Shown here: positions 1 through 64,000 of the stretch, piece by piece | Position numbering within the stretch: position 1 is the stretch's first letter | How the letters are laid out: each line of letters begins with the position of its first letter | From: Penicillus capitatus | Taxonomy: Eukaryota; Plantae; Chlorophyta | Length of the DNA stretch: 64,000 nucleotides | Reading direction: 5' to 3' | NCBI GenBank assembly: GCA_965649825.1 | Contig: OZ287700.1 | Coordinates: 1,364,001 to 1,428,000 of the forward strand | Notes under the pieces: model-generated | The model's input: the letters and a program-made list of their open reading frames with translations, nothing else | Told to the model about the DNA's origin: nothing | The model's database searches: none | Made by a program: the position numbers and the translations under genes

Positions 1-542
1 CATCCATCCGTTCCAAGACAGATACATCTCGGTGCGAGAGGCAGCACGGATCCAGGTGTACCCGTCTCCCGATCACGTGCCCGCCCATGAGTTCGACGCG
101 CTTGCGGTCGCAGGGGTTCCCCGATGACTACATGTTTGTGGCGCGCGAGCGGCTCTCTTCGTCGACGGACAAGACCGCCAAAAACGTGGCATCGCGATTC
201 AAGCAGATCGGCAACTCCGTGTCGCCGCCGCTCGCTTCCATGATAGGCGAGACGCGGAGCGGCATCCTGGTTTTCTTCATTTCTGCTTCTGACAGGTCGG
301 TGCATCAGAAGGAGCGCGCAAGAGAGGAAAGCGGGGAAGCAGCCGGCTGTGATGCACATTCCGGATCCGCGATGGACGGAGGTGCGATCCGCCCTGCTGT
401 GTGCAGGACGAAGCGTGTTCTGCAGGCCACCAGGAAGGCAACGAAGCCCTGTTTCTTCTACGAAAGCGGAAGAGTGGAGACCGTGATCGAAGTGTCCGAT
501 TTTTTTGACAGCGACCTCGGCGAAGATGTCGATACAGACTGA
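1..542 (+). CDS. C-5 cytosine DNA methyltransferase (DNMT1/MET1/CMT-like), 3' end only; inferred exons <1-55, 114-246, 296-381, 426-542
   Basis: Spliced translation IHPFQDRYISVREAARIQ|GFPDDY...FKQIGNSVSPPLASMIG|RC matches C5-MTase motifs IX (HPxQxRxxSVRExARxQGFPD) and X (QIGNxVxPPLA). Subfamily cannot be resolved from this fragment. Confidence 0.85.
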   Translation, partial: SIRSKTDTSRCERQHGSRCTRLPITCPPMSSTRLRSQGFPDDYMFVARERLSSSTDKTAKNVASRFKQIGNSVSPPLASMIGETRSGILVFFISASDRSVHQKERAREESGEAAGCDAHSGSAMDGGAIRPAVCRTKRVLQATRKATKPCFFYESGRVETVIEVSDFFDSDLGEDVDTD

Positions 543-597
543 GGAGTTGTTCTGTCTGGATGCTTTTGCTGGGGGCAGACTTTTTTTGTTTCGAGTA

Positions 598-1618
598 CTA
601 CTCGCTGTTCGGCTGTAGCGGATTGCACACGATGTTCAATTGCACTCCTTTTACGCATCGCAATGTCGTAGACTCCGATCGGAGCACCGCGCTTCCAAAG
701 TTGCAGGTGGCCTGTGAGCGCGACAGAGTCGAGAGAGCGATGCGTGGCAGAATCGTCGGACCTCTGTCGCTGCAGACCGGCGATTGCGAAAAGGACGGCT
801 CTTGGCGCAAAGCACTCGCACTGCAGTCGACAGAATACGGAAAGATGCCGAAAACCGTGTCATCGAGAAAGAGGAGTGCATTGACAGATCTCGCACTTTC
901 CCAGGTCGGGACAGACGACCATAGCGACACGACGTTCGTTGATCGCATACTGAGTCGTTCTTCGCGGCGGACAACGCGAATGAAATCTCACACCGGGTCA
1001 TGCCCGCTGCTTCAAAAACGGACGTGACCAGAAATTCTTGTCCATATCGCTCAACAGATGTCCGACTTCAAGCATCGTCTCCTCTATTCTCCTGCCTTCG
1101 AACGTAGATTTCTGAACGGGAGCAGGATTGGACTGCCACACTAACTGCGAAGGAATACCAAACGAAGGACCTGCACAAAGATCAGTCGACTGACTCATCG
1201 TCCCCGAGCGGGAGACGAAGACGAGCCTTGACGGATTGGATGAGACGTCGAAGAACCTGTTATCATCGTTTGACCCAATAGATATCGAAGCCTCGATCTT
1301 TGCGTGTTTCACTTGGTCGTTCGTTCGGTTGCCGATGTCCCTCCCGTCCGACATCCGACACGCCGGCCTCCATCTCGTCTGTTTTTTCCAAACTGACAAA
1401 CCAGCGAAAGCGTAACCCGTCAGTCGGAGGCGACACCGTTCCTTTGTCGTGTAGGAATTCATTCGAGAAGAAACGCGACGTGTGACTGAATTCTTTGAAA
1501 GCGGACTCGAGAATAGAATTTCGGTCGTGCAGCATGTCGGTGAATGGTGGGTGGTGTTACTGCGACAGGGATGACGTGACGCCACACTTGCTGTCCTACG
1601 AGAACAGGCATAATTCAA
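598..1618 (-). CDS. possible uncharacterised gene
   Basis: Consecutive minus-strand ORFs 998-1618 and 598-948 read as plausible protein; no recognised motif. Confidence 0.25.
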
Positions 1619-1687
1619 TTAAAGATATCTCATTCGGTTACACACCTCTCTCTACGCACCGACTACTCGCGCTTTTCGTCTTTTGCT

Positions 1688-3262
1688 GTGATGGGCCAGA
1701 AGTTGACAAAAGAGCCAAAAACCGATTCATGGTCTTTGCCGCCTTTGGTAGTCGATAAAGTCGTTTTCGTACTTAAGCAAACGCGAAGATGGAGACTGGA
1801 CGGTCCGTCGCTGAGATTGCTCAACAAGCAATGGTCTCGCCTCATCGACCAGCACATCTTCGAAGTCCGTCCGCACCCTGTCCGTCGTCTCGTCGTTGAA
1901 GATATCGCGTCGTTGCGAAAGTTTGCACGGCTGACGTCTCTGGATGTTGGACCTTTTATCCTTCCGGACGTCAAACCGTTGATTTCACTGGCATCTGCCG
2001 AAACCAGTACCATTAAATATAAAGAGGAGCATTTCTCTATGGACTATGACATCCTAAGAGTTGTCGATATTCTCCTGCAACTTCCAAAGCTATCTCATCT
2101 CGAAGTGGGGGCGAGCCTCGTCCGTAGACTTGACGGCCGTTACAGTTTCTTACATATAGCATGGACTGCACTTGAATCTGTCACATCGTTGTTCATCTAC
2201 AACGACGTCAATTTCAAAATCTATGGAACCAGTCCGTCAAACGCGTTTGGCTTTCTCAAAGGAGCCGAGGAGAGAGATCCAGTGCGCCTGGCGGAGGTGA
2301 CATCTTTTGTCTCTCTGTTCCCTCGCATTAGAAACGTAGAGATGGCTATCAGCGACAAGGAAATCAGATTATTTGAGGGTCTGTATCTTTTGAACAAAAT
2401 CAACGGATTGAAGCTCCTCGTCGAGGGATCCAGTCGGTTCATCTGCTCTATCTCCAACCCAACAGCCATCGTGGGAATTGCTTTGACTGGAGAGGCTCCA
2501 AAAACTCTCGACTTTTTGATTCCGTTCGAGCGCCTCGAGACCCTAAAGATCAATGCCCTCCTCAACCTACGCGACGAAGCCACAGTTAGCGTTTGCAAAC
2601 GCCTGACGTCTTTGACGCTATGCGGCGGCTGGAATTCTCCCTGCTTTATTTCGCACGATTGCTTCGATGTCTTTGATCAACTGCGAGATCTGACTTTAAA
2701 TGGTGTTTCTTTATATGGGGCGCATCTTAAGGGAAAGTTACTCAATCTGACATCATTGGCATTCTCGTGCTCGGTAGAAGACGGTTGCCTCTCCTTCCTG
2801 GCAGATATGGAAAACCTCAGACACTTGAGTCTCGGTCATATGCATGATGGCGATAAACAATCGATGACGCATTATCTAAGCGATCTCAGATTGCCGCAAG
2901 CTGTACGTTCTCTGTACTTGTACAATGTGTCCAATTGTACCCTGTCTTGCATTGCCAGACTGACGCAGCTTGAAGCTGTTTTCGTGAATTTTGATAGTGG
3001 GACACAGGACGGTATCTCACATGTGGAAAGTCTTTCAGCGCTGCGAGTTCTGGGCTTTTCTGCCTTACCGTTACGTAATCAGCCCCCCATCGATGAGTTG
3101 TTGTCTCCTAATCTCTTGACCAGACTTGAGAGGATCTTCTTGAATGACTGGAAGTCCAGTAAGAAACGCATGCGCAAGATCTTGAGTGAGAAGGCGCCAA
3201 GGCTGATTGTGGAATTCAAATGCATGGATCGTCATTTTGCTCGAAACAGAGGCATTTTCTAG
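1688..3262 (+). CDS. F-box-like/leucine-rich repeat protein, intronless, 524 aa
   Basis: N-terminal LPPLVVDKV...LRLLNKQWSRLI (F-box-like) followed by LxxLxxLxL repeats (LTSLDV, LSHLEV, LETLKI, LRDLTL, LTSLAF, LRHLSL, LRVLGF). Confidence 0.75.
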   Translation: MMGQKLTKEPKTDSWSLPPLVVDKVVFVLKQTRRWRLDGPSLRLLNKQWSRLIDQHIFEVRPHPVRRLVVEDIASLRKFARLTSLDVGPFILPDVKPLISLASAETSTIKYKEEHFSMDYDILRVVDILLQLPKLSHLEVGASLVRRLDGRYSFLHIAWTALESVTSLFIYNDVNFKIYGTSPSNAFGFLKGAEERDPVRLAEVTSFVSLFPRIRNVEMAISDKEIRLFEGLYLLNKINGLKLLVEGSSRFICSISNPTAIVGIALTGEAPKTLDFLIPFERLETLKINALLNLRDEATVSVCKRLTSLTLCGGWNSPCFISHDCFDVFDQLRDLTLNGVSLYGAHLKGKLLNLTSLAFSCSVEDGCLSFLADMENLRHLSLGHMHDGDKQSMTHYLSDLRLPQAVRSLYLYNVSNCTLSCIARLTQLEAVFVNFDSGTQDGISHVESLSALRVLGFSALPLRNQPPIDELLSPNLLTRLERIFLNDWKSSKKRMRKILSEKAPRLIVEFKCMDRHFARNRGIF

Positions 3263-3644
3263 CTTAGTTGTCTGTCAGAATGGGACGGTTCATTGTCGTC
3301 TCTGTTGTCTATACTAGAAGCATTGAATGAAATCTAGATGAAACCTCTAACCTCATACTTGGATCATTTTATTGAAATGACATCATTGCGCACGTCGTCT
3401 CGCATCAATCGCGATGCTGAGAGTCTTTCTGACAGCAACGCGTCACTCCGCGCCGCCTACCGTTGACGACTCTATCATATTGCGCAATGCATACTACAGC
3501 AGCAGAGCTACGCAGGTCATGGACACAGTCGATAGATTGGCAAGACTTTGACAATGTACATGGACGCCTTTCGCGGTATCTGTAGAAGAAATCTTTACAA
3601 TCGTGAAAACGAATGGTTTTACAAGAATATTGTATGTGAGACGG

Positions 3645-4594
3645 TTAACCGGCAAAACGCGTGAGTCGAAGATTGATCTCACAAGGAACACACTTTGAGG
3701 ATGTCTGAAACGGCAAGAGTGCTGCTTCTGCCACATCCTCTGGATCCAACATTCTATCCGGGTTCGCCGTCGATGAACGCCTACCACAACGCAACGCATT
3801 CTCGCATCATCCGATATGCACGATGATGGCGAGCGAGCGAGCTCACGTGACGAAATCTGTCCGAACCATTCCTGGACTGATGATGCACACTTTGATGTTG
3901 TGATTCCTGAGTTCTTGATAACGTGAGAGCGTCCAGCCACGCAGTGCCCATTTCGAACTGGCGTACGCTGCAGCCCACGTCATCGGTTCAAGGCCAGCCA
4001 CAGAACCTGCAGATCTGCTGTCACATCAGCACGTGATGGCATAGTGGCAGCTGACCAATGTTTATGATAGCACCGTCCTCTTGCTCCACCATCTTCGGCG
4101 CAAGCATGTTCATCAGTGTCATGGGAGCAACCACGTTTACTTGCAACATCTGAATCCGAATCGCAAGTTTCAGAAAGATCGAGCGAAAGAGGCCTGCGAG
4201 CTATTTGCTGACCTGATTCCACTCTTCGGGCTTTCCCTGAAGACATTGATTGCCACTGGGCGATATGATCCCAGCGTTGTTCACCAACACGTCAATCGTG
4301 CCGTGTCTCTCCAAGGCGTGCTGAACGATCGAGAGGAAAGGGTGAGATACGACGCTGGTAAAGTGGACCTACGTTTGCGACGTTCTGGACATCGGCTGCG
4401 ACGGAGAGATCCGCTGCGTATGTCTCACAGAGTGGCGACCCCTCCGTGCGGCATCTCTCGGCCACTGCATCGAGCAGTTCTTTCGTACGAGAGACAAGAA
4501 ACAAAGTCGCTCCTTCCTTGGCGTAAGACAGAGCAATGGCTTCGCCGATTCCACGCGAAGCGCCGGTGACCAAACAGCGTTTTCCAGCCAACAT
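3645..4594 (-). CDS. short-chain dehydrogenase/reductase (SDR), copy 1, intact
   Basis: TGASRGIG cofactor motif, DVLVNNAG, INIGS, catalytic YASSK; GT-AG introns; ends LRLTRFAG-TAA. Confidence 0.9.
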
Positions 4595-5059
4595 CGAATT
4601 CCAAAGCGGCGGACGGTGATTCGTGCACGCAACGACGACCTTTATTCTTGTGCCAAGGATTACCTAATCATGCCGTTCCTGTCCGCAACTTCGTCTTCCG
4701 TGCGCCTCTGCTGCTGGACAGGTGTCGACAGAACCCTTCCGAACAGAACGCCTTTTGAAGCAGAAAGGGACGGATAACCGTTTTCAGCGACGCGAGGATG
4801 GCAGGAAGGCGCACGGCACACGCCGAATGCTGCACCGATCCTCAGTCAATGCCACGCAAGCACTCGCCACGTCTGGTGCTTTCGAGACATGTTGTGCTGC
4901 TTGGGTGTTTAGATGAGCAAAACCCTCGACGCGTCCTTTAAACATTGTTTTCACAAGGAGGAGCCCGCCCAATATATGGGACGGCTAAAAAACCTCCTCT
5001 GCAGTAGAGATCACAAAATTGAATGGCCCTGAGGTCATACGAGTCTGTCCATGACAGCT

Positions 5060-5998
5060 CTACTCTGCGAATCGAGTCAGACGCAACGTGATCTCACTCG
5101 GCACACATTTTGATGTTGTCCGAAATGGCAAGAGTGCCGCTTCTGCCACATCTTCAGGCTCCATCTTGCGATCTGCTATGCCCTTCTCAAACTTCCTGCT
5201 GCAAAGATCCCATCGACGAATCGATATGAAAGAGGACACACCCGGAGAATCCTGTACGGACGTAGGCTGGATGAATGAGGCAGACTTTGACATTGTAGTT
5301 TCGCAGTTCCTGATAGCACGAGAGTGTCTAGCCACGCAACGCCCATTTCGAACAGGCATAGGCCGCACGAGTGGTCATCGGTTCAATCCCGGCCACAGAC
5401 CCTATAACAACAACATCACCCTTCACGCGTCCATATACATCGCCTCCGTCGCGTCATACCCGTGTTGATTACTACTCCATCTTCCTGTTCGACCATCTTT
5501 GGCACTAACATATGCATCAGGATCATCGGAGCCATGACGTTTGCTTGAAGCATCTAATGCACAAAATCTCTTTCTGCCTGTCTATTCGTGATAGTTGACT
5601 TGATTCTACTCTTCTGGATCGCCCTTTAGACATTGTCCTCCACTTGGCGTTCCTACGCCGGCATTGTTCACCAACACATCCACTGTCCCGTATCGCTCGA
5701 GAGCGTGCTATAGAGAAGACGCCGTGGCTGGATTCAAAGCTATTAGTGCGTGATATACGTTCGCCACTTTGTTAACCTCGGCGCGAACGGAGAGATCCGC
5801 CGCAAAGGTATCGCACACTGGAGCACCTGCTCTGCGACATCTTTCTCCAGCAGCGTCAAGCGCCCTTTGGTTGCGGGACACGAGAAGAAGTTTTGCACGT
5901 TCTTTGGCATACGCCAAGGATATCGCCTCGCCGATTCCACGCGAAGCACCCGTTATTAAACACTGTTTATGCGCCAACATTCCCAGTCTGTTGTCCAA
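5060..5998 (-). pseudogene. SDR copy 2 (tandem paralog) with two in-frame TAG codons at Trp positions; pseudogene or recoded/edited gene
   Basis: TGASRGIG, VNNAG and YACSK are present, with matching intron positions wherever they could be aligned to copy 1 and no frameshift. TAG at 5606-5608 (EE*NQ vs EEWNQ) and 5328-5330 (LRG*TL vs LRGWTL). Confidence 0.8.
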
Positions 5999-6030
5999 CT
6001 GTTCGTTCAGCCGTTATATCCCAACGCCTT

Positions 6031-8021
6031 TCAAACATCCTCAGAATCGGAGGCCCACGCTTTTTTATGCCGCTCTCGACTTCTGGCTCCCATCTCTGAG
6101 GCAACAAAGACATTGCTATCACGGACGATGCTGCGCACCACTGTACCGTTCTTCGTCACCGACATCCCATCGGTGACGATCTCCATGATCGGCTTCAGCT
6201 TCGCACGAAGGCATTCGATTTGCTCTAACAGCGACTCTTGAACGCGTTTCTACAATACAAACACCCGAAGAGATCGGTCAAGCGCGTCATCGTGTCGAAC
6301 CTTTGCCTCTAACAGTGACGCTTTCTCAGATTCGAGGCTCGTGTTCTCGAGTTTGAGCGAACGCATCTCTCGATCCTTTTCGGCCACGTCGGATCGCAGA
6401 TCGGCCAATTCTTCCGTCAGCAATTCCACCTGGACCGTTCATGCGTATCACTCTTCGAGAAGCTGTCAACGAAACGGACAACCTGGATTTCGAGATTGCC
6501 TTCGGACGTTGACCGTAAGGCAGATTTCTTATATTCGGCGTCGCGGGCAGCAGACTCTCGCAACGTTTCGAATTTCCTTTCCTCGCGGAGCTCTTGTAGC
6601 GCCTCTTCTCTTCTTGACCGCTCACGTGACAGCTGCTCTTGAGCCAAGGCATCGCGTCTCTTTAGCAAGTCCTTCAAAGCAGGATCCTCTCACACGTGCT
6701 CACTCTTGGCGCTGTCTCCGACGCAAACCTTGAGGCATCGAATGTGGTCGTCTTTTCTTCGCAAGCTCTCGGCCGCTCGGCTCTTCCATTTCTCTTTCTC
6801 GATTGATATCTCCGTTTTCAGTTTCATCAAACTGTCGCCCGAATCCTCTTCGAGTGTCTTCACCTTTATGGCAGAGAAATCGACGCGAGACTCCACAGAA
6901 CAAGGATGATGGACCTGTCTTTCCAGCCGATGTATGGCATCATCTTTAAACCCTATCTCTTGTCGTGCGCACTGAAGTTCTCTCGTGAGTTTCTCCTTCG
7001 TCCGTTCCGCCTCGTCCCGTTCATTCGTCGCTCGGCACCACCGTCGATAGTTCTCTTTACTGTCTCGCTCGGCAAACTTCAGATCATCACGCAGCGCCGA
7101 AACCGTATCGCAATCGGTCGTCTGTACACCATACGTTGCTCAAGAGCACATTCAAAGCGGAGAACGAACGCACTACATGTCGAATGCTGTCTTCGTGTGA
7201 ATTGCTTTTCCTACGGCAGCGACACTCCTTTTCGACTTCGGACAGGCGGCCGGCTAATCGCACGCAATCTTCTTCGCCCTTTCGTCCGACACAAAGCGCA
7301 TCAATTCTGTGTATGATGTGACGTCTCACACTTTGGCGACGGCGTAGAGCAGACGACTGTGGATGTCGGAATTACCGTTTGCGGAAAGCTCGTTCGCTTT
7401 GAGGCTCAATGCCCGTCGAACAATGGAATTCTCTTTGGCTTGATCTTCGCATTTGCACCGGAGGCTCTCGCATTTGCATTTTTCTTTTTCCAATTCTGAC
7501 CGAAGCTCCCGTACCTGTATCAAAGTATGTTGCACTCTGCCATTCCTTCACATCTGATTCTCCATACCTGTGATTTGAGAACATCACAACGTATCTGCCA
7601 CTCTTTGCTGTCGCCACCGTAGACGAGATCCCGTTCGAGACTTCGTTTTTCGCTCATAATGTCGGTCACTCTTTTCTATACGCGAAAAAAGTGACAGACA
7701 GCGTGTGCCTGGTCGATGCACACTTCGAGCCTCTTCTTCTCGGACACCATTCGTGCACAGGTGTGATTCGCCAATTCCAACTCGCGACATCTCTGTGCAT
7801 CCGCGCGCTTAAACGTGCGCACTGTTCTCTGCAGCTCTTCCACCTTCTCCTCGGCGCTCAAATGCTTCCGCGTCAAATGCTATTCGAAACAGGCTCTCGT
7901 CAGAACGACCAGTAGTCGTGAACGCAACCTTTAAATCCGTCTCCAGTGCATCCGTCTGGCTTTCCAGGCGTTTCTGTGTGCGTCTTCCCGCCTCGTCCAT
8001 CTTCAGACGCGTCGTCGTCAC
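6031..8021 (-). CDS. multi-exon coiled-coil protein, unknown function
   Basis: E/K/R/L-rich heptad exons (e.g. LSRERSRREEALQELREERKFETLRE); last exon ends WASDSEDV-TGA. Start uncertain. Confidence 0.6.
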
Positions 8022-8322
8022 TCACGCGTTAGGTGAAAGAGTGAGACTCAATGCTCTTTGAAAAAATACGTCTGGTCGTCGTGCACGGCACCCAATATAC
8101 TCATCCGTTGCGCTCGACCGAGGCTCACAAGGGATGGCGGAGACACGTCGGACGAACCGAGGTTTTTGTTCGAGGCCGGCGTCGCCTTCGAGAGTGATCC
8201 CCGAGACGTGCGCAATGGACGCCGTTACGTTGCGGCCGTCGACATATCGATAAACGGCTGCGGCGTGGACAAGATGTCACATCAACAGTAAGCAAACATA
8301 AAGAGTGAGCAAGACACGTTCT

Positions 8323-9950
8323 CTACCCTTCTTTTGACGCTCGAGAGGCTCTCAGCTTCTCCTTTCTTCTTGCCACGGACTCGGAGTGGCGCTCCTTTGC
8401 CTCTTTCACGCGTTTTACCACCAAAGCGTGATACTCCTCGATCTGGGAACGCACCTAGAGGCATCCCATCTGTGTCAGTTGGGTCAACGGAGCATGACAT
8501 CATCGTCATCTTGATAGACAGACGATTTCAGAAACACCACCAATCATCACACACGCCTGCGCTCAGGTGGGTGAATCTAACGAATCATCAACGAGTGCGT
8601 CATATAATGCGCATTCATCCAGGCGCAGTAAAGGAAAGAGCCATTCTCAGAAAAGTAGGTCACTGGAGATCCACATCTCATCATTCAGATCGTGTCGTAT
8701 GGAATCATCATAGACGCTCTCTTCTCAGACAACAGCAGAGAATACCGTTTGCGTTTCTCACCTTCTCTCTGTGTTTTCGAATCGTCTTCAGTTTGTCTTT
8801 TCTTCTTCGGATGACTCTCGGCGTGACTAGTCTCTGAATCTTTGGCGTTTTGTAATAGACCTTGCCATTCTTCTCGATCTTGCGCGAGTAGGCTTTCACA
8901 TATCGCTTTAGATTATCTTCTTTTGTCAAATTGAAGAGCTTTCGGATCTTGGTCGCGCGTTTCGGTCCACGTAAACGCGGCCGTTCTGTATCGGTAACGC
9001 CAGGGAGATCCTTTTCGCCTAACAGCCACAAAATGTGTGAGAAATGTGCGCACACTTATGACGCCAGCAGGTGTTGCCTTTTCGGACGATTTTGAGATTG
9101 ATCACCGAGAGATCGGGACTGAGAATGGCACCGCGGACAGATTTTCGGCGTCGTTCTCCGTCACGGCGACCGTATCCCTTAAAGCATTTATCACCCCGAT
9201 TCAGCAACAGTCGAACACGTCCATTCGTCAAGACGCCCTAGAATTCTCCCCCAGACACAATTCACACCATCTCACATGCGTCAGCAATTTCTGACCTGTT
9301 TCATGGGAAAGCCTTGCTTGTCCACACCGCCCGTCACTTTCAAAACATAGCCATTGAATTCCTAATCGCACACATGCTGTTTTGGGTATCGTGCGTGAGG
9401 GGGTCAGTTGAAAGAAGACAGATCGAGAAGACATCACGGAGTGAGATCATTGTTCATAGCTTGACTTCAGAGCGCACGCAACATCATTCCCTTTTGACTG
9501 AGGTCAGCTGGAGCAAGGCTGTGCTTTCATCAAAAGCGTCAGAAACGCAGAGCGATATCATCCTCCCTCACGCATGCAGGGCAACGGGTCAGACAGAGAG
9601 TGAAAACGTCACATCAAGAAGCACAAAGCCTTTCAGCATCTGCAAGGAAATGCAGCTCATCATCCCCAACGCGCAACCATCCTCGAAAAGCGTCTATATG
9701 AACATCTCCCTCCTCTCACCTCTCCAAGGGCTCCTCCTTCAATTTCGGCGCCGAGGCGCTTGTCATAGAAAACACGCCTGCGAACAAACACACTCTTTGT
9801 CGAATGCACAGGAAAAGATGTGTGGTACAGCTTGGTCTCGTCTTCGATCTCGATCTTCTGCTGACATCCCGTCAAGGGATACGATATGTTCAGCTACACA
9901 GCACATCGGACTCGCCCTTGTCCATCTCTTCTCGCTTGCCGAACCTTCAT
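8323..9950 (-). CDS. RPS6: 40S ribosomal protein S6 (eS6)
   Basis: MK|[22 protein letters not shown]|[14 protein letters not shown]...GFPMKQ...[18 protein letters not shown]...PKIQRLVTP; last exon [22 protein letters not shown]. Confidence 0.97.
8471..8716 (-). ncRNA. putative cluster of about 3 box C/D snoRNAs in the last RPS6 intron (8443-8761)
   Basis: Three C...D'...C'...D arrangements: ATGATGA 8705-8711/CTGA 8647-8650; TGGATGA 8615-8621/CTGA 8563-8566 with a CTGCGC/GCGCAG terminal stem; GTGATGA 8544-8550/CTGA 8475-8478. The intron is 319 nt against about 55 typical. Confidence 0.65.
9400..9667 (-). ncRNA. putative cluster of about 3 box C/D snoRNAs in RPS6 intron 9362-9719
   Basis: ATGATGA 9657-9663/CTGA 9589-9592 (GGG/CCC stem); AGGATGA 9558-9564/CTGA 9504-9507 (TGAGG/CCTCA stem); ATGATGT 9481-9487/CTGA 9404-9407. 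Each has internal CTGA and TGATG(A) boxes. The intron is 358 nt. Confidence 0.65.
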
Positions 9951-10071
9951 GGCGTCGCACTCAGACGCGCCTTATCGATCTTTGTCGTTTCTCGACGCCG
10001 CCGGCACGAATGATGGATATGGATGGGTGGCATCTTTCTTGATGATGTGACAGTCGTGACATCAGTGGAGG

Positions 10072-10823
10072 ATGTCGGATGCCATGCGTTTTCGCCCACT
10101 GGAACCCCGAGACAGACCTCAACTCAAAGTATCCGTCACGCAGGAGATGGTGGTCATGACCTGTGCATCAGGCAGCCCATCATGAGCTCTTTCCAATCGA
10201 CTACGATGACAAGTTCTTTCACCTTGCCTGCCGACGCTGCTCTGAGTTGCCTTCCATTCATCCGACGGCCCAGAGTGGCAACACCTGTCTTGGCCTCTAG
10301 GATTTTCTCCGTCGCCGTTTTCTATGGAGAGGGCGAGGAGTTGGTGGGATTTGCCATTGGCAGGACATTACAGATTTCGAAGATGGAGTCGATGGAACGC
10401 TCACGTCTAGGGATTCTGGATGCCAATTGGAATCCATACCATGCCGCCTATGTTCTGACCCTCGGCGTGCTGAAGAAATGGCAGAAGCAGGGGGTGGCAT
10501 CCGAACTGATCGCCCGATTCGAGCTGGAAGCAAAATGGCAGGGTGCTCAGTTCGTCTTCCTCCATGTGATTACTTACAACGAAGCAGCGATTCATCTGTA
10601 CCAAAAATTCAGCTATGTCTGCAAGACCCGATTGCATAACTTCTATCACATCCGCACTGGAAGACAGCCTGAGCCGCGAAGATGGAAATGGGATGCCTTT
10701 CTCTTTGTGAAGTGGATGGTGGAGGACAAAGATATCGAGAACATGCAGCAGGAAGTGCACCAGACGTGTCTTGGATGGAACTTCTGCTTTCCATTCAATG
10801 CAAAGTGCGGGAACGTGATGTGA
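10072..10823 (+). CDS. NAA60: N-alpha-acetyltransferase 60-like (GNAT)
   Basis: FRPLEPRDRPQLK|AAHHELFPIDYDDKFF; YVLTLGVLKKWQKQGVAS acetyl-CoA motif; VFLHVITYNEAAIHLYQKFSY. Confidence 0.8.
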
Positions 10824-11096
10824 CGTTTGGGAGACGTACGTCACCATGCATGTGTGATTCAGGAAGTTGTTTTTTGAGTGGCTGCGTGACATAGAGACGT
10901 CCTGGCAGGAGTCAACCCAATCGAATGATATGCACCTTCCTGAGAGCAGTTCTCTATTTCATCGATTGTTCTGCAGGCAGAAGTGAGATATCGACCGAGT
11001 GGTCGCCCTCGCGACAGACAGACGCATTTAACTCGATTATGACCATCTGAGTGCGGATACGTGTCGTCGTCTAAACGCATTCATCCGTGTGACACG

Positions 11097-12187
11097 ATGG
11101 CGAAAGCGCTGGTCGTGTTTGGCTGTTTGGCGGCGGTGGCAGGGCTCGATCTCGTACGACGGCGAAAAAGACGCCGGCAAAAGAACGTCGTTTCCAAGGA
11201 GACGTGGCGTGCGTCGCCAAACGCCAGGATAATGGGAGCCCGTCTGCCAATGTGCTCAGAGCGGAAGGCTCCCCGCAAACATGGCGGCGCCGTCACCATG
11301 TGTATACTCTTCGTGGCGACGCTGATGGTGTGGCTGGGAGGTTGGCTTCTGTCCGAGGGAGACATTTCAGGAAATTCTTCTTTTCATCCGCCGCTCGTGG
11401 CCTTGTACTTCTCATTCTTTCTCACTTTATTGATCTCAGCATTCTTTGCAGTGCGTCAATTCTTAGAGAAATCCACTAGGTTGTCGATCGCTGCTATGTA
11501 GGTGCATTCTTTAAGGAATCCTCGCAGCTTCGCATCAGCTACCGCGATAGAAAGCGATTCGAGCCAAACCCACACCATCCCTGATTTCAGTGGCCTCTGG
11601 ATCAAGGTTTCCGAATGTCTCTCGCTCAGGGCGAACCACACGTGTCTAGTACTTTAGAACGACGAGCGTTCGACGTCTACCGACGACGTGATGGAGATAA
11701 TGCACATCGGCCGCTTTCTTCGAACAGCCGTGCGCCTCGTCCGAGGTCTCGACATCCATCAAGACGCAACATCCTTCCAGATCTCAGTCATAAGCATCTT
11801 CCGATGCGTCAAAGTCCGTCTCACACGACACAGCCTCTCTTGTGCTAACCGTTTCGTCCCATCCTTCTTAGATCACCGAGAAATACGCACTGGACGGCGA
11901 GAAGAGTGAATGGAGACGGCGGGATCTTCGCAAAGGTATGGAGGACATCTCTGCCGCAGTTCCACAGCACTTGACGCTGTGCGCTTGCAGGGCGACACAC
12001 AGGCTACGTGGAATGGAATGAAGACAGCCAGACATTGTCTCTCGTTCTTGAATGGTCATCTCCGTTTGCCGGAAAAGGAACGGATCAATTCCATCGACTC
12101 TCTCCAACCGAACTTTTCGTCCGGAGCGTCCTAGAGACACCCGACGGCAAAACGGCATCGTACGATACGTTCTATCGAAAGAAATGA
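11097..12187 (+). CDS. calycin/lipocalin-like beta-barrel protein with N-terminal hydrophobic extension (paralog 1)
   Basis: Spliced PDFSGLWIK|NDERS...HIGRFLRTAVRLVRGLDIH...|ITEKYALDG...RRRDLRKG|...YDTFYRKK*. N-terminal FSGxW motif; colinear with the next gene. Confidence 0.6.
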
Positions 12188-12397
12188 TGAAACATAGAGG
12201 AAGCTGAGCTGTCTTCCGTAACGATCATCTCGCAGTCTCTTCGCGATCACGGTTGTCGTGGATGTGACGGTTCGATCGCAGCTTCTCAACGAACAGTCGC
12301 TCGGAAGCGCTGATGCGACGTCAATAGACTTTAAAAAGGACGCATCACCCGCCTCTTCGCTTTCCGCCACGCACTTTCGTCCTTTCTTCTCAGCAAC

Positions 12398-12987
12398 ATG
12401 TCTGACTTGCCGAATTTCTCTGGGTACTGGGTCCAAGTACGTATCTTTTGGCGTTTCCAGCCGTCTTCTCTTCTCCATGTGTCTATTAACGTGTCGGTAT
12501 GTGTGTTCGCTTGTGTGTAGGACAAAGAGAGGTCCGACAAGGATGAGCCGTCGTTTGCGCTTATCGAAGCGGGGTTCATGCTACGAAAGGGCGTTCATGC
12601 CATTCGTGGTCTCGAAATCGAATTTGTCCCCGGCGACTACTTTCAGTTCGCCATCGTCACTATCGTCCCTTTCTTCAAAGTCCGCCTCTCCGTTTTCCAC
12701 GTTGACCAGCGAATGGACCGTCGCGTGTGCAGATCAAAGAAAAATATCCCATGGACGGTTCGGAAACTGAGCAGGGCCGACGAGACATGCGCAAAGGAAA
12801 ATCCATCGGGACCGTCAAAGTCGAAGGACAAGAGATTCACATAACATTCTCTTATGAAGGAGAACTCGCCGGAAATGGTAGCGATATCTTCAGAATGGTC
12901 AGCAATGAAGAACTGCACGTCATCCAAACCTTGGAGAATAAGAACGGAAAGAACATTGTCACCAAAATCTATAACCGTAAGAAGTAG
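12398..12987 (+). CDS. calycin/lipocalin-like beta-barrel protein (paralog 2)
   Basis: MSDLPNFSGYWVQ|DKERSD...LRKGVHAIRGLEIEF...FFK|IKEKYPMDG...RRDMRKG...KIYNRKK*; intron positions shared with paralog 1. Confidence 0.65.
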
Positions 12988-13097
12988 ATATGTACGATCA
13001 TTGGACTGGATCCCTTGCCGACAAGAGTGCCTCTTATTGAAGTGCACGATTGTCGTATTGGGCTTGGTTTAAAATGATGTTCTGACCACAAAGATGG

Positions 13098-14927
13098 TTA
13101 CTCCCATTCGATCGTTCCCGGCGGCTTGTTCGTGACATCGTACACAACGCGGTTGACATTGGGTACCCTGTATGATGGCGTGAGGTATGATGAGGGGATG
13201 CTGAGTGCAGACCTGTTGCAGATGCGACTGGAGACGGTTTGGAGAAAGGCAGCATCGAAAGGATACCATTCGGCCGTCATACCATCGCTGCTCTTCACAG
13301 CGCGGAGACCGATGACATGTGCATGTGTGCGTCGGTCGCCTTGGACACCGACGGATCGGAGGGGGAGGAAAACGGCAAAGGCTTGCCAGATGTCATCGTA
13401 GAGACCGAATTCGCGAATGGTATCGATGTAGATCTCATCGGCCAGACGCAGCGTGGAGAGACGGTCATCGAGTGTGACATCTCCCAGTATCCGCACGGCT
13501 AGACCAGGACCCGGAAAGGGATGGCGTTTGATGAAATGGTCTGGTACGCCGAGCAGGGCACCCAAGGTACGAACCTCATCCTGTACAGCAGATAACATCA
13601 CACCATCTATCCGCACATCGGTCACACTTTAAAGAGCTCCTTCAGTGGTTCGACGAGCTGAAACTGTAGATCCGCAGGCAGACCGCCAACATTGTGATGT
13701 GACTTGATGGTATGGCTGTATTTTTGAAGAGACCCTGGCGGCGGACAGGATTCGATGACATCTGGATACAACGTTCCCTACAGGAGATGCATCCTGTATG
13801 ACAAGGGAAGGCACACGTTGGCATCCATGGTTACCTGAACGAGAAACTTGGCTTGCTTTCCGATCTGCTTCTCCAGCTGATCTCTAAAATCTTTGAAGGC
13901 GTTGATGAATTCGGCCCCGATCGCTTTTCGTTTCTTCTCTGGCTCCGTGACACCGTTGAGTTTCTCGAGCATCTCTTTGGAACGATCGACGACCGTCACG
14001 GGCAGATGGAGATGGTCTCGGAACATTTGCATCACGCGTTCTTGCTCCTGGACATACCAGAGAGCGACTTTCGAGCAGACCGTCCACTCGTCTGCACACT
14101 TTGTATCGGAGAAGGCCATTGTCGACAAAGACACAGTGTAGACGATCGCCCACCACTCCATGGACCAAAACAGCCGCCACGGTGCTGTCGACGCCACCCG
14201 ACAGGGCACAGATAACGTGATCCTCTTCCGGAATACGCGTTGCGATTTTTTCCCGTTCCGTTTTCAAGACGCATCCCATCGTCCAATTCGATTCCAATTT
14301 GCAAATATCTTTCACAAATCGCTGCAGCATCTGCTGTCCTCTGACGGAATGGGAGACTTCTGGATGGTACTGAAGGCCGTAGATTTTCTGAACGTCATGT
14401 TCTATGGCCACCACCATGCCCTCTTCACTCCTGCCCACCACACGAAACCCCTCGGGCACTTGAGTCACTTCATCTCCGTGCGACATCCACACCACTTGAG
14501 GCACATCGCTCTCACCTAACGCCATCCATCGCATGCGTCTCAGGGCACTCGTCACGTCACCTTCGTAAAGGCTTGACGCGGGATCCACCGTTATCTCCAT
14601 ACGACCGTATTCTCCTCTGCTCGATGTCTGCTGTACGGATCCGTGGAGAGATGCCACGAGGATGTGCAGTCCATAACAGATGCCCAGAACGGGAATGTCT
14701 TTCTCACGACAGTAGGAGAGAAAAGACGGTGGGAGTTGCAGTGCCGAGGGATCTGTTACCGATTGTGGTCCTCCAGAGAGAACGATGCCTCCCGGGGAAT
14801 GTGCCTCGAGATCTGCGATCGCGACATCCGCCGGCAGCAATACCGAGTGCACCCCGAGTTCGCGCACCCGTCGAGCGATGAGCTGAGTGTACTGCGAGCC
14901 GAAATCCAGAACGACCACGTGCGTCAT
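13098..14927 (-). CDS. guaA: GMP synthase (glutamine-hydrolysing)
   Basis: [75 protein letters not shown]. Confidence 0.97.
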
Positions 14928-14996
14928 AATTTTTTCGTTTAACGATTGTGGCGACCCATCGTTTTGGTCGACGCGAATTTTTCTTGAAAACGCAGA

Positions 14997-17081
14997 ATGA
15001 GTGGTGTTGCTTCTCAGATTCCCGACTGGCTTGCTTCGGCCGGACTCGAGCGCTATTCCTCGCTCTTTGAGGACGTCAGCGAAGAGGGATTCCTGTCATT
15101 GCAGATGACGGACTACGAAAAGTATGGGTTGACGAATATCGACGACAAGCAACGACTCTTTCGTTTGATAAAGCGACTCGGCAAGACGCAACGCACCACC
15201 CGTGTCGCACACACCGCGCCGAGCACGGCACCGACGACGGAGATGCGTCGAGGATGGGGTGCATCGGAGCATGGACTGCTGGATCTCGATGAGAACGACG
15301 GCGATTTGCTCGACGAAGCTCAGGGCGATGCCTTCCTGGAACCCCCATTGCGTCCAACCATAACTCCTGCTATCCGAGGACCGCCACCTCCCAAGATTCG
15401 AGTTGTTGTGCGCAAACGTCCCATCAACAAAAAAGAGAAAGAGAGAGGAGAAGACGATATCATGAATGTCGATATGGCCAAGGGCGAACTGATGGTGAAC
15501 GAGCCAAAACTCCGAGTGGATTTGACACGTTACATCGAGCGCCATCGTTTTGTCTTTGACGATGCGCTGGCAGAGGGCGTCTCGAATGATGACGTCTATC
15601 GCTCGACTGTCCAGCCTTTGGTCCAGACGCTCTTTTGGGGAGGCAAAGCGACGTGTTTTGCTTACGGTCAGACAGGAAGTGGCAAGACCTACACGATGAC
15701 ACCTCTTCCTCTCAAAGCGGCCGACGAGATTTTCTCAATCCTCAATGGAAACCGCGAATTCAAGAATTTCTATCTCTATGTGTCATGCTTCGAGATCTAT
15801 GGTGGAAAGATTTTTGATCTGCTGAACGCTCGGAAGAAGCTGGAGATTCGGGAGGACAGCAAGAGACGCGTCGTTGTGGTCGGACTCAAAGAATTCGCAG
15901 CCGATTCGCTGTCATTTATCCAGACCTTGATTCATCGAGCGTCTTCAACGCGTAGCACTGGGACGACAGGAGCGAACACCGATTCCTCTCGTTCCCATTC
16001 CATCATGCAGTTTGCTATCAAGAAGGGAAACAAAGCTGGGGTCAGTCTGGTGGGCAAGATTTCTTTTATCGATCTAGCTGGGAGCGAACGTGGGGCCGAT
16101 ACCTGTGACAACAATCGACAGACGCGACTGGAGGGTGCTGAAATCAATAAGTCGCTCTTGGCACTCAAGGAATGTATCAGAGCTCTGGACTGCGAGGCAC
16201 GCCACGTGCCCTTCCGTGGCTCCAAGCTCACAGCAGTACTGCGCGATTCTTTCGTTGGAAAGGAGGCACGGACTGTCATGATTGCCAACGTCTCGCCCAA
16301 TTCCTTGTCTGTCGAGCACAGTCTCAATACACTGCGCTATGCAGATCGCGTCAAGGAGCTGCGAAAAGAGAAGAATGAACGCAGTACCAGTCTGGTCACT
16401 CCCGGAAGGCTGCTTCCTGCCGGATACTCCAATACTACCATCGAAGAGGAACAGGAGACGGGATTGGATCCCTATATCGATCCGGCATCGCAAAAGGAAG
16501 TCAAAGTGGCACAGCCGCCGCCAACATCGCGAGGTAACAAGCGAAATGGCCCGGCGTCGTTGTCCGATTCCCTGAGCTTCCACGGACGGAACAAGAGTAC
16601 ACCGAGTCTGCCGGAAGAGCCCTTTGAAGACATCCGTGTCGATCGATCGCATCGCCCAACACAGTCTTGTATTACGTATTCGAGTAAAGAGGAGACGTCA
16701 GAGATGGAGGAAGAGTGTGAGATACCGGAGTCTGTTGTGCCTGAGAGATCTGTCGCTCCGATGCCGTCCGTGACAAACAGAGAGGAACTTCTGGCGCAAC
16801 ACGAAGTGGTGATGAATGATATCCTCGACGGGGAGGAGGTCGTGATCGAAGGCCACCGCCGTATGATTGAGTCACTCATGGAACTGGTCAAAGAAGAGAT
16901 GAGTATGTTAAGTGAAGTGGACCAGCCTGGCAGCGCCATCGACAAATACATCGGCCGCCTTGATAAGATACTGACAGAGAAGTGCCGTATTATAACGGCG
17001 ATGCAACGCAAGGTCGATGAGTTTAAGGCGAAGTTGGGCCAGGAAGAAGAGCTGAGTCAAGTGTTAGGAGGCCTCAGATAA
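14997..17081 (+). CDS. KIN13: kinesin-13 with N-terminal SAM-like domain, intronless, 694 aa
   Basis: KIRVVVRKRP, PKLRVDLT (KVD-finger), GQTGSGKT, NTDSSRSH, FIDLAGSER, HVPFRGSKLT; N-terminal WLASAGLERY. Confidence 0.95.
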   Translation: MSGVASQIPDWLASAGLERYSSLFEDVSEEGFLSLQMTDYEKYGLTNIDDKQRLFRLIKRLGKTQRTTRVAHTAPSTAPTTEMRRGWGASEHGLLDLDENDGDLLDEAQGDAFLEPPLRPTITPAIRGPPPPKIRVVVRKRPINKKEKERGEDDIMNVDMAKGELMVNEPKLRVDLTRYIERHRFVFDDALAEGVSNDDVYRSTVQPLVQTLFWGGKATCFAYGQTGSGKTYTMTPLPLKAADEIFSILNGNREFKNFYLYVSCFEIYGGKIFDLLNARKKLEIREDSKRRVVVVGLKEFAADSLSFIQTLIHRASSTRSTGTTGANTDSSRSHSIMQFAIKKGNKAGVSLVGKISFIDLAGSERGADTCDNNRQTRLEGAEINKSLLALKECIRALDCEARHVPFRGSKLTAVLRDSFVGKEARTVMIANVSPNSLSVEHSLNTLRYADRVKELRKEKNERSTSLVTPGRLLPAGYSNTTIEEEQETGLDPYIDPASQKEVKVAQPPPTSRGNKRNGPASLSDSLSFHGRNKSTPSLPEEPFEDIRVDRSHRPTQSCITYSSKEETSEMEEECEIPESVVPERSVAPMPSVTNREELLAQHEVVMNDILDGEEVVIEGHRRMIESLMELVKEEMSMLSEVDQPGSAIDKYIGRLDKILTEKCRIITAMQRKVDEFKAKLGQEEELSQVLGGLR

Positions 17082-17195
17082 GACCTTTCTCCTCTGAACA
17101 GAAGAATCTCTGCATGAGAATTTGGATCCTGTAGACAGTCAGTCTTTTAAGCAACCATCAAGTCTGTAATCGGTGGTGTCTAAACTCTGTCCGTC

Positions 17196-18007
17196 ATGCA
17201 GAGAATTCTGAGATCGTGTTCGGCGCTTCGATGCCATCGGAACGCCGTGTTCTCGACGCAGGTGGATCAGCTGGCGACCCCGGCGACGTCGCTCTTCTAT
17301 GACCGTCCTTTCTACTTGGCGCGTCCCGAAGTGGAGAATTCGTTTTTTGGACGACTCCTGCTGAGGATTGGCGGCTACTATGGAAACGATTCAAAGCGCC
17401 GACGGGGTGCTAACAATCTCTACTTCGCTATGCGTGAACAGGCAGAGAATGCACCGTTCTACAAGGTCATGGATCTGAACCCAGATACCTTTGCTGCCGT
17501 ACACAACGTCCTGGGACTTCACATGTGGCTCGTGATCAACCGACTGAATCGTCTGGAAGAGAAAAAGAACGCGAAGAAACTCACACAGCTCGTCTACGAT
17601 CAGTTTCTGGACGATATCGAATTGCGCGTGCATCGACTGGGTGTTCGAGTAAGGAGATCGAGAGAGCGCGTCGACATGTGCGGAGCCATTGGGATCAGGT
17701 GAAGGTGAACGCGAGATTGGATGATCTCGAGCGGCGATTCTATGGACGATGCCTCGCTTATGATCGTGCATTGGAGAGTGGTGCGAAAGAGAACTTGGCA
17801 GAGGCATTGCTACGAAACGTCTACGACGAATGCCAAGAGAAGCGCTCCGCAGCACGACGACTCGAACGGTCCATCGATGGCACGTGATCCACGACAGGAC
17901 GTTCCTCCTTCGATTGTAGGTATCTAAAACGCGAGATCGAATGTCTGAGACTGACTGAGAACGACGAAGTGCTGAAGGGCAGGATCCGATTCACCACTTT
18001 TGCGTGA
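17196..18007 (+). CDS. CBP3: ubiquinol-cytochrome c chaperone CBP3/UQCC1
   Basis: LHMWLVINRL, YDQFLDDIELRV, FYGRCLAYDRAL, LAEALLRNVY. Confidence 0.85.
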
Positions 18008-18323
18008 CATTGCTTTTGGCAGAGGGTAACGCCTGGAAAGAGTGTGAGTGTCGAGCAGCTTCTCATGCGCCATTCGCGATGTCCATTCGACGACAGCGAC
18101 GAAATCGTGGATGCGACGAGATGACGTGAACTTTCGAAGTCGTTCTGTCTGTTGATGATGACATCGCCTTCGTCGTCATGGGAGATGCACGAAGGCAAGA
18201 TTTCTGTATCGACGGGAGTGTCCTGTCGCACCTGTGGTGACTGCTAAGGCAAACAACGAGCACAAGAGCGCCGCAGTCCAACGGGTCCTTACAACCCGGT
18301 CGAAACGGGACGTGCCTGGACAC

Positions 18324-19156
18324 ATGGTTTTCTGAACCAGAAGCCTTGGCACCCGCTGAGCTACCGTAACCTTCAGCGAAAGTACGAAGCCGAGCAGAAA
18401 CATATGGCACAAGAGCGGCAACGCGAAGCGGCACGAGTAACGGCAACGCACTCTTCTCTGCGCTTAACTCATATACAATGCCATGGACTCTTTTAGAAAC
18501 AGCTGGAAGTGGAGGAAGAGCATTACAAGAGTCTGTCATACCTGAGTAGCCAGGACATCAAAGAATACAGGTCAATGGAAATGGAGATGGAGAGGTCGGC
18601 ATTCCGCCTGTTTCTAGAGATCGTCAGCAGCTGGCCTTTATGTACGTGAAGCCGCCAGGACTGACAGCTCTAACGCAGGAACGCGAGAAGCGTGAGAAAG
18701 AGGTCAGCACGCCCGGTCTCGCGTCCCGACGACGATGATCATCGCTCTGGCGTTTAAGGAGCGACGTATGAAGATAGAGAAACACGACCCATCAGCTGAG
18801 CCGTTCAGAGAGAAGGGCCCGATGCGCACCATGTTACAAGGCATGCCGTCAAACAGCTGATGGATGGGTCAGGAATGGATGGGAGACTGTTTTTAGGTCA
18901 TGCCATGTGTGCAGAGAATCAGATGGTGTTGCATTTGGGCATGTCTGCACCGCATGGCGGATTCGATCCCAAGGCCGAGAATCAGCAGCTTCTCTTTTCA
19001 GGCATTCCCCGAATCTCCCATTATTTCCCCTTTCGACCTGATCTCTGTCTCCTAGATGGTGACGACGATTCGGAAGTTGCGATCAAGCGAAGACGGAAGA
19101 GGACTCGGATGCGAGACAAGGCATTCGTTGACTGGACTGTTTGGCTTCTGATGTGA
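18324..19156 (+). CDS. Cir_N domain protein (CIR1/CWC25-like); 3' end uncertain
   Basis: MVFLNQKPWHPLSYRNLQRKYEAEQK matches the Cir_N motif; downstream LAFMYVKPPG. Confidence 0.7.
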
Positions 19157-19292
19157 CGTTTCTATAGGTCAAGAGAGCGGAGGCGATTCTGAAGGCGGCT
19201 GGGTACGACATTAATGCGATTCATCGACAAATCGATCGAGACGCGAAGAAGAAACATCATCGAGCTGCAAGAGACCGAACGGATTGTAAAAG

Positions 19293-20270
19293 ATGACAAC
19301 TGCGCATCGTCCGACATGGGCTCCCGCGAAAGGCAACGACGAACAAGGCGGCTATCGTCTGTTCGTCCCGAGCGCCGCCGTTTCAGCGAAAGACCTGCCG
19401 GGCCATACAAAACTTAAATTCCGGTACCCACTTCGACTCTCCGAACGAACATACGCCGAGCGGATGGAACTAGAGCAACGGGGCAAGACTCAAGAGAGGA
19501 CCTCAAAGAGAGAGACTTGAGAGTTCGTGTCCTTACCCGGAAGAGACGAATGATGGGACGTGTCTGTCTCTTAGGCCGAGTTGGAGCTGAAAGAGAAGAA
19601 GCACTTTGAAGGTCGTCGGCAAACTGATTCACGAAACGACCTGGATGCGGCCGTTGTTCTGTAGAGTGTCGACAGAAAGATCTGCTGTTGCTGAAAGAAA
19701 CCGAAGATGCACCACATCCTCCACGTCTTCTCATTCCTATGGCGGCAGACGCCGATGACGAAGAGATCTCTGAAAAAGACAGCGATGCCGATTCCGAGGC
19801 AGAGAGCGAAGTGCCTTCTGCACAAACCACGATGCCTTGTTTAAATCTTCGCTGTCTTTAGGACGAAGAGGCAGAGCTGCTTGCAGAACTCGAACGTATC
19901 AAGAAAGAGCGTGAGGAGGAAGCTAGGAAGAAGGTGGTCACTCTTTTGCGACCGAACCATCGATCACGCATCGGTTGATGTGACAGGAGGAGGAGCGTCG
20001 ACAGAAAGAGAAGGAACAGGAAGAAGAAGAGATGCTCACCGGCAATCCTCTGCTCAACAAACCCAACGACCGTCGCTCTTTTAACATGAAACGAAGGTTG
20101 GACCCATCTCACTCAAATGCGTTATGATTTCTCATTCATTTGGCAGATGGGACGAAGACGTGATTTTCAAAAATCAATCGCGTGGCGAGCCCAAAGCGGT
20201 AAAGCGTTTCATCAATGACACCGTCCGGTCCGACTTCCACCAAAAATTCCTCCGGCGCTACATTCGATAG
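19293..20270 (+). CDS. CWC15: spliceosomal protein CWC15
   Basis: [14 protein letters not shown]...[14 protein letters not shown]; C-terminal [40 protein letters not shown]. Confidence 0.95.
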
Positions 20271-20352
20271 AATTGCTCGCTGTAAGATGCCTTCTGATGT
20301 AAGTGTGTGTCATCCATTCGTCGTTATGCCAGTAGCTGTCACATCATTTTCT

Positions 20353-20905
20353 ATGTCGCGTGCAGGCGATGTTGCGGAGACGGCAGATGGCCACGTCGAT
20401 GATCGCTCCTCCCTGCGAGAGTACACCTTTAGCGAGACACTTCTCGACGTGCATATCCATTTTCATATCATCGATCTCGGAAAACAGCTCTACGTATGGG
20501 TGGCAAGCGACGCGGCGAAATTGGGCAACCTTTACGTAACGGGTGTCGAGTTTCAAGTAGGCACAGGAAGCCCGCCAATGAAGGACCACCATTTCTTGAG
20601 GGTATCTTTAGAAAAAGGCGCCGGCTGTGGCGACGTTGTTGTCCGGAGGTCCTTCCTGCGCCGCCGAGTCTTTGGCCCAGCGAATAGGTCTGATTCCTTT
20701 CAGCCCCTCCATCCAGTGAACTCCCTCACAGCGATGAAGATGCAGAAGCCTGTCCTCTGCTCGGTCAACTTATCAAGCAACGATGACATCCTCCAAGTCT
20801 GTCTCACATGTGTGACCAAGTGACTGAGAGAATGGCACATAGAGAGTGGCAGAGAAGAAGCTCTTCGAATTCCTATCCACTCTGCCGAGCACCCACACAG
20901 TGTAA
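20353..20905 (+). CDS. PSMG4: proteasome assembly chaperone 4-like
   Basis: FSETLLDVHIHFHIIDLGKQLYVWVA...LGNLY...SLAQRI|AMKMQKPVLCSVNL. Confidence 0.7.
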
Positions 20906-21237
20906 CAAGACCGTCGGCGATCGAGCGAAGGGTACTTTTCCCAGAGATCCGACAACCAGCTCGCCATCCGTCACATCAATTTCTGTCAGATGCAAGGATA
21001 CTCGCTCACTGTTTACGCGTCTCGTTAAGAGTCAGTCCTGTAGAGCCGTTCTTTCCGTAGCTCCGTGTCAGATCACACACGTATCGGTTGGTTCTGCAGA
21101 ACAGAGGATACGCGGTTTCTCTGTCAATGGTCGTTTCGATCCTGGTCCCATTTTGCATAGCCAGCCGTCAGTCACATCATGAAGGTTGTGTGTCGATTCA
21201 GGTGCGCTGGCTGGGACGCCCCGTCTAAGGGATAGAG

Positions 21238-22784
21238 ATGCGGACACTGCAATCGAGCACGGCCGGAACGAGCATCTCACTCAAAGCGTCTCCGTTTACA
21301 CTCCTCCACTCTTTCGCGAGGCGAAGGGAACGTGGCGCGACGTTTCGTTCGCTAAGCATCTCGGCTACGAAGCCCGCCGTCTCCGTCGGCCAGGCATCCA
21401 CAGCGGAAGACGATGACATCAGTTCCCCGGAAACACCCGTTGCGCCTTTGTGGCAAAAGGCCTTTTCAAAATGCGCCTCGCGGTTTACCCTGCTGGGACT
21501 GACAGTCTCGGCCCTGGGTCCCGCCCTCGGACTCGGTACCTCCTTTGAAACCGCAGATACCATTGCGCATCGCGGACGTCGTTTTAGGAAAGGGATTCGA
21601 TGGATCGGATCCGATCTCCGTCGCCAAGGCGCTCGGCATTCTCACAGTGGTCGTCGCCGTCCACGAGTGTGGGCATTTCTTGGCGGCGCGCCTGCAGAAC
21701 ATCCATGTGTCAAAATTTGCCATCGGATTCGGGCCATCTCTGCTTACTTATCAAGGACGCATTGTCGAGTATTCGCTGCGCGCTTTGCCTCTCGGAGGCT
21801 TCGTCGCTTTCCCCGATGATGATCCGAAGTGTCCGTATCCAGAAGACGATCCAGATCTGCTCAAGAATCGACCCATTCGAGATCGAGCCATCGTCATCAG
21901 TGCAGGCGTTCTGGCCAATGTCCTCTTCGCTTTTGTCATCCTCTTTGTCCAAGTGGCCACATCCGCTGCATCCCTACAGCGAAAAGGCGTGCGTTTGTGC
22001 AGGCGTCGACGGTTGGGATCACCGCAGAGGTGTTGGAACCGGGGGTCATTATTCCCCAAATCCTCAAAGACTCGGCAGCAGACCAAGCTGGTGCGCCACG
22101 ATCTCTGCAAATGATAGATATACCGACCCATGTGATGATGTGACAGGTATTAATCCAGGGGACGTCATTTTGGAGATGGATGGGGTGCTGACAGCCCCTG
22201 AGCCTTCTGCCGTTGGCGTCGTCATCGATTCCATTCAGTCCCATCCTAACCGACCCCTCACCCTTCGACTCCAACGCAACGACAAGGAACTGACGCTCCA
22301 AGCCACACCGACTCAAGGAAGCAAGGGTGAAGGACGGTTGGGCGTTCAACTCGTCTCCAAGTATCATCTCACCACTCGTGTCGCCCAGAATGGTCTCCAG
22401 TCCCTGCAGCTCGCAACATCTGAGTTTCTGAGACTGAGCGGAGAGATTCTGAGAGGACTTCAGCAATTGATCTTCAATTTCTCCCAGTCAGCTGAGAAGG
22501 TATCGGGGCCGGTTGCCATTGTGGCTATGGGTGCCGAAGTGGCGCGTCTCAATGCTCCACAACTCTATCTCTTTGCCGCTGTGGTCAATCTCAATCTCGC
22601 TGTGGTGAATACCTTACCCCTCCCAGCACTGGATGGCGGCTACTTTGCCCTGCTGATGCTCGAAATCGTACGTGGAGGAAAGAAACTGCCGCGTGGTGTC
22701 GAACAGAGCGTCACGGCATCGGGTATTCTCTTTCTAATGGCAGTGGGCTGCTTCTTAGTCGTCCGTGACATCACCGCACTTTAA
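21238..22784 (+). CDS. rseP: plastid RseP/site-2 (M50) metalloprotease with PDZ domain
   Basis: HECGH (HExxH), FAIGFGP, LPLGGFV, ISAGVLAN, NLAVVNTLPLPALDGG; transit-peptide-like N-terminus. Confidence 0.93.
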
Positions 22785-22872
22785 TTGTATGTTTGTGCGT
22801 GCATTGTCTTTCTTGTTGCATCGTGCTTCTTCCATTCTCGCGCGTGTGTACGTTCGTTTATTCTAGACATCG

Positions 22873-25184
22873 ATGGGAAAGAAGAAACCTGCGACACGTC
22901 GTGGTGGGTCGGACACCCTTGTTTCGCCCCGGGCAAGACCTTCGACGACTGGGCAGGATGAACCGGTGACGGATACCGTGATGCAAGTGATAGCGCGTCG
23001 CGTACGCAATGCCCGAAAGAAGCTTCAGCGCGTTACCGTTATCGAAGGACTGCTCGAAGAGGGTCAGACCCTCAACGAAGATCAGGTCAGTCGAATCATG
23101 CCATCCCCCCACCCAACCGACAACATCGTCATGGGATGTGGCAGGAACGCGTTTACATGACGAAGGTCCCACTGACGGCGATAATCGAAGAGCTTGTGAA
23201 ATTGGAGCCGTTGGTTGAAGCGGCACTCGGGAATGAGCTGTCTGAGCATCTGAACACGGCGAAAGAGGAATGGGAGAAGAAACAGGAAGAGGAAGAGGAG
23301 GCGGAAGACGATGAAGTGCCATCTCATGTGGCGCTGGTGGCATCGGAGGAAGGGGGAGAGAGTGAGGTGACTGTCGAAGGCCCGTCGACGACAGCGAAAG
23401 AGAAGGAGGAGACGACGGACGTCGATGTTGACGAAACGACGCGCGACGACAACGACGCGACAAATGCGTCGCGAGACGTACCGACATGGAACGACGAGAA
23501 TGCTGAGGCACTGTACTTTCTTCAAGTGCACCGTCATTACCATGGACACACTTCTGCTCATGATGTGACGTCTCTAGCTCTTTGCTTCTGGTCGATTTGA
23601 TGTACGCAAGTGGACGGGAGAGGATGAGGTGTCTGTGGTAAGCATGGCAGGTAGGGTCGAGCGAAAAAGTGCGAGACGATGATGTGCGACAGAAACTGTT
23701 GACCTCGGACGAGACGGATTTCTTGGAGAGTTTTGGAAGGAAGATATTCCAGACGACGTCCCACGTCCCATCTGTAACATCACCCACATATATGCGGCAT
23801 CTCCATCGCATTCCTTTCCTTGCAGGAAGCATTAGCACTTATCAAAGAATCAACTGCTTTATTGTTCTCTCGTGCACACCCCGATGCTCTGAGAGGTGAG
23901 CAGATTGCAAAAGAGTGATAAATGTGTGAGATGTCTGTTTGTGTTAGTTTTTGAGATTGTGGCAAAGTTAAAGAATTCTGCTTTTGCGGAGGAAGAATTG
24001 AAATTGGCTGTTCATGGTTTCCCGCTGGCCATTGAAAAGGAAGTGAGTGACACTACCACCGAGCACACGGACAAGAGTGAGGAAAAATTGAAACAGGAAA
24101 CCGTACCTCACGCCGATCCCGCTACCGAACAACCATCATCTTACACAGGTCGCATACAGACAACGGATCTATATCACACAAATGAGAACCATATCATGCG
24201 ATGTAGATGAGAACCCACCGTCAACTTCACCCGTTCACCCTGCTACATCATCGCACTATACCCACCCTCAAGACACGGCACCGATGGGTCAGCGAACTGC
24301 CCGGCCATTTTTACCGTTTCCTGGTGTGGGTATGACGACGACCCCTCCGCTGAGATTTGGCGTGACGCCGCCACCCAATATGATGGGCATGCATTCCTTC
24401 TACAGCATGGCACGTGTGCCTGGACACTTTGTGGCTGCGCCGCCTTATTCGCAAACGCCACCAGTCCATCCTGTACTTTCGCATCCGCCGCCTCCCATTG
24501 TGGAACAGAACGCACCTCCAATCGAACCGGACACAGACACGTCGGAACCGGCAGTGGATATGACCAACCAACCAGATCCATCGACAGCACCCGACAAAGG
24601 TATGGCTGCCGGATCGACGCAGATCATCACAGTGCAAGAGAATATCTGCTTGCGTGCACAGAAGAAGAAGCTGCTGAAGATTTTGTTCAAGAGACGCCTG
24701 CCGAAGCAGCCCATCCCGCCGCCACATCCTATCCTGGTGATCTCTCTTCTCACACATGTGACCTTGACGTTGATGGATGACAGAGATGGCAAGGGAAGGA
24801 ATGGCGAACGCAGGCCGAGAAGAGAGCACCAAGCCACAGGGCGTCGCCCCTCCACAGCGTTCGGCGCCGCCAAACGGCGGTCGTTTTTCAGGCGGCCCCA
24901 CCGATCATCGACCCGTCTGGCAAGGACGCGGCCGGTATTTCCATTCGGGACATCGCGGAGGCATGCGTGGTCGCGGTATGCGTGGTGGCGGTCGCTATCC
25001 GCATCCCTACGGTGGTGGTCCACGTGGTCGTCCACCATTTGATCCCCAGCAACCGATGCCTCCACAGCAGTCGCATGCACCTTTCATGCAGTCTGCCGGC
25101 GGCGAAAGACATCCATATAACCCACGCCCGCGTCAGCGACGTGGAGGATACGATGGTTCAAAAGACGTTGGACAGCGCCATTAA
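22873..25184 (+). CDS. caprin-like RNA-binding protein with Pro-rich and RGG tail
   Basis: VIARRVRNARKKLQRV...LNEDQ (caprin N-terminal-like), acidic linker, C-terminal RGGMRGRGMRGGGR. Confidence 0.6.
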
Positions 25185-25214
25185 GACGTACGTGTCACTG
25201 TCGTTTGTGTTTCG

Positions 25215-26099
25215 ATGTCCGTCGACGAAAACGTCCAGACCCTCGTGCACTGTACAAATCTGTTGGGCCGCCGTCCTGATGCAGCGGATACGTTAGATAG
25301 CGGTTTCCTCTTGCTGCACAATCTCTCTGCCGACGAGAAACTGTGCGAGAAGGTCACGCAGAAACTCGCAGGATTGGGGGAACTGTTAGTCAAGACCCGA
25401 GATACGCATAGAGACGCCCTGTCCGTCCTACGCGAAAACTGTGCCCGACAGCAGCAAGCCCTTGCCGAGTTACAAGCGCGCGTGGACGAAGGCAGCATAA
25501 ACGCCATACTGGAAGGGATGCAGCAGCTCATGGCGTCCCTCGAGACGATCGACACGAAGTATTCGGAATCGGAGAGCGCCTTTGCTCGACTGGAATCGTG
25601 GTGTCGCTGTTTGGATATGGTCTGTGCCAAACACGGACGCGCAAAGACGACGGCGGGAGGCGTGTTCATCGCTTCGGGATGTCTGGCTCTGACGCTCTCG
25701 GCGGCAACATTCCTCATCAAGTGCGCTGTGCAAACAACGGGAGGCGCCTTCAATCCGGCGGCGGCATTGATTTTCCGTTTCTCTCCACTGAATACAGCAC
25801 TGGCGGGAGGAATCGTGACGATGCTGGGAGTGAGTGACACACGTCATTCTCAGCGTTACTCTCAGCTGACCCTGACATTCCGTGACTACGCAGACGATCT
25901 GCAGAAAGAGATCGCGACATCGCGTTCTTTCCGCACCCGAGTGCAGCGTCTGCGTCATGCCGTAGAGGCGGTGACCTTATCCTTGCATGTCACCACAGCC
26001 CTACACAAAGTGGAAGCCTCGACGTGGAATCTCATGACGGAATGGATCCGCACGCAAGAGAAGGCTTTGAAGATGCTGACCTCTCACACAGCAGTCTAG
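25215..26099 (+). CDS. intronless coiled-coil protein with a central hydrophobic hairpin, 294 aa
   Basis: Open 294-codon frame; heptad stretches flank GGVFIASGCLALTLSAATFLI and ALAGGIVTMLGV. Confidence 0.6.
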   Translation: MSVDENVQTLVHCTNLLGRRPDAADTLDSGFLLLHNLSADEKLCEKVTQKLAGLGELLVKTRDTHRDALSVLRENCARQQQALAELQARVDEGSINAILEGMQQLMASLETIDTKYSESESAFARLESWCRCLDMVCAKHGRAKTTAGGVFIASGCLALTLSAATFLIKCAVQTTGGAFNPAAALIFRFSPLNTALAGGIVTMLGVSDTRHSQRYSQLTLTFRDYADDLQKEIATSRSFRTRVQRLRHAVEAVTLSLHVTTALHKVEASTWNLMTEWIRTQEKALKMLTSHTAV

Positions 26100-26225
26100 T
26101 TCTGAAGACATTTTTCATTTATCATTCTTTGTGTGCGCGATGAACAACTGCATCGCCCTTGAGCTTCGGTTAGACAATCGTGCGCATTTTGATGAGGAGC
26201 AAGATAAGAAAATGGATGTGGGAGT

Positions 26226-26909
26226 TTAGTATTGACACCAACAACGTGTGCATTGTCCTTGGCAGTCACCCTTGCAGTCAATCACATTTCCTAGAGCTTT
26301 GGGTTTGCGTAAGATGGCTTTGATGCGATGCGGTCCTTTGAGAAAGAAATTCTTCTGCAGATAATCGACGTTTGGTTTTAATCGAGTGACGAGGTCAAAG
26401 GCTAAGAACTCTGGAAACTGTCGGACGAGTCTTTTCAAATCCTCGTCATCAAATCCGATGCCTCTCATGTATTCCATATTCGCTTCCATCTACAGCGGCC
26501 GTCACGATCTGCCATTTGTTTCGAGAGCCATCACCTGTGCAGGATCTGGCATTTCTTGGTGTTTTTCATTCCTCCAGTACTTCTGTGTTCCCCATCCGAA
26601 TGCTTGTGCCAAGCAGCTGTCGAGTTCGTCTGCCTCGAGATCAAGGCGTTCAAGCAGTACTACCGCTTTCTTCCACTGAGCGTCATCCTTGGCACTCGCC
26701 CATTCCGAACTCGATGCAGCCCGTTGCACATAAAGAGCACGACGCCAGGCGAAGGTTGTTGCTGTTCGCTGTGGAAGACGACCACAGACGTGAGTGTCTC
26801 GTACGCCGTTGGCGGCCTTAGGGACGCGGCACGTGGTAGACGGTCGGGAGTACCCGTCGAGTGGGCGGTTGAATGTCATCGGTGGAGAGTGAACGATGCA
26901 AAGTGGCAT
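26226..26909 (-). CDS. mTERF family protein (plant mTERF12-like)
   Basis: QAFGW..., LVRQFPEFLAFDLVTRLKPNVDYL, C-terminal DCKGDCQGQCTRCW; transit-peptide-like N-terminus. Confidence 0.8.
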
Positions 26910-26959
26910 GTTGCACGACGTCAACGAGAGCATTTGTGACTGACTGACTGACTGTCTGC

Positions 26960-29900
26960 ATGAAGTGGGCAGTATCTGGCGACCGTAGATCCAGAAAGGA
27001 AATACTCTTTCTCGCAAACGGGTGCGTGATGCCGCGCAGACATCTGTGCGTCGCTCGAACGCATATGCGTCGTCCTTGTAGCGTCCTTGTCGCCATCGCC
27101 GTCTTGTTGCTCGCCTGCGAGACCGCCGGCGACTCGACGTTTAGACTCGGCGCTGTCCTGAGCACGCAAGGAGAGACGGCAACGATGTCCGAAGCGCGAA
27201 ACGGCTATGAACTCGTTGTCCGTCGAGTCAACGCCCAATCATTGGGGCGCGGATTTCTGGTCGGTGGCCAAAACGAAACGCGAAGATTCCACTTTAAATA
27301 CGACTTCACTTGGCGCGAAGACAAAAGCGACCGGGAGATCCATGCAAAGCAGTTTGAAAAATTGATAAAGAGAGATAAGGTGCACTTTCTCGCTGGGTCA
27401 CATCCGAACTATGCAGCCGATGAGATGCGAATCGCCAATGAGAGCCAGCTTCTGAACTATCAGTGTTGTGCTGGACCCGATGAGCTTTATGCACAGAACT
27501 ATCCCACAGTCTTCGGTCTGCCTGCCTCAAACAAGCAATACACAAAGAACTCCATACGAGCCATCGGTCTACAGGGTGTCGGCAAGATAATGCTGGTATA
27601 CGATGAAGAAAGCGTTTTTACCCGGACGACATGCGAATCTGCCATCCGCTATTTCAAAGAGACAGAATCTGTCATGTCCGGACAGACGCCGCCGATCGTT
27701 GTGAAGTTTGGAAGAGAGAAAAGAGACATGTCGCGTTTCTTTGTGGACGTGGCGAAGGAGGCTCAGGAGTGCGGCGTGGAAGTTGTCTATGCTTGTGTCT
27801 TTCCGAATGAAGGCAAAAAACTCGTCAATGCTATGCATGACATCAGATATGCACTGAGGGCTTTCTTTTTGACAACGGGCCCCACGAAGCAGGACTGGAT
27901 CGATGGATTTGATCCGGCGTTTCGGGCGAATGGTCTACTCAGTGCAGCGCAGTGGCATCCGAATCTCCGATTTAGAGATCATGTGATGGGCTCTGCTGGT
28001 GAGTACGCGGATTTGTATTCGAGGACGTTCAATGGACAGAAACCATCCTACGTTGCGGCTGCAGCGTCGGCAGTGGGCGTCACCCTGACAATGGCAATCC
28101 AGGATGCATTCCATAGCTGTGACATCTCACAGACAAACGGCGACGTGGAATTACTCCTCTACCATCCCGCCACCATTCGATGTGATGAACCATTGGGCAG
28201 AACTGGTTACGAACGCGTATTGACCGCTTTATGGAAACTGAATAGAGAGACGTTTTTTGGATTTGTGAAGTTCAATGATTTTCGACGTAATGATGGACTG
28301 GAGACGGTGACGACACAGGTCTGTGAAGATAGAGGAGAAAATGGAAGCATTGTACGCAAGATCGAGGTTGTGTTGCCAGTGCAGTCGGCAACGCACCTGT
28401 TGAAATTCCCTGCAGAGAATTTCTACAGAGAGAAATGTCGCCCCGGATACAAACAGAATATAGATCCGTTTCAAGAATGTCTTCCGTGTCAACCTGGACA
28501 GGCGTCACACAAAACGGACGCTGAACATTGTGACCGATGTCCGCTTGGAGAATGGACAAATCTGACAGCGCAATCTGAGTGCTCTATGTGTCCTGCTGGC
28601 ACAACAACTCAAATGAGAGGAGCGCACTGTATAGAAGAATGCAAATGCAAAGTGGGTTACTTCAACGCCGCCGGGGAGACGGGCGTCGCCTGCGATCCGT
28701 GTCCCGTCGGCGCTCTCTGTCCGGGAGGAACGGAGCTGCCGATTCCTCTCCAGGGATACTGGGCGAACGAGACACGCCGGTCGGAGATCTACGCGTGCGA
28801 CGACGCCTCCGTCTGCACGGGAGGGAACGGCAACGCCTGTCGACAGGGCCACACCGGAAGGTAATCTCTCACTCTCACTCTCTCGGTCGCGGTGGACGAC
28901 CTCTGTCTGTCTGTTCCCAGGATGTGCGCGCAGTGCGAGGACGGATACTTCAACGCGCTCAACGGGTGCCACAGGTGCCTGGACAGGGGCGTCATCGTCT
29001 TCCTCTCCGTCGCCCTTCTGGTCGGCTGGTACGTGATCAACGTCACCGTCTCCAGGAGCGTCACCTCCCTGGAGATGATGCTAGGGTGGGCGCAGCTGGC
29101 CAACATCATCGGCGACATCAACCTGAACTGGACGCAGAACGTGACGACGATGTTCGGCGTGGCCAACCTGCTCGACTTCGACGTCGACATCCTGGAGCCG
29201 GGCTGCGTCGTCGAGTGGGGCTTCCGCGCCAACTTCATCACGCAGCTGCTGTTGCCGTTCGTGATGTCGACCATGGCGGCCAGCGGATACCTGCTGTCCG
29301 CCGCCGTCCACCTGCTGATCCGCAGCGGGAGGCTGAAGCTGGACGAGCGCACCGAGCGCCTGCTGTCCGTCTTCGTGGTGGTGTCCGGAGACGGCGAGCA
29401 GCTCAAGGCGAAGTGGGACGCCACAGTGGCCACGTTCCTGTCGGCGGTGGACGTCACCTACGTGACCATCGCCAAGTACTGCTTCGACGTCTTCAGGTGC
29501 GAGGAGATCGCCGGCGTGTCGGTGCTCAGGGAGTCGCCCGACGTGCTCTGCGGAGATTTCTACCACCTGTCGCTCAAGCTGCTCTCCGTGTCGGGGATCG
29601 TCTTCTACGTCGTCGGCTACCTCGTCTACCTTCTGTGGAAGCTCTACGATCTGAGGACGCGCTGCGCGTTCGCCGACGCGGCGAACCTTCGGCGCCTCGG
29701 ATTCGTCTATCAGAAGTTCGAGCTGGACTACTACTTCACGCCCGCCGTCATCATCGTCCGCAAGCTCCTCTTCGTCCTCGTGCTGGTCTACGTGAACAAT
29801 CCAGCATTTCAGATTGGACTTCTGTCCATCGTCCTCAACACGTCGTTAATGATTCAGGTGTACACAGCTCCGTATGTGGACACCTACTTTGACGTCCTAT

Positions 29901-31171
29901 TCAGTTTTCTGCTCGTCGCCTTAATGTTTGAAGCCTTTGGCGGGTTAATGTTCTATAGTGAGAACCTGCCTGACGATAACCGACGCATTCTGGAATGGTT
30001 GGTCATCACGTCATTATTGATGTTGACGGTCGTTTTTCTGGTGACCCTCTGTATGGAGATCGCCAAAAAGTTCTGCATGAAATACGTTAAAAGAGCCCAA
30101 GTACTATACGTCAAAGATGACCTTAGACGAAGCCTGAAGAGGGACACATCCGCCCATAGACAGATTTCGACCCGTTCAGCCTTCTCGCAAACTTTTCTCC
30201 GCTCAATGTCGTCAAGGACAGAACATGAAATTAGCTTTGAACTCTTGGAGACTTTTCGACCAAGCTTCGTATACAATAGCATCCGCAAACAGCCGGAATC
30301 GATCAAACAATGGAATGAGCTATCAAACAAACTAAAAGACTACATGTCTGACCAGTCAGACACCGCATATCTCTCGATGAATCCAGTTGCCAAATTCTGG
30401 AGAAAATTAGTGGATCGTTTCCCGGAGCTGGTGGATTTCTTGGCCGTCGCGGATGATGAAACACGCGAGAAATTCAAAACTGTCGCCACCTGTCTCTTCC
30501 GTGATTTCTATCTCACAAACAAATTGACACCGTTGCCGCTGATGGACGTCCTGAACTGGAGAGATCGTGCTCCAATGGCACAGTGGCTGGCCGTAGCGCC
30601 GCCAAAACATCGCGAGTTCTTTCTTCATGTCATGGCCGAGATGTTCGAAAGCAACGAGAACAATGAAGCTGCCGTGATCTTACGATCGAGACTCCACAGT
30701 GGACGACGACGTTTCGACCCTCTGATGGAGAATCGCCGATGGGTTCGAATGAACCGCAGCATCAGCCGAGTTCTGTCCAGTCTGTCAAACGGACTCAGTC
30801 CATTTGATCACACGGCTATGTTTCCCGTCATCCATCTGCCTGGCCATCCGACGCGACCGCCGCCATTTCAGGGAAGGCGTCATCGCGGAACTCTTGAGAT
30901 CATGGTTCAGGATGAACGACGTCCAGTGGCACCAATGACACCGATACCTGGTAGTGAAAAATCGCTGGCCCATGTGGCGGCTGTCTCTGACGGTTCCGCA
31001 TCAGAGATCCGGTCATCTGAGGCACCTGACGAAATTTGCGTAGAGACCTCATCCGCTGGCGAGAGCTCTTCTTCGGCGAAAGATGGATCGGAGAACGAAC
31101 AAAACAACAGCAGATCGCCACGATCTCGGAACAATAATTCGACGTCTCTCGAAGCTGAAACTGACGCTTAG
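26960..31171 (+). CDS. receptor-like protein copy 1: signal peptide + Venus-flytrap/type I periplasmic-binding domain + Cys-rich repeats + about 8-9 TM + cytoplasmic domain; single intron 28861-28920
   Basis: FRLGAVLSTQG...NGYEL...VN...EDKSD...LIKRDKVHFLAGS; QWHP; YVAAAASAVG; FFGFVKFN; CxxCxxG repeats; RLGFVYQKFELDYYF...RKLLFV...PAFQ...APY membrane domain. The true ATG may be 27029 or 27065. Confidence 0.8.
28645..29817 (+). repeat. 1173-bp near-identical segment, copy A (matches 33546-34718)
   Basis: Same length; about 7 exonic differences seen plus a few in the 60-nt intron; abrupt divergence on both sides. Confidence 0.95.
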
Positions 31172-31980
31172 CATCATAATACTCCCCTCCATCGATTTCA
31201 TTCAGGTGACAGACATTGTTGGATCACCTACTGTTTTTTGCTTTTGATTCTATTTCCTCTCATCTGATTCCGCCGTGATGAGTATAGCCACTCTTTGGAT
31301 TCTTTTAGTCGAAACTGTGGGCGATTTGATGATGGGTGGATATTCTACATACAATTCCTGTCGAATCCGTTCATCCACTTGATCCGTTCCATGGGTGTTG
31401 CACTAGTCATTTGTTGTTCGATGATCTTTTCCTTACCTAGCGTATTTGGCTCTTCCCTTTTCTCAGTAGAGTATAGATTTGATGGTCAGTCGTAGAAAGA
31501 CGCCTTCGAATGGGGTCCGTTGAGTCAAATTTTGTCAGTCAAGGTCTCAGATGCAGCCGCCAATCAAAGCGATGTACGTTGAACAAATAAACACCATGGT
31601 CTGTGACGCAGCTCAGGCGACGTTGAGAAAGCCAACAACGCACTCACTCATCACCAATGCATCCTGCCAGATATGAACGCACCGACCTCTATCCCGTGCG
31701 GATTGTTTAGACATGAGAAGGACTTCTGAGAATGTTCAAACACGTGTGTGTGTAAGCCCCTCCTATGTGTTCTGATGCATCCGTCATCATTGCCTCGACC
31801 GAATATCCACTCCGAACCGCTCACTCTCATCTTCACGTACACAGGCAGTAACACCCGCGGTATCGTCAGAATCACACCGCATGCAACAACCAGATATCCA
31901 AGACGCGTTGCTCTCTGTGCTAACCATCAGATGCTTTCTTAGCGAGGCAGCGTCGAGACAACAGTGTTGTAATTGGCAGT

Positions 31981-34900
31981 ATGTATGTGTTTGTGGCTTT
32001 GGTTTTGTTACTCGTAAGGACCCGATGTGATTCCGCATTTCGCGTCGGTGCTGTGCTGAGCACAAAGGGCTCGACGAAAGAGATGGAGCAGGCGAAGAAT
32101 GGATACGCTTTGTTCTTTGACGCCATAAACGAGCGAAATGGCGGCCAGGGGTTCCTTGTTGAAGGAAGGAATGGCACCAAGGGATACTGGTTTCGCTATG
32201 CGTTTCTATCACGTGAAGACGCCAGCGACTTCGCCGTTCACCAACGGCAACTCGACGAGCTGATGACGAAAGAGAAGATTCACTTTCTCGGAGGATCCCA
32301 CTTGCACTACGATCGCATGGAAGTGAAGGCTGCCGTTGACAACGGTGTCCTTCTTTACAAGTGCTGTGTGGATGCGAAAATGCAGTCCCACGACAACAGT
32401 CCGTTTGTTTTTGTCATTCGAACGTCGAAAATGGTCTACACGCACAAATTCCTGGCGGCTTCGGTCCTTGCTGGAAGCCTTCGCTATGGTTTCGTGGTCG
32501 ATGTGGGCGAACCGAGCTTCATGTATGCGTACTACGGAGCATTGGCCTTACTGCAGGAGACGTCTGTTCTCAAGAAAGGCGTCAACAACATTACCTACGT
32601 GAAACTGTTCAATTCTTCCGAGGCTGAACCCACAGCTCAGCTGTTTCGAGAGGTTGCTCGGGCAATGAAGCACCAGAGGGTGGATTCGTTGATTGCAGCT
32701 GTTAACGCCGATCACGGCAAACATATTGTGAACGCATTGCACGAAGCGCAGTACTCTTTAAAATCGACCTTCATCATGAGAGGCCCGACGGACCAGGAGT
32801 GGGTCGATGCGTTTGAGGATGACAATCGAGTGGAACGCCTGGTCAGTACTGTTCAATGGCATGAGAAACAGAACGACCACGATGACTTCTTTGGGAAGAC
32901 AGCTGTCTACGTGGATATGTACACAAGACGATATGGAGAGAAGCCGACGAGCTACAGTGCTGGAGCGAGTGCTGTCGGGGCGACGCTGACCCAGGCCATC
33001 CAGAATGCGTTCGCTCACTGCGACATCTCAAAGACGCATGGTGACGTGGATACGCTTCTCTACTCTCCAGAGGCGATTGATTGTGAGGATGATCTTGGAG
33101 ACAGAGGATATGATCGCGTGCTGGCATCTCTGCAGGCAATCGATATGCAAACGTTCTTTGGTTTTGTCAAGTTTGATCGTTATCGACGAAATCTGGCAAA
33201 CAAATGCGCCACCACTCAGGTGTTCGTGACCACGTCAGCGAATGGAGCGAAACACAGAGATATTGAAGTTGTCCTGCCAGTCGGTGTTGCATCGCATGAG
33301 GCCGTCCTTCCCGCGAAGAATTACTATAAAGAGGTCTGCATGCCAGGGACCTTTGTAGGACCAGATGATTTCAATCCGTGCGTCGAGTGCAGCGAAGGGG
33401 AAGCGTCCTATGAGAAGAACGCGCCGTTTTGTGATAGTTGTCCGGTTGGCGAATGGAGGGATAAAAAAGGGGGATCGAGTTGCAATACGTGTCCAGAAGG
33501 GACAACAACAGCTGCGAGAGAGTCGACAAACCTGAGCGATTGCATATGCAAAGTGGGTTACTTCAACGCCGCCGGGGAGACGGGCGTCGCCTGCGATCCG
33601 TGTCCCGTCGGCGCTCTCTGTCCGGGAGGAACGGAGCTGCCGATTCCTCTCCAGGGATACTGGGCGAACGAGACCCGCCGGTCGGAGATCTACGCGTGCG
33701 ACGACGCCTCCGTCTGCACGGGAGGGAACGGCAACGCCTGTCGACAGGGCCACACCGGAAGGTAATCTCTCACTCTCTCTCTCCCAGTCGCCGTGGACGA
33801 CCTCTGTCTGTCTGTTCCCAGGATGTGCGCGCAGTGCGAGGACGGATACTTCAACGCGCTCAACGGGTGCCACAGGTGCCTGGACAGGGGCGTCATCGTC
33901 TTCCTCTCCGTCGCCCTTCTGGTCGGCTGGTACGTGATCAACGTCACCGTCTCCAGGAGCGTCACCTCCCTGGAGATGATGCTGGGGTGGGCGCAGCTGG
34001 CCAACATCATCGGCGACATCAACCTGAACTGGACGCAGAACGTGACGACGATGTTCGGCGTGGCCAACCTGCTCGACTTCGACGTCGACATCCTGGAGCC
34101 GGGCTGCGTCGTCGAGTGGGGCTTCCGCGCCAACTTCATCACGCAGCTGCTGTTGCCGTTCGTGATGTCGACCATGGCGGCCAGCGGATACCTGCTGTCC
34201 GCCGCCGTCCACCTGCTGATCCGAAGCGGGAGGCTGAAGCTGGACGAGCGCACCGAGCGCCTGCTGTCCGTCTTCGTGGTGGTGTCCGAGGACGGCGAGC
34301 AGCTCAAGGCGAAATGGGACGCCACCGTGGCCACGTTCCTGTCGGCGGTGGACGTCACCTACGTGACCATCGCCAAGTACTGCTTCGACGTCTTCAGGTG
34401 CGAGGAGATCGCCGGCGTGTCGGTGCTCAGGGAGTCGCCCGACGTGCTCTGCGGAGATTTCTACCACCTGTCGCTCAAGCTGCTTTCCGTGTCGGGGATC
34501 GTCTTCTACGTCGTCGGCTACCTCGTCTACCTTCTGTGGAAGCTCTACGATCTGAGGACGCGCTGCGCGTTCGCCGACGCGGCGAACCTTCGGCGCCTCG
34601 GATTCGTCTATCAGAAGTTCGAGCTGGACTACTACTTCACGCCCGCCGTCATCATCGTCCGCAAGCTCCTCTTCGTCCTCGTGCTGGTCTACGTGAACAA
34701 TCCAGCATTTCAGATTGGTGCCATTGCTGTGGTCATTATTGCCTCGCTGATGGTGCACGTCTACACTGCTCCCTACGTTGACACCTATCTGGATGTCCTC
34801 TTCAGTTTCCTTCTCATTGCTCTCATGTGCGAAGCTTTCGGAGGACTAATGTTTTACAGCGAGAACTTGCCAAACGATGACCGCAGAATTCTGGAAATCG

Positions 34901-35970
34901 TGGTCTTGACTTCAAATCTCCTGGTTGTCGGCGTGTTCATGACATTCTTCGTCATAGAGTTGATCAAGAAGTATCACGTTCGATACATCACCTCGAAGCT
35001 CATTAAGTTCGCAAGAGACGAGATCGAAACCGTCGGTTGTCTCTTCTTACATCGTCTCTCCTCTCGAAAATCCCCCGCCTCTAGTGAAGCCTCTGTCAAT
35101 CATGGATCAGACAAGGACGACAGTACCCCTTTCGATCTCTTGGACACCTTCAATCCCCGCTTCGTCCACAATGCCCTCAAGAAGAAACCCTCACTGATCA
35201 AAGACTGGGACACAGTGAGCCGCATGCTGAAAAATTACATGTCCGATCAGTCCGAGAGTTCTTATCTCTCGATGAATCCCGTTGCCAAATTCTGGCGAAA
35301 GCTCGTGGACCGTTTCCCGGAGCTGGTGGATTTCTTGGCCGTCGCGGACGACGAGACCCGTGACAAATTTGAAGACGTTGCCAAATGCCTCTTTCGCGAT
35401 TTCTATCTCACCAACAAAGTGATACCGCTCCCTCTTATGGATGTCCTCAACTGGCGAGACTACGCTCCCATGTCTCAGTGGCTGGCCATTGCCGACGACA
35501 GCGATCGAGCGTTCTTTTTCCAGACAGTCGCCCAGATGTTCAAGAACAATGGAAATCATACGGCTGCCGGTGTTCTGATGTCCAAGATCCGCAACGGAAG
35601 ATACGACCCTGATCTGCATGGCCGTGGACTGAGACATTTGCGTTCGCTCTCGCATCTTCAGCAATCGGCTCTGTCGAGTCTTAAGGAAGGATTGCATCCG
35701 TTTACCCATTCCGCCTATCGCCGTTCGCTGGATCCTGATTCGCTCGTGAATCGGCGCATTAGCGATTTCTTCGAGGCACTGAGTAAAGAATCGAGTGAAT
35801 CCTCGCGTTCGCCCACACCTTCGCCGAACGATCATCCTTCGCACAAAGATACAGACGCTGACCTGGTGCCAGATAACATCGATGGACAGCCATCTGCTGA
35901 GAACAACGTATCGAATTCCAACTCCGAAACGGCGAAGCCTCCGCACGGTGTCGGAAAACTTACGCCATAA
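31981..35970 (+). CDS. receptor-like protein copy 2 (same architecture); single intron 33762-33821
   Basis: MYVFVALVLLLVRTRCDSAFRVGAVLSTKG...; Cys-rich repeats; TM domain; shared cytoplasmic YLSMNPVAKFWRKLVDRFPELVDFLAVADDETR. Confidence 0.8.
33546..34718 (+). repeat. 1173-bp near-identical segment, copy B (matches 28645-29817)
   Basis: Direct comparison by eye; offset 4901 bp. Confidence 0.95.
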
Positions 35971-36609
35971 GACTTAACGTGCTGTCTCAATAACGCCGTG
36001 CATCCCGTATTCGGTAGTGATCTGGTGCTGAAACCTAAATTCAGGGATCCGGCATTTTTATTGCAACGTTTATGTCGTTCGAGATCTGTTCACTTCATTT
36101 CATTGCCTCTCGGCGATGTGCAGAAAAAAACGCTTTTCATGTTGTTGTCCTCGATTCTTTCATCTTTCGTATGTTCGTGCAGATGATTGATTTCTTTCGT
36201 GCAATGCGCATGGAATGACTCATGTCACTTTTGGGATTCATTGGTAGGACCACAATTTTTGAGACGTCCAGTCCGTCCAGAAACAAGCGATGGGGGTCTT
36301 TCTGAGGTCGATTGTTCCTTTGCAGACCACGTCACTCGGTGGAAATGAACCCAATTCAACAATAAAGACCTTTCGAAGGCATTCATGACATTTATGGTCA
36401 AGATTCTGATTTCTGCCCATCGACTTCACGCCTTGTAAACACAGAGACCGTTTCCAGCATCGCAACTTCTGTCGGAATTTAGTGATGAACGCTGATTTCA
36501 CACTCTATCCCGCATTCCTGATCGACATTGACGTGACGGCGATCACATGCCGTCTGACAAGGCAGGGATGTAGCTGAGAGCATAGGGAAAACCGTCGTAT
36601 CAGACGACG

Positions 36610-38318
36610 ATGAGGATGGCACGAAAGATCGCTTTCGGTGCCTTGTCTCTGCCTTTCTGTCACTTTCTCGTTTCCACAGAGTTCGATAGAGACAACGCCG
36701 TTGCTCTGCTCAGTTGTGTGCCTCGCACACTTCGCGCTGTGCGATGGGCCCTTTCTGCTGGTTGGGACTACTGCACCCACATGCACTCTCCGTCGTCGAC
36801 AGACTGGTTCGCCTTGCATCGTCACTGGGCAGAGGCTTTAACGTCCGTATGCAAAGCAAATGGCGGTGTTTATGTCAAAGTATCCAAATCAGAAGCAAGA
36901 CCTGCTGTGAGCCGTCTTGAGTAGGTGGCTCAGATGCTCTCAACTTTTGGAGCGATTCCAGAAGCGTATCGAGTGAGATTAGGTCAGTTGCATGACCATT
37001 GCACTCCAAAGCCTTTTGAAAGCATACACAAGTCTCTGAGCAAAGAACTGGGAGACGGATATCGATCGCTCTTTCATCGAATCGACGAAGTGGCAACAGC
37101 TGCGGCGTCTATCGCCCAAGTCTGCCATCCCAGGCCAAATGGCGTCTCTCACATGTGCATCCAGGTGCATCAAGCAGAGCTCAAATCTGGACAGAAAGTG
37201 GCAGTAAAGGTACAGTATCCAGCACTGAAGAAAGCTATCGGAGCCGATCTCAATTGCCTCCTGGTCTTGACCAGAGTCTCGGATTTTATCTTTCCACACT
37301 ACCCAACACATTGGATGATTGAGAAAGTCGAAGAACAGATCGCTGAAGAGATGGATTTTGGCGTCGAAGTTCGCAATGCACAGATGCTTGAAAGCAGAAT
37401 GCATCATCGCAAAGATATCCGGTCCAGTATACACCTCTACCAGAACCATTCTTCGATGTTTGTCTGCTGGTCAGGATCCCGCAGATGTTTGAAGAACTCT
37501 GCACGTCACGTCTGTTGGTTATGGAATGGATCGATGGATGCAAACTCTCCGATTGCCAATGCTTGCGACGCAGAGGGATCAATCCACGGAGCGTGGCATT
37601 GACGCTTGTCGATGCATTCTCCGAGATGACTCTCATTCACGGTTTCATTCATGGTGATCCGCATCCTGGAAACCTCCTCGTCATTCCTACACCGTACCCT
37701 CAACTGCAATCCCGTTGAGATTATTCAGTCCATCCTTTTAGTTTCGAGAAGAGAGAGCATTGGCTGTGGAGGTTGCTCTCTTTTCAGTGGCGCACGCCGT
37801 TTCAACTGGTGCTGCTGGATCACGGGCATTACCTGGAAATAGATCATGCCACACGGCGCGACTATTGTGAGCTGTGGTGCAGTCTTGTTCGCGGCGATCA
37901 GCGCAGTGCCATCGAGGCAGCAACTCGGATGTGTCACGACGCTTCGGGTGGTCGATTGTTGCCCAATGTTCTCTATCGCCCTTTCGATCAGCGTACCAGA
38001 CGAAACCTTCGTTCCAGCATGAGCATGGCTGACCTGGTGCACCTTCTCAAGTCTGCTCCCCAGACGCTGGTCGATGCACTTCGCATCGTTGCCGTCGTGC
38101 GTCACGTCGCGACAGCTTTGGCAGATATCAAAGCCGATCGACCATATATCGAAGCGATGCATGCTTGGAATGGCCTTCTGTTGGAGGATAAGATGGAAGC
38201 CAATTTCCGGATCGCCTGGCGTGTCGAATTTCGAGTGAAACTGCGTCTGTGGATCATGCGTCTGGCAATGTGGCTTCGCGACATCTCATACAGCTGGGAG
38301 CTTTTTCGAGACGTCTAA
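36610..38318 (+). CDS. ABC1/UbiB atypical kinase (ADCK1/5-like)
   Basis: NGGVYVK|VAQ, AAASIAQ|VH, VAVKVQYP, EEMDF, IHGDPHPGN, LVLLDHG. Confidence 0.9.
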
Positions 38319-38363
38319 ACTTCATGATACATCGCAGTGCAGCGAAAGGTGTTTTTGAGAGCG

Positions 38364-38931
38364 TCAGTGAAAAACAATTTGTCGTTTGTACAGCGAGTGA
38401 AGCTCCTTGGAGAGTTTTTGTTTCATAAGGTGCCTGTCGCGATGATAAACCCATTCTTCGTTTTCGTAATCGTACCGAAAAGGGCCGCTACCAAACCACA
38501 CCCCTATCGACAAGGACGCCAAACCAGCGAGTGTGTGATACCTGATGGGAGATGACAACCAGATCTGCTTGTTCGGCGCTTGTTTGTTGATGACATAGGT
38601 TCCTTTCGTCCCCATCTGAACCGTAACGACTCCTTGCTGCACAAACACTGGAGCAAGGGACAGGGATTGCAGTGAGGTACTGAGTATTGAATGTCGACAT
38701 CGGATGAAGGGATCTGTTCAAAATACTCTTCCAGATCTTCGACGAGCACGTCGAGACTGCGATCCGCCACTCGATGGTACTCCAGTTCGCTCAGCACGCC
38801 TCTTCTGCCATCCATTCATAACAGGATGCTGGACTTTGTTGAGAAGGGCGTTACACGGCTGAGGTCGTCGAGATCCATGTTGACCACCGCGCCTCTTTTG
38901 CGATAACGCCGTCCAAAATACGACGCAGCAT
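38364..38931 (-). CDS. FXN: frataxin
   Basis: YHRVAD...DIQYS|QGVVTV...[20 protein letters not shown]|SGPFRYDY. Confidence 0.95.
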
Positions 38932-39013
38932 GAGAGAGCATCTATCGTACGTGATGCGACTTCCAGGCGAAGGAACCCTAATCGAACAGTATCGTTTCGG
39001 GTGCTCTAAGAAG

Positions 39014-40024
39014 ATGTTGCAGTCTTTATCGCGTTCTGTGCGCCCGGAGGCGATCGCAACGCGCCGACGGGGAAAGGGACGGAGCAATGGCGGATGGGCT
39101 CTGCGACGAAAAGCCGAAGGGCTTAAGAAACCCGTTGGATTTCGATCCAGTCTTTTTCAAAGTGCTCCTAAAATCGATCCTCGCCGAACGAACAAACGAA
39201 CATGCACTGTCTTTCAGGCGTCGCACTGTTTAGGAAACAAAACCACAAAAGGCGGCCGGGTCGAGACGACCATGTAGGTTTAGAAGTGCAAAACCATAAG
39301 TCACACGGGACATGTCTTGCAGAGAGTCGTCGAAGCACGAGTAAAAGATCCAGATATGGATTTTGAAGAAGAAGAGGATCCAGACAAAGATCCGCCTACC
39401 CCATTTTGGTGCACCGCTGCTGCTTTTATGTACTTGGTCCCATGGATCGACATCGTTGGCATGGGCCGGGAAGTCTATCACAAGTTTCCCATATTGTGCT
39501 ACTTCTACTTCGGAGCCTGTCTTGCTCTTCTCACTCTTTCCTGCTTCTCACTCTTTTGCTTTAGCACCGTTCTTTGGCATCTATTACAGCAGCCAGTTTG
39601 CACCGTTGATTATCTTCTTCCTTATGTTTCTGGCGATCGTCAAGAACAAAAAGCTCGCACACTTTGTGCGGTTCAACTGTATGCAGGTCACACTTTGCCG
39701 AAGCCAAAAGGCTTTTATCCTAGAGAGCGAGATGTGGGTGTTCTAGGCTATTATGTTGGACATTGTTGTGATGCTTTTCACCATTCTGCACACCTATCTC
39801 CCAGCTGAAGTGAGATGGAGTTTCTTACTCCCACTGTTTGACATGTGCTCTTGGATCTGGTGCATGACGACCATCGTCTATTGCGTTTTCTTCACTCTCA
39901 GGTACAAAAGAACATCTCATCGCACACCCTCTCACTCCTCTTTGCATACAGAGGTGTCTATGCCGATATCCCCCTAATCTCGGAAGCGGTCTACATTCAA
40001 GTGGAACTGTCAGAGTATGCTTGA
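39014..40024 (+). CDS. TIC20: Tic20 family plastid inner-envelope protein
   Basis: YLVPWID, FFLMFLAIVKNKKLAHFVRFNCMQ|AIMLDI, G.YADIPLISEAVYIQ. Confidence 0.85.
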
Positions 40025-40225
40025 CACCTTTTGTTGGACGGGTCTTGGGATCATCTACATGATCTTTATTGGGCTAATGATGAGGCATGCGTTTAAGTCA
40101 AATCTGCCATTCCTTCAGTCGTCACGCTCTTTGCGCGCAACAAATTTCTTTTTGCGTCGTGAAGCTCGATTCTCCGCTTTTAAGAGATAGTGTGTCGCTT
40201 CACTTGTGTGTTTCGACGAAGCTTC

Positions 40226-40810
40226 ATGGATTCTTCCGCCGGTTCAGATTTTACTTTCACTTCTGACGTCGACTTCCCGAACAAAGTGAAGCTGAGAAAG
40301 CGGATTCCCTTTTGGCTTCTGGAACTCACCATCGGTATCGACCATGACCGATTGAAGCACACTCTTAAACCAGCTTGCGTCATCAAAGTGCGTCAAACTC
40401 GCCGTTATTGGCATCTTTACGTCCCTTCAGCCTGAGTGCAATGCAGGACAAGTTTCTCAAGGGGATCATTGACCTGAATGTCGGGGAAAAACGTGTCGAG
40501 TATCGTAAAGTGTGCGGGATTCCTTTCGTTGGTCAGTTGGTACTGAATGCGGGATTCAATTACCGGAACCCTTTGAGAACTCCGAGAATAGGCAAAACAG
40601 ACACTGTTCACCGTTCAATGTCGACATCTCCATGTTTATGCGCCTGTAGGGATTCATTTCTCGACATCTGGACCAACGGCTGTGGTCAGTGGCGAGGCAA
40701 CAAGATTTGATCAGAAACTCTCATTGGGCAAGCGCGTCGGCTTAGAGGTAAACATACACAACGGCGAAAATAACAACGATCCGGACAAACGCTCGCGCAC
40801 TTACGCTCTC
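40226..40810 (+). CDS. uncharacterised beta-strand-rich protein; 3' end unclear
   Basis: Spliced MDSSAGSDFTFTSDVDFPNKVKLRKRIPFWLLELTIGIDH...|DKFLKGIIDLNVGEKRVEYRK with GT-AG junctions. Confidence 0.5.
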
Positions 40811-40811
40811 T

Positions 40812-42438
40812 CTACGCTTTCAACTGAAAATGCTCGAGTGGACTGCCGCCTCTCAATTGACGCAGCCACTGTTCTTCGTACAATCTGCGCACTTCATCGT
40901 CCGACATCGAATTCACAAGATGCCATCGCTGGCGCAGACCTTCTCCGGCAGGGCGATTCCAAAAAGAACGGAAACGCTGCTGGCTTCGCGCATAGGCTCG
41001 CACAAATTCGTAGTACTTTCGGACCTTTGCTGCATACTCGTTTTTGGCTTCGATATTCTTCTCGATGTCGATGTCGGTGTTGCAGTCCAGCACCAGTGCC
41101 GGAATTTGGGATATGGCGGTTTTGACATCATGCGAGATGCAGCAGGTCGACAATACGCCTCTTCTGTACGCAGGATCATTGCTCAGGATACCATTCTCTC
41201 CCAGCCAAATAATCGAATCCTTCAATTCCTCCGGCACCTGCGGCATTGCCGGTATCACTTCGATCTGCGACTCTGTTCCGAGCGACTCGGGAAAGAGCCT
41301 TTTTCTCTCTGTCCTGTACACGACCGACGTCGTCTCGACCAGTGTGGGCAACGACGGCTGTTTGAACCATTCCTCGTGCTTTTCATGCAACCCTGGACAC
41401 AGAGATCGTGCATGGAACGGCCATGAGTGGCGACGCCTATTGACCTTCGAGGTAGTCGTTTGTTACGTGGCATTCTTCCGATCGATTACGTCTTCTCAGT
41501 CGTTTCATACAGGTATCAGGTTCTGCACGTAGGTAGATGAATCCATCGGGTATAAGACCAGGCACTTCCCGGATCATTGGATTGAACCAACTGTCGTAGA
41601 GCTCGAGTTGGTAGTCGTCTAACCACTTCTCTTCGTGCACGGCACGAACGAACACTAATCGATCGCTGAAGACCGATCGTTCGATCAGACGCAGAGGCTT
41701 TGTTCCATCGAACGTTCTTCTGTTGATCTCCAGACGCGTCAAGAAGACGTAGTTCTGGAATTCGTAGGCGTGTTTTGCAGGGTTTTCGTAGAACCTCTGA
41801 AGAAGATTGTTGCTGGAGCGTCCGCCGACCTTCTGCCATTCCTGAACGGGCTCTGGCACGACATCCACCCAATCATCGATGTCTCGTTGAGCTTCCTTCA
41901 CCATTTGCAGAAATGTTGTCTTTCCAGCCGAAACATTGCCTTCGATGCTTAAAGTAATGCGATTGGTTTTTTGCATCGAAGCTGTTCCGTCTCTCTCTGG
42001 TAACTCTTTCAAAAATCCAGTGATGGATCGGCAATGGTGTCGGTGGCGAATGCCGACTTCTTGGTGCAGGTATTCGACAAATCGTGCGTCTTCTTCGTCA
42101 AATTGGTCATGAAAGACAGATCTCAGACTGGCGACATTGACGATACCCTTGTCACAGAGGAGGCGTTCATTGATGGGTCCCACTCCAGGAACGACGCGGA
42201 GTTCTGTTTTCGATCTCACCACTTCTGTTGTTTTTTCTGCTTTTGCATTGAGCGCTGTGAAAGGCGTCGTGCTTCTCTGGCGGCAGATGCGCAGCGCTTT
42301 TCTTGCCTTGAACGGAATCTCGTTGACGGCCGCGATGCGAAAACGACGCATTGGCACACGCGATTCGCCGATTTGTTTTAACGACGCGGACAAAACGTCG
42401 ATCTGCGGAAGGACTTTTTTCGTGAAGACGCGTTTCAT
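40812..42438 (-). CDS. plant-type deoxynucleoside kinase with N-terminal HhH-like segment; one intron near 41395-41446
   Basis: SIEGNVSAGKTT P-loop, VPEPVQEW, ERSVFSDR, FIYLRAEP, LHEKHEEW, IPALVLDC. Confidence 0.9.
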
Positions 42439-43800
42439 AGAACTGATTTCGTTATTAACCTTCGCATCCTGCCCTCGCTGAAATCTGACGTTTAATGTGA
42501 TTTTAGTTCATTGGGGAATTGCGTCGGCCGGGAGTGGCGCAAACTCATGACTTCGGTGACGGGCATCTGAACGTCCATTTACAAGAGGTTAATGCTATCA
42601 TCAAGCTCTAACTGCAAACCAGAACACCGGGAGGTATGAAAGACAGGGGAGATTGGATCTCCATTGGGACAAGAGTCGGATTTTATGTTTTTATACGATC
42701 GCAGTTTTATTTCACTCGGGGCTGGTTCGTTCCTTTGTCTGTTCGTTTTTCCGAGGATAAAGTCTGTTTGAAAAACGTTTCATTGTTTACCTCTGCATGG
42801 GGAATCGTTTGTTTGTTTGTTCTTCTATCTAATTCAAATCCCTTAACGTCCCTTTATTCTAAAGAGGCTATCGCCTAAAATTGATGTTCAATGAATCAAA
42901 AAACTCCTGAACACTTCCAAGGTTGTTTGTTCTTTGCTCGCTTATCCTCTTATTCCTGCTAATGGTTATTACTGGGCTTGCACTTCTCGTGCTGATGGAA
43001 TGAGCCGCCCATAAGCGCACAAATGCAATTAACGGTGAGGGATTCATCCGCCGCAGTCTGTCGCGGGAGCGTCGTTTTGCACTGGACGTGTTTTGGTGGG
43101 CGATGAATGGCAGTCATGCCATATATGAATAAGCGCACTCAATTGCATCGCGTGCTCATGGGTTCTTTCGTATGGTGGATGGTCAGCAGCACATTGCAAA
43201 GAAAGAAGAGATAAGCCATCGCAAAGAAAGGACAGAAATATAACGCGACACTTTGCACTAAGTGACATTTGGATTTCAAATTATGCCGTCTTTAATTCAA
43301 AACAAGTCCATGTCCCGCACAACCCAACAATCGGTCGATTCGCCATGCATCCAAAGGCTCAATAGTCTTGCTCAGACGTCGCCCTATGGCTTTCTCCAGG
43401 ATAAAGGCATGTACGAAAATACGGTTATTGGTTCATTCAAGCAGTGAAGGACATTTCTCCTTCCGTGGGGCAATCGTCTCGTTGTACGTGTCTTTCCAGA
43501 CACATCGCTTGACGCTCTGTTCGGTGCCGTGTAAGGAGAATTCGATAACGGTAGTCGATTTCTTTTTTCGCAAAAGACGGAGAATGTTGTACAGACACAA
43601 CTACAAAAATAGGTAGCCCGACAGCAGATCGATTAACTGTTTTGTAACTCTATTTGCTGTACAGAACTCATAACCGTTCTGACTGTGGCCCATGCCGCGT
43701 TCGAAAAAGATAGAGCGCAACGGAGGCTATAAACAGGTAAGAGTGAAGAAGGATCTGTTGTCTATTTCGTCGTTGTCTGAGCTTGTATTCCTCATTCATC

Positions 43801-44905
43801 CTAATCAACAGACCGTCGTGCAATTGCACCAATAATAAACAGTACGCGATTGGACCTGTTATCGAATCTCCGGCCGAAAAGGAAGCCCAACAGTTCCGTC
43901 ACTTTGCTTCTGATCCACACGAAAGGGCCAGGCACAAACACACGTACGAGTCCCGCCAGAATACCTGTAAGAGATCATTGCAACTCACGCCATTTATACC
44001 ATGCTTTGCATGTACGGACCGCAGAGATGCCCGAGATGGTTAGAATTGCGGAAACAGAAAGTCGTGATAGCCAGATTGGCCCAAACGTGGTAAGGCATCG
44101 GGATCGGAAGCGATGAGACAAGATTTGGATCGCAGTCGTTCGCTGCACCCGTTAGCACACTTAAGGCGAAGGCGGCTGAGGAGAAGCCGATCGTGTCTGC
44201 CAAACATACGCATCGCGTATGATCACTAGAGAAGAAACGCGACCTAATGCGTAGAAAGTGGTTGGACGTCCAAGCATCGTCTTCTCAAGCCACGCAGCGC
44301 ATACATAGATTCCGTGAGAGAGTAAGGTCAATCCCGACACATCCAGGAGAAAGGGAATGGCTCCCATTTGAGGCTCCATGACAATGCCTGTTTCGAGCAA
44401 GCTGTTCACGTTAAACAGGACATGTGTTGCGTCTAAGTGCACGAAACCGGCAGCGAAGAGACGGTACAATTCCCTTTTGCGCAAGACCTAAGAAACGGCG
44501 TCTTAATTTTCAGATCTTGTGAAGGTGTAACGGACTCGATAGGGCAGAAGACTGACGTAGTTAAGGGAGACGCCGTCAGGTTTGAGAAATACAAAACTCT
44601 GAGCAGCGACTAGCGCGAGTGTACCCGGCGGTACTTGACAATCGCAATTGCGCAGCGTGGACAGCAAAAGCGCTGAGGACGCCAAACATCGTCCAGAAGA
44701 CGACTCTTCGGAGGAGCCACGCACCGGTGGAGAGGTATAAGGGTGGTGCGCGACGTGCCGGAAGAGGGACACGTCTGTCAAAAACCTCGCTGCTGGTGGA
44801 GACGTCAACCATCCACTCGCGCATTTTCTGACCGACGTCGTCCCAATGCGTCGGGTCTAATGATGCCGAAACGCTTTTCCACACGCTCTCGATCGATCGT
44901 GCCAT
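43801..44905 (-). CDS. rhomboid family intramembrane protease (RHBDL4/RBL14-like)
   Basis: FVHLDATHVLFNVNSL, IGFSSAAFAL (catalytic Ser), GHLC|GILAG (catalytic His). Confidence 0.8.
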
Positions 44906-44953
44906 GGAGATCAAACACGATGTTGACTAAACGACGATAATACGTTTTGAAGG

Positions 44954-46097
44954 ATGTTGCGTTCTGTGTGTCGTCTCAGTCGTCAGGCGTGGATCGGTTG
45001 GCAGCGGAGTTTAGCTATGGCCGCCGAAATACCGCCACTTGAACAGCGAGAGTTCGCCCCCAGTTCGAAGCGTACTGGAGTGATCGCTATCAAGGCTGGT
45101 ATGACGCAAGACTGGGATACCAATAATGCATTCGTCCCGCTCACCGTTCTCTGGATCGACAACTGTCAAGTACGTTTGGAGCAGAGGGCGCACTCTTATG
45201 CATGTACGATGGCTCAGGTCATTGAGGTTTCTCCGAAGGAAAATGGCGATTTTCGTTTGCAGCTTGGATGCGGTTTCAAGAAAACGAAGAATACCCCCAG
45301 ACACGTGAAGAAGGAATTCAGGGAACTTCGCATGCCAGTCAAAAGCAAGACGGCAGACTTTATCGTCAGCGCAGACGGCGTTCTTCCGGTTTCGCTCTTT
45401 TCCTTACCGAATGCTCACACGATCGACCAACGTTGCCGTTTAGGTAGGAACGCCTGTCACTGCGGCGCATTACATTCCAGGGCAGTACATAGACGTCAAA
45501 GGAACCACTATTGGAAAAGGATTTCAGGGTACGATTGAAGAGGTTTAGTTTGTTGCATCGCCGTCGCGTCAGGTGTGATGAAAAGGTGGAATTTCGCCGG
45601 GGGCAATGCATCTCACGGAGCGTCCAAATCTCACCGTTCGGCCGGATCGATCGGTGCCTGTCAAGTGCGTCCTTCATTACAGACCCACGATTTCGACACA
45701 ATGCTGCCATAGGATCCAGGCAAGGTGTGGAAAGGAAAGAAGATGGCAGGCCATATGGGCTGCAAGACGAGAGTCGTGCACAACGTCTGGGTTTACAAAG
45801 TGTGACACGTGCATCTACGTTAACGATGGAAACAGGGTGCGTTAGGTGGACCCTTTGAGGAATTTGCTCTATGTCCGGGGTCAAGTTCCTGGGCATAAAG
45901 GCAATTACGTCTATCTCCGAGATGCGCTATATAAAGGGAATAATCCGGATGTCCCGTTTCCGACGCATATAGGTAATATCTGGACATGGTGTCCGGCGAC
46001 ATTTCTCGACATCTGTTGTCTAGGCGTGCTGCCTGAGATCGGCGTCGCCGAGCCAGATAGAGACCCCTATCACTTGTACCAGAAGAGTAAGCTTTGA
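44954..46097 (+). CDS. MRPL3: organellar, probably mitochondrial, ribosomal protein uL3
   Basis: [32 protein letters not shown]|[33 protein letters not shown]. Confidence 0.93.
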
Positions 46098-46237
46098 AGA
46101 ACGGCAGCAATTGTGTCCGGACCGAAAAGCACTGCAAAACAACAGCTATACTGCGCTTCGCGTTTTAACAGATTTGCCCCTTCATCGTGTCCGTGATCGT
46201 CATGTCACATCTACTTGACGCGAACGACGGAACCGCG

Positions 46238-47192
46238 ATGCTTGGTCTTGTGCGATGTTCTGTCGGACGATACCCTTTGCGTTCAGCAGGGAGAGCGTTA
46301 CACACGGGAGTCAACAGAAGAATCACGAAGATGAAGGCCACGGAGGAAGAACAACGCGAAACGCGAACACCGCTTACCACAAAAGAAGCTCCCCCTGACT
46401 TGAAAGTGCGCGCAGGTCAAGAAGTCGACAACTCCTCACCATGACATTCGATTAGGTGATTAAGATCGAAGAGGCAGGGACAGAGGCATGGAGTGGCGTT
46501 GCTCAGGTGGATTCGGGAACAAACTCAACGCCATCCTGGACGTAAAGTCGATGTCCATTTCCTCCTACGCAATGGGTTTCTTTCAGTTCGACGGCCGTGT
46601 TGGTCTTGGGGGATGCGGCTGTCTATGCGCTGTTTGCAACAATTGGACGCGCTTCACATGGAGAATCGCTTTCGGTGACGAGCATCATGGGAACAGCACT
46701 TCCTTTTCTGATCGGTCCGTCGACCTTCTCACAGTCGTGGCTTACCGCACCTTCATGCAGGATGGTATGCGAGTGCTGCATTGTTGGGTGGCTATGGAGA
46801 GAGTGCAAAATCCGGAAAAATCGCTTCAGCTGCGCAAACGACACTGAAATGCTGGCTCCTTGCAGATCCTGTAAGAGACTGGGCAGGGTACCGCTCGATG
46901 ACGCATTCGTTGACGATCTAGTTGGGATTGGCGTTGCGCGGATTGGCTGTTGGATATGTGCCACCTCGACCTTTTATTGTGGTGACAAGTGTCTTCACCT
47001 TCACATTGATGATGGGATGGAGAGTCGGATACGCAGCACTGACACCTCCACTTCAGGTCTCTCCATAAGTGTCTGTCGACTCTTTATGATACCTGTTCTC
47101 TCTTTAAGGGGACAGGAGATAAAACAGGAAAGAGACGCGGCAGTCCTTTTGAGTTTTTGAGTTTTTTGAATTCGATCGTGCGAAGATGGTGA
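46238..47192 (+). CDS. DUF3054 family plastid membrane protein
   Basis: GDAAVYALFATIGRASHG...TALPFLIG; C-terminal GSPFEFLSFLNSIVRRW*. Confidence 0.8.
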
Positions 47193-47299
47193 ACAAAAGG
47201 ATGTTGACGAAGGATGACTTTTTCGCTTCATGTACAACTGTAATGCGATGACGACGCATTTTGCTGAGTCTGCGAGAATCGGCAGTCAAACTTTTTGAA

Positions 47300-50200
47300 A
47301 TGGATGAGAAACTCGCGCCTTCGCCGCTCACGTTTTTTCCGGAGCAACTCATTTTTCAAAACGTCAAGATCCACGAAGTCCAATAGACCTCCTGTCTTTT
47401 CGCGACGGCTTCTGAGATGGCGGCGCTCATAGGTGTACACTGGCACTGTCACCATTCGCAATAACTTAAACGCGACAGTCGATCTAACGTTGCGCGCCGG
47501 AAGCGCTGATCGATATGTGATCTGTCCCGCGCAGCTGCGGATCAAACCGGGAGACGTGGATAACGTCGAGATTCGTTTGAAGATTTTGAAGTATGCCTCG
47601 CTTAAGAAAGCAATGTCGGTCGGACAGCGGGATATCTTCCACATCAAGGTTCGCGAAACGGTCCAAGAGCGTTGTAAACGTTGGATCCTGTGTTTGCTAG
47701 TCAAAATTCTTTGAACAGAAATACTACGCAACGTTCTTTCTCAAACCTGATCCACCACTGCCGCGTGCTGGAGTCGAAAAGGAGGATACCGTGTCCATTG
47801 CAGAGCGTGTGCCGTTGACGACTGCGAGGAATACGGTGGAAAGAGAAACGAGTGAATTGCAGCGTCCTCCATCGCAACGTTATTGTCGATGGCTTTCGTA
47901 TGGATGTTGCCGATTTAAGTTTTGAAGGTCCGGATGAAGCTGAATTGGAAATACGTGTGGCCGAAGCTGTGAAAGAAGAGAGAGAACGACAAGAAGAAAG
48001 AAATGAGAAAGTTAGAAGAGCATCATCATCAAAATCCCTGTGCTATTTCTGAAGATTCATAGGTTCTTCAATTGCTGCGCAAAAAGGACGACAAAATCGC
48101 AGAGCTCACAGCGGAAATCGAACGAATACAATCAGAAGGGAGTTTCGCAGAGCGTCCATCGACAGAGCGACCTATGAAAGAAAGCGCGTCAGATTCTCGA
48201 ATGGAAGATTTACGCGAGGAAAACGAAGGCCTCAAGGACGACTTGCGTCTTTGCAGGCAGCACAAAGAAGCGAGCGATGCATCCGCAAGAAAGAAAAGCT
48301 AACCGTTCTTGCCTGGCATGCAGGAACTCCAGGAGCTTTTGGAAAAACAGCGACAGGCCTTCTCTGAGGAATCGCATCGTCTTCTCGAATTCAAAGATTT
48401 CTGCGAAACGCATGAAATGCAGGAGAAGACGTGTGAAGAGGCGCAAAGCGATTTGCGTCGAGCACGTACTGAACTTGTCGCCCGTGACGTTCGTATTTCG
48501 GAGCTGACAACGCAGAATGAAAGCTTGGAATTGGAGGTCGAGGCTCTCAGACCATTGACCGAGCAGCTGCGTCAGCTGAAAGAGCTGCACAGTGTTGCCA
48601 AACAGACTGCCATGTGCGCGGAAGAGAAGCTCCAGTCCGCAAAGAGTGCATTATCTGAGACGATGTCGTTAAAGAAGAAAGCCGAAGAAGAATGCCGCGA
48701 ACATCGACACCTTGCGACGACTCTGCAGTCACAACTCAAACATGCCGCATCGGCCAGAGACAAATGGCACGCTGAGGTTGAAGAAATGAGGTAACGGTTT
48801 AGATTTTGATCGACAGTGGCTCAAGAGTGAAGAGCAGAATGGAGAGCGAGGACTTGCGGAAGACGTGGACCGGCGAAAAACGAAAACTCCAGAGGGACAT
48901 ACAAATTCTGCAGCAGAATCTAAGACGACTGGAGCAGCCGACAAGCAAACGTGCCGCAGAGAATACCCGAAAAGACGGCGACGTTCTGCCAGTCGCAGAA
49001 GAAAACGTTCTCGACGACAGAAATCGACAACTCCTGAGCGAGAATGCGGAACTTCGCAAAGAGATCGCGTCGCTTTCCATCAAGTCCGACACAGCTACGA
49101 GAGATCTTGCGCGTCTCAAGAACGATCTGCGACAACCGACGCGTCGTAGAGAACACGAGGCCGACGCAGATGGGAGACTCGAATGCGTGGCGAGCAACGT
49201 TACGAGTGAACGGCTGATGGATCTGCATCGAGAGCTGGCAACGCGAGAACAAGAAGTTCAAGTGCTGCGGAGTAAAAATGAAATCTTCGAAATCGAAGTG
49301 GCCCGGCTACAACAGCAACTTACAGAGGCTGCGCGTGAAACAACGCAGAATCATGCTCGACTTCTGGAAGCGGAACGCGTTATGCACAGTCGAGTAAGAG
49401 GCTACGGAATGACGGAATCGGATTTTGGTGGATGCTTGGGTTGGGTGATTAGGTCGACGCGGCTCAACGTCAACAAGCGGCGGCATCGCAAGTGCAGTCT
49501 AAAGAGCTTTTCTCACTTCAACGCTGTCTTCGCCAATGCGAGAGTGCACTGGAAAATGCGTTGGCAGAAAAGGAAACTGCAGAACAGGCGAAACAAGAAG
49601 CGTTGGCCAAGCATGATAAACTAAAAGTTCGTCGCCGTAATCTGGCGCGCTTCTCATGAGAGAGCTTTTGCGACAGGTCGATCTGCAACACATGAAAGAG
49701 GTGTCTCTACAAGAAAAGCAAACCGCTGAGGAACGGGAGGCCGCTACGAACCGAGATGCAGTTGACCTTCGAAGGTGCCATTTGTGCGGACCGTGCGAAA
49801 TGTCCATGCCTGTCGACGAATAGGCAGTTCAAAGAACAGAAGATGGAGTTGGAGTCGATGCAGATCAAGAACACCGTTTTGATAGAAACGATCGAAACTC
49901 TTCAAGTGGGAGAGTCCAGCGAGAAGGAACAGAGGCTGGTGACCTTGACCACTCAACTGCTCGAAGCTCGTGGCCGTCAGCTGACAACCGAACGGCGTAT
50001 CGAAAACCTGCAGGTGATGGCTTGTGTATCACAGGCAGATCTAACAAAAGGTTCAGTGTGCTTATGAACAACAATGCGAGATACAATACCGTTTAGAAGC
50101 TCAAGTTGACGCCTTGTGTAAGGAAAAGACAAGAGCTCTTTCGGAGAAGGTGACCTTACATGAGAGAGTCCAGACTTTGGAACAAGAGATTCAGCGAATC

Positions 50201-53200
50201 AGGTAACCAAGTCTGCGATGTGGTGACTTCCGTTATGAAGCTAAAAAATCGTTTGTTCTGTAGAGCTGCATCGAAACAAGAAAATCAGGAAAGGATCATA
50301 CTATCGCAGAAACTCGATCTGCAAGAAATGCACGTTAGACAAATGGAGGCGGAACGAGACGCGGCAAAGGAAGCATTGACAGCAACAAGTGCCCGACATC
50401 TTCGAGAAATCGACCTGTCTGCAGAAATCGAGAAGGCCATTGTCTCATAAACAAGGATGTTTAGGCTGCGGAAGACGGAACTGGAACGTCTCCGTGCCAT
50501 CACTGCTGCATCCATGCCGCTAGATCCGACACCCGAAGAGCAGCTGTTCATTGAGAACAAGTTGGAGGAAATCTCAGAAATCTTGAAGCGTCTCTCTTTT
50601 CTTTCGAAAGATGAAGAAAGACACGTCGAACAAGTGAAAGAGGAAGCTCTCACGTTCCTTTCAGTCTACGAGAAGTTCAAGGTATCCATCTTCTCATTCG
50701 GCAAAGATGATGTTCGTGGACTGGCTCAAAGAGTGTGATCTCCGATAGCGAGAGGATCAGAGCGACGCATGAGGTCGACATCCGTCTTCTTCAGAACGAG
50801 TCTTCCTACTGGTCGCATCGAGTGAAGTCAGTGGTCGTCTTTTACTCGACTGGAAAGCAGCTGTGCTGTTCAGATGTCTTGAAGCCGAGTTGGAAAAGAA
50901 AACGGTCGAGTGGCAGATGAGTCATTGTCAGAGCAATGCCTTGTGTCTGCTCCTGAAGAACAGAGAAGAGATGCTTCTTCTGCACACAGAGAATCGTTTG
51001 CAGCAACAAGTCTGTTGGGTTCTCGGCCTTGTCTCTGATGCGACGTTTCGCCGAATAGGAAGCGCAAGTTCAGCAATGTTGGGAACGAAATAGAACTCTT
51101 TTGGAGGAACTCGACGAATATCAGTCCAGGAAGACTGAAGCAGAGATATTGCTCAAACAAGAGGTGCTTAAATCCAGAGAATTCCAAGGAAAACTGCAAG
51201 CGCTTCAGATAGAACACCAGGTAAGTCCTCGACGATCCGCTCTCTCATATCTCTTTCTTTACGGGTAGGAGCTGAAAACAGACTCTGATGGCAGCAAGGA
51301 AGGACATAGGACAAAGAGTGAGAATTGGGAAACGGTTGTGGAACAGGTTACCGAAATGGAGAACAGTGGAAAATCTATCAAAGAATACTTTGAACGCGAG
51401 ATCGTGAAGCTAATGTTGTCTTCGGACCCGAAAGAAAAGATCCTTGCTTTGACACGTCAAGTAACAGGAGGGCGAATAACGGTCGACTTCTAAACGCTCT
51501 AGTTTGCTAGATTTGCGGCCTGAAAGTTACAGAAAGTGAACTAATCGCTTCTCTGGCATCCGCTCAACGAAAGAGTGATACACTGAGAATGCAATGCGCA
51601 CAACTAAAGGAGACTCTATTTCATCAAAAGGTCATGTGTACCTATTTCGGAAACGATTTGAAGTTTTCGGATATCTCAGGAGCAATGCAAAGATGAGGTT
51701 CCTTCCCATTCTCAGAGATCGGACTCGGCTGAAGATCTGCGAGCTAGAGATAAAGAAATTGCCTCTAAGTTGCAGGAGATCTATCGACTGAGACTGAAGT
51801 CTGAAGAAAAGGAACAGGTCGATCAAAGCATGTTCCAAACGATATCGTCTTATGCCGTTAAAGGAATTGACTGAGAAGCAATGCAAAATCGAGGCCATGG
51901 CAACGAAGCTGACGACATTGGAGGTCGCTTTCGAGGATGCTGCCATCGCACACAGAGAGGAGATCGAAGATGTTAAGAAGGAAAGCACAGCAACGCTCGA
52001 AAGCGAGCAAAGCAAACGACATCTCCAACTTACAGAAAAAGATGAACAGATTCGAGATCTCGCCACCCGTAGCACGACGCATTTGCATGTTTCGCCAGCA
52101 ATGTACTGGAATGATTCTTCAGAGTTCAGCGAAGCGGAACGTGCACACGCAGAACAACTCCATGAAGAGAGGACACAAAATGCCCAAGCTATTGAAGAAG
52201 CCGTTCAAAAAACCATCGAAGGTCTCCCTACGGTAAAGCAATTCGAACAGGTATGCTGTCTCTGATCTAGCAATGGGGTTCACTTGAGACATACGCAGGC
52301 CGAAATCGAAAGGGACATGCACAAAGATGAACTCAAGCGGATTGAGAAAGACCTCCTTGCTGTCCAGGAGGAGAACATTTTACTAGAGGAAGAATTGAGT
52401 CGTATGAAACGAAAAGTGCTTGAACTTCAGGCGACGGAGGAGATCACGTCCACTGCTGTCGCCGATCTTGAGAAAACGCTTCAGCACATCGGGAAATCAG
52501 TCGCCAGCAGCGCAAGACTTCCAAAGAAAAATCCTCAAAGCCAAAAGCAAAATCCCTTCTCTGTCAACGTAGCGATCGTCGTCGTGACAGGAAGAGGAAT
52601 GAAAAGAATGCGATCCAAGAAACCGAAGGATCTGTCGAAGCCATCTCGCGGCAGTTGGTGCAATCCAAGTTATCGGAAGCCGATGCCAAACGAAAACTCC
52701 GAGTTGCTGCGAGGTCTTGAACTGAGATCGGCGTCGTTTTATATCTCGAGAGATGTATGGAGTAGGGTGGAGGTCGAATTGCGCCAAACCATTGTCCAGC
52801 GAGACAGTCGAATCGCAGAACTGAAAGAAACGATCAACACGCGCTCGAAGACATGTAGTGCACTGAAGAGACAACTGGAGTCTTTCACACGGGATCGTCA
52901 TCCGCTGAAAGAAATCAAAGATCTGGACACGTCTGTAGAAAAGATGGACCGAGGTTCAGAAGATTCGAAAAAGACGTCGTCGTCAAAGGAGACAGCGAAA
53001 CTCAGAATTGAGTTGGCAAAGAGACGAGCAGATATACTCTTTCTAGAAGGAGAACTGGCCGAAGCAAAAGCGGCCCAATCAGATCCAGAAACCTTCCGTC
53101 ATGAAGTGGAGAGTCTGGGGAAGACACTCGATGAGAAAACGATCGAGTTAGAGCAAAGACTCTTTGCACTCTACGAGAACGTCCATGCGCTTTCCAGAAA

Positions 53201-56200
53201 GATCTTCCCTGAGAAAGACGCCTCCATCCCATCCGAGTCGTACATACACTCTTAACTTCTTGCAGAAACTGTCAGATGAGATGGGATGTTGCTGCAGTTG
53301 GAAGGGTATGTCTGTACAGGAGGCTGAGAAGCACAGCAAGGATCTTATGAAACAGATCCATGAACACATTCAGGCAAGAACAAATCGCCGAGTTGGCCGA
53401 TGTTGAGCGATATTTGTGAAGGACTGTATCAGCAGCGAGAATTCTTTGAAGATGGAGAATCAGCTTTTGCAAAGCGAACTCCTCGAGACGCGCGGCCACA
53501 GTGTAAGAGATTGAGATGTCTAACCATATGAGTGGATGCGTGTCTGAGTAGAGTGAGCAGAATGTACCTGTCGAAGCCCCTACAGGAGCATCAAGTCGGA
53601 GATGGAGTTTAACAACTAAATCGTCAGGCCAGCCGAGTTGCGAAACGGCCAGAGCGTTGGAAACAGAGCAGTCGACATCGACAGGCTCAAGGACGCCAAG
53701 GAGGTTTGCAAAAATCCACTCCTACCTGAGAGACATTCAAAACGTCATTGATGCGCACAAAAAGGGTTACGAACGCGACAAGAGTGGTTTCTGGAAAAAG
53801 CTGCGTATTCTAGGCACGGAGATGAGTTGGCAGCACTGGAGAGATATCAGACAATCTGTTTCTCACGCTGTTTGTTGCATTTCTTTCGAGCTATCGACGT
53901 TGCCTTTCGAAGGGGGTACTTGCAGTTCCCATCTCAGCTCCAAGAGCGATGGAGCATCTCAAGTCCCTTCTATGTCTACGACATGTCCTTCTAGACCATC
54001 GTCTTCGAACGAAGAAGGCCTTGGGCATGAATGCATTCCTGCAAAGCATGATATGGCTGTTCAAACGGATGACGCAATGAAGGAGAACATCAAAGAAGTG
54101 AAGGCGTTGATTTCGGCCCTGAAGAAGAAGGCAAACAAGTGGAAGCAGAGATGCAAGGTTCTGAGATCGGCCTTTGCCAACCTGAAATCAAAGGCAACCA
54201 CTCAGGAAGCCGTTCTGACGGTCAGTGTTTTCGGTGGAATGCATATATTGAGATCAGATTGCACAGGAGAAATTGCGGATGGCCGAGTCTGAGTTGGAAC
54301 AGAAAAGCAATGCTTTCACGGTGGAGATTCAGCGACTCCAGTCACATCACTCATCAGAAACTTCAGAATGTGCGGATCATGTAACAGAAGAGTGATTCCT
54401 GCTCCTTCGTATACATACGTGTTGTTCTATCCGCAGATGAGTGATCGTACAGAAGCCGCCGAGATTCATCCTCGCAACAAACGACCAGCAGAAGAGCTCA
54501 AAATCCATCACAGTGCAGCAGAAATGGAAATCATTCGTCTGAAAGTGAGACGTCCGCTATCATCTCATGTGATGATAGATTCCTATGTTCTAGACACGTT
54601 TGGCACATGAAAGATGCGAACGAAAGAGAATCGTTTCTTTCTTAAAGGAATCGTTGAAGGAAATGCAAGCATCAGGCAACGGCGAGCAGCGGATCAAAGA
54701 ACAGACAGCGAGGCTTCAGGCTCAGCTATACGATGCTCATGCAACGAACGAGGAGCTGAGCCTCTCCAACCAAGACAAAATTCTGGCACTTAATTGCCTT
54801 GAACAAGAAAAGTCATCTATGGAAGCGAGACTCTCGCAACTGCAGTACGAGATCGATCGACAGAGCAAAGAGCATAAAGAATTGGAGATCCGGCAGCATC
54901 AGGTCGATGACGTTCGCCAGGAGGCCGGCTCTCTTCTTCTGTAATGAAATAGGCATTCGCCAGTGTGCAGTCATCCTTGCATCAGATGGAACGCAGAATC
55001 AAGGTGATGGAGAGAGTTGCTGATGTATGGGAATCGACATCCTTTCCTTCACTCACGAACACCCTAAGATCTCGTAAGAAGACATCGAAAGAGGATTATT
55101 CTGTGAGCGAATCGTTCTGCAGATGCCGTGGAAAGTATACAGCACCTTGAACGTACGGCATCTGGAATCAGCGCTGGATTGATTAACCTGAAGAAGCTTC
55201 TAAAACAACGTTGCCGGTTCGTAACAGATGGGTGGAAAAAGATGACCGCACTGTACAGAATGAAGGTATCTGTTAGATCAGCATCCAGCCGATCTCTGAC
55301 TAGAGAATCCAACAAGACACGTAAAACGCACTCAATTTATTCCGTCTCTTGTTTCTAGAAAGCAATGACGGAGTTCAAGAACGATCTTTTCTGTCAACTG
55401 AACAAGCTGCAAGAAGACAAGATGGCCCTTACGCTGGAGGCAGAACGGTCCAGGAGAAGTGCTGCAGACCTGAAGAACGAGTTGGACGAAATGAAGAACA
55501 CGTCGCTTCATTCTGCTCTAGCTGCCGAACAATCGACAGAGGTCTTCTGAATCCAGTTTCTTCTGCCGATGCGAGAGGCACGCATGTTAGGCCCTGCTCA
55601 AGAAACATGTTTCCGAGATAGAGGACATCAAGATTCGGCATCATGCTGAAAAGGACGCACTCTGGGAGGAGGCTCTGCGTCAAATGGATTCTGTCAGATC
55701 CGAGTCGACACAAATCGCTGTTGAGAAAACACACAAACAGTCCATCTCACTTCTTCTCTCTTTTTTTGACGAACTTACGATTAGATTGACATCTGAGTGG
55801 GAAGAGCGTCTTCGACAAAAGGAGGAAGACGAAAAGAGATGCGAAGCCGAATACAATCGGCTTTTACAAGAGTTTGCGCGATACCAGAGAAACAAAGAAC
55901 ACGAAATTCGCAGTCTAGAAGCAAGATTGCGTGATTACTTGGGCGGAAGGCCAAGGTCTACAGCCACAGCCTTCTTCTTCGGGCACCAGTCTCATCGGTA
56001 CTTCTATTCAGGAACCAAAAGAGAAGAGACAACGAAAGCAGCCGAATGGATGAAACGTCAACGGGTTCCGATGCCACCTCGTCATCTGGTCACTGTACTG
56101 GCATAATACCCTGTAACGAAGAACGCTTGTTTTAGGTATTCGACACGTTCGAAGCTCTATTGACGACGACTGTGATCTGTTGGAAAGACTGAGGATCGTC

Positions 56201-57098
56201 CATCGGGAGCTTGAATTCGAGCAACTCGAAAAGAGGCGAATTGAAAAGACACTTTCGTCGCTGAAGCAGCAAGGACTCGAAACAACTGAAAAGCTAAAGG
56301 CTGCGCAGAAGGAGCTACGGTCGCTCAAGACGAGTCTCTCTGGACAGGCGACGTTACTCGAGGAGCGAGCTACGTTTAAGGTAACGACTCACGTTCCGTC
56401 TTGGCTGTCGAGAAAAGCGTCGGATCAAGGCGGAGAGCGAGAAGCTGAGAAACGAAGTGGGGATGTTAAAGGAAGAAGTGAAGTCCGCCAAAGCCGAAAG
56501 TTGTAGCCGACTCAGGGCTCTGCTCGCAGCGCAGACCGCATCTTCGGCTGAAACGCAATCCGCTATCTCCAATGCGTTAGAAACGGAACGGGCTGCAAAG
56601 AACGCAGTCGAGACGAAACTCGTTGCAGCAAAGAACACGATCATCCGCAAGGACAGCATCATCACGTCATACATCTGACTCCTGACCCGTGGCCCAGATT
56701 CAAATCTTTCCGCAGGGAGCTGAGGAGGAAAGTCGAAGAGGCGGAAGATGTTTCTCGCGAAATGGCTGTATCAGAGTTGCGAGAAGTACAGGAGGCGACA
56801 ACCAGTAAACTGTGCAAACTGAAAAAGGCTCTGGGCGAAAAGGAAGCCCTCATACGTCAGCTGACGGCAAGGCTGAATGCCTTGAGCAAGGAGAATGCCG
56901 AAACAGAGAAGAATTCGACGAACGAGGATCAAGAGGTATGCTTCTTCTTACCTGATGAGAGTCCAACGCATTGACGGGAATAATGACGTAGACGGCGCTT
57001 TCGATATCTCACCTGAACCGGGTGCACTCTTCTGTCATTCTTCTTGTTCGGGAGCTTTCGAAAAGCCTGTTTTCACGCCGATTGTCCTCAGGAACTAA
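47300..57098 (+). CDS. very large multi-exon coiled-coil protein with N-terminal Ig/MSP-like domain; may be more than one gene, 3' end uncertain (57098 or 57382)
   Basis: FFPEQLIF...VYTGTVTIRNNLNATVDLTLRAGSADRYVICPAQLRIKPG, then about 9 kb of E/K/L/Q/R-rich exons on the same strand. Confidence 0.65.
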
Positions 57099-58416
57099 TG
57101 AAGAGATGGTTCACAAGTGATCCCATGGATGAATGAACTCTATATCGATGTGAAGAGATGTTTCCTAGGGAAGTGCCGGATGCGGCCAACACATCGATCG
57201 CGGATCTCGTGCATCTTTCCGTAGCAGAGGTTGAAGATCTCCTTTCCCCGACTCATACGAAGGGAGACCAGGCCAACGAACCCGTTCGTTTATATCTCGA
57301 TCAGTTAAGCCAACAGTTGAATCAAATTGCCACCAGTAAGGAGCATCTATCTTACTTACTAAGGAAGTACGCAAATGTGTAACACGCATGCTTAGAACTG
57401 AATTGCGATGAAACCGTTGCGAAATCCGTCGAAGATCTTGTGTCAGCAGTTCTGGAGAAAGCAATTCGTTAAATGATGTGCAACGTAGGCAGATCAATTG
57501 TTAAGTATTAGTCGAGGAGTTTTCGTACACTGTACCCGTTATCAGAACGCTATGGCATACGACATAACACTCTTTTACAATTTCGTACATTCGGAGATCG
57601 AAACCGAAAAGGCGATGATCGCCACACAGCTAGGCGGCACGATTTGTGTTCGAACATTGTTGCGAAGAGTTCAGCGTCCTCAAAACTTCTGAAAACCAAC
57701 AGACGCGACATGGGTGTTTTCGCGGGTTAAACAGTCCAACCAGCCTATGCAAGCAATGAATGGTGTAGACTGTGTGGATCATTTGCCACAGCGTAGCAAC
57801 GCAGATTCAGACATACAAGCAGAAATTAGAAAGAGCTTTCTACGAAAGGTCTAAACTTCACATAGCGCATTAAGCTCGAAGACTCGACGGCTCGATGAAG
57901 CGAACAGTCCGCACGATGTTCCTGGATCTTCAACCGTCGAGAGACGCATAACAGGTTCGCGGTAGTACACGAGACCAAAAGAAATGGTCTCCCTTCCGCC
58001 AAGACGAGTACCTACTGGACGCGCTATCCTCGTCGTCCTGTATCTTTCTCGGCGTCGGAGAACAACATACATACAGTTCACGCGCATGACGGATACTCTT
58101 TCGACAGCGCACCTTCGCACTCTACAGTTGTGTGTACTTTGTCACATGACTTGTTTCTGTGTGTTCTCAGGTTGCGAACCTTTCGCGTTTTGCGGTTCTT
58201 AGTCGTTGCGAAGCCCCATGACAGCTGAGTGACAGACAGCTCGACATCGTAGCTCTCCACGATTTGAGAATCTGCACGACCAATCACATGTGTAGAGAGG
58301 CATCACTGCCAAGAACCGGGCCTTGATTCTTCGAACGGATCGACTTCCCGTCGACCAGACCGATCTTCCACCCTCACTTCCGTTCTCGCCGAATCAAAGG
58401 TTCTCTGCTCTTTTTC

Positions 58417-59970
58417 ATGTTCCAGCTCTCATCTCTCTTCGTGGGGTGTCTCGGAGGAGATATGCGATGTCGAAGTCAAGGGACACGGCCTTGTGCAGAT
58501 CTTCCGGCAAATGAGAGATTTGCGACGAGGATCGTGGAGCAGGCGGGACCGTTCTCCAAGACCTCGACCGTCCCACACTACTGCAAAGGCCTCTGCGACC
58601 CGGAGAAGACGACTCGGCCACTGGCCAACCTGTCGAAGAGTGCTCTGCGTCATCGTGTTCATGTGCTCTCTAATCGAGCTCGAGGCATGGACACATTCGT
58701 CTTTGTGGGCGATCTCGGCCTTCGGGGCGGCGGAGGCGGAGAATCCTCGTCCGCCGGCGATGCGTTCGCACGTCAGACTGCTGTGGAAGTCACAGCGCCT
58801 GGATCGAAGACGAGAAGAGCCTTGAGACGAACACAGAGCACGTACCTCCAAAAGATCTTGAATGAAACGGCATGCCAGAGCCTAGAAGGCGTGGTAAAGT
58901 CGTTCAACAGAGCAGAAGACGCCGATCACAGAGTCGGCTTCAAGGAAGTGTTCCAGAATATCCGTGACGCCTTTAACGAGAAGCCAGTCAGATCCGTCGT
59001 CGACAAAAATTGGGGAGGTGGTCCGGGAATACCTCGCCCTATGTGGACTCGTTAGCGCGAGCAAAGATCACCTGCCTCCGTTCAAAAATTCCTTCGACTG
59101 TTAGACGTGCCCAGGCTTCCTTCCAATCGTCGTCGGAATTCATAGTACGAGCTATCGGATGGGAAAACAGTGGAAGATACAACGAAGCGATGCCGGTAAA
59201 GACGAGGGCTTTCGAGATTATCTGCACCACCACGGCGGCGCGGACCATCCGGACCTCGTCGCTTGCATGAATAATTATGCAATACTATTAAGAACATGCA
59301 AAGGCACGACGAAGCCTTGCCGATAAAGAAAAAGGCTTACGATTTGTGCGAGCGCATCTACGGCGGTGCGGACCATCAATGTTATGTAAAATGCATGCAA
59401 ACATACGCGATCGGCCTAGAAACGGCGGAAAGATTAGACGAAGCATGCCTGTGTACAAAAAAGCGCTCGACTTGTGCGAGCGCATACACCGCGTCGAAGA
59501 TCATCCAGATTTTGTTCCATGCTTGAGAAATTTAAGCACGAATCTTAAAAGAGTCGGAAGATCAAAAGAAGAGTTTTCCGCCTTCAAGAAGGCACTCGAG
59601 ATGATCCGCGCCGCCAAGGCGGCGTCGATAATCCGGATCTTCACGTTCGCATCACAAGTTGTGCTGTCGAACTAGAAGAACAGAAAAAGCCATCGACTCG
59701 TTTCCCATTTGCGAGAAGGAACTCAAGATGTGCAAACGCTTCCACCACATCGAGGATCATGTTGATCTTGTCGCGTGTATGATAAATTATGCTTTCAGGT
59801 TGGAAAGCGTAGGAAGAATCGACGAAGCGCGCTCTATCCGCTACGAAGTGGGCATCATGGATGGACAAATTCAGATTGCGCAAAACTCGAGATATTTACT
59901 CGGTTCTTTATCCGGCTTTCTTTCAAATCTCTTTGCATGTTTAGCCAGAAGTTCTAGTGTCGAAATGTGA
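58417..59970 (+). pseudogene. TPR (kinesin-light-chain-type) repeat gene with at least 5 frameshifts; pseudogene or assembly error
   Basis: About 43-aa repeats DHPDLVACMNNYA..L....R.DEA.P..KKA.E.C.R.H spread across shifting frames from about 59140 to 59970; the upstream ORF 58417-59055 is unassigned. Confidence 0.7.
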
Positions 59971-60133
59971 TGTACCGCTTTATTGGAAGCCATGCTTGAA
60001 GTACTTTGACTTTCTATGTTGTTCTCGACTTTTGTTTGAGTGCTCTGTACAATACTCGAAACAGCTGTTTCGAGTATTGTACAGGCTGTCCGGCTTCTTA
60101 CATCAATTGGATCGGTGGATCTCGATGTTTATT

Positions 60134-61403
60134 ACCTTCAAGGACTGATCAACAATCCGAGCCTTAGAAGATTGGTGTTTGCAGAATCGTATGCAGTGCA
60201 ATTGCTCAAAAACGAAGCTCCTAAGCATCACCAGACTCCGGAAATCACACACTCCTAAGCTATTATTCTTCGGTAACTCCATACTTCCATCCCAATCCCT
60301 GAAATACTCGGGGGTCCACTTCGATCGAAGACTCACATTCAGCGCTCACATAAATCAAGTGGAAATGAGACTGGCCCAACGCCTCTCCACGATAAGGAAA
60401 ATGGCATCAAAGCACTAGGGCACCAACCCCTGGACTCTCAGAACCCTAATCCGAGGCACTCTCATTCCACTGGCGACTTATGCAGCGACAACATGGGGTC
60501 CTCACATACTAGGAAACAAGTCCCGACTGAAGCAAATCAACTGTGTGTTCCGCTATGCAGCAATTGCCATCACGGGTGCACTGAGCACATCACCCTTTAC
60601 AGAAGTCATGCATCTCGCAGGCCTGGAAACCTTTGAGTCCCTCCTTCGGTCAGAAATTCCGAAGAAAGCAACGCACTGGTCGGCTGAACAACTCTCAGCA
60701 CAGGTCACCCAGACCTACCCGTCTCGTCTATCAGTCACTCGACAACTCTTTGCACTCCTGCCGAGAGAATCTCGCATACTCTCTCAGGGTATCAACGCTC
60801 TCCAATGGAAGTCTGAAATTCGAAGCTGGAATCACACTCAAACAGTATCGTCCTTTAGCCAGGACCCACACCCAGCCTCAAACAGAATATCGCTCCTCTG
60901 GGGCCCCTTCGCCTGGCGAGCCTTTTGGATCTTTAAAAATTACCGGCGCCTCGATCTGTCCTTACTAGCACAATTTCTCCTGGATCACTGGAGATCCCGT
61001 TCATATCTGCACCGAATCCGGAAACATGAATCCCCTCTCTGCAGACTGTGCGGCCAATCTGAGGAAACACGGCAACACATTCTCCAATGTCCCCATATCT
61101 GGCATCTTCGTTCTCAGCACCTCCCGGGCATCCAGACCCTAGAAGCCCTCAGTGTTTTCCTTCAAAAGCGTCCCAACATCTGTTCTTTGACAAAATTCTT
61201 GTGCGCCCTACATCACTTGTGGAAAAATCAAGAATAAGCAATAGGGTCGTATACTCTCATTTTGGATCTACCTTTAGACCGGCCACTCGAAGTTAACTCA
61301 TAGATCTAACTAGAAACACTTCGAACACTCTCCTTGTATCGCAGCCCTAAATGCCGATGGCGAAGGGGCTTTAAACCAACATTCACACACACCTTCAAGG
61401 ACT
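60134..61403. repeat. 13-bp direct repeat ACCTTCAAGGACT (target-site duplication) at 60134-60146 and 61391-61403
   Basis: Exact match at both ends of the LINE fragment; the first 1-2 bases overlap the CA tail. Confidence 0.9.
60147..61390 (+). mobile_element. 5'-truncated non-LTR retrotransposon (LINE, I/Jockey-group-like): RT C-terminus/thumb + CCHC finger, (CA)n tail, flanked by a TSD
   Basis: LEDWCLQNRMQCNCSKT, KYSGVHFDRRLTFSAHI, KH*GTNPWTLRTL, YAATTWG, SYLHRIRKHESPLCRLCGQSEETRQHILQCP; CACACACAC at 61384-61392; ACCTTCAAGGACT at 60134-60146 and 61391-61403. Confidence 0.92.
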
Positions 61404-62411
61404 ATGTGTTTGAGAATTTCAGTTTGGGGCGTGATGGGAATCGTCGGAGACACGTGCGCCGCGGTCGCGCACACGCGTCTCGAGGACAGCGAAAAAGAAC
61501 CTCAGTCAATCCAAAGACTACAAGGATGATGCGTACACGTCGGATATATCCCCGGCGCCCGCGGACAGACGTCATGTCGCGAAGCTGCGACGTGTCCGGT
61601 ACGCGGGCCGGAAACCATTTACGTCCACTCGCCAGGCGACTTGTCATGTCGCTATAGCGATTCGTATCTTTCGCTCCGCTTATGTGCATCTGCGAGCCCG
61701 ACGTTTGTAGAAGGACAGCTGAATGCCCTTTAGGTGAAGAAAGCCTGTTCGACGCGTGTCGCAATCAGGAGGTCTCGTAAAAATCTGGCAAATCTATTGC
61801 ACAGGTAGAATTCAGACTGCAAGAAGGATAACCAAAACATGTCGCAACAGATCGCCGCTGAATAAGCAAAACAAACATCTGGCTTTGTTAAATCGCAGAC
61901 TTCAGCTACAGTAAGCAACGTTCTGTCGAGGGATTTAACAAGTTTTTGACAGCTACAGTTTTTAGCCCACTAACTATTTTCAAAACAACAAAGTGCATTG
62001 CACGATGTGCCGAATTCGGTCGTTTGGGACTTCTTGGCCTAAACTCTACTCGTATTAATGAGTTGCTGTCTAGACGAAGTACTGCTGGTTCGCCAGCCCC
62101 GAACGGTCTTTGATTTCAGTATCTGACACAGAACACCAAACGAATCGTGTTGAAAAGGACATACTCCTGGAAGGTCCACCAAGAGGTATGATGTTGGGTT
62201 TTGTCACGTGCCTTTCAGATCGGGAGAGGCCGTCAAGGAGGAACGCTTAAGTACTGCGGAATGCATTTCTGACGGGTTAAATCAAACACACCGTATGACA
62301 GGCAACACTCCGTCGATGGCTCTAGAGGTTTTAATGGACACGATGATTTGCGTTTGTCACAATCTATCGCGTGTTCTTTTACGCCGCGTTTTCACCTGCT
62401 CTCCTCGTTCG

Positions 62412-64000
62412 ATGACGACAATGGGTCATTACGCCATTTCGATCGCTCAACCACTTTCCTCGATGCCGTGTGCGTTGCTCCTCTTGTTTCTCGCGAGCCT
62501 TGTGAAATGCGACAACTCCACTTTTCGTTTCGGGGCTGTACTCAGCACAGAGGGCGATACGGCTGCGATGATAGAGGCTAAATTCGGATACGAACTTTTC
62601 TTTGATACTCTAAACGCTCGCTCTGACGGTCGAGGCTTTTACCTGAGCGGCAAAAACGCGGTTGATGGATTCTACTTCAAATTCGACTTCCTCTGGCGCG
62701 AAGACTCCAGCGACGCAGACATCCATGAGAGAGAAGTGAAAAGACTGATAGAAGAAGACAAAATCCATTTCTTGGGCGGCTCTCATCCAACATATGCAGA
62801 AAAAGAAATGAGTATGGCGAATGATAGCGGCATCCTTAACTATCATTGTTGTGTCGGACCTGATGCGCTTTACGAGCGAGATCGACGTACCGTGTTTGGC
62901 GTCCAGGCATCCAATAAGGAATATACCAAAACGATCATCCGAACGTTGGCTTTGGCAGAAGTGGGTGCTCTTGCGTTCGTATATGGAGAAGATAATGCAT
63001 TCACGCGGACAACGTGTGAAGCTGGCATCAAGTTTGCTGGCGAAATGGGGGCAGTGCATGTGGAGAACTCCACACATTTCATTCGCACATTCAACCAATC
63101 CGTGCCCGACTCAGATTTCTTAGACGATGTGGTGAGGGGAGTGAAGGAACAAGCCATTACAGCTGTGATCGCATGTGTCTTTCCGGATGCAGGGAAGCTC
63201 CTCGTTGATGCATTTCACGATAATGAGTACCCACTAAAGGCGTTTTTTCTCACAACGGGGCCCACAAGACAAAAGTGGGTAGATGGATTTGATCCCAAGT
63301 ACCGAGCACATGATCTCCTGAGTGCTGCCCAGTGGCATCATGATATGAAGTACACCGATAGCTTCTTCGGATCGGCTCTGGGATACACCGAATTGTACCA
63401 GGACAAATTCGACAATCATTTGCCAGCCTATACGTCCGCAGGCGCCTCAGCTGTTGGGTTGACACTTGTGGAAGCCATGAAGCACGCCTTTATGTCTTGT
63501 GACATATTGGCCACGGAAGGAAATGTGGAGAAGCTTCTCTACGATGCTGACGCTGTCGTGTGCGATGACGAGAAAGCGATACGCGGCTATGATCGTATAC
63601 TGGAAGCTCTGGCTGATTTAGACATGGACACGTTCTTCGGTGGAGTGAAGTTTAACTTCTACCGAAGGAACGTAGGGATGGATCCAGTGACAACCCAAGT
63701 CTTCAAGCGAACGTCGCAAGCTGGAAAAGAATACGCAGAAATCGAAGCTGTTCTGCCTTTGGGATACGCGACGGAGTTGATGAACTATCCCGCAGAGAAC
63801 CATTACAAAGAAGTCTGTGGGCCTGGTTACTACGTTGGAAGCGATTCCTTCTCACCATGTGTGATGTGTGAACCAGGAGAAATCTCCGATCAAAATAACG
63901 CCAAACATTGCGACAGCTGTCCAGTGGGTTATTGGACAAATAAACCTGGTCAGCACAAGTGTGAACTGTGTCCAGAAGGAACACATACAGAGATTCGAGG
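62412..64000 (+). CDS. receptor-like protein copy 3 (Venus-flytrap + Cys-rich repeats), runs off the window
   Basis: MTTMGH...ALLLLFLASLVKCDNSTFRFGAVLSTEG...IHFLGGSHPTY...YHCCVGPD...AQWH...FFGGVKFN...CELCPEG; open to the window end. Confidence 0.85.
   Translation, partial: MTTMGHYAISIAQPLSSMPCALLLLFLASLVKCDNSTFRFGAVLSTEGDTAAMIEAKFGYELFFDTLNARSDGRGFYLSGKNAVDGFYFKFDFLWREDSSDADIHEREVKRLIEEDKIHFLGGSHPTYAEKEMSMANDSGILNYHCCVGPDALYERDRRTVFGVQASNKEYTKTIIRTLALAEVGALAFVYGEDNAFTRTTCEAGIKFAGEMGAVHVENSTHFIRTFNQSVPDSDFLDDVVRGVKEQAITAVIACVFPDAGKLLVDAFHDNEYPLKAFFLTTGPTRQKWVDGFDPKYRAHDLLSAAQWHHDMKYTDSFFGSALGYTELYQDKFDNHLPAYTSAGASAVGLTLVEAMKHAFMSCDILATEGNVEKLLYDADAVVCDDEKAIRGYDRILEALADLDMDTFFGGVKFNFYRRNVGMDPVTTQVFKRTSQAGKEYAEIEAVLPLGYATELMNYPAENHYKEVCGPGYYVGSDSFSPCVMCEPGEISDQNNAKHCDSCPVGYWTNKPGQHKCELCPEGTHTEIR

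Follow-up and report, generated by a model that had tools for sequence, protein, structure and literature searches.

Two in-frame TAG codons, each at a position where a conserved tryptophan is expected, interrupt the second member of a tandem pair of short-chain dehydrogenase/reductase (SDR) genes on the minus strand of the 64-kb window, that is, the whole stretch of DNA analyzed here. They are the only lesions in this gene (copy 2), which has suffered no frameshift and has lost neither a splice site nor its start codon. Copy 2 is probably a duplicated, unprocessed pseudogene that is still young, or else a null allele, perhaps still segregating.

Two amber codons at tryptophan positions of a tandem SDR gene

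Both SDR genes have five exons, as modeled by hand from the minus-strand sequence. Their features are as follows.

3645-4594, minus strand: SDR copy 1 (hand-built model), intact, 239 aa, no lesion
4594-4373, 4320-4213, 4149-4056, 4006-3847 and 3780-3645, minus strand: the five exons of copy 1
52, 63, 49 and 66 nt, minus strand: lengths of the four introns of copy 1
4219-4221, minus strand: TGG in copy 1, homologous to the first internal TAG of copy 2
3933-3935, minus strand: TGG in copy 1, homologous to the second internal TAG of copy 2
3647-3645, minus strand: TAA stop of copy 1
5060-5980, minus strand: SDR copy 2, 240 sense positions, frame broken only by the two internal TAG codons
5980-5759, 5707-5600, 5553-5460, 5401-5242 and 5198-5060, minus strand: the five exons of copy 2
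51, 46, 58 and 43 nt, minus strand: lengths of the four introns of copy 2, all GT..AG
5606-5608, minus strand: first internal TAG, codon 108 (PEE-stop-NQ), CTA on the plus strand
5328-5330, minus strand: second internal TAG, codon 166 (ALRG-stop-TL), in exon 4
5343-5345, minus strand: TGG (SKW), the sole remaining Trp codon of copy 2
5062-5060, minus strand: terminal TAG of copy 2, at the place homologous to the copy 1 stop
6031-6033, minus strand: TGA stop of the upstream coiled-coil gene, 50 nt before the copy 2 ATG

Exons 1-4 have the same lengths in both copies (222, 108, 94 and 160 nt), and their phases are identical as well. The ATG of copy 2 is retained, as are its frame, the GT/AG dinucleotides at all eight splice sites and the cofactor and catalytic motifs; an earlier sequence-only reading had described the splice sites, frame, cofactor motif and YxxxK as kept, and the rebuilt gene models and the alignment confirm this. 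Since the gene structure matches that of the intact neighbor, introns included, copy 2 is a DNA-level duplicate rather than a retrocopy. The upstream coiled-coil gene stops so close to the ATG of copy 2 that almost no intergenic space is left between them.

Like classical SDR oxidoreductases (PF00106; FabG/YdfG-like), both copies measure ~ 240 aa and carry the TGxxxGxG motif (here TGASRGIG), NNAG and the Asn-Ser-Tyr-Lys tetrad (N115, S143 and Y156xxxK160), all in columns that are invariant or nearly so in the alignment of outgroup homologues. Against PF00106 (adh_short, cut-off 26.6 bits), the score is 184 bits for copy 1 and, with the stops entered as X, 159 bits for copy 2; against a profile built from 19 outgroup homologues, the scores are 346.6 and 328.5 bits, respectively. 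The closest solved structure to copy 1 is 3RKR, annotated as "short chain oxidoreductase" (E 9e-42). The full-length reading frame is uninterrupted in copy 1 and broken in copy 2 by the TAG codons 108 and 166, so that under the standard code the copy 2 product would end upstream of the catalytic residues.

The first internal TAG sits 8 nt ahead of the exon 2 donor site, and the second lies ten codons past the catalytic Tyr and six past the catalytic Lys of YxxxK. The positions previously reported for both stops and for the corresponding TGG codons of copy 1 proved exact. The same reading had counted three Trp-homologous sites in copy 2, two of them TAG, and this count also holds: one TGG remains, and copy 2 has Thr in place of the fourth Trp (MTW) found in copy 1. 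In the alignment, 17 of the 19 outgroup homologues have Trp at both TAG positions, and the other two have Phe at the second one.

Constraint, mutation and probable recent loss of copy 2

The duplication is old, as had been proposed from the high synonymous divergence. Between the two copies pS reaches 0.73, which is saturated, with pN at 0.18; nucleotide identity is 69% and amino-acid identity 71%. Beyond the ATG and the neighborhood of the stop codon, nucleotide homology is lost, indicating that the flanks have fully decayed. With synonymous sites saturated and pN low, these divergences show that copy 2 has been constrained through nearly all its history. The dN/dS ratio between the copies is of the order of 0.1. 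Constraint past the first TAG had been singled out as informative, and here the outcome does not favor a pseudogene: in the copy comparison, dN past the first stop is no greater than dN ahead of it, giving no signal of relaxation.

All 18 invariant columns are intact in copy 2, and of the 36 columns conserved to 90% or more it differs at a single one, where copy 1 differs too. Its profile-score deficit of ~ 5% is evenly spread, with no concentration after the stop. Unique amino-acid changes number 25 in copy 2 vs 16 in copy 1 with Caulerpa as outgroup (p = 0.21), and 22 vs 10 with Bryopsis (p = 0.05). Indels and splice-site losses number zero in copy 2. Together with the replacements and the lower profile score, this is compatible with very recent loss and with no loss alike. 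Gene conversion from copy 1 was considered as a rescuer of copy 2 and rejected, the copies being too diverged (64-69% identical in nucleotide sequence). Elsewhere in the window, a receptor-like gene pair does show gene conversion.

The sequence-only reading had listed, among its alternatives, a young pseudogene hit by two C-to-T changes on the opposite strand, and we adopt this as the best and probable explanation. The tandem duplication would have occurred long ago, with purifying selection retaining both copies almost ever since. Two transitions in the genome itself, G>A when read along the coding strand and C>T at CpA when read along the plus strand, would recently have turned the conserved Trp codons amber. 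With these stops undecoded, translation would halt at residue 107, within the Rossmann fold and ahead of the catalytic Asn, Ser, Tyr and Lys, and no active enzyme is expected because the first stop precedes the catalytic residues. Three introns lie downstream of this stop, and the transcript would probably be lost to nonsense-mediated decay. Copy 1, the intact neighbor, would cover the function. The time elapsed since then would have been too short for indels, splice-site loss or a visible increase in amino-acid changes.

A rough estimate of this time can be obtained from the replacements. An excess of ~ 9-12 replacements over ~ 536 non-synonymous sites amounts to ~ 0.02 neutral substitutions per site, or less than ~ 2% of the time since duplication. 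Over such a period, ~ 0.4 nonsense changes, ~ 1 indel and ~ 0.3 splice-site changes would be expected. On this estimate, two stops without other damage are not out of line. The absence of structural and sequence signals of recoding at both sites further supports loss of the gene. What counts against it are the improbable double TGG>TAG change, the intact conserved columns, the unraised downstream dN, the even score deficit and the lack of other lesions; a gene whose stops are repaired in RNA would likewise show every one of these features.

How improbable the double change is depends on the mutation model. TGG>TAG makes up about 6% of the nonsense paths open to this gene. If its coding sequence takes two nonsense substitutions, the chance that TGG>TAG accounts for both is 0.33% with kappa set to 2 and 1.4% with kappa set to 8, and simple mutation models overall give about 0.2-1.5%; an upper bound, assuming transitions only, is (3/16)^2 = 3.5%. 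Recent paralogue differences in the window have a ts/tv of 1.16, corresponding to a kappa of ~ 2.3 per path. The double Trp-site pattern therefore exceeds chance, though only moderately, and this improbability keeps editing of the fungal kind alive as a minority reading, along with base-call error.

In the latter case, a consensus or base-calling error or a DNA-damage artefact would have altered a genome that truly reads TGG twice, and copy 2 would be an ordinary intact gene, which would at once account for the flawless remainder. Methylated or deaminated plus-strand cytosine read as T offers a possible route, as some long-read chemistries miscall modified cytosines systematically, and both changes are C>T on the plus strand in a TCCA>TCTA context, 278 nt apart. 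However, the coding strand of copy 2 has several further TGGA sites without such a change, and two independent random errors both creating stops within one 720-nt coding sequence would be vanishingly rare. Moreover, all other conserved genes examined across the 64 kb are unbroken (GMP synthase, kinesin motor, ABC1 kinase, dNK and three receptor-like genes of 1300-1400 codons), indicating good sequence quality and making random error unlikely. Overall, we regard an artefact as improbable.

The shared strand and context might also reflect a single clustered mutational event, in which single-stranded DNA exposed during repair or replication, or an AID/APOBEC-like deaminase, led to both changes on the plus strand. 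Copy 2 would then still be a pseudogene, and the statistical surprise would mostly vanish, since the two hits would not be independent. Strand-coordinated C>T clusters are a known mutation class, and the two changes are indeed strand-coordinated, close together and set in a common CpCpA context with the second C altered. This match is weak evidence, coming from two sites only, and copy 2 displays no general G>A excess relative to copy 1 and no shift in dinucleotide indices, leaving a clustered event quite improbable. With copy 1 as reference, the substitutions of copy 2 are balanced in both directions (G>A 25 vs A>G 23; C>T 25 vs T>C 21). For (CpA+TpG)/(ApC+GpT), copy 2 has an index of 1.30 against 1.31 for copy 1, and its TpA/ApT ratio of 0.50 lies near that of the window (0.47). 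Hypermutation of the RIP-like or APOBEC-like type was rejected on the basis of these symmetrical spectra and dinucleotide indices, with no CpA/TpG depletion.

Genetic code and tests for recoding or editing

The genome is that of a chlorophyte, with best matches to Caulerpa lentillifera and Bryopsis. The SDR subgroup to which both copies belong is eukaryotic and patchy, occurring in Caulerpa, Bryopsis, trebouxiophytes, gregarines and many metagenomic sequences. The best protein match of copy 2 is from Caulerpa (59%), and among the relatives available the closest reach 59-63% identity. In Bryopsis sp. KO-2023 the gene is single and intact, its introns differ, and within 10 kb it has no tandem partner. 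Two scans of metagenomes for 34-40-nt patterns that cover each TAG, with R at the variable base, returned no match.

The genetic code is standard. In GMP synthase, TAA directly follows ...IEWE, the universally conserved C-terminus; open reading frames free of TAA and TAG extend up to 768 codons, exons of 600-770 codons are likewise free of both, and TAA, TAG and TGA each terminate long open reading frames in the window. On these grounds, a variant nuclear code was rejected. No in-frame TAG was found in any other gene of the 64-kb window; candidate in-frame stops at 28862 and 33763 (both TAA) and at 36922, 13884 and 6250 (all TAG) were discarded, as they fall within ordinary short GT..AG introns or at their ends, or lie in another frame. 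The window also contains no tRNA gene or suppressor tRNA and no Rfam element. Genes in the window are not generally followed by TGTAA, so that this poly(A) signal is uninformative on transcript ends.

Translational recoding, whether through programmed UAG readthrough, a UAG suppressor tRNA or a variant nuclear code, could draw on the algal lineage. TAG and TAA are reassigned in the ulvophycean Dasycladales, Cladophorales and Trentepohliales (PMC2984419), and the nearest database relatives of this genome are the Bryopsidales. However, the Bryopsidales too have a canonical code (PMC2984419), and the known reassignment yields Gln, not Trp. Copy 2 itself terminates with TAG, and the code-change version of recoding is largely refuted. 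Readthrough fares no better: near-cognate decoding of UAG inserts Gln, Tyr or Lys rather than Trp. One stimulatory 3' context for readthrough is CARYYA, and the codons that follow the stops, AAU CAA at site 1 and ACA CUC at site 2, are not of this type. No stable structure is predicted downstream of either TAG, and the window holds no tRNA gene that could act as a suppressor. Taken together, recoding in any of these forms is highly improbable.

Alternative splicing offers no escape from the stops. Splicing at the GT created in GAG|GTAG at site 1 would take out 10 nt and cause a frameshift, the sole in-frame alternative would lose 14 conserved codons, and site 2 offers no option.

Under restorative A-to-I editing, copy 2 would be a functional gene: at some stage of life or under some condition, deamination would turn both UAG codons of its mRNA into UIG, which is decoded as UGG (Trp). 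An otherwise flawless, long-constrained coding sequence in a duplicated gene, with TAG at ancestral conserved Trp codons as its only lesions, is what such editing would leave, and the low chance probability of the double change adds to this. The pattern of copy 2 matches that of the fungal premature-stop-corrected (PSC) "pseudogenes" point for point (PMC10776026). Against this stands the machinery: fungal editing needs Ame1, a fungal protein that serves as stage-specific cofactor of Tad2/Tad3 (PMC11087585), and in the searched literature A-to-I editing of mRNA is not reported for any green alga. An active protein would, in addition, require efficient editing at both sites of one mRNA, and a second example was not found in the 64-kb window. 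To our knowledge, ADAT2/3 is universal among eukaryotes.

Local sequence and structure were also compared with those of known editing substrates. In fungi, editing sites prefer U at -1, A or G at +1 and +3, and a target A in a hairpin loop (PMC11156358). Both sites in copy 2 read UAGA, with G at +1 and A at +2. The base at +3 is A in the first and C in the second; the fungal +3 preference thus fits site 1 and not site 2, the preferences being statistical only, and U at -1 and G at +1 come automatically with UAG. RNA folding prediction reveals no anticodon-type hairpin loop at either TAG, and the local folds are weak and inconsistent: the target A of site 1 is predicted to pair in a weak stem, and that of site 2 falls in a 6-nt loop atop a 3-bp stem. 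Nor is there a long duplex of the ADAR type around the stops, as the best energies of -16.6 and -19.4 kcal/mol compare with -20.0 +/- 2.9 for a null of random 25-mers drawn from the same pre-mRNA. A 10-nt inverted repeat (5327-5336/5723-5732) places an A.C mismatch exactly at the second TAG. This repeat, one of only three such pairs in 1.2 kb, has a chance probability of ~ 2% by post hoc estimate, and we rejected it as an ADAR substrate because it is too short, at chance level and without a counterpart in copy 1. The proposal that copy 2 is a candidate for editing or readthrough in an alga stands as regards its chlorophyte host, and received no positive support for either process in any test run. 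We consider restorative editing unlikely.

Significance and comparison with known systems

As an ordinary young pseudogene, copy 2 would be a small example of a long-kept duplicate dying. There is only a slim chance that this chlorophyte repairs amber to Trp by site-specific A-to-I editing, in which case copy 2 would be conditionally expressed with its UAG codons serving as an editing-dependent switch. If so, restorative editing of stop codons in nuclear transcripts would be recorded for the first time in Viridiplantae, with an origin independent of the fungal Tad2/Tad3-Ame1 system, and the mechanism would have evolved more than once; algal annotation should then not discard "pseudogenes" with TAG at Trp positions. 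The locus provides a precisely defined place for an inexpensive comparison of DNA with RNA, its interest resting on this minority reading alone.

Correction of stop codons in nuclear mRNAs by A-to-I editing has so far been known from filamentous ascomycetes. In these fungi it resolves trade-offs between growth and reproduction. In Fusarium graminearum, 71 PSC genes have been described, six of them with two sites; their TAG codons derive mainly from TGG by G-to-A change, and some of the genes arose through duplication (PMC10776026). In the model developed for Fusarium and Neurospora, Tad2/Tad3 editing first shields G>A changes at Trp codons and is later required for their correction. Copy 2 resembles the PSC "pseudogenes" of F. 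graminearum and Neurospora crassa in its TGG-derived in-frame TAG codons within a conserved coding sequence (PMC4817773, PMC10776026), and in having two sites, like PUK1 and like six of the 71 genes in F. graminearum; an origin by duplication is a further shared feature. In contrast, the PSC hosts are filamentous ascomycetes with a lineage-specific cofactor, whereas copy 2 resides in a green alga and lacks the hairpin-loop context.

The hepatitis delta virus amber/W site, where ADAR1 converts UAG to UIG, involves the same amber-to-Trp change by adenosine deamination. There, however, a metazoan ADAR acts on a long, highly paired rod RNA, and the TAG codons of copy 2 show no duplex beyond chance. 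The ulvophycean code, in which TAA and TAG specify Gln, likewise places in-frame TAG codons in nuclear genes of green algae related to the Ulvophyceae (PMC2984419). Unlike in that code, TAA and TAG terminate here, the affected sites are Trp rather than Gln, and in-frame TAG codons occur in one gene only.

Close counterparts also exist in tandem gene pairs, among duplicated (unprocessed) pseudogenes and null alleles that are polymorphic, where, as here, an intron-bearing copy lies beside an intact paralogue. Copy 2 shares with them disablement by the commonest mutational class, G:C>A:T nonsense, and differs from typical cases in being exceptionally clean, with both stops at Trp and no measurable relaxation after long constraint.

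The SDR pair and its algal setting

Two tandem genes for classical short-chain dehydrogenases/reductases (SDRs) occupy 3645-5980 on the minus strand, according to models rebuilt from the sequence. Exons 1-4 have identical lengths (222, 108, 94 and 160 nt) and phases in the two copies, and every intron is of the GT..AG type and 43-66 nt long, with sequences unrelated between copies. The product of copy 1 comprises 239 aa, uninterrupted and closed by TAA. Copy 2 retains the start codon, the eight splice dinucleotides and a homologously placed stop codon, as well as TGASRGIG, NNAG and the catalytic Asn/Ser/Tyr/Lys residues. Matches to PF00106 reach 184 bits for copy 1 and 159 bits for copy 2, the nearest solved structure being 3RKR, a 'short chain oxidoreductase'.

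Rebuilt models of the SDR pair and the two TAG sites
4594-4373, 4320-4213, 4149-4056, 4006-3847, 3780-3645, minus: exons of copy 1
5980-5759, 5707-5600, 5553-5460, 5401-5242, 5198-5060, minus: exons of copy 2
5608-5606, minus: site 1, TAG at codon 108 of copy 2 (PEE*NQ); aligned copy 1 codon TGG, 4221-4219
5330-5328, minus: site 2, TAG at codon 166 of copy 2 (ALRG*TL); aligned copy 1 codon TGG, 3935-3933

Exactly two in-frame stops lie within copy 2, both TAG, in alignment columns that each hold Trp in 17 of the 19 outgroup homologues; a further TGG is retained at 5345-5343. The sequence-only reading had described this pattern of TAG codons at Trp sites in an otherwise well-kept duplicate, and the models and alignment bear it out in all details checked. 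Upstream on the same strand, a coiled-coil gene ends with TGA at 6031-6033, 50 nt before the copy 2 ATG (5978-5980). Copy 2 has no room for its own promoter outside the coding region or 3' end of this neighbour, and the space upstream of copy 1 measures 465 nt.

The nearest proteins to the SDRs come from Caulerpa lentillifera and Bryopsis sp. KO-2023, and those to GMP synthase from Bryopsis (66%) and, at 63-65%, from a probable Caulerpa sequence, Ostreobium and other chlorophytes. The organism had been taken for an alga, in agreement with these matches, which place it among chlorophytes with the Bryopsidales as nearest database relatives. No chlorophyte in the collections exceeds 63-66% identity to the window's proteins (top matches Bryopsis, Caulerpa and Ostreobium), and no exact product, transcript or metagenomic match to the window was found in those searched.

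In some ulvophycean orders TAA and TAG encode Gln, the Bryopsidales not being among them (PMC2984419). The window uses the standard code: TAA directly follows the conserved ...IEWE of GMP synthase, TAA, TAG and TGA all terminate ORFs, TAA/TAG are absent from exons of 600-770 codons, and the terminal stop of copy 2 is itself TAG. The usual chlorophyte poly(A) signal, TGTAA, is under-represented in the window (60 observed, about 119 expected) and not present downstream of most of its genes.

The only other repeated family in the window is a tandem set of receptor-like genes of about 1300-1400 codons each; it is intact.

Receptor-like tandem family
26960-31171, plus: receptor-like gene 1
31981-35970, plus: receptor-like gene 2
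62154-64000, plus: receptor-like gene 3, partial copy

Each carries a periplasmic-binding-protein-type domain, ephrin-receptor-like/NCD3G cysteine-rich repeats and about seven hydrophobic segments. Genes 1 and 2 have a core in common, at about 28645-29817 and 33546-34718, in which only about a dozen differences separate them, the short in-frame intron included, while their N- and C-terminal parts are just 40-60% identical; the core looks like the product of recent gene conversion. GMP synthase (14927, minus) and a kinesin bearing a SAM domain at its N-terminus (14997, plus) diverge from first ATGs about 70 nt apart; this spacing and the short introns (43-66 nt) indicate that the nuclear genome is very compact. 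About 10 kb at 48000-58000 display a strong purine excess on the plus strand (AT skew up to 0.26, GC skew about 0.1) and long plus-strand ORFs that match no Pfam family except for a marginal tropomyosin-like hit; this is probably a very large gene for a coiled-coil or low-complexity protein.

Age, constraint and decay of copy 2

Between the copies, synonymous differences are saturated (pS 0.73) and non-synonymous ones few (pN 0.18, dN about 0.21), with similar values before, between and after the two TAGs. Nucleotide similarity runs from the ATG to about the stop codon, the flanks having fully decayed. The copies share 71% amino acid identity, against 63% and 59% with C. lentillifera; Bryopsis is also more distant and has one SDR copy without a tandem partner. 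Taken together, saturated pS, decayed flanks, mutual proximity and the single Bryopsis copy indicate that the duplication is old but lineage-specific. Purifying selection held copy 2 for nearly all the time since.

Copy 2 would seem, from its sequence, to have barely decayed. Unique amino acid changes number 25 in copy 2 versus 16 in copy 1 with Caulerpa as outgroup (p = 0.21), and 22 versus 10 with Bryopsis (p = 0.05). Scored against a profile of the outgroup homologues (19 sequences), copy 2 reaches 328.5 bits once Trp is restored, compared with 346.6 for copy 1, the deficit being even across all three segments. Each copy keeps 18/18 invariant columns and 35/36 of those at least 90% conserved. 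If neutral, the excess of about 9-12 replacements would amount to ~0.02 substitutions/site, or under about 2% of post-duplication time, for which the expected numbers would be about 0.4 for nonsense hits, about 1 for indels and about 0.3 for splice-site hits. By these numbers, a pseudogene of very recent origin is a self-consistent reading.

Copy 2 is probably a tandem paralogue that was inactivated not long ago. It would be a young pseudogene of the unprocessed kind, or else a null allele and perhaps still polymorphic, in which two genuine G>A changes happened to strike two of the three Trp codons. Base-calling error at both TAGs is improbable, given that coding sequence elsewhere in the window is free of flaws.

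Mutational coincidence

With Trp restored, a stop can be reached in the copy 2 coding sequence by 16 transitions and 72 transversions, and three of these routes are TGG>TAG. Given two nonsense substitutions, the chance of both being TGG>TAG is 0.33% at a transition/transversion bias (kappa) of 2 and 1.4% at 8, with an upper bound of (3/16)^2 = 3.5% for transitions only. For the window itself, the recently converted receptor-like paralogues show a ts/tv of 1.16, equivalent to a kappa of about 2.3 per path. A genuine, if modest, coincidence remains, and it is the sole point favouring anything beyond an ordinary pseudogene.

The two copies differ by symmetrical substitutions (G>A 25 versus A>G 23; C>T 25 versus T>C 21), and dinucleotide indices reveal no RIP-like or deaminase signature. 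Both TAGs correspond to C>T on the plus strand, both in TCCA and 278 nt apart, so that a single clustered event is possible, with only two sites to judge from; such an event would make the coincidence less striking. Elsewhere in copy 2, several TGGA sites are unchanged.

Editing and recoding

The contexts 3' of both stops do not fit known readthrough signals, and the window contains no tRNA genes or Rfam matches. To our knowledge, UAG readthrough would not yield Trp. Other apparent in-frame stops in the window were considered as recoding cases and rejected, being explained by ordinary short introns or by another frame. Introns at 28861-28920, 33762-33820, 6250-6300 and 36878-36924 are of frame-keeping length, and nothing but a stop, internal or terminal, closes them; one example is the 51-nt intron of the coiled-coil gene, with TAG at its end. 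Viewed as raw six-frame translation, they mimic single in-frame stop lesions and could pass for recoding candidates.

In fungi, the edited A lies preferentially in a hairpin loop, with U at -1 and A/G at +1 and +3 (PMC11156358). Both sites read UAGA, with A at +3 of site 1 and C at +3 of site 2. Predicted folds place the site 1 A in a weak stem and the site 2 A in a loop of 6 nt closed by a 3-bp stem, neither resembling an anticodon arm. The best intramolecular duplexes around the TAGs (-16.6 and -19.4 kcal/mol) are no stronger than those of random 25-mers from the same pre-mRNA (-20.0 +/- 2.9). A 10-nt inverted repeat, one of only three such pairs in 1.2 kb, joins 5327-5336 (exon 4) to 5723-5732 (intron 1), its single mismatch an A.C exactly at the A of site 2, where ancestral TGG would give perfect 10-bp pairing. 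Copy 1 has no equivalent and no extended duplex surrounds the repeat, which is too short for an ADAR substrate and was judged a chance occurrence (about 2%, estimated post hoc).

Restorative A-to-I editing of both UAG codons, favoured along with readthrough by the sequence-only reading, is thus left without supporting RNA structure at copy 2. No report of A-to-I mRNA editing in green algae was found in the literature searched, and the fungal system depends on a fungal cofactor (PMC11087585). We consider editing quite unlikely, although the copy 2 pattern is exactly that of fungal premature-stop-corrected (PSC) genes, 'pseudogenes' whose UAG is restored in this way. F. graminearum has 71 PSC genes, six of them with two sites; their TAGs derive mostly from TGG, and gene duplication gave rise to some (PMC10776026). 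Like some of these, copy 2 is a two-site gene of duplicate origin, with TAG at ancestral TGG.

What the first reader, a model, noticed from the sequence alone, without database searches (positions are those of the whole stretch)
26960..35970. Expanded family of Venus-flytrap + Cys-rich + multi-TM receptors (class C GPCR-like architecture) in an alga
Seen: two complete tandem genes plus a third at 62412, each with a signal peptide, an approximately 500-aa domain showing type I periplasmic-binding hallmarks (GAVLSxxG, FLxGS, QWH, TFFGxVKF), CxxCxxG repeats, about 8-9 hydrophobic segments and a long tail. Established: VFT-CRD-TM is the layout of mGluR/CaSR/T1R receptors, and plant GLRs couple a related domain to a channel. 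Inference: the membrane part (LGFVYxKFxxxYYF...RKL...PxxQ...PY) looks more like the FLC/Pkd2-type TRP-like domain of protist giant membrane proteins than a class C 7TM. This may be an uncharacterised small-molecule chemosensor family, either GPCR-like or a ligand-gated channel.
Basis: partly seen in the sequence, partly recalled or inferred. Interest (0 to 1): 0.85.

Follow-up and report, generated by a model that had tools for sequence, protein, structure and literature searches.

The report
Algal flytrap receptors with Flc/Pkd2-type membrane domain
A siphonous green alga carries a small family of genes that join a nutrient-binding "Venus-flytrap" sensor, like that of animal taste and glutamate receptors, to a different, poorly understood membrane module known from yeast calcium-channel candidates; nobody appears to have studied this type of receptor.

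Summary
The window has two complete tandem two-exon genes, G1 (27065-31171) and G2 (31981-35970), and a third copy, G3, that starts at 62412 and is cut by the window end. Each encodes about 1,300 aa:
- a signal peptide;
- a LivJ-type bilobed binding domain (Pfam above threshold; AlphaFold2 pLDDT 88; Foldseek E = 5e-23);
- a cysteine-rich stalk of about 160 aa;
- a membrane domain of about 370 aa with 8-9 helices;
- a conserved helical cytosolic domain of about 140 aa with no known relatives;
- a disordered tail.

The membrane domain is not a class C 7TM, an iGluR pore or a canonical six-helix TRP channel. It belongs to the Flc/Pkd2 "TRP-like" superfamily (Pfam PF06011). Close paralogues pass the Pfam threshold; G1 and G2 themselves do not.

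Named full-length relatives are all Bryopsidales and all annotated as hypothetical. In the wider protist superfamily, other sensor domains (ANF_receptor, sugar- and phosphate-type binding proteins, Cache) sit on the same membrane core, and some members have cytosolic EF-hands.

My best reading is a small-molecule sensor that controls a cation or Ca2+ pathway. This is inferred, not shown. In the 1,173 bp covering the end of the stalk and the first six predicted helices, G1 and G2 are 99% identical through gene conversion, while their sensor domains are only 40% identical. I rate it a new variant of known kinds, of moderately high interest.

The parts
27065..31171 (+). G1, complete gene. Exon 1 is 27065-28860, the intron 28861-28920 and exon 2 28921-31171 including the stop. 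It encodes 1348 aa from M36. The in-frame ATG at 26960 is probably not the start.
   Evidence: ORFs; splice sites; translation; junction validated by the alignment to full-length homologues; start matches gene call P0035.
27065..27133 (+). G1 signal peptide (MRRPCSVLVAIAVLLLACETAGD)
   Evidence: Hydropathy peak of 1.97; helix of low pLDDT ahead of the folded domain. The cleavage site is judged by eye.
27134..28429 (+). G1 Venus-flytrap domain (type I, LivJ-like periplasmic binding fold; aa 24-455)
   Evidence: Peripla_BP_6 at 43 bits against a threshold of 31.7. AlphaFold2 pLDDT 88, pTM 0.76. Foldseek E = 5e-23 to 8wch, with target-normalised TM-scores up to 0.82 to LivJ/LivK-type proteins. 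dN/dS 0.11.
28430..28978 (+). G1 cysteine-rich stalk (aa 456-618), interrupted by the intron: Ephrin_rec_like, a weak NCD3G match and DUF7630
   Evidence: Ephrin_rec_like 30 bits against 23.1; NCD3G 24.3 against 38.9; DUF7630 25.4 against 27. The cysteines are invariant across the family. Foldseek alignments to CaSR run through this region.
28979..30079 (+). G1 membrane domain (aa 619-985): most likely nine helices, N-terminus outside and C-terminus inside; Flc/Pkd2-type (PF06011 superfamily)
   Evidence: Hydropathy; AlphaFold2 helices, pLDDT 69; PF06011 hits in paralogues; 7,377 relatives among cluster representatives; dN/dS 0.08.
30230..30649 (+). G1 conserved all-helical cytosolic domain (aa 1036-1175; core motif AKFWRKLVDRFPELVDFLAV...NWRD), with no known family
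   Evidence: Conserved blocks; also present in Chrysophaeum P0008 and in distant hits that cover profile positions up to about 555; no Pfam or NCBIfam hit; only a marginal PDB hit, E = 0.019; dN/dS 0.03-0.18.
30650..31168 (+). G1 Ser-rich tail, poorly conserved and probably disordered
   Evidence: The alignment is gappy and unconserved here; dN/dS 0.33.
31981..35970 (+). G2, complete gene (1309 aa). Exon 1 is 31981-33761, the intron 33762-33821 and exon 2 33822-35970. Domains: signal peptide 31981-32031; flytrap 32032-33330; stalk 33331-33879; membrane domain 33880-34980; cytosolic domain 35125-35544; tail 35545-35967.
   Evidence: Domain boundaries were mapped from G1. dN/dS: flytrap 0.14, stalk 0.11, membrane domain 0.09, cytosolic domain 0.03.
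62412..64000 (+). G3, partial third paralogue (signal peptide, flytrap, start of the stalk), cut by the window end
   Evidence: Translation; 49% identical to G1; 90% identical to the exon-1 product next to P0014, whose membrane exon scores 30.4 bits on PF06011.
28645..29817 (+). Gene-conversion tract, G1 side (partner in G2: 33546-34718): 1,173 bp with 12 mismatches, covering the end of the stalk, the intron and the first six predicted helices
33546..34718 (+). Gene-conversion tract, G2 side

Best explanation
**Shown.**
- G1, G2 and G3 are expressed-type nuclear genes under purifying selection, from a green alga of the Bryopsidales kind.
- Each encodes a multi-pass membrane protein whose N-terminus is secreted.
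- The N-terminal part is a LivJ-type Venus-flytrap domain on a disulfide-rich stalk. This is the same ectodomain plan as in class C GPCRs.
- The membrane domain belongs to the Flc/Pkd2 'TRP-like' superfamily (PF06011). It is followed by a conserved helical cytosolic domain.

**Inferred mechanism.**
1. A small ligand, most plausibly an amino acid or another small carboxylate, closes the flytrap.
2. The rigid stalk passes the movement to the membrane domain of about nine helices.
3. That domain then opens or modulates a cation/Ca2+ pathway, by analogy with fission-yeast Pkd2.
4. The conserved cytosolic domain regulates or relays the signal.

**Evolution of the paralogues.** They keep one common transducer, which gene conversion homogenises, while their sensor domains diverge. 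This suggests different ligands feeding one output.
For: **Ectodomain**
- Pfam hits lie above threshold.
- The AlphaFold2 model has pLDDT 88.
- The best structural matches are amino-acid or organic-acid binding proteins: L-pyroglutamate, Val, Leu and hydroxybenzoate binders, E = 5e-23 to 1e-18.
- CaSR and mGluR ectodomains align over 550-590 of the 598 residues.

**Membrane domain**
- PF06011 is matched by 16 of 28 family members, best 43.6 bits.
- 7 of 10 paralogues exceed the 28.5-bit threshold.
- The matches always map to profile positions of about 150-420, on the last six helices.

**Modularity in 37 distant relatives**
- 23 have PF06011 and 23 have Ephrin_rec_like.
- Ectodomains include ANF_receptor (8), Peripla_BP_6 (5), Peripla_BP_4 (2), Peripla_BP_1, PBP_like_2, Cache and DOMON.
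- Six carry cytosolic EF-hand pairs, as in P0063.
- Swapped sensors on one transducer are the signature of a receptor family, and EF-hands point to Ca2+.

**Function of the reference family**
- Reconstituted S. pombe Pkd2, a PF06011 protein, passes Ca2+ when the membrane is stretched (PMC9727806).
- Its AlphaFold model has nine helices plus a cytosolic tail (bioRxiv 10.1101/2022.08.11.503631).

**Selection and evolution**
- dN/dS is 0.03-0.18 in every folded domain of both genes.
- The transducer tract is kept 99% identical while the flytraps are 40% identical.
Against: - G1 gives no PF06011 hit and G2 only 12 bits, so membership rests on homology to paralogues.
- The channel function of PF06011 proteins is itself 'putative'. 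No member has a solved structure: the family profile finds no PDB relative of the membrane domain by sequence, and the model has no fold match better than E = 0.36.
- The membrane model is of moderate quality (pLDDT 69, pTM 0.57). It shows eight clear helices, so the ninth crossing is inferred.
- The loops between the last four helices are 12 residues or fewer, which leaves no room for a TRP-type pore loop.
- Yeast Flc proteins have been linked to endomembranes and to flavin transport, so a plasma-membrane sensor role is not assured.
- No ligand, localisation or expression data exist for these genes.
Confidence: 0.5

Rival explanations
1. Metabotropic (non-channel) receptor. Flytrap closure changes the conformation of the membrane domain, and the signal is read by the conserved cytosolic helical domain and the Ser-rich tail through partner binding or phosphorylation, with no ion flux. 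It would work like a GPCR without being one.
For: - A cytosolic domain of about 140 aa is strongly conserved (dN/dS 0.03-0.18) and travels with the membrane domain even in a pelagophyte.
- Some distant relatives carry SH3 domains.
- No pore loop is recognisable, and there is no structural match to any channel.
Against: - There is no similarity to any GPCR 7TM family.
- The only functional data for the membrane family point to Ca2+ flux (PMC9727806).
- EF-hands in relatives fit a Ca2+ pathway at least as well.
Confidence: 0.25
2. Transporter or transceptor with a fused binding protein. The flytrap captures a nutrient and hands it to the membrane domain for uptake, as in bacterial transporters with fused substrate-binding domains.
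For: - The ectodomain is closest to substrate-binding proteins of ABC importers.
- Relatives carry sugar-, phosphate- and betaine-type binding domains.
- The yeast Flc proteins were named flavin carriers (PMC9600462, abstract).
Against: - A Cys-rich stalk of about 160 aa holds the binding domain away from the membrane, as in receptors.
- Cache and DOMON ectodomains and cytosolic EF-hands in relatives are signalling features.
- There is no similarity to any known transporter fold.
Confidence: 0.15
3. Not a chemosensor. It would be a Flc/Pkd2-like mechanosensitive or homeostatic membrane protein, for wound or turgor responses of a giant coenocyte, in which the flytrap and stalk act as an extracellular anchor or wall-binding module.
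For: - Pkd2 is activated by stretch (PMC9727806).
- Ephrin-receptor-like repeats also build structural proteins such as the mastigoneme protein Mst1.
- The named members come from siphonous algae.
Against: - The flytrap is under purifying selection as a whole (dN/dS 0.11-0.14) yet diverges strongly between paralogues (40% identity).
- Relatives swap in other small-molecule sensor domains.
- This pattern is expected for ligand recognition rather than anchoring.
Confidence: 0.08
4. A true class C GPCR (mGluR/CaSR/T1R family) with a divergent 7TM.
For: - The flytrap-plus-stalk ectodomain superposes on CaSR and mGluR.
- There are weak NCD3G hits.
Against: - None of 28 members matches 7tm_3 (PF00003).
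- No class C 7TM appears among the fold matches.
- There are eight or nine helices, not seven, and paralogues match PF06011 instead.
Confidence: 0.02

Closest known systems
Class C GPCRs (mGluR, CaSR, T1R, GABA-B)
   Same: Signal peptide, type I Venus-flytrap domain, then a disulfide-rich stalk directly ahead of the first membrane helix. The whole ectodomain superposes on CaSR and mGluR (Foldseek E about 1e-19, 550-590 aligned columns).
   Different: The membrane domain is unrelated: no 7tm_3 hit, eight or nine helices, PF06011-type. The flytrap scores better on the bacterial-type Peripla_BP_6 model than on ANF_receptor. The stalk is ephrin-receptor-like, with only sub-threshold NCD3G similarity.
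Fungal Flc/Pkd2/TrpR 'TRP-like' proteins (Pfam PF06011; S. pombe Pkd2, S. cerevisiae Flc1-3)
   Same: Signal peptide, extracellular or lumenal domain, about nine helices and a cytosolic tail. Paralogues pass the PF06011 threshold over the last six helices. Pkd2 is modelled with nine helices and passes Ca2+ (bioRxiv 10.1101/2022.08.11.503631; PMC9727806).
   Different: The fungal proteins carry a small Ig/ML-like N-terminal domain rather than a flytrap plus stalk. G1 and G2 themselves score below threshold. The first three helices and the conserved cytosolic domain fall outside the region that matches PF06011 (profile positions of about 150-420).
Ionotropic glutamate receptors and plant GLRs
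   Same: The same idea: bilobed binding domains coupled to an ion pathway in one polypeptide.
   Different: There is no Lig_chan pore domain and no split S1-S2 ligand-binding domain. The membrane fold is different.
Canonical TRP and polycystin channels (six helices with a pore loop)
   Same: Only the historical name 'TRP' attached to PF06011, and a presumed link to Ca2+.
   Different: No Ion_trans or PKD_channel hit. TRPM8 appears only as noise (E = 2.6, TM-score 0.12). The loops between the last helices are too short for a pore helix and filter.
Bacterial sensors that use solute-binding or Cache domains (chemoreceptors, sensor kinases)
   Same: The same repertoire of extracellular sensor modules (type I and II binding proteins, Cache) placed on one conserved transducer, as seen across the wider superfamily.
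   Different: This is a eukaryotic multi-pass transducer of a different fold, with no kinase or MCP signalling domain.

Membership tests
Type I periplasmic-binding / LivJ-like fold (Pfam Peripla_BP_6) | HMM match above the curated threshold | tested here: met
   G1 scores 43.0 bits and G2 39.1 bits against a threshold of 31.7.
Type I periplasmic-binding / LivJ-like fold (Pfam Peripla_BP_6) | Bilobed alpha/beta fold with a hinge | tested here: met
   AlphaFold2 pLDDT 88.3 with alternating strand-helix units. Foldseek E = 5e-23 to 8wch, and target-normalised TM-scores of 0.75-0.82 to LivJ/LivK-type proteins.
Type I periplasmic-binding / LivJ-like fold (Pfam Peripla_BP_6) | Binds a small ligand in the cleft | not testable with these tools
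The only sequence link to a solved structure is 4mlc at E = 0.0016.
Class C GPCR | Venus-flytrap ectodomain | tested here: met
Class C GPCR | Nine-cysteine domain (NCD3G) between the flytrap and the membrane | tested here: inconclusive
   NCD3G scores 24.3 bits against a threshold of 38.9 in G1, and is weak in some paralogues. A Cys-rich stalk is present and aligns structurally with the CaSR ectodomain.
Class C GPCR | 7tm_3 (PF00003) seven-helix domain | tested here: not met
   None of 28 members hits it at E <= 0.01. There is no class C match for the membrane model. Eight or nine helices are present.
Class C GPCR | G-protein coupling | not testable with these tools
   This needs an experiment.
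Flc/Pkd2 'TRP-like' family (Pfam PF06011) | HMM match above the threshold in G1 and G2 themselves | tested here: not met
   G1 gives no hit and G2 12.3 bits against a threshold of 28.5.
Flc/Pkd2 'TRP-like' family (Pfam PF06011) | Homology to proteins that pass the threshold | tested here: met
   Paralogues 53-62% identical to G1 over the whole membrane exon score 29.9-43.6 bits (7 of 10 above 28.5), with consistent profile coordinates. In the distant sets, 5 of 7 and 23 of 37 relatives also hit PF06011.
Flc/Pkd2 'TRP-like' family (Pfam PF06011) | Topology: N-terminus outside, about nine helices, cytosolic tail | tested here: inconclusive
   There are seven strong, one moderate and one or two weak hydrophobic segments, and AlphaFold2 draws eight long helices. 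Nine crossings are inferred from the conserved Cys in the loops (C80, C178, C195), the NWT/NVT sequons and the positive-inside rule.
Flc/Pkd2 'TRP-like' family (Pfam PF06011) | Small ML/Ig-like N-terminal domain (TRP_N) | tested here: not met
   No such hit. A flytrap plus stalk takes its place.
Flc/Pkd2 'TRP-like' family (Pfam PF06011) | Ca2+ permeation | not testable with these tools
   Known only for reconstituted S. pombe Pkd2 (PMC9727806).
Canonical TRP / polycystin channels | Six-helix unit with a re-entrant pore loop between the last two helices | tested here: not met
   No Ion_trans or PKD_channel hit. Foldseek to TRPM8 gives E = 2.6 and TM-score 0.12. The loop between the last two helices is about 11 residues (YSENLPDDNRR).
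iGluR / plant GLR | Lig_chan (PF00060) pore domain inserted in a split ligand-binding domain | tested here: not met
   No hit in any member.

The most novel reading that the evidence does not exclude
These proteins, and the thousands of protist relatives that put ANF-receptor, sugar- or phosphate-binding or Cache sensors on the same membrane core, are a third, independent way of wiring a Venus-flytrap sensor to the membrane: ligand-gated Ca2+-permeable channels of the Flc/Pkd2 type. If so, they would supply the first chemical agonists for a membrane family whose channel nature is still only 'putative'. They would also point to a major, unrecognised chemosensory system of algae and other protists.
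Probability: 0.35. Interest if true: 0.85.

Novelty: new variant of a known kind. Interest (0 to 1): 0.62.

Why it matters
Chemoreception in algae and most protists is poorly understood at the molecular level.

- **A new combination of known modules.** The sensor half is well understood (the class C-like ectodomain). The transducer half has no solved structure and no known agonist: the Flc/Pkd2 'TRP-like' domain, which is essential in fission yeast and linked to Ca2+ homeostasis and virulence in fungi.
- **An experimental handle.** A ligand for one of these flytraps would open and close that membrane domain on demand. That would make the long-standing question 'is it a channel?' directly testable.
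- **A built-in control.** Gene conversion has made G1 and G2 natural chimeras, with different sensors on the same transducer core.
- **Scale.** The wider superfamily has 7,377 cluster representatives at E <= 0.001, which suggests a large unstudied receptor class.

Tried and rejected
- **Class C GPCR, iGluR/GLR and canonical TRP/polycystin membership.** Rejected: no Pfam hits in 28 members and no fold match.
- **PDB search by sequence with the family profile.** Nothing was found for the membrane domain. The only two matches, SgdX2 (E = 0.086) and a Bcl-2 chimera (E = 1.2), fall in the cytosolic domain and are not significant.
- **Foldseek of the membrane and tail model against the PDB.** The best hit is E = 0.36 to a designed protein, which is noise. 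This is either a fold absent from the PDB or a model that is not good enough (pLDDT 69).
- **Cytosolic domain.** No Pfam or NCBIfam family. The one PDB hit, SgdX2 (8y9p), at E = 0.019 around FWRxLVxRFPE, is too weak to use.
- **Flytrap profile against PDB sequences.** Only one short motif match, to 4mlc, so pocket residues could not be mapped reliably.
- **Flytrap profile against the protein database.** It returned family members only, so the nearest bacterial relatives, and any horizontal origin, were not resolved.
- **Naming the species.** Three other window ORFs, used as given, were not in the collection. The order Bryopsidales is inferred only from the named homologues.
- **An error of mine, corrected.** In one search I mis-set the G2 domain boundaries by about 34 aa. 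One search gives the corrected values.
- **Literature.** Searches on PF06011, PF13458/PF07699, flytrap + TRP + algae, and Bryopsidales genomes found no description of this architecture. The Ostreobium genome preprint counts 'several transient receptor potential transporters' among its calcium transporters, and that count may include relatives.

Full report
**1. What is at the locus**

ORF listing shows two pairs of long + strand ORFs: 26960-28864 with 28892-31171, and 31981-33765 with 33793-35970. Each pair is joined by a 60-nt GT-AG intron at the same codon phase...GGAAG|GTAATC...CAG|G ATG TGC.

Splicing gives proteins of 1383 aa (G1, counted from 26960) and 1309 aa (G2). The junction (...QGHTGR|MCAQCEDGYF...) aligns without a gap to full-length, intron-free homologues found on mRNA-sized contigs (P0001, P0002, P0004). 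I therefore take the gene model as sound.

The ATG at 26960 would bury the signal peptide under 35 extra residues. The public gene call that is 100% identical (P0035) starts at M36, which is 27065, and I use that start (1348 aa).

A third copy, G3, starts at 62412 and runs off the window end. It is 49% identical to G1. tblastn finds no further copies or fragments in the window.

**2. The ectodomain**

Pfam places both proteins in Peripla_BP_6 (43 and 39 bits, threshold 31.7) and Ephrin_rec_like (30 and 32 bits, threshold 23.1). DUF7630 and NCD3G score below their thresholds.

An AlphaFold2 model of G1 residues 1-598, built on a 19-sequence alignment, is confident (pLDDT 88.3, pTM 0.76). It shows the alternating strand-helix pattern of a two-lobed binding protein, followed by a beta-rich Cys stalk.

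Foldseek against the PDB gives two groups of matches:
- Binding proteins for amino acids and organic acids. SAR11_0655 with L-pyroglutamate is the best, at E = 5e-23. Anabaena valine/keto-acid binders, LivJ/LivK and hydroxybenzoate binders follow, with target-normalised TM-scores of 0.74-0.82.
- Whole CaSR and mGluR ectodomains, at E about 1e-19, aligned over 550-590 columns.

By sequence the domain is far from every solved structure; only one motif matches 4mlc, at E = 0.0016.

**3. The membrane domain**

Hydropathy of G1, and of 83 aligned superfamily members, shows seven strong, one moderate and one or two weak hydrophobic segments. AlphaFold2 on 28 sequences gives eight long helices plus a beta-hairpin, at moderate confidence (pLDDT 69, pTM 0.57).

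I infer nine crossings, with the N-terminus outside and the C-terminus inside, on these grounds:
- The ectodomain is secreted.
- The three cysteines conserved across the superfamily (C80 at 100%, C178 at 92%, C195 at 90%) and the NWT/NVT sequons fall in loops that would then all face outwards.
- The Lys/Arg-rich loops and the Ser-rich tail would then face inwards.

This topology is an inference, not a result.

The domain is not one of the better-known membrane modules:
- None of 28 members hits 7tm_3, Lig_chan, Ion_trans or PKD_channel.
- The model has no significant PDB neighbour. The best is E = 0.36, and TRPM8 appears only at E = 2.6 with a TM-score of 0.12.
- The family profile finds no PDB sequence relative for it.
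- The loops between the last four helices are 12 residues or fewer, which leaves no room for a TRP-type pore loop.

Positive evidence points to PF06011, the fungal Flc/Pkd2 'TRP' family:
- It is matched by 16 of 28 family members.
- Seven of ten paralogues exceed the 28.5-bit threshold, the best at 43.6 bits.
- The matches always map to profile positions of about 150-420, on the last six helices.
- P0014, whose exon-1 partner is 90% identical to G3, scores 30.4 bits.
- G1 (no hit) and G2 (12 bits) fall short themselves. They are 53-62% identical to the paralogues that pass, over the whole exon.

The name 'TRP' should not be read as a shown fold.

**4. The cytosolic part**

About 50 variable residues follow the last helix. 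Then comes a block of about 140 aa that is strongly conserved (ELLxTF...W..L...L.D..SD.S..SYLS...AKFWRKLVDRFPELVDFLAV...NWRD...WLA) and is predicted to be all-helical.

This block has no Pfam or NCBIfam match. Its only PDB hit is marginal: SgdX2, E = 0.019.

The block recurs with the membrane domain in the pelagophyte protein P0008, and in distant hits that cover the profile up to about position 555. The final 140-170 residues are Ser-rich and unconserved.

**5. Who has it**

A first word-index search with G1 found only six full-length homologues, at 34-50% identity. An exhaustive profile search with the membrane and cytosolic region found many more: 7,377 cluster representatives at E <= 0.001, 1,687 at <= 1e-10 and 114 at <= 1e-30. 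Many are proteins of 1,000-4,000 aa with this domain at the C-terminal end.

The named members of the close, full-length subfamily are all Bryopsidales:
- Caulerpa lentillifera (2);
- Bryopsis sp. KO-2023 (5);
- Ostreobium quekettii (1).

All are annotated 'hypothetical' or 'unnamed'.

The window is part of ENA assembly ERZ25074695, contig ctg340425 (702,701 bp), which carries a fourth paralogue about 140 kb further along. A second assembly, ERZ26696514, holds the same tandem pair in conserved synteny, with Peptidase_M50 and an mTERF-like gene upstream and ABC1 and TIC20 downstream. It also has further paralogues on other contigs.

Plastid-related neighbours (TIC20, a ferredoxin-thioredoxin reductase subunit) fit an alga.

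**6. Modularity of the superfamily**

Seven distant members combine PF06011 (matched in five of the seven) with ANF_receptor (one, from Rhodelphis marinus, with two matched stretches), Ephrin_rec_like repeats, or a sub-threshold glycine-betaine-type binding domain.

In a further 37 distant members:
- 23 match PF06011 and 23 match Ephrin_rec_like.
- The ectodomains include ANF_receptor (8), Peripla_BP_6 (5), Peripla_BP_4 (2, E = 7e-53), Peripla_BP_1, PBP_like_2, Cache (dCache_2/sCache_2) and DOMON.
- Six carry cytosolic EF-hand pairs. In P0063 they lie directly after the membrane domain.
- One carries SH3 domains.

Different small-molecule sensor modules on one conserved transducer is the pattern of a receptor family. 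Cache domains in particular are signalling sensors rather than transport components, and EF-hands on the cytosolic side point to Ca2+.

**7. Selection and concerted evolution**

Against the orthologous pair in the second assembly (dS 0.06-0.6), dN/dS by domain is:

| Domain | dN/dS |
|---|---|
| Flytrap | 0.11-0.14 |
| Stalk | 0.11-0.12 |
| Membrane domain | 0.08-0.09 |
| Cytosolic domain | 0.03-0.18 |
| Tail | 0.28-0.33 |

All folded parts are therefore functional (for the corrected G2 boundaries).

Within the window, G1 28645-29817 and G2 33546-34718 differ at only 12 of 1,173 positions, with sharp edges. The tract covers the end of the stalk, the intron and the first six predicted helices. 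The flytraps of the two genes, by contrast, are only 40% identical.

In the second assembly the same tract is 97-100% identical between its two paralogues. The orthologues differ there by 4-15%, and even have different intron sequences. That is concerted evolution by recurrent gene conversion in both lineages: one shared transducer, diverging sensors and tails.

**8. How it most likely works**

Shown: the architecture, the fold of the ectodomain, the family of the membrane domain, and purifying selection.

Inferred: a small ligand, most plausibly an amino acid or another small carboxylate given the structural neighbours, closes the flytrap. The disulfide-rich stalk transmits this movement. The Flc/Pkd2-type domain then opens or modulates a cation/Ca2+ pathway.

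The last step rests on three things:
- the reconstitution of S. pombe Pkd2, which passes Ca2+ under membrane stretch (PMC9727806);
- its modelled nine-helix layout (bioRxiv 10.1101/2022.08.11.503631);
- the EF-hands in relatives.

I put about 0.8 on 'ligand-sensing receptor' and about 0.5 on the full statement including ion flux. The rivals are a non-channel (metabotropic) receptor that signals through the conserved cytosolic domain (0.25), a binding-protein-coupled transporter or transceptor (0.15), a mechanosensor or anchor with no chemosensory role (0.08), and a true class C GPCR (0.02, effectively excluded).

**9. Comparison with known systems and novelty**

The protein works like a class C GPCR on the outside and belongs with Flc/Pkd2 proteins in the membrane. 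It is a member of neither family as a whole.

I found no paper describing this architecture. The Ostreobium genome preprint counts 'several transient receptor potential transporters' among its calcium transporters without further analysis, and that count may include relatives. The searchable library is incomplete, so absence there is not proof.

I rate the finding a new variant of known kinds: a new combination of known modules, plus one unknown cytosolic domain.

**10. Limits**

- The model coordinates could not be inspected, so pocket residues and any pore could not be examined.
- No library of predicted cellular structures was available, so the direct fold comparison with Pkd2 or Flc models is still to be done.
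- There are no expression, localisation or ligand data.

Noticed in passing
window 28645-29817 and 33546-34718; L001 about 9800-10900 and 14700-15800: The two tandem paralogues are 99.0% identical (12 mismatches in 1,173 bp, sharp edges) across the end of the stalk, the intron and the first six predicted helices, while the rest of the genes is highly diverged. The same tract is 97-100% identical between the orthologous pair of a second assembly, although the orthologues differ by 4-15% there. This indicates recurrent gene conversion in both lineages.
   Followed up: yes
window 26960-27064: An in-frame upstream ATG would add 35 residues ahead of the signal peptide. A minus-strand ORF (26502-27017) overlaps it; at the corresponding position upstream of G1 in L001 and L006 there is a weak mTERF-like gene. 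The real start of G1 is probably 27065.
   Followed up: partly
window 27500-27530 (G1 'NYQCCAGPDELY'); the same motif occurs in G2 and G3: A vicinal Cys-Cys pair is conserved in seven of the eight aligned family members, the exception being P0006. It lies in the lobe-1 loop that aligns weakly with the S-P-x-A-S-T-S-P ligand-contact loop of the LivJ-type protein 4mlc. This is an unusual feature for a binding pocket.
   Followed up: partly
window 30230-30649 and 35125-35544: The conserved cytosolic domain has one marginal PDB match, to SgdX2 (8y9p), E = 0.019, centred on FWRxLVxRFPE. Its significance is unknown.
   Followed up: partly
window about 48300-59100, + strand: A run of + strand ORFs encodes coiled-coil-like, Glu/Lys/Arg-rich sequence with no Pfam hit, in a stretch with a strong purine (AT and GC) skew. 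It is probably one long multi-exon coiled-coil gene.
   Followed up: partly
window 60545-61237, + strand: By eye this ORF ends in a Cys/His motif (...CRLCGQSEETRQHILQCPH...) like the C-terminal zinc-binding region of non-LTR retrotransposon reverse transcriptases. There is no Pfam hit at E <= 0.001. It lies between G2 and G3.
   Followed up: no
window 1-26000 and 36900-42500: The neighbouring genes are ordinary eukaryotic or plastid-related ones: GNAT acetyltransferase (10023-10823), class I glutamine amidotransferase (13884-14927, - strand), SAM-domain kinesin (14997-17081), Peptidase_M50 (21600-22784), ABC1 kinase (36925-38318) and deoxynucleoside kinase (41437-42438, - strand). Their order is conserved in the second assembly.
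   Followed up: partly
L001 (ERZ26696514 ctg303812) versus the window (ERZ25074695 ctg340425): Two public 'metagenome' assemblies contain long, high-coverage contigs of two related but clearly distinct algal genomes (dS 0.06-0.6 at this locus). Neither carries an organism name.
   Followed up: partly

Follow-up and report, generated by a model that had tools for sequence, protein, structure and literature searches.

Concerted evolution confined to part of a gene has been described in the mammalian pairs BMP8A/B, DDX19A/B and TUBG1/2, which evolve as mosaics with raised GC3 and intron GC (PMC2720389), and a local rise in GC3 also accompanies concerted evolution in mammalian histones (Galtier 2003, as cited in PMC2720389). 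Here we describe two adjacent genes, A and B, in a 64-kb stretch of DNA from the green alga Penicillus capitatus (the window), which behave in a similar way. As in the mammalian pairs of PMC2720389, part of each gene evolves in concert and the remainder diverges, the paralogs group by species within the shared tract, third positions and introns in the tract are enriched in GC, and the copy number stays steady at two. The A/B locus differs from those pairs in several ways. Its contrast is much stronger, with GC3 moving from 0.55 to 0.92-0.98 and silent sites saturated in the flanks; the tract spans only 1.17 kb and has identical edges in two species; and the genes come from a siphonous green alga and belong to an uncharacterised receptor/channel family. 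The A/B locus is a strong instance of an already known process, not a new process.

A second comparison is with GC-biased conversion at allelic hotspots and in ribosomal and histone arrays. There a push towards G and C acts on recombining DNA without regard to position, and a similar push may act at A/B; the current A/B variants are skewed from G/C to A/T (S to W) on a GC-saturated background, as in known GC-biased conversion. At A/B, however, exchange takes place with a paralog 4.9 kb away and not with an allele or a large array, and the bias is read from composition. Antigenic-variation families and chimeric receptor repertoires also join a constant module to divergent ligand-binding parts. 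In contrast to their cassettes, the A/B system has two copies only, with the paralogs C and D outside it, and the part that moves is the constant one, not the variable one. We found no donor archive or one-way transfer for A/B; among 21 relatives the segment occurs only in the A/B orthologues, and it is absent from C and D.

Genes A and B and their relatives

A and B are ancient tandem paralogs, arranged head to tail on the forward strand. Exon 1 of gene A (27065-28860, in the open reading frame 26960-28864) encodes a signal peptide, a periplasmic-binding-protein (Venus-flytrap-like) ectodomain and Cys-rich modules; the 599-residue gene call in the ENA copy begins at the ATG equivalent to 27065. 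The Pfam models Peripla_BP_6 (6e-11) and Ephrin_rec_like (4e-7) matched this exon, with NCD3G and DUF7630 falling below their cut-offs. The GT..AG intron of gene A (28861-28920, GGAAG/GTAATC...CCCAG/GATGTG, GC 0.567) lies within the homogenised tract, and its removal joins the two reading frames in frame. It is 60 nt long in the window, 66 nt in the ENA allele of the same species and 50 nt in a related species, R. Exon 2 (28921-31171, in the frame 28892-31171) carries the end of the Cys-rich region, about eight transmembrane (TM) segments (TRP/PF06011-like) and a cytosolic tail, giving a spliced product of 1349 residues from 27065 that is 51-61% identical to paralog C. An intergenic spacer of 809 bp (31172-31980, GC 0.465), which shows no homogenisation, leads to gene B on the same strand. 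Exon 1 of B (31981-33761, in the frame 31981-33765) again encodes a periplasmic-binding-protein ectodomain and Cys-rich modules (Peripla_BP_6 1e-9, Ephrin_rec_like 1e-7) and corresponds to 594-residue gene calls in the ENA copies of both species. It is followed by a 60-nt GT..AG intron (33762-33821) and by exon 2 (33822-35970, in the frame 33793-35970), which encodes the TM domain and cytosolic tail. The spliced product of B has 1309 residues, and hydropathy places TM segments at residues 617-635, 814-832, 867-885, 889-907, 919-937 and 953-971, with two weaker ones besides.

Judged by their predicted domains, the A and B products appear to be receptor- or channel-like. Each has an ectodomain of the periplasmic-binding-protein type, followed by Cys-rich modules, a TRP(PF06011)-like multi-TM domain and finally a cytosolic tail. 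The succession of periplasmic-binding-protein-type ectodomain, Cys-rich stalk and multi-TM domain is shared with class C GPCRs (Venus flytrap, NCD3G and 7tm_3). We rejected this assignment; A/B gave no 7tm_3 match, and NCD3G scored 24.4 bits against a cut-off of 38.9. Membership of A/B in PF06011, the TRP-like family of fungal and protist proteins of the Flc/Pkd2 type, is suggested by homology only. The TM domains of close paralogs match this model, with an orthologue of C (P0127) at 30.4 bits and a Bryopsis protein (P0141) at 36.3 bits, both above the curated cut-off of 28.5 bits, and A/B are ~50-61% identical in protein to C over the TM domain. A and B themselves fall under the threshold, their exon-2 products giving no PF06011 match at E<1.

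On this contig the family numbers at least four genes, and it has relatives in other Bryopsidales. Exon 1 of paralog C (62335-64000, forward strand) runs off the window, and a tblastn match at 62505-63998 is 43% identical to B. The full gene was recovered from ENA (locus L003, exon 1 at 15177-17083 and exon 2 at 17130-19323), with an intron of 46 nt in the same position as in A/B.

Exchange between A and B in two species

The first-pass annotation had reported near-identity between 28645-29817 in gene A and 33546-34718 in gene B, including the 60-nt intron and with sharp edges. Our alignment bears this out. Without gaps and at an offset of 4901 bp, 12 of 1173 positions differ, four of them in the intron; six codons differ synonymously only and one differs at two bases (Gly/Glu). 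The tract takes in TM1-TM5, five of the ~8 TM segments, together with the intron and the last two Cys-rich modules, and corresponds to residues 522-893 of B, ending at ...NNPAFQIG between TM5 and TM6. On the left the final mismatch of the flank is at 28644 and the following one at 28774; a run of 129 matches has a probability of ~3e-34 at the background match rate of 0.55. On the right the last mismatch inside the tract is at 29584, and mismatches are dense from 29818. Identity in 100-nt windows drops from 96-100% to 45-77% within one window at these edges, which fall mid-exon and mid-domain.

At four-fold sites A and B are 0.97 identical in the tract (divergence 0.025). Outside it the identity is mostly 0.20-0.41, which is saturated, with one cytosolic block at 0.58, and the flanks diverge by 0.57-0.72. 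The flanks are ~50% identical, and the proteins are 40% identical over the ectodomain and 48% identical downstream of the tract. The earlier description of the distal TM region and tail as strongly diverged needs one correction, as TM6-TM8 and one cytosolic block are still 72-90% identical in protein. As silent sites and the intron are homogenised too, the process acted at the level of DNA and was neither protein conservation nor retro-copying.

Polishing cross-talk is typical of near-identical repeats such as these, 1.2 kb long and 4.9 kb apart, and the A tract is more different than expected between two assemblies of the same species, holding 14 of 46 SNPs in 20.4 kb (1.2% compared with a background of 0.17%, p=2e-7). 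An artefact of assembly, collapse or polishing can nevertheless be practically dismissed, as can a single recent segmental duplication. The tract is present in both genes in three separate assemblies, the window, ENA ERZ25074695 (ctg340425_37x_l, 702 kb) and ENA ERZ26696514 (ctg303812_167.69x_l, 1.68 Mb), each with copy-specific differences of its own, which excludes the assembly error that the first-pass annotation had considered. A single duplication could not account for the saturation of both flanks or for the grouping by species in two species.

The ENA copy from the same species (E) is 99.7% identical to the window (W), and the syntenic locus of species R (L004) is 87.4% identical over 22 kb. 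R_A and R_B also have the tract in common, with edges as in the window and a four-fold divergence of 0.044. Within the tract 70 informative sites group the genes by species, with A matching B in each, and none by orthology. The flanks follow orthology, with 2 sites by species versus 117 by orthology on the left and 1 versus 150 on the right (3 versus 267 in total). Silent divergence between W and R in the tract is 0.20, 5-8 times that between A and B within a species, so homogenisation postdates the split in both lineages. The intron is likewise common to A and B within each species and different between species (60 versus 50 nt).

A and B have therefore exchanged sequence in at least two species since their split, with the same edges, and the exchange is still polymorphic in the species of the window. 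Site 28774/33675 is A in W_A and C in W_B, C in E_A and A in E_B, and so is polymorphic in both paralogs. Polymorphism shared between paralogs is a strong indicator of gene conversion (PMC3924837), and this single site in two haplotypes shows that conversion between A and B is ongoing. The surplus of W/E SNPs in the A tract also speaks for conversion. In each of W, E and R there are exactly two such genes, flanked left and right by orthologous sequence, and the constancy of gene number and flanks disfavours unequal crossing-over. We conclude that recurrent interlocus conversion almost certainly keeps the tract homogeneous, as the first-pass annotation had argued in preference to one recent duplication. 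In theory the expected divergence between converting paralogs is approximately theta plus mu/c, and under this relation conversion per site would run at some 25-50 times the rate of mutation to give the silent divergence of 0.025-0.044 seen between the paralogs.

Base composition of the tract

Over 370 codons the GC3 of the tract is 0.908 in A and 0.911 in B, compared with 0.53-0.60 in A and B outside it (Fisher, p = 2e-42 and 7e-34). The exon-1 portion stands at 0.78 and the exon-2 portion at 0.936 overall, with 50-codon windows at 0.94-1.00. Total GC is 0.61-0.67 versus 0.51 for the whole window, in agreement with the earlier spot counts, and the shift is limited to the tract as had been proposed; when all 64 kb were scanned in 300-nt windows in any codon phase, none besides the tract exceeded 0.79 GC. 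The four homogenised copies (W_A, W_B, R_A and R_B) have a GC3 of 0.91-0.93. In the homologous stretch of relatives that are not homogenised, GC3 is 0.58 in C, 0.48-0.67 in D and 0.45-0.67 in S1/S2, a tandem pair from a more distant species that shows no homogenisation. C and D, from the same genome as A/B, are 67-75% identical to them in DNA over this stretch (67-68% for C). GC3 is in excess only where the copies are homogenised, which favours GC-biased conversion; the first-pass annotation had put this mechanism forward, and it is the best explanation of the pattern. By the refuting condition that the first-pass annotation had set, the normal GC3 and proportional divergence of the other paralogs refute a family-wide version of that proposal but leave conversion between A and B standing.

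The pressure on the tract is towards G and C and not towards particular codons, since synonyms ending in G and in C occur together (GTG 17 and GTC 26, CTG 26 and CTC 15, GCC 18 and GCG 11, ACG 10 and ACC 9) and C<->G changes make up 45-50% of the between-species four-fold differences, compared with ~20% in the flanks. All six clean synonymous differences between the A and B tracts are S<->W. With R as the outgroup, the variants within species in the tract (two haplotypes) are mostly derived S to W, which fits AT-biased mutation countered by a fixation bias; the outgroups to the W/R pair are all saturated at silent sites. The tract has a GC1 of 0.586 and a GC2 of 0.405; for C the corresponding values are 0.515 and 0.371. 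The tract makes almost no use of TTR codons for Leu or AGA for Arg, and FYMINK residues make up 0.24 of it compared with 0.34 in C (p=0.012). No GC1, GC2 or amino-acid shift of this kind was seen in the post-tract control region of A/B. GC in the tract introns (50-60 nt) is 0.57-0.66, compared with 0.52 in the intron of C and 0.47-0.50 in intergenic DNA.

Some observations count against a GC bias. Intron GC is 57-66% although GC3 is 91-94%, and the tract intron diverges by ~45% between species (with indels) compared with 20% at four-fold sites. A position-blind bias would raise both intron GC and GC3, unless the pyrimidine tract and splice signals constrain so short an intron. GGA is still a frequent Gly codon in the tract (9/29). 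These three points also favour the chief rival to GC-biased conversion, in which conversion is unbiased and only spreads the state, and selection on silent sites keeps GC3 high, for instance by way of the kinetics of translation or membrane insertion, the stability or structure of the mRNA, or the level of expression. In addition, the derived S to W allele at 29323 (C to A) is carried by three of the four sampled copies, and GC3 is lower in the exon-1 part (0.78) than in the exon-2 part. We regard silent-site selection as possible but rather unlikely. Interchangeable G/C-ending synonyms and dominant C<->G swaps are unlike tRNA-matched codon selection, and C, D and S1/S2 encode the same TM segments at ordinary GC3, so nothing about the protein segment generally calls for GC-rich codons. 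The shift also reaches the first two codon positions and amino-acid usage, and the effect ends exactly at the conversion edges, in the middle of an exon and of a domain.

Could the composition have been inherited? The first-pass annotation had also raised cassette exchange with a GC-rich donor. On such a view a single event predating the W/R split would have brought in the tract, for instance from foreign DNA or a further paralog, and A and B would then have shared it. The coincidence of the composition and identity edges, like those of a pasted block, is in keeping with such an event. We nevertheless consider it very improbable. Besides the A/B orthologues, no cassette-bearing or GC3-rich member was found among the 21 relatives from the protein database, which was clustered at 90% identity and so leaves the absence of a donor unproven. 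All four of the other family members checked in DNA have a GC3 of 0.45-0.67, and the protein segment is ordinary for the family, being 61% identical to C. GC3 is still 0.91-0.93 in both species after a silent divergence of 0.20, with half of the changes C<->G. The retention of GC3 after divergence and the prevalence of S to W among current variants indicate that the composition is maintained by a force acting now.

Proposed mechanism and implications

We put the probability that the tract reflects recurrent interlocus gene conversion between A and B, with GC-biased repair raising GC3, at about 0.7; on its own, biased repair is the probable cause of the GC3 excess. Recurrent non-allelic conversion at the level of DNA holds the 1173-bp segment constant, with the remainder of A and B evolving independently. 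Mismatches in heteroduplexes between the two copies would be repaired preferentially to G/C; new S to W mutations in one copy would tend to be wiped out by the other, and W to S changes would tend to spread. The long-term outcome would be a tract with ~92% G/C at silent sites and with the first two codon positions, like amino-acid usage, drawn slightly the same way. The edges may be fixed since the flanks (50-70% identity) are too diverged for heteroduplex extension, and selection against chimeric ligand-binding or tail regions may add to their stability.

Selection, and not the divergence of the flanks alone, may hold the edges, if A and B are two ligand-sensing subunits that need an identical stalk and TM1-TM5 core. 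In that case they might co-assemble in one TRP-like oligomer or dock with the same partner, and conversion would keep a two-sensor, one-transducer module matched. We think this unlikely; if true, the locus would also serve as a natural read-out, in a coenocytic green alga, of GC-biased repair that is unusually strong. The broader suggestion of a variable-sensor, constant-transducer repertoire was overstated, as the tract joins two adjacent genes and is not a family-wide cassette.

Understood as recurrent conversion with biased repair, the A/B tract is a very clean natural case of partial-gene concerted evolution. Its edges can be placed to the exact nucleotide and agree between two species, and its shift in composition (GC3 0.55 to 0.92) far exceeds that of the textbook mammalian cases. 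It also carries a warning for annotation. Trees of the family built from the TM region would wrongly show A and B as recent duplicates, and the GC3-rich stretch opens long spurious reading frames in other frames. The family is of interest in itself, as its members appear to join an ectodomain of the periplasmic-binding-protein type to a TRP-like membrane domain through a Cys-rich stalk. We know of no demonstration of GC-biased conversion or repair in this algal order or in siphonous green algae. The A/B locus provides indirect evidence for GC-biased repair in siphonous green algae, and it is a small locus at which population long reads could give both the conversion rate and its bias.

The tract shared by genes A and B

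The tandem genes A and B lie head to tail on the forward strand and each consists of two exons. In A the exons span 27065-28860 and 28921-31171 and are separated by a 60-nt GT..AG intron at 28861-28920, while those of B occupy 31981-33761 and 33822-35970 around an intron at 33762-33821. Each encodes a protein of about 1300 amino acids with a signal peptide, a Peripla_BP_6 ectodomain, Cys-rich modules of the Ephrin_rec_like/DUF7630 type, about eight transmembrane (TM) segments and a long cytosolic tail. The 1173 bp at 28645-29817 in A align without gaps to 33546-34718 in B, at an offset of 4901 bp, with only 12 mismatches; four lie in the intron, six synonymous codons are affected, and one Gly/Glu codon carries two base changes. 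Just beyond the edges identity is 45-77%. At four-fold degenerate sites A and B are 97% identical in the tract, compared with a saturated 20-41% outside it and 58% in one cytosolic block, and at the protein level the ectodomains are only 40% identical and the post-tract regions 48%. The tract GC3 is 0.91 (0.78 in the exon-1 part, 0.936 in the exon-2 part, up to 1.00 in 50-codon windows) against 0.53-0.60 in the remainder of both genes (p about 1e-34 or lower). A scan of the whole 64 kb found no further 300-nt window with GC above 0.79 at any codon phase. These measurements of identity, edges and GC3 agree with the coordinates and description of the tract in the first-pass annotation.

The left edge falls in a Cys-rich module at ...C(K/I)CKVGYF... 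and the right edge at ...NNPAFQIG, between TM5 and TM6, so that the tract covers residues 522-893 of B. Open reading frames (ORFs) of 222-507 amino acids also cross the tract in alternative frames, at 28579-29892 and 33480-34781 on the forward strand and 33235-34758 and 28789-29457 on the reverse strand. We rejected a hidden function for these, as a stop codon in those frames is possible only where the third base of the sense codon is A or T, and with GC3 in the tract near 0.95 they are an automatic by-product. Such long frames risk misleading gene callers. No RNA family was found in the region at gathering thresholds.

Protein family and genomic setting

Using the spliced full-length B protein as query, the only match was a Caulerpa protein (P0001). 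The same word-indexed search with the exon-2 ORF of B returned 21 family members, some near-identical, and an exhaustive HMMER search gave 1483 representatives at E<=1e-3 and 57 at E<=1e-30, many of the top matches being 1200-1500 amino acids long and matched in their C-terminal half. The TM domains of the orthologue of paralog C, a further gene in the same genome, and of a Bryopsis protein (P0141) passed the cut-off of the Pfam TRP model (PF06011), whereas those of A and B fell below it. An identity as class C GPCRs was ruled out, as A and B carry no 7tm_3 domain. The layout, read from domain names alone, suggests that they are ligand-sensing TRP-like membrane proteins. A cytosolic block at 30332-30654 in A and 35227-35549 in B (YLSMNPVAKFWRKLVDRFPELVDFLAVADDETR...), which has no Pfam model, shows about 90% protein identity across A, B, Caulerpa and the paralogs C and D, with 72-79% DNA identity between all paralogs.

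The start of paralog C lies near 62335, and the gene continues beyond the window end. Upstream of it, a series of short ORFs at 59000-60000 with TPR-like repeats (...AL.I..KA..LCERI.G..H......C..N.A...) probably represents a single gene for a repeat protein, either multi-exon or decayed. A perfect 40-bp palindrome, identical to its own reverse complement, lies at 60045-60084 and also occurs in the ENA copy of the locus (L003, 12888-12927). At 60179-61400 (ORF 60545-61237) lies a fragment bearing a CxxC...HxxxC zinc-knuckle-like motif, which resembles the C terminus of an ORF from a non-LTR retrotransposon; because a 93.8% identical copy recurs in reverse orientation about 100 kb along the same ENA contig (L006, 14073-14880), the fragment is a dispersed repeat. 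An approximately 900-bp direct repeat (3674-4594 and 5089-5980, 64% identity) is possibly another old tandem gene duplication. The best named relatives of a kinesin-13 gene in the window are from Caulerpa lentillifera (70%) and Bryopsis sp. KO-2023 (61%). The GC content of the window, 0.51, is nearer that of Ostreobium (52.4%) than of Caulerpa (40.4%) (bioRxiv 10.1101/2020.07.21.211367). Together these affinities place the source among the siphonous green algae (Bryopsidales).

Recurrent conversion between A and B

Two further assemblies carry the locus. The first, E (ENA metagenome contig ERZ25074695 ctg340425_37x_l, 702,701 bp), matches the window at 99.7% identity and is another haplotype or strain of the same species. 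The second, R (ENA ERZ26696514 ctg303812_167.69x_l, 1.68 Mb), has a syntenic locus with 87.4% identity over 22 kb and comes from a related species. Both contain the tract in A and in B, each with its own copy-specific differences, and therefore an assembly or polishing error is excluded as far as the sequence data show; the feature is real.

The tract edges in R coincide with those in the window, and the two R copies are about 99% identical, with a four-fold divergence of 0.044; between the window and R the corresponding value within the tract is 0.20. We sorted informative sites by whether they group the copies by species or by orthology. Within the tract 70 sites group by species and none by orthology, against 2 and 117 in the left flank and 1 and 150 in the right (3 against 267 for the flanks together). 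Intron size follows the species as well, both window copies having 60 nt and both R copies 50 nt. The DNA itself was therefore homogenised in each of the two lineages once the species had separated. A and B have kept their copy number and their flanks. The tract is the product of recurrent interlocus gene conversion and not of one duplication or of unequal crossing-over, which bears out the earlier proposal of recurrent conversion rather than a single duplication. The edges common to the two species fit a self-reinforcing homology barrier, because the flanks are 50-70% identical, and chimeric ectodomains or tails may also be selected against. The conserved cytosolic block (78% identity between A and B) was considered as a second conversion tract and rejected; C and D are similarly identical to A and B there (72-74%), so it mainly reflects strong protein conservation.

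Comparison of the window with E shows that exchange is ongoing. The A tract holds 14 of the 46 SNPs found over 20.4 kb, plus a 6-nt intron indel, a difference rate of 1.2% against a background of 0.17% (p=2e-7), while the 5.6 kb upstream of 28203 contain no differences. Site 28774/33675 varies in both genes, with A in W_A and E_B and C in W_B and E_A (W and E denoting the window and E copies), and at eight sites W_A differs from the other three. Shared polymorphism and raised diversity are expected of two exchanging loci (PMC3924837). The 14 SNPs and the indel first raised the suspicion of a third cassette-bearing donor, which we dropped: with R as outgroup the "private" W_A alleles are a mixture, some of them ancestral (29323, 29388) and others derived, and no further cassette-bearing cluster was found among the 21 relatives. 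Two-locus exchange with segregating variants is therefore enough. Across positions 16502-36873 of the window, set against ENA locus L002, the differences are patchy: 27 SNPs fall in 16.5-22.6 kb, the stretch 22601-28203 has none, and the cluster in the A tract follows. This pattern suggests that haplotype blocks differ strongly in coalescence time.

Source of the GC3 excess

High GC3 goes together with conversion. In paralog C, whose sequence beyond the window end was read from L003, the intron sits at the same position as in A and B; over the tract-homologous stretch the gene is 67-68% identical to them in DNA, with a GC3 of 0.58, and it was ruled out as a cassette carrier because the stretch is not homogenised. 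Paralog D (L006, same contig) has a GC3 of 0.48-0.67, and a tandem pair from a relative that is more distant and richer in AT (L005, Logan SRR33785045) shows 71% identity in this stretch, with a GC3 of 0.45-0.67. Each of the four homogenised copies thus has high GC3, which is absent from all five non-homogenised ones. Among the 21 relatives matched by B exon 2 the segment is common to A and B orthologues only; together with the unhomogenised C this leaves the suggestion of a family-wide repertoire without support. The GC-rich donor put forward as an alternative in the first-pass annotation is not supported either, and a one-off donor is very improbable, with no cassette cluster beyond A and B among the same relatives.

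We consider GC-biased conversion the probable cause of the excess, at roughly two chances in three; of the original claim, recurrent conversion holds and the GC bias is probable only. G-ending and C-ending synonyms are both in use in the tract, and of the four-fold differences between the window and R, 45-50% are C<->G swaps there, compared with about 20% in the flanks. Leu is hardly ever encoded by TTR or Arg by AGA, GC1 and GC2 are elevated, and FYMINK residues account for 0.24 of the tract against 0.34 in C (p=0.012), with no such shift in the post-tract region of A and B. The side-by-side synonyms, the swaps and the GC1, GC2 and residue shifts favour a position-blind push towards G/C. Against a GC bias, intron GC in the tract is just 57-66%, the intron diverges faster than silent sites, and GGA is still used for Gly. 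Selection on silent GC ranks second and is unlikely. Current tract variants nearly all exchange G or C with A or T, and most are derived changes from G/C to A/T; polarisation with R as outgroup covers these within-species variants only. AT-biased mutation countered by a fixation bias would yield mostly such variants.

Mosaic concerted evolution is documented in mammalian gene pairs, where the converting part shows elevated GC3 and intron GC, and has been ascribed to biased gene conversion (PMC2720389); the A/B locus has the same anatomy. The process acting on A and B is already known and its mechanism well explained; compared with the mammalian pairs, however, the contrast is much stronger here, and both the host and the gene family are new.
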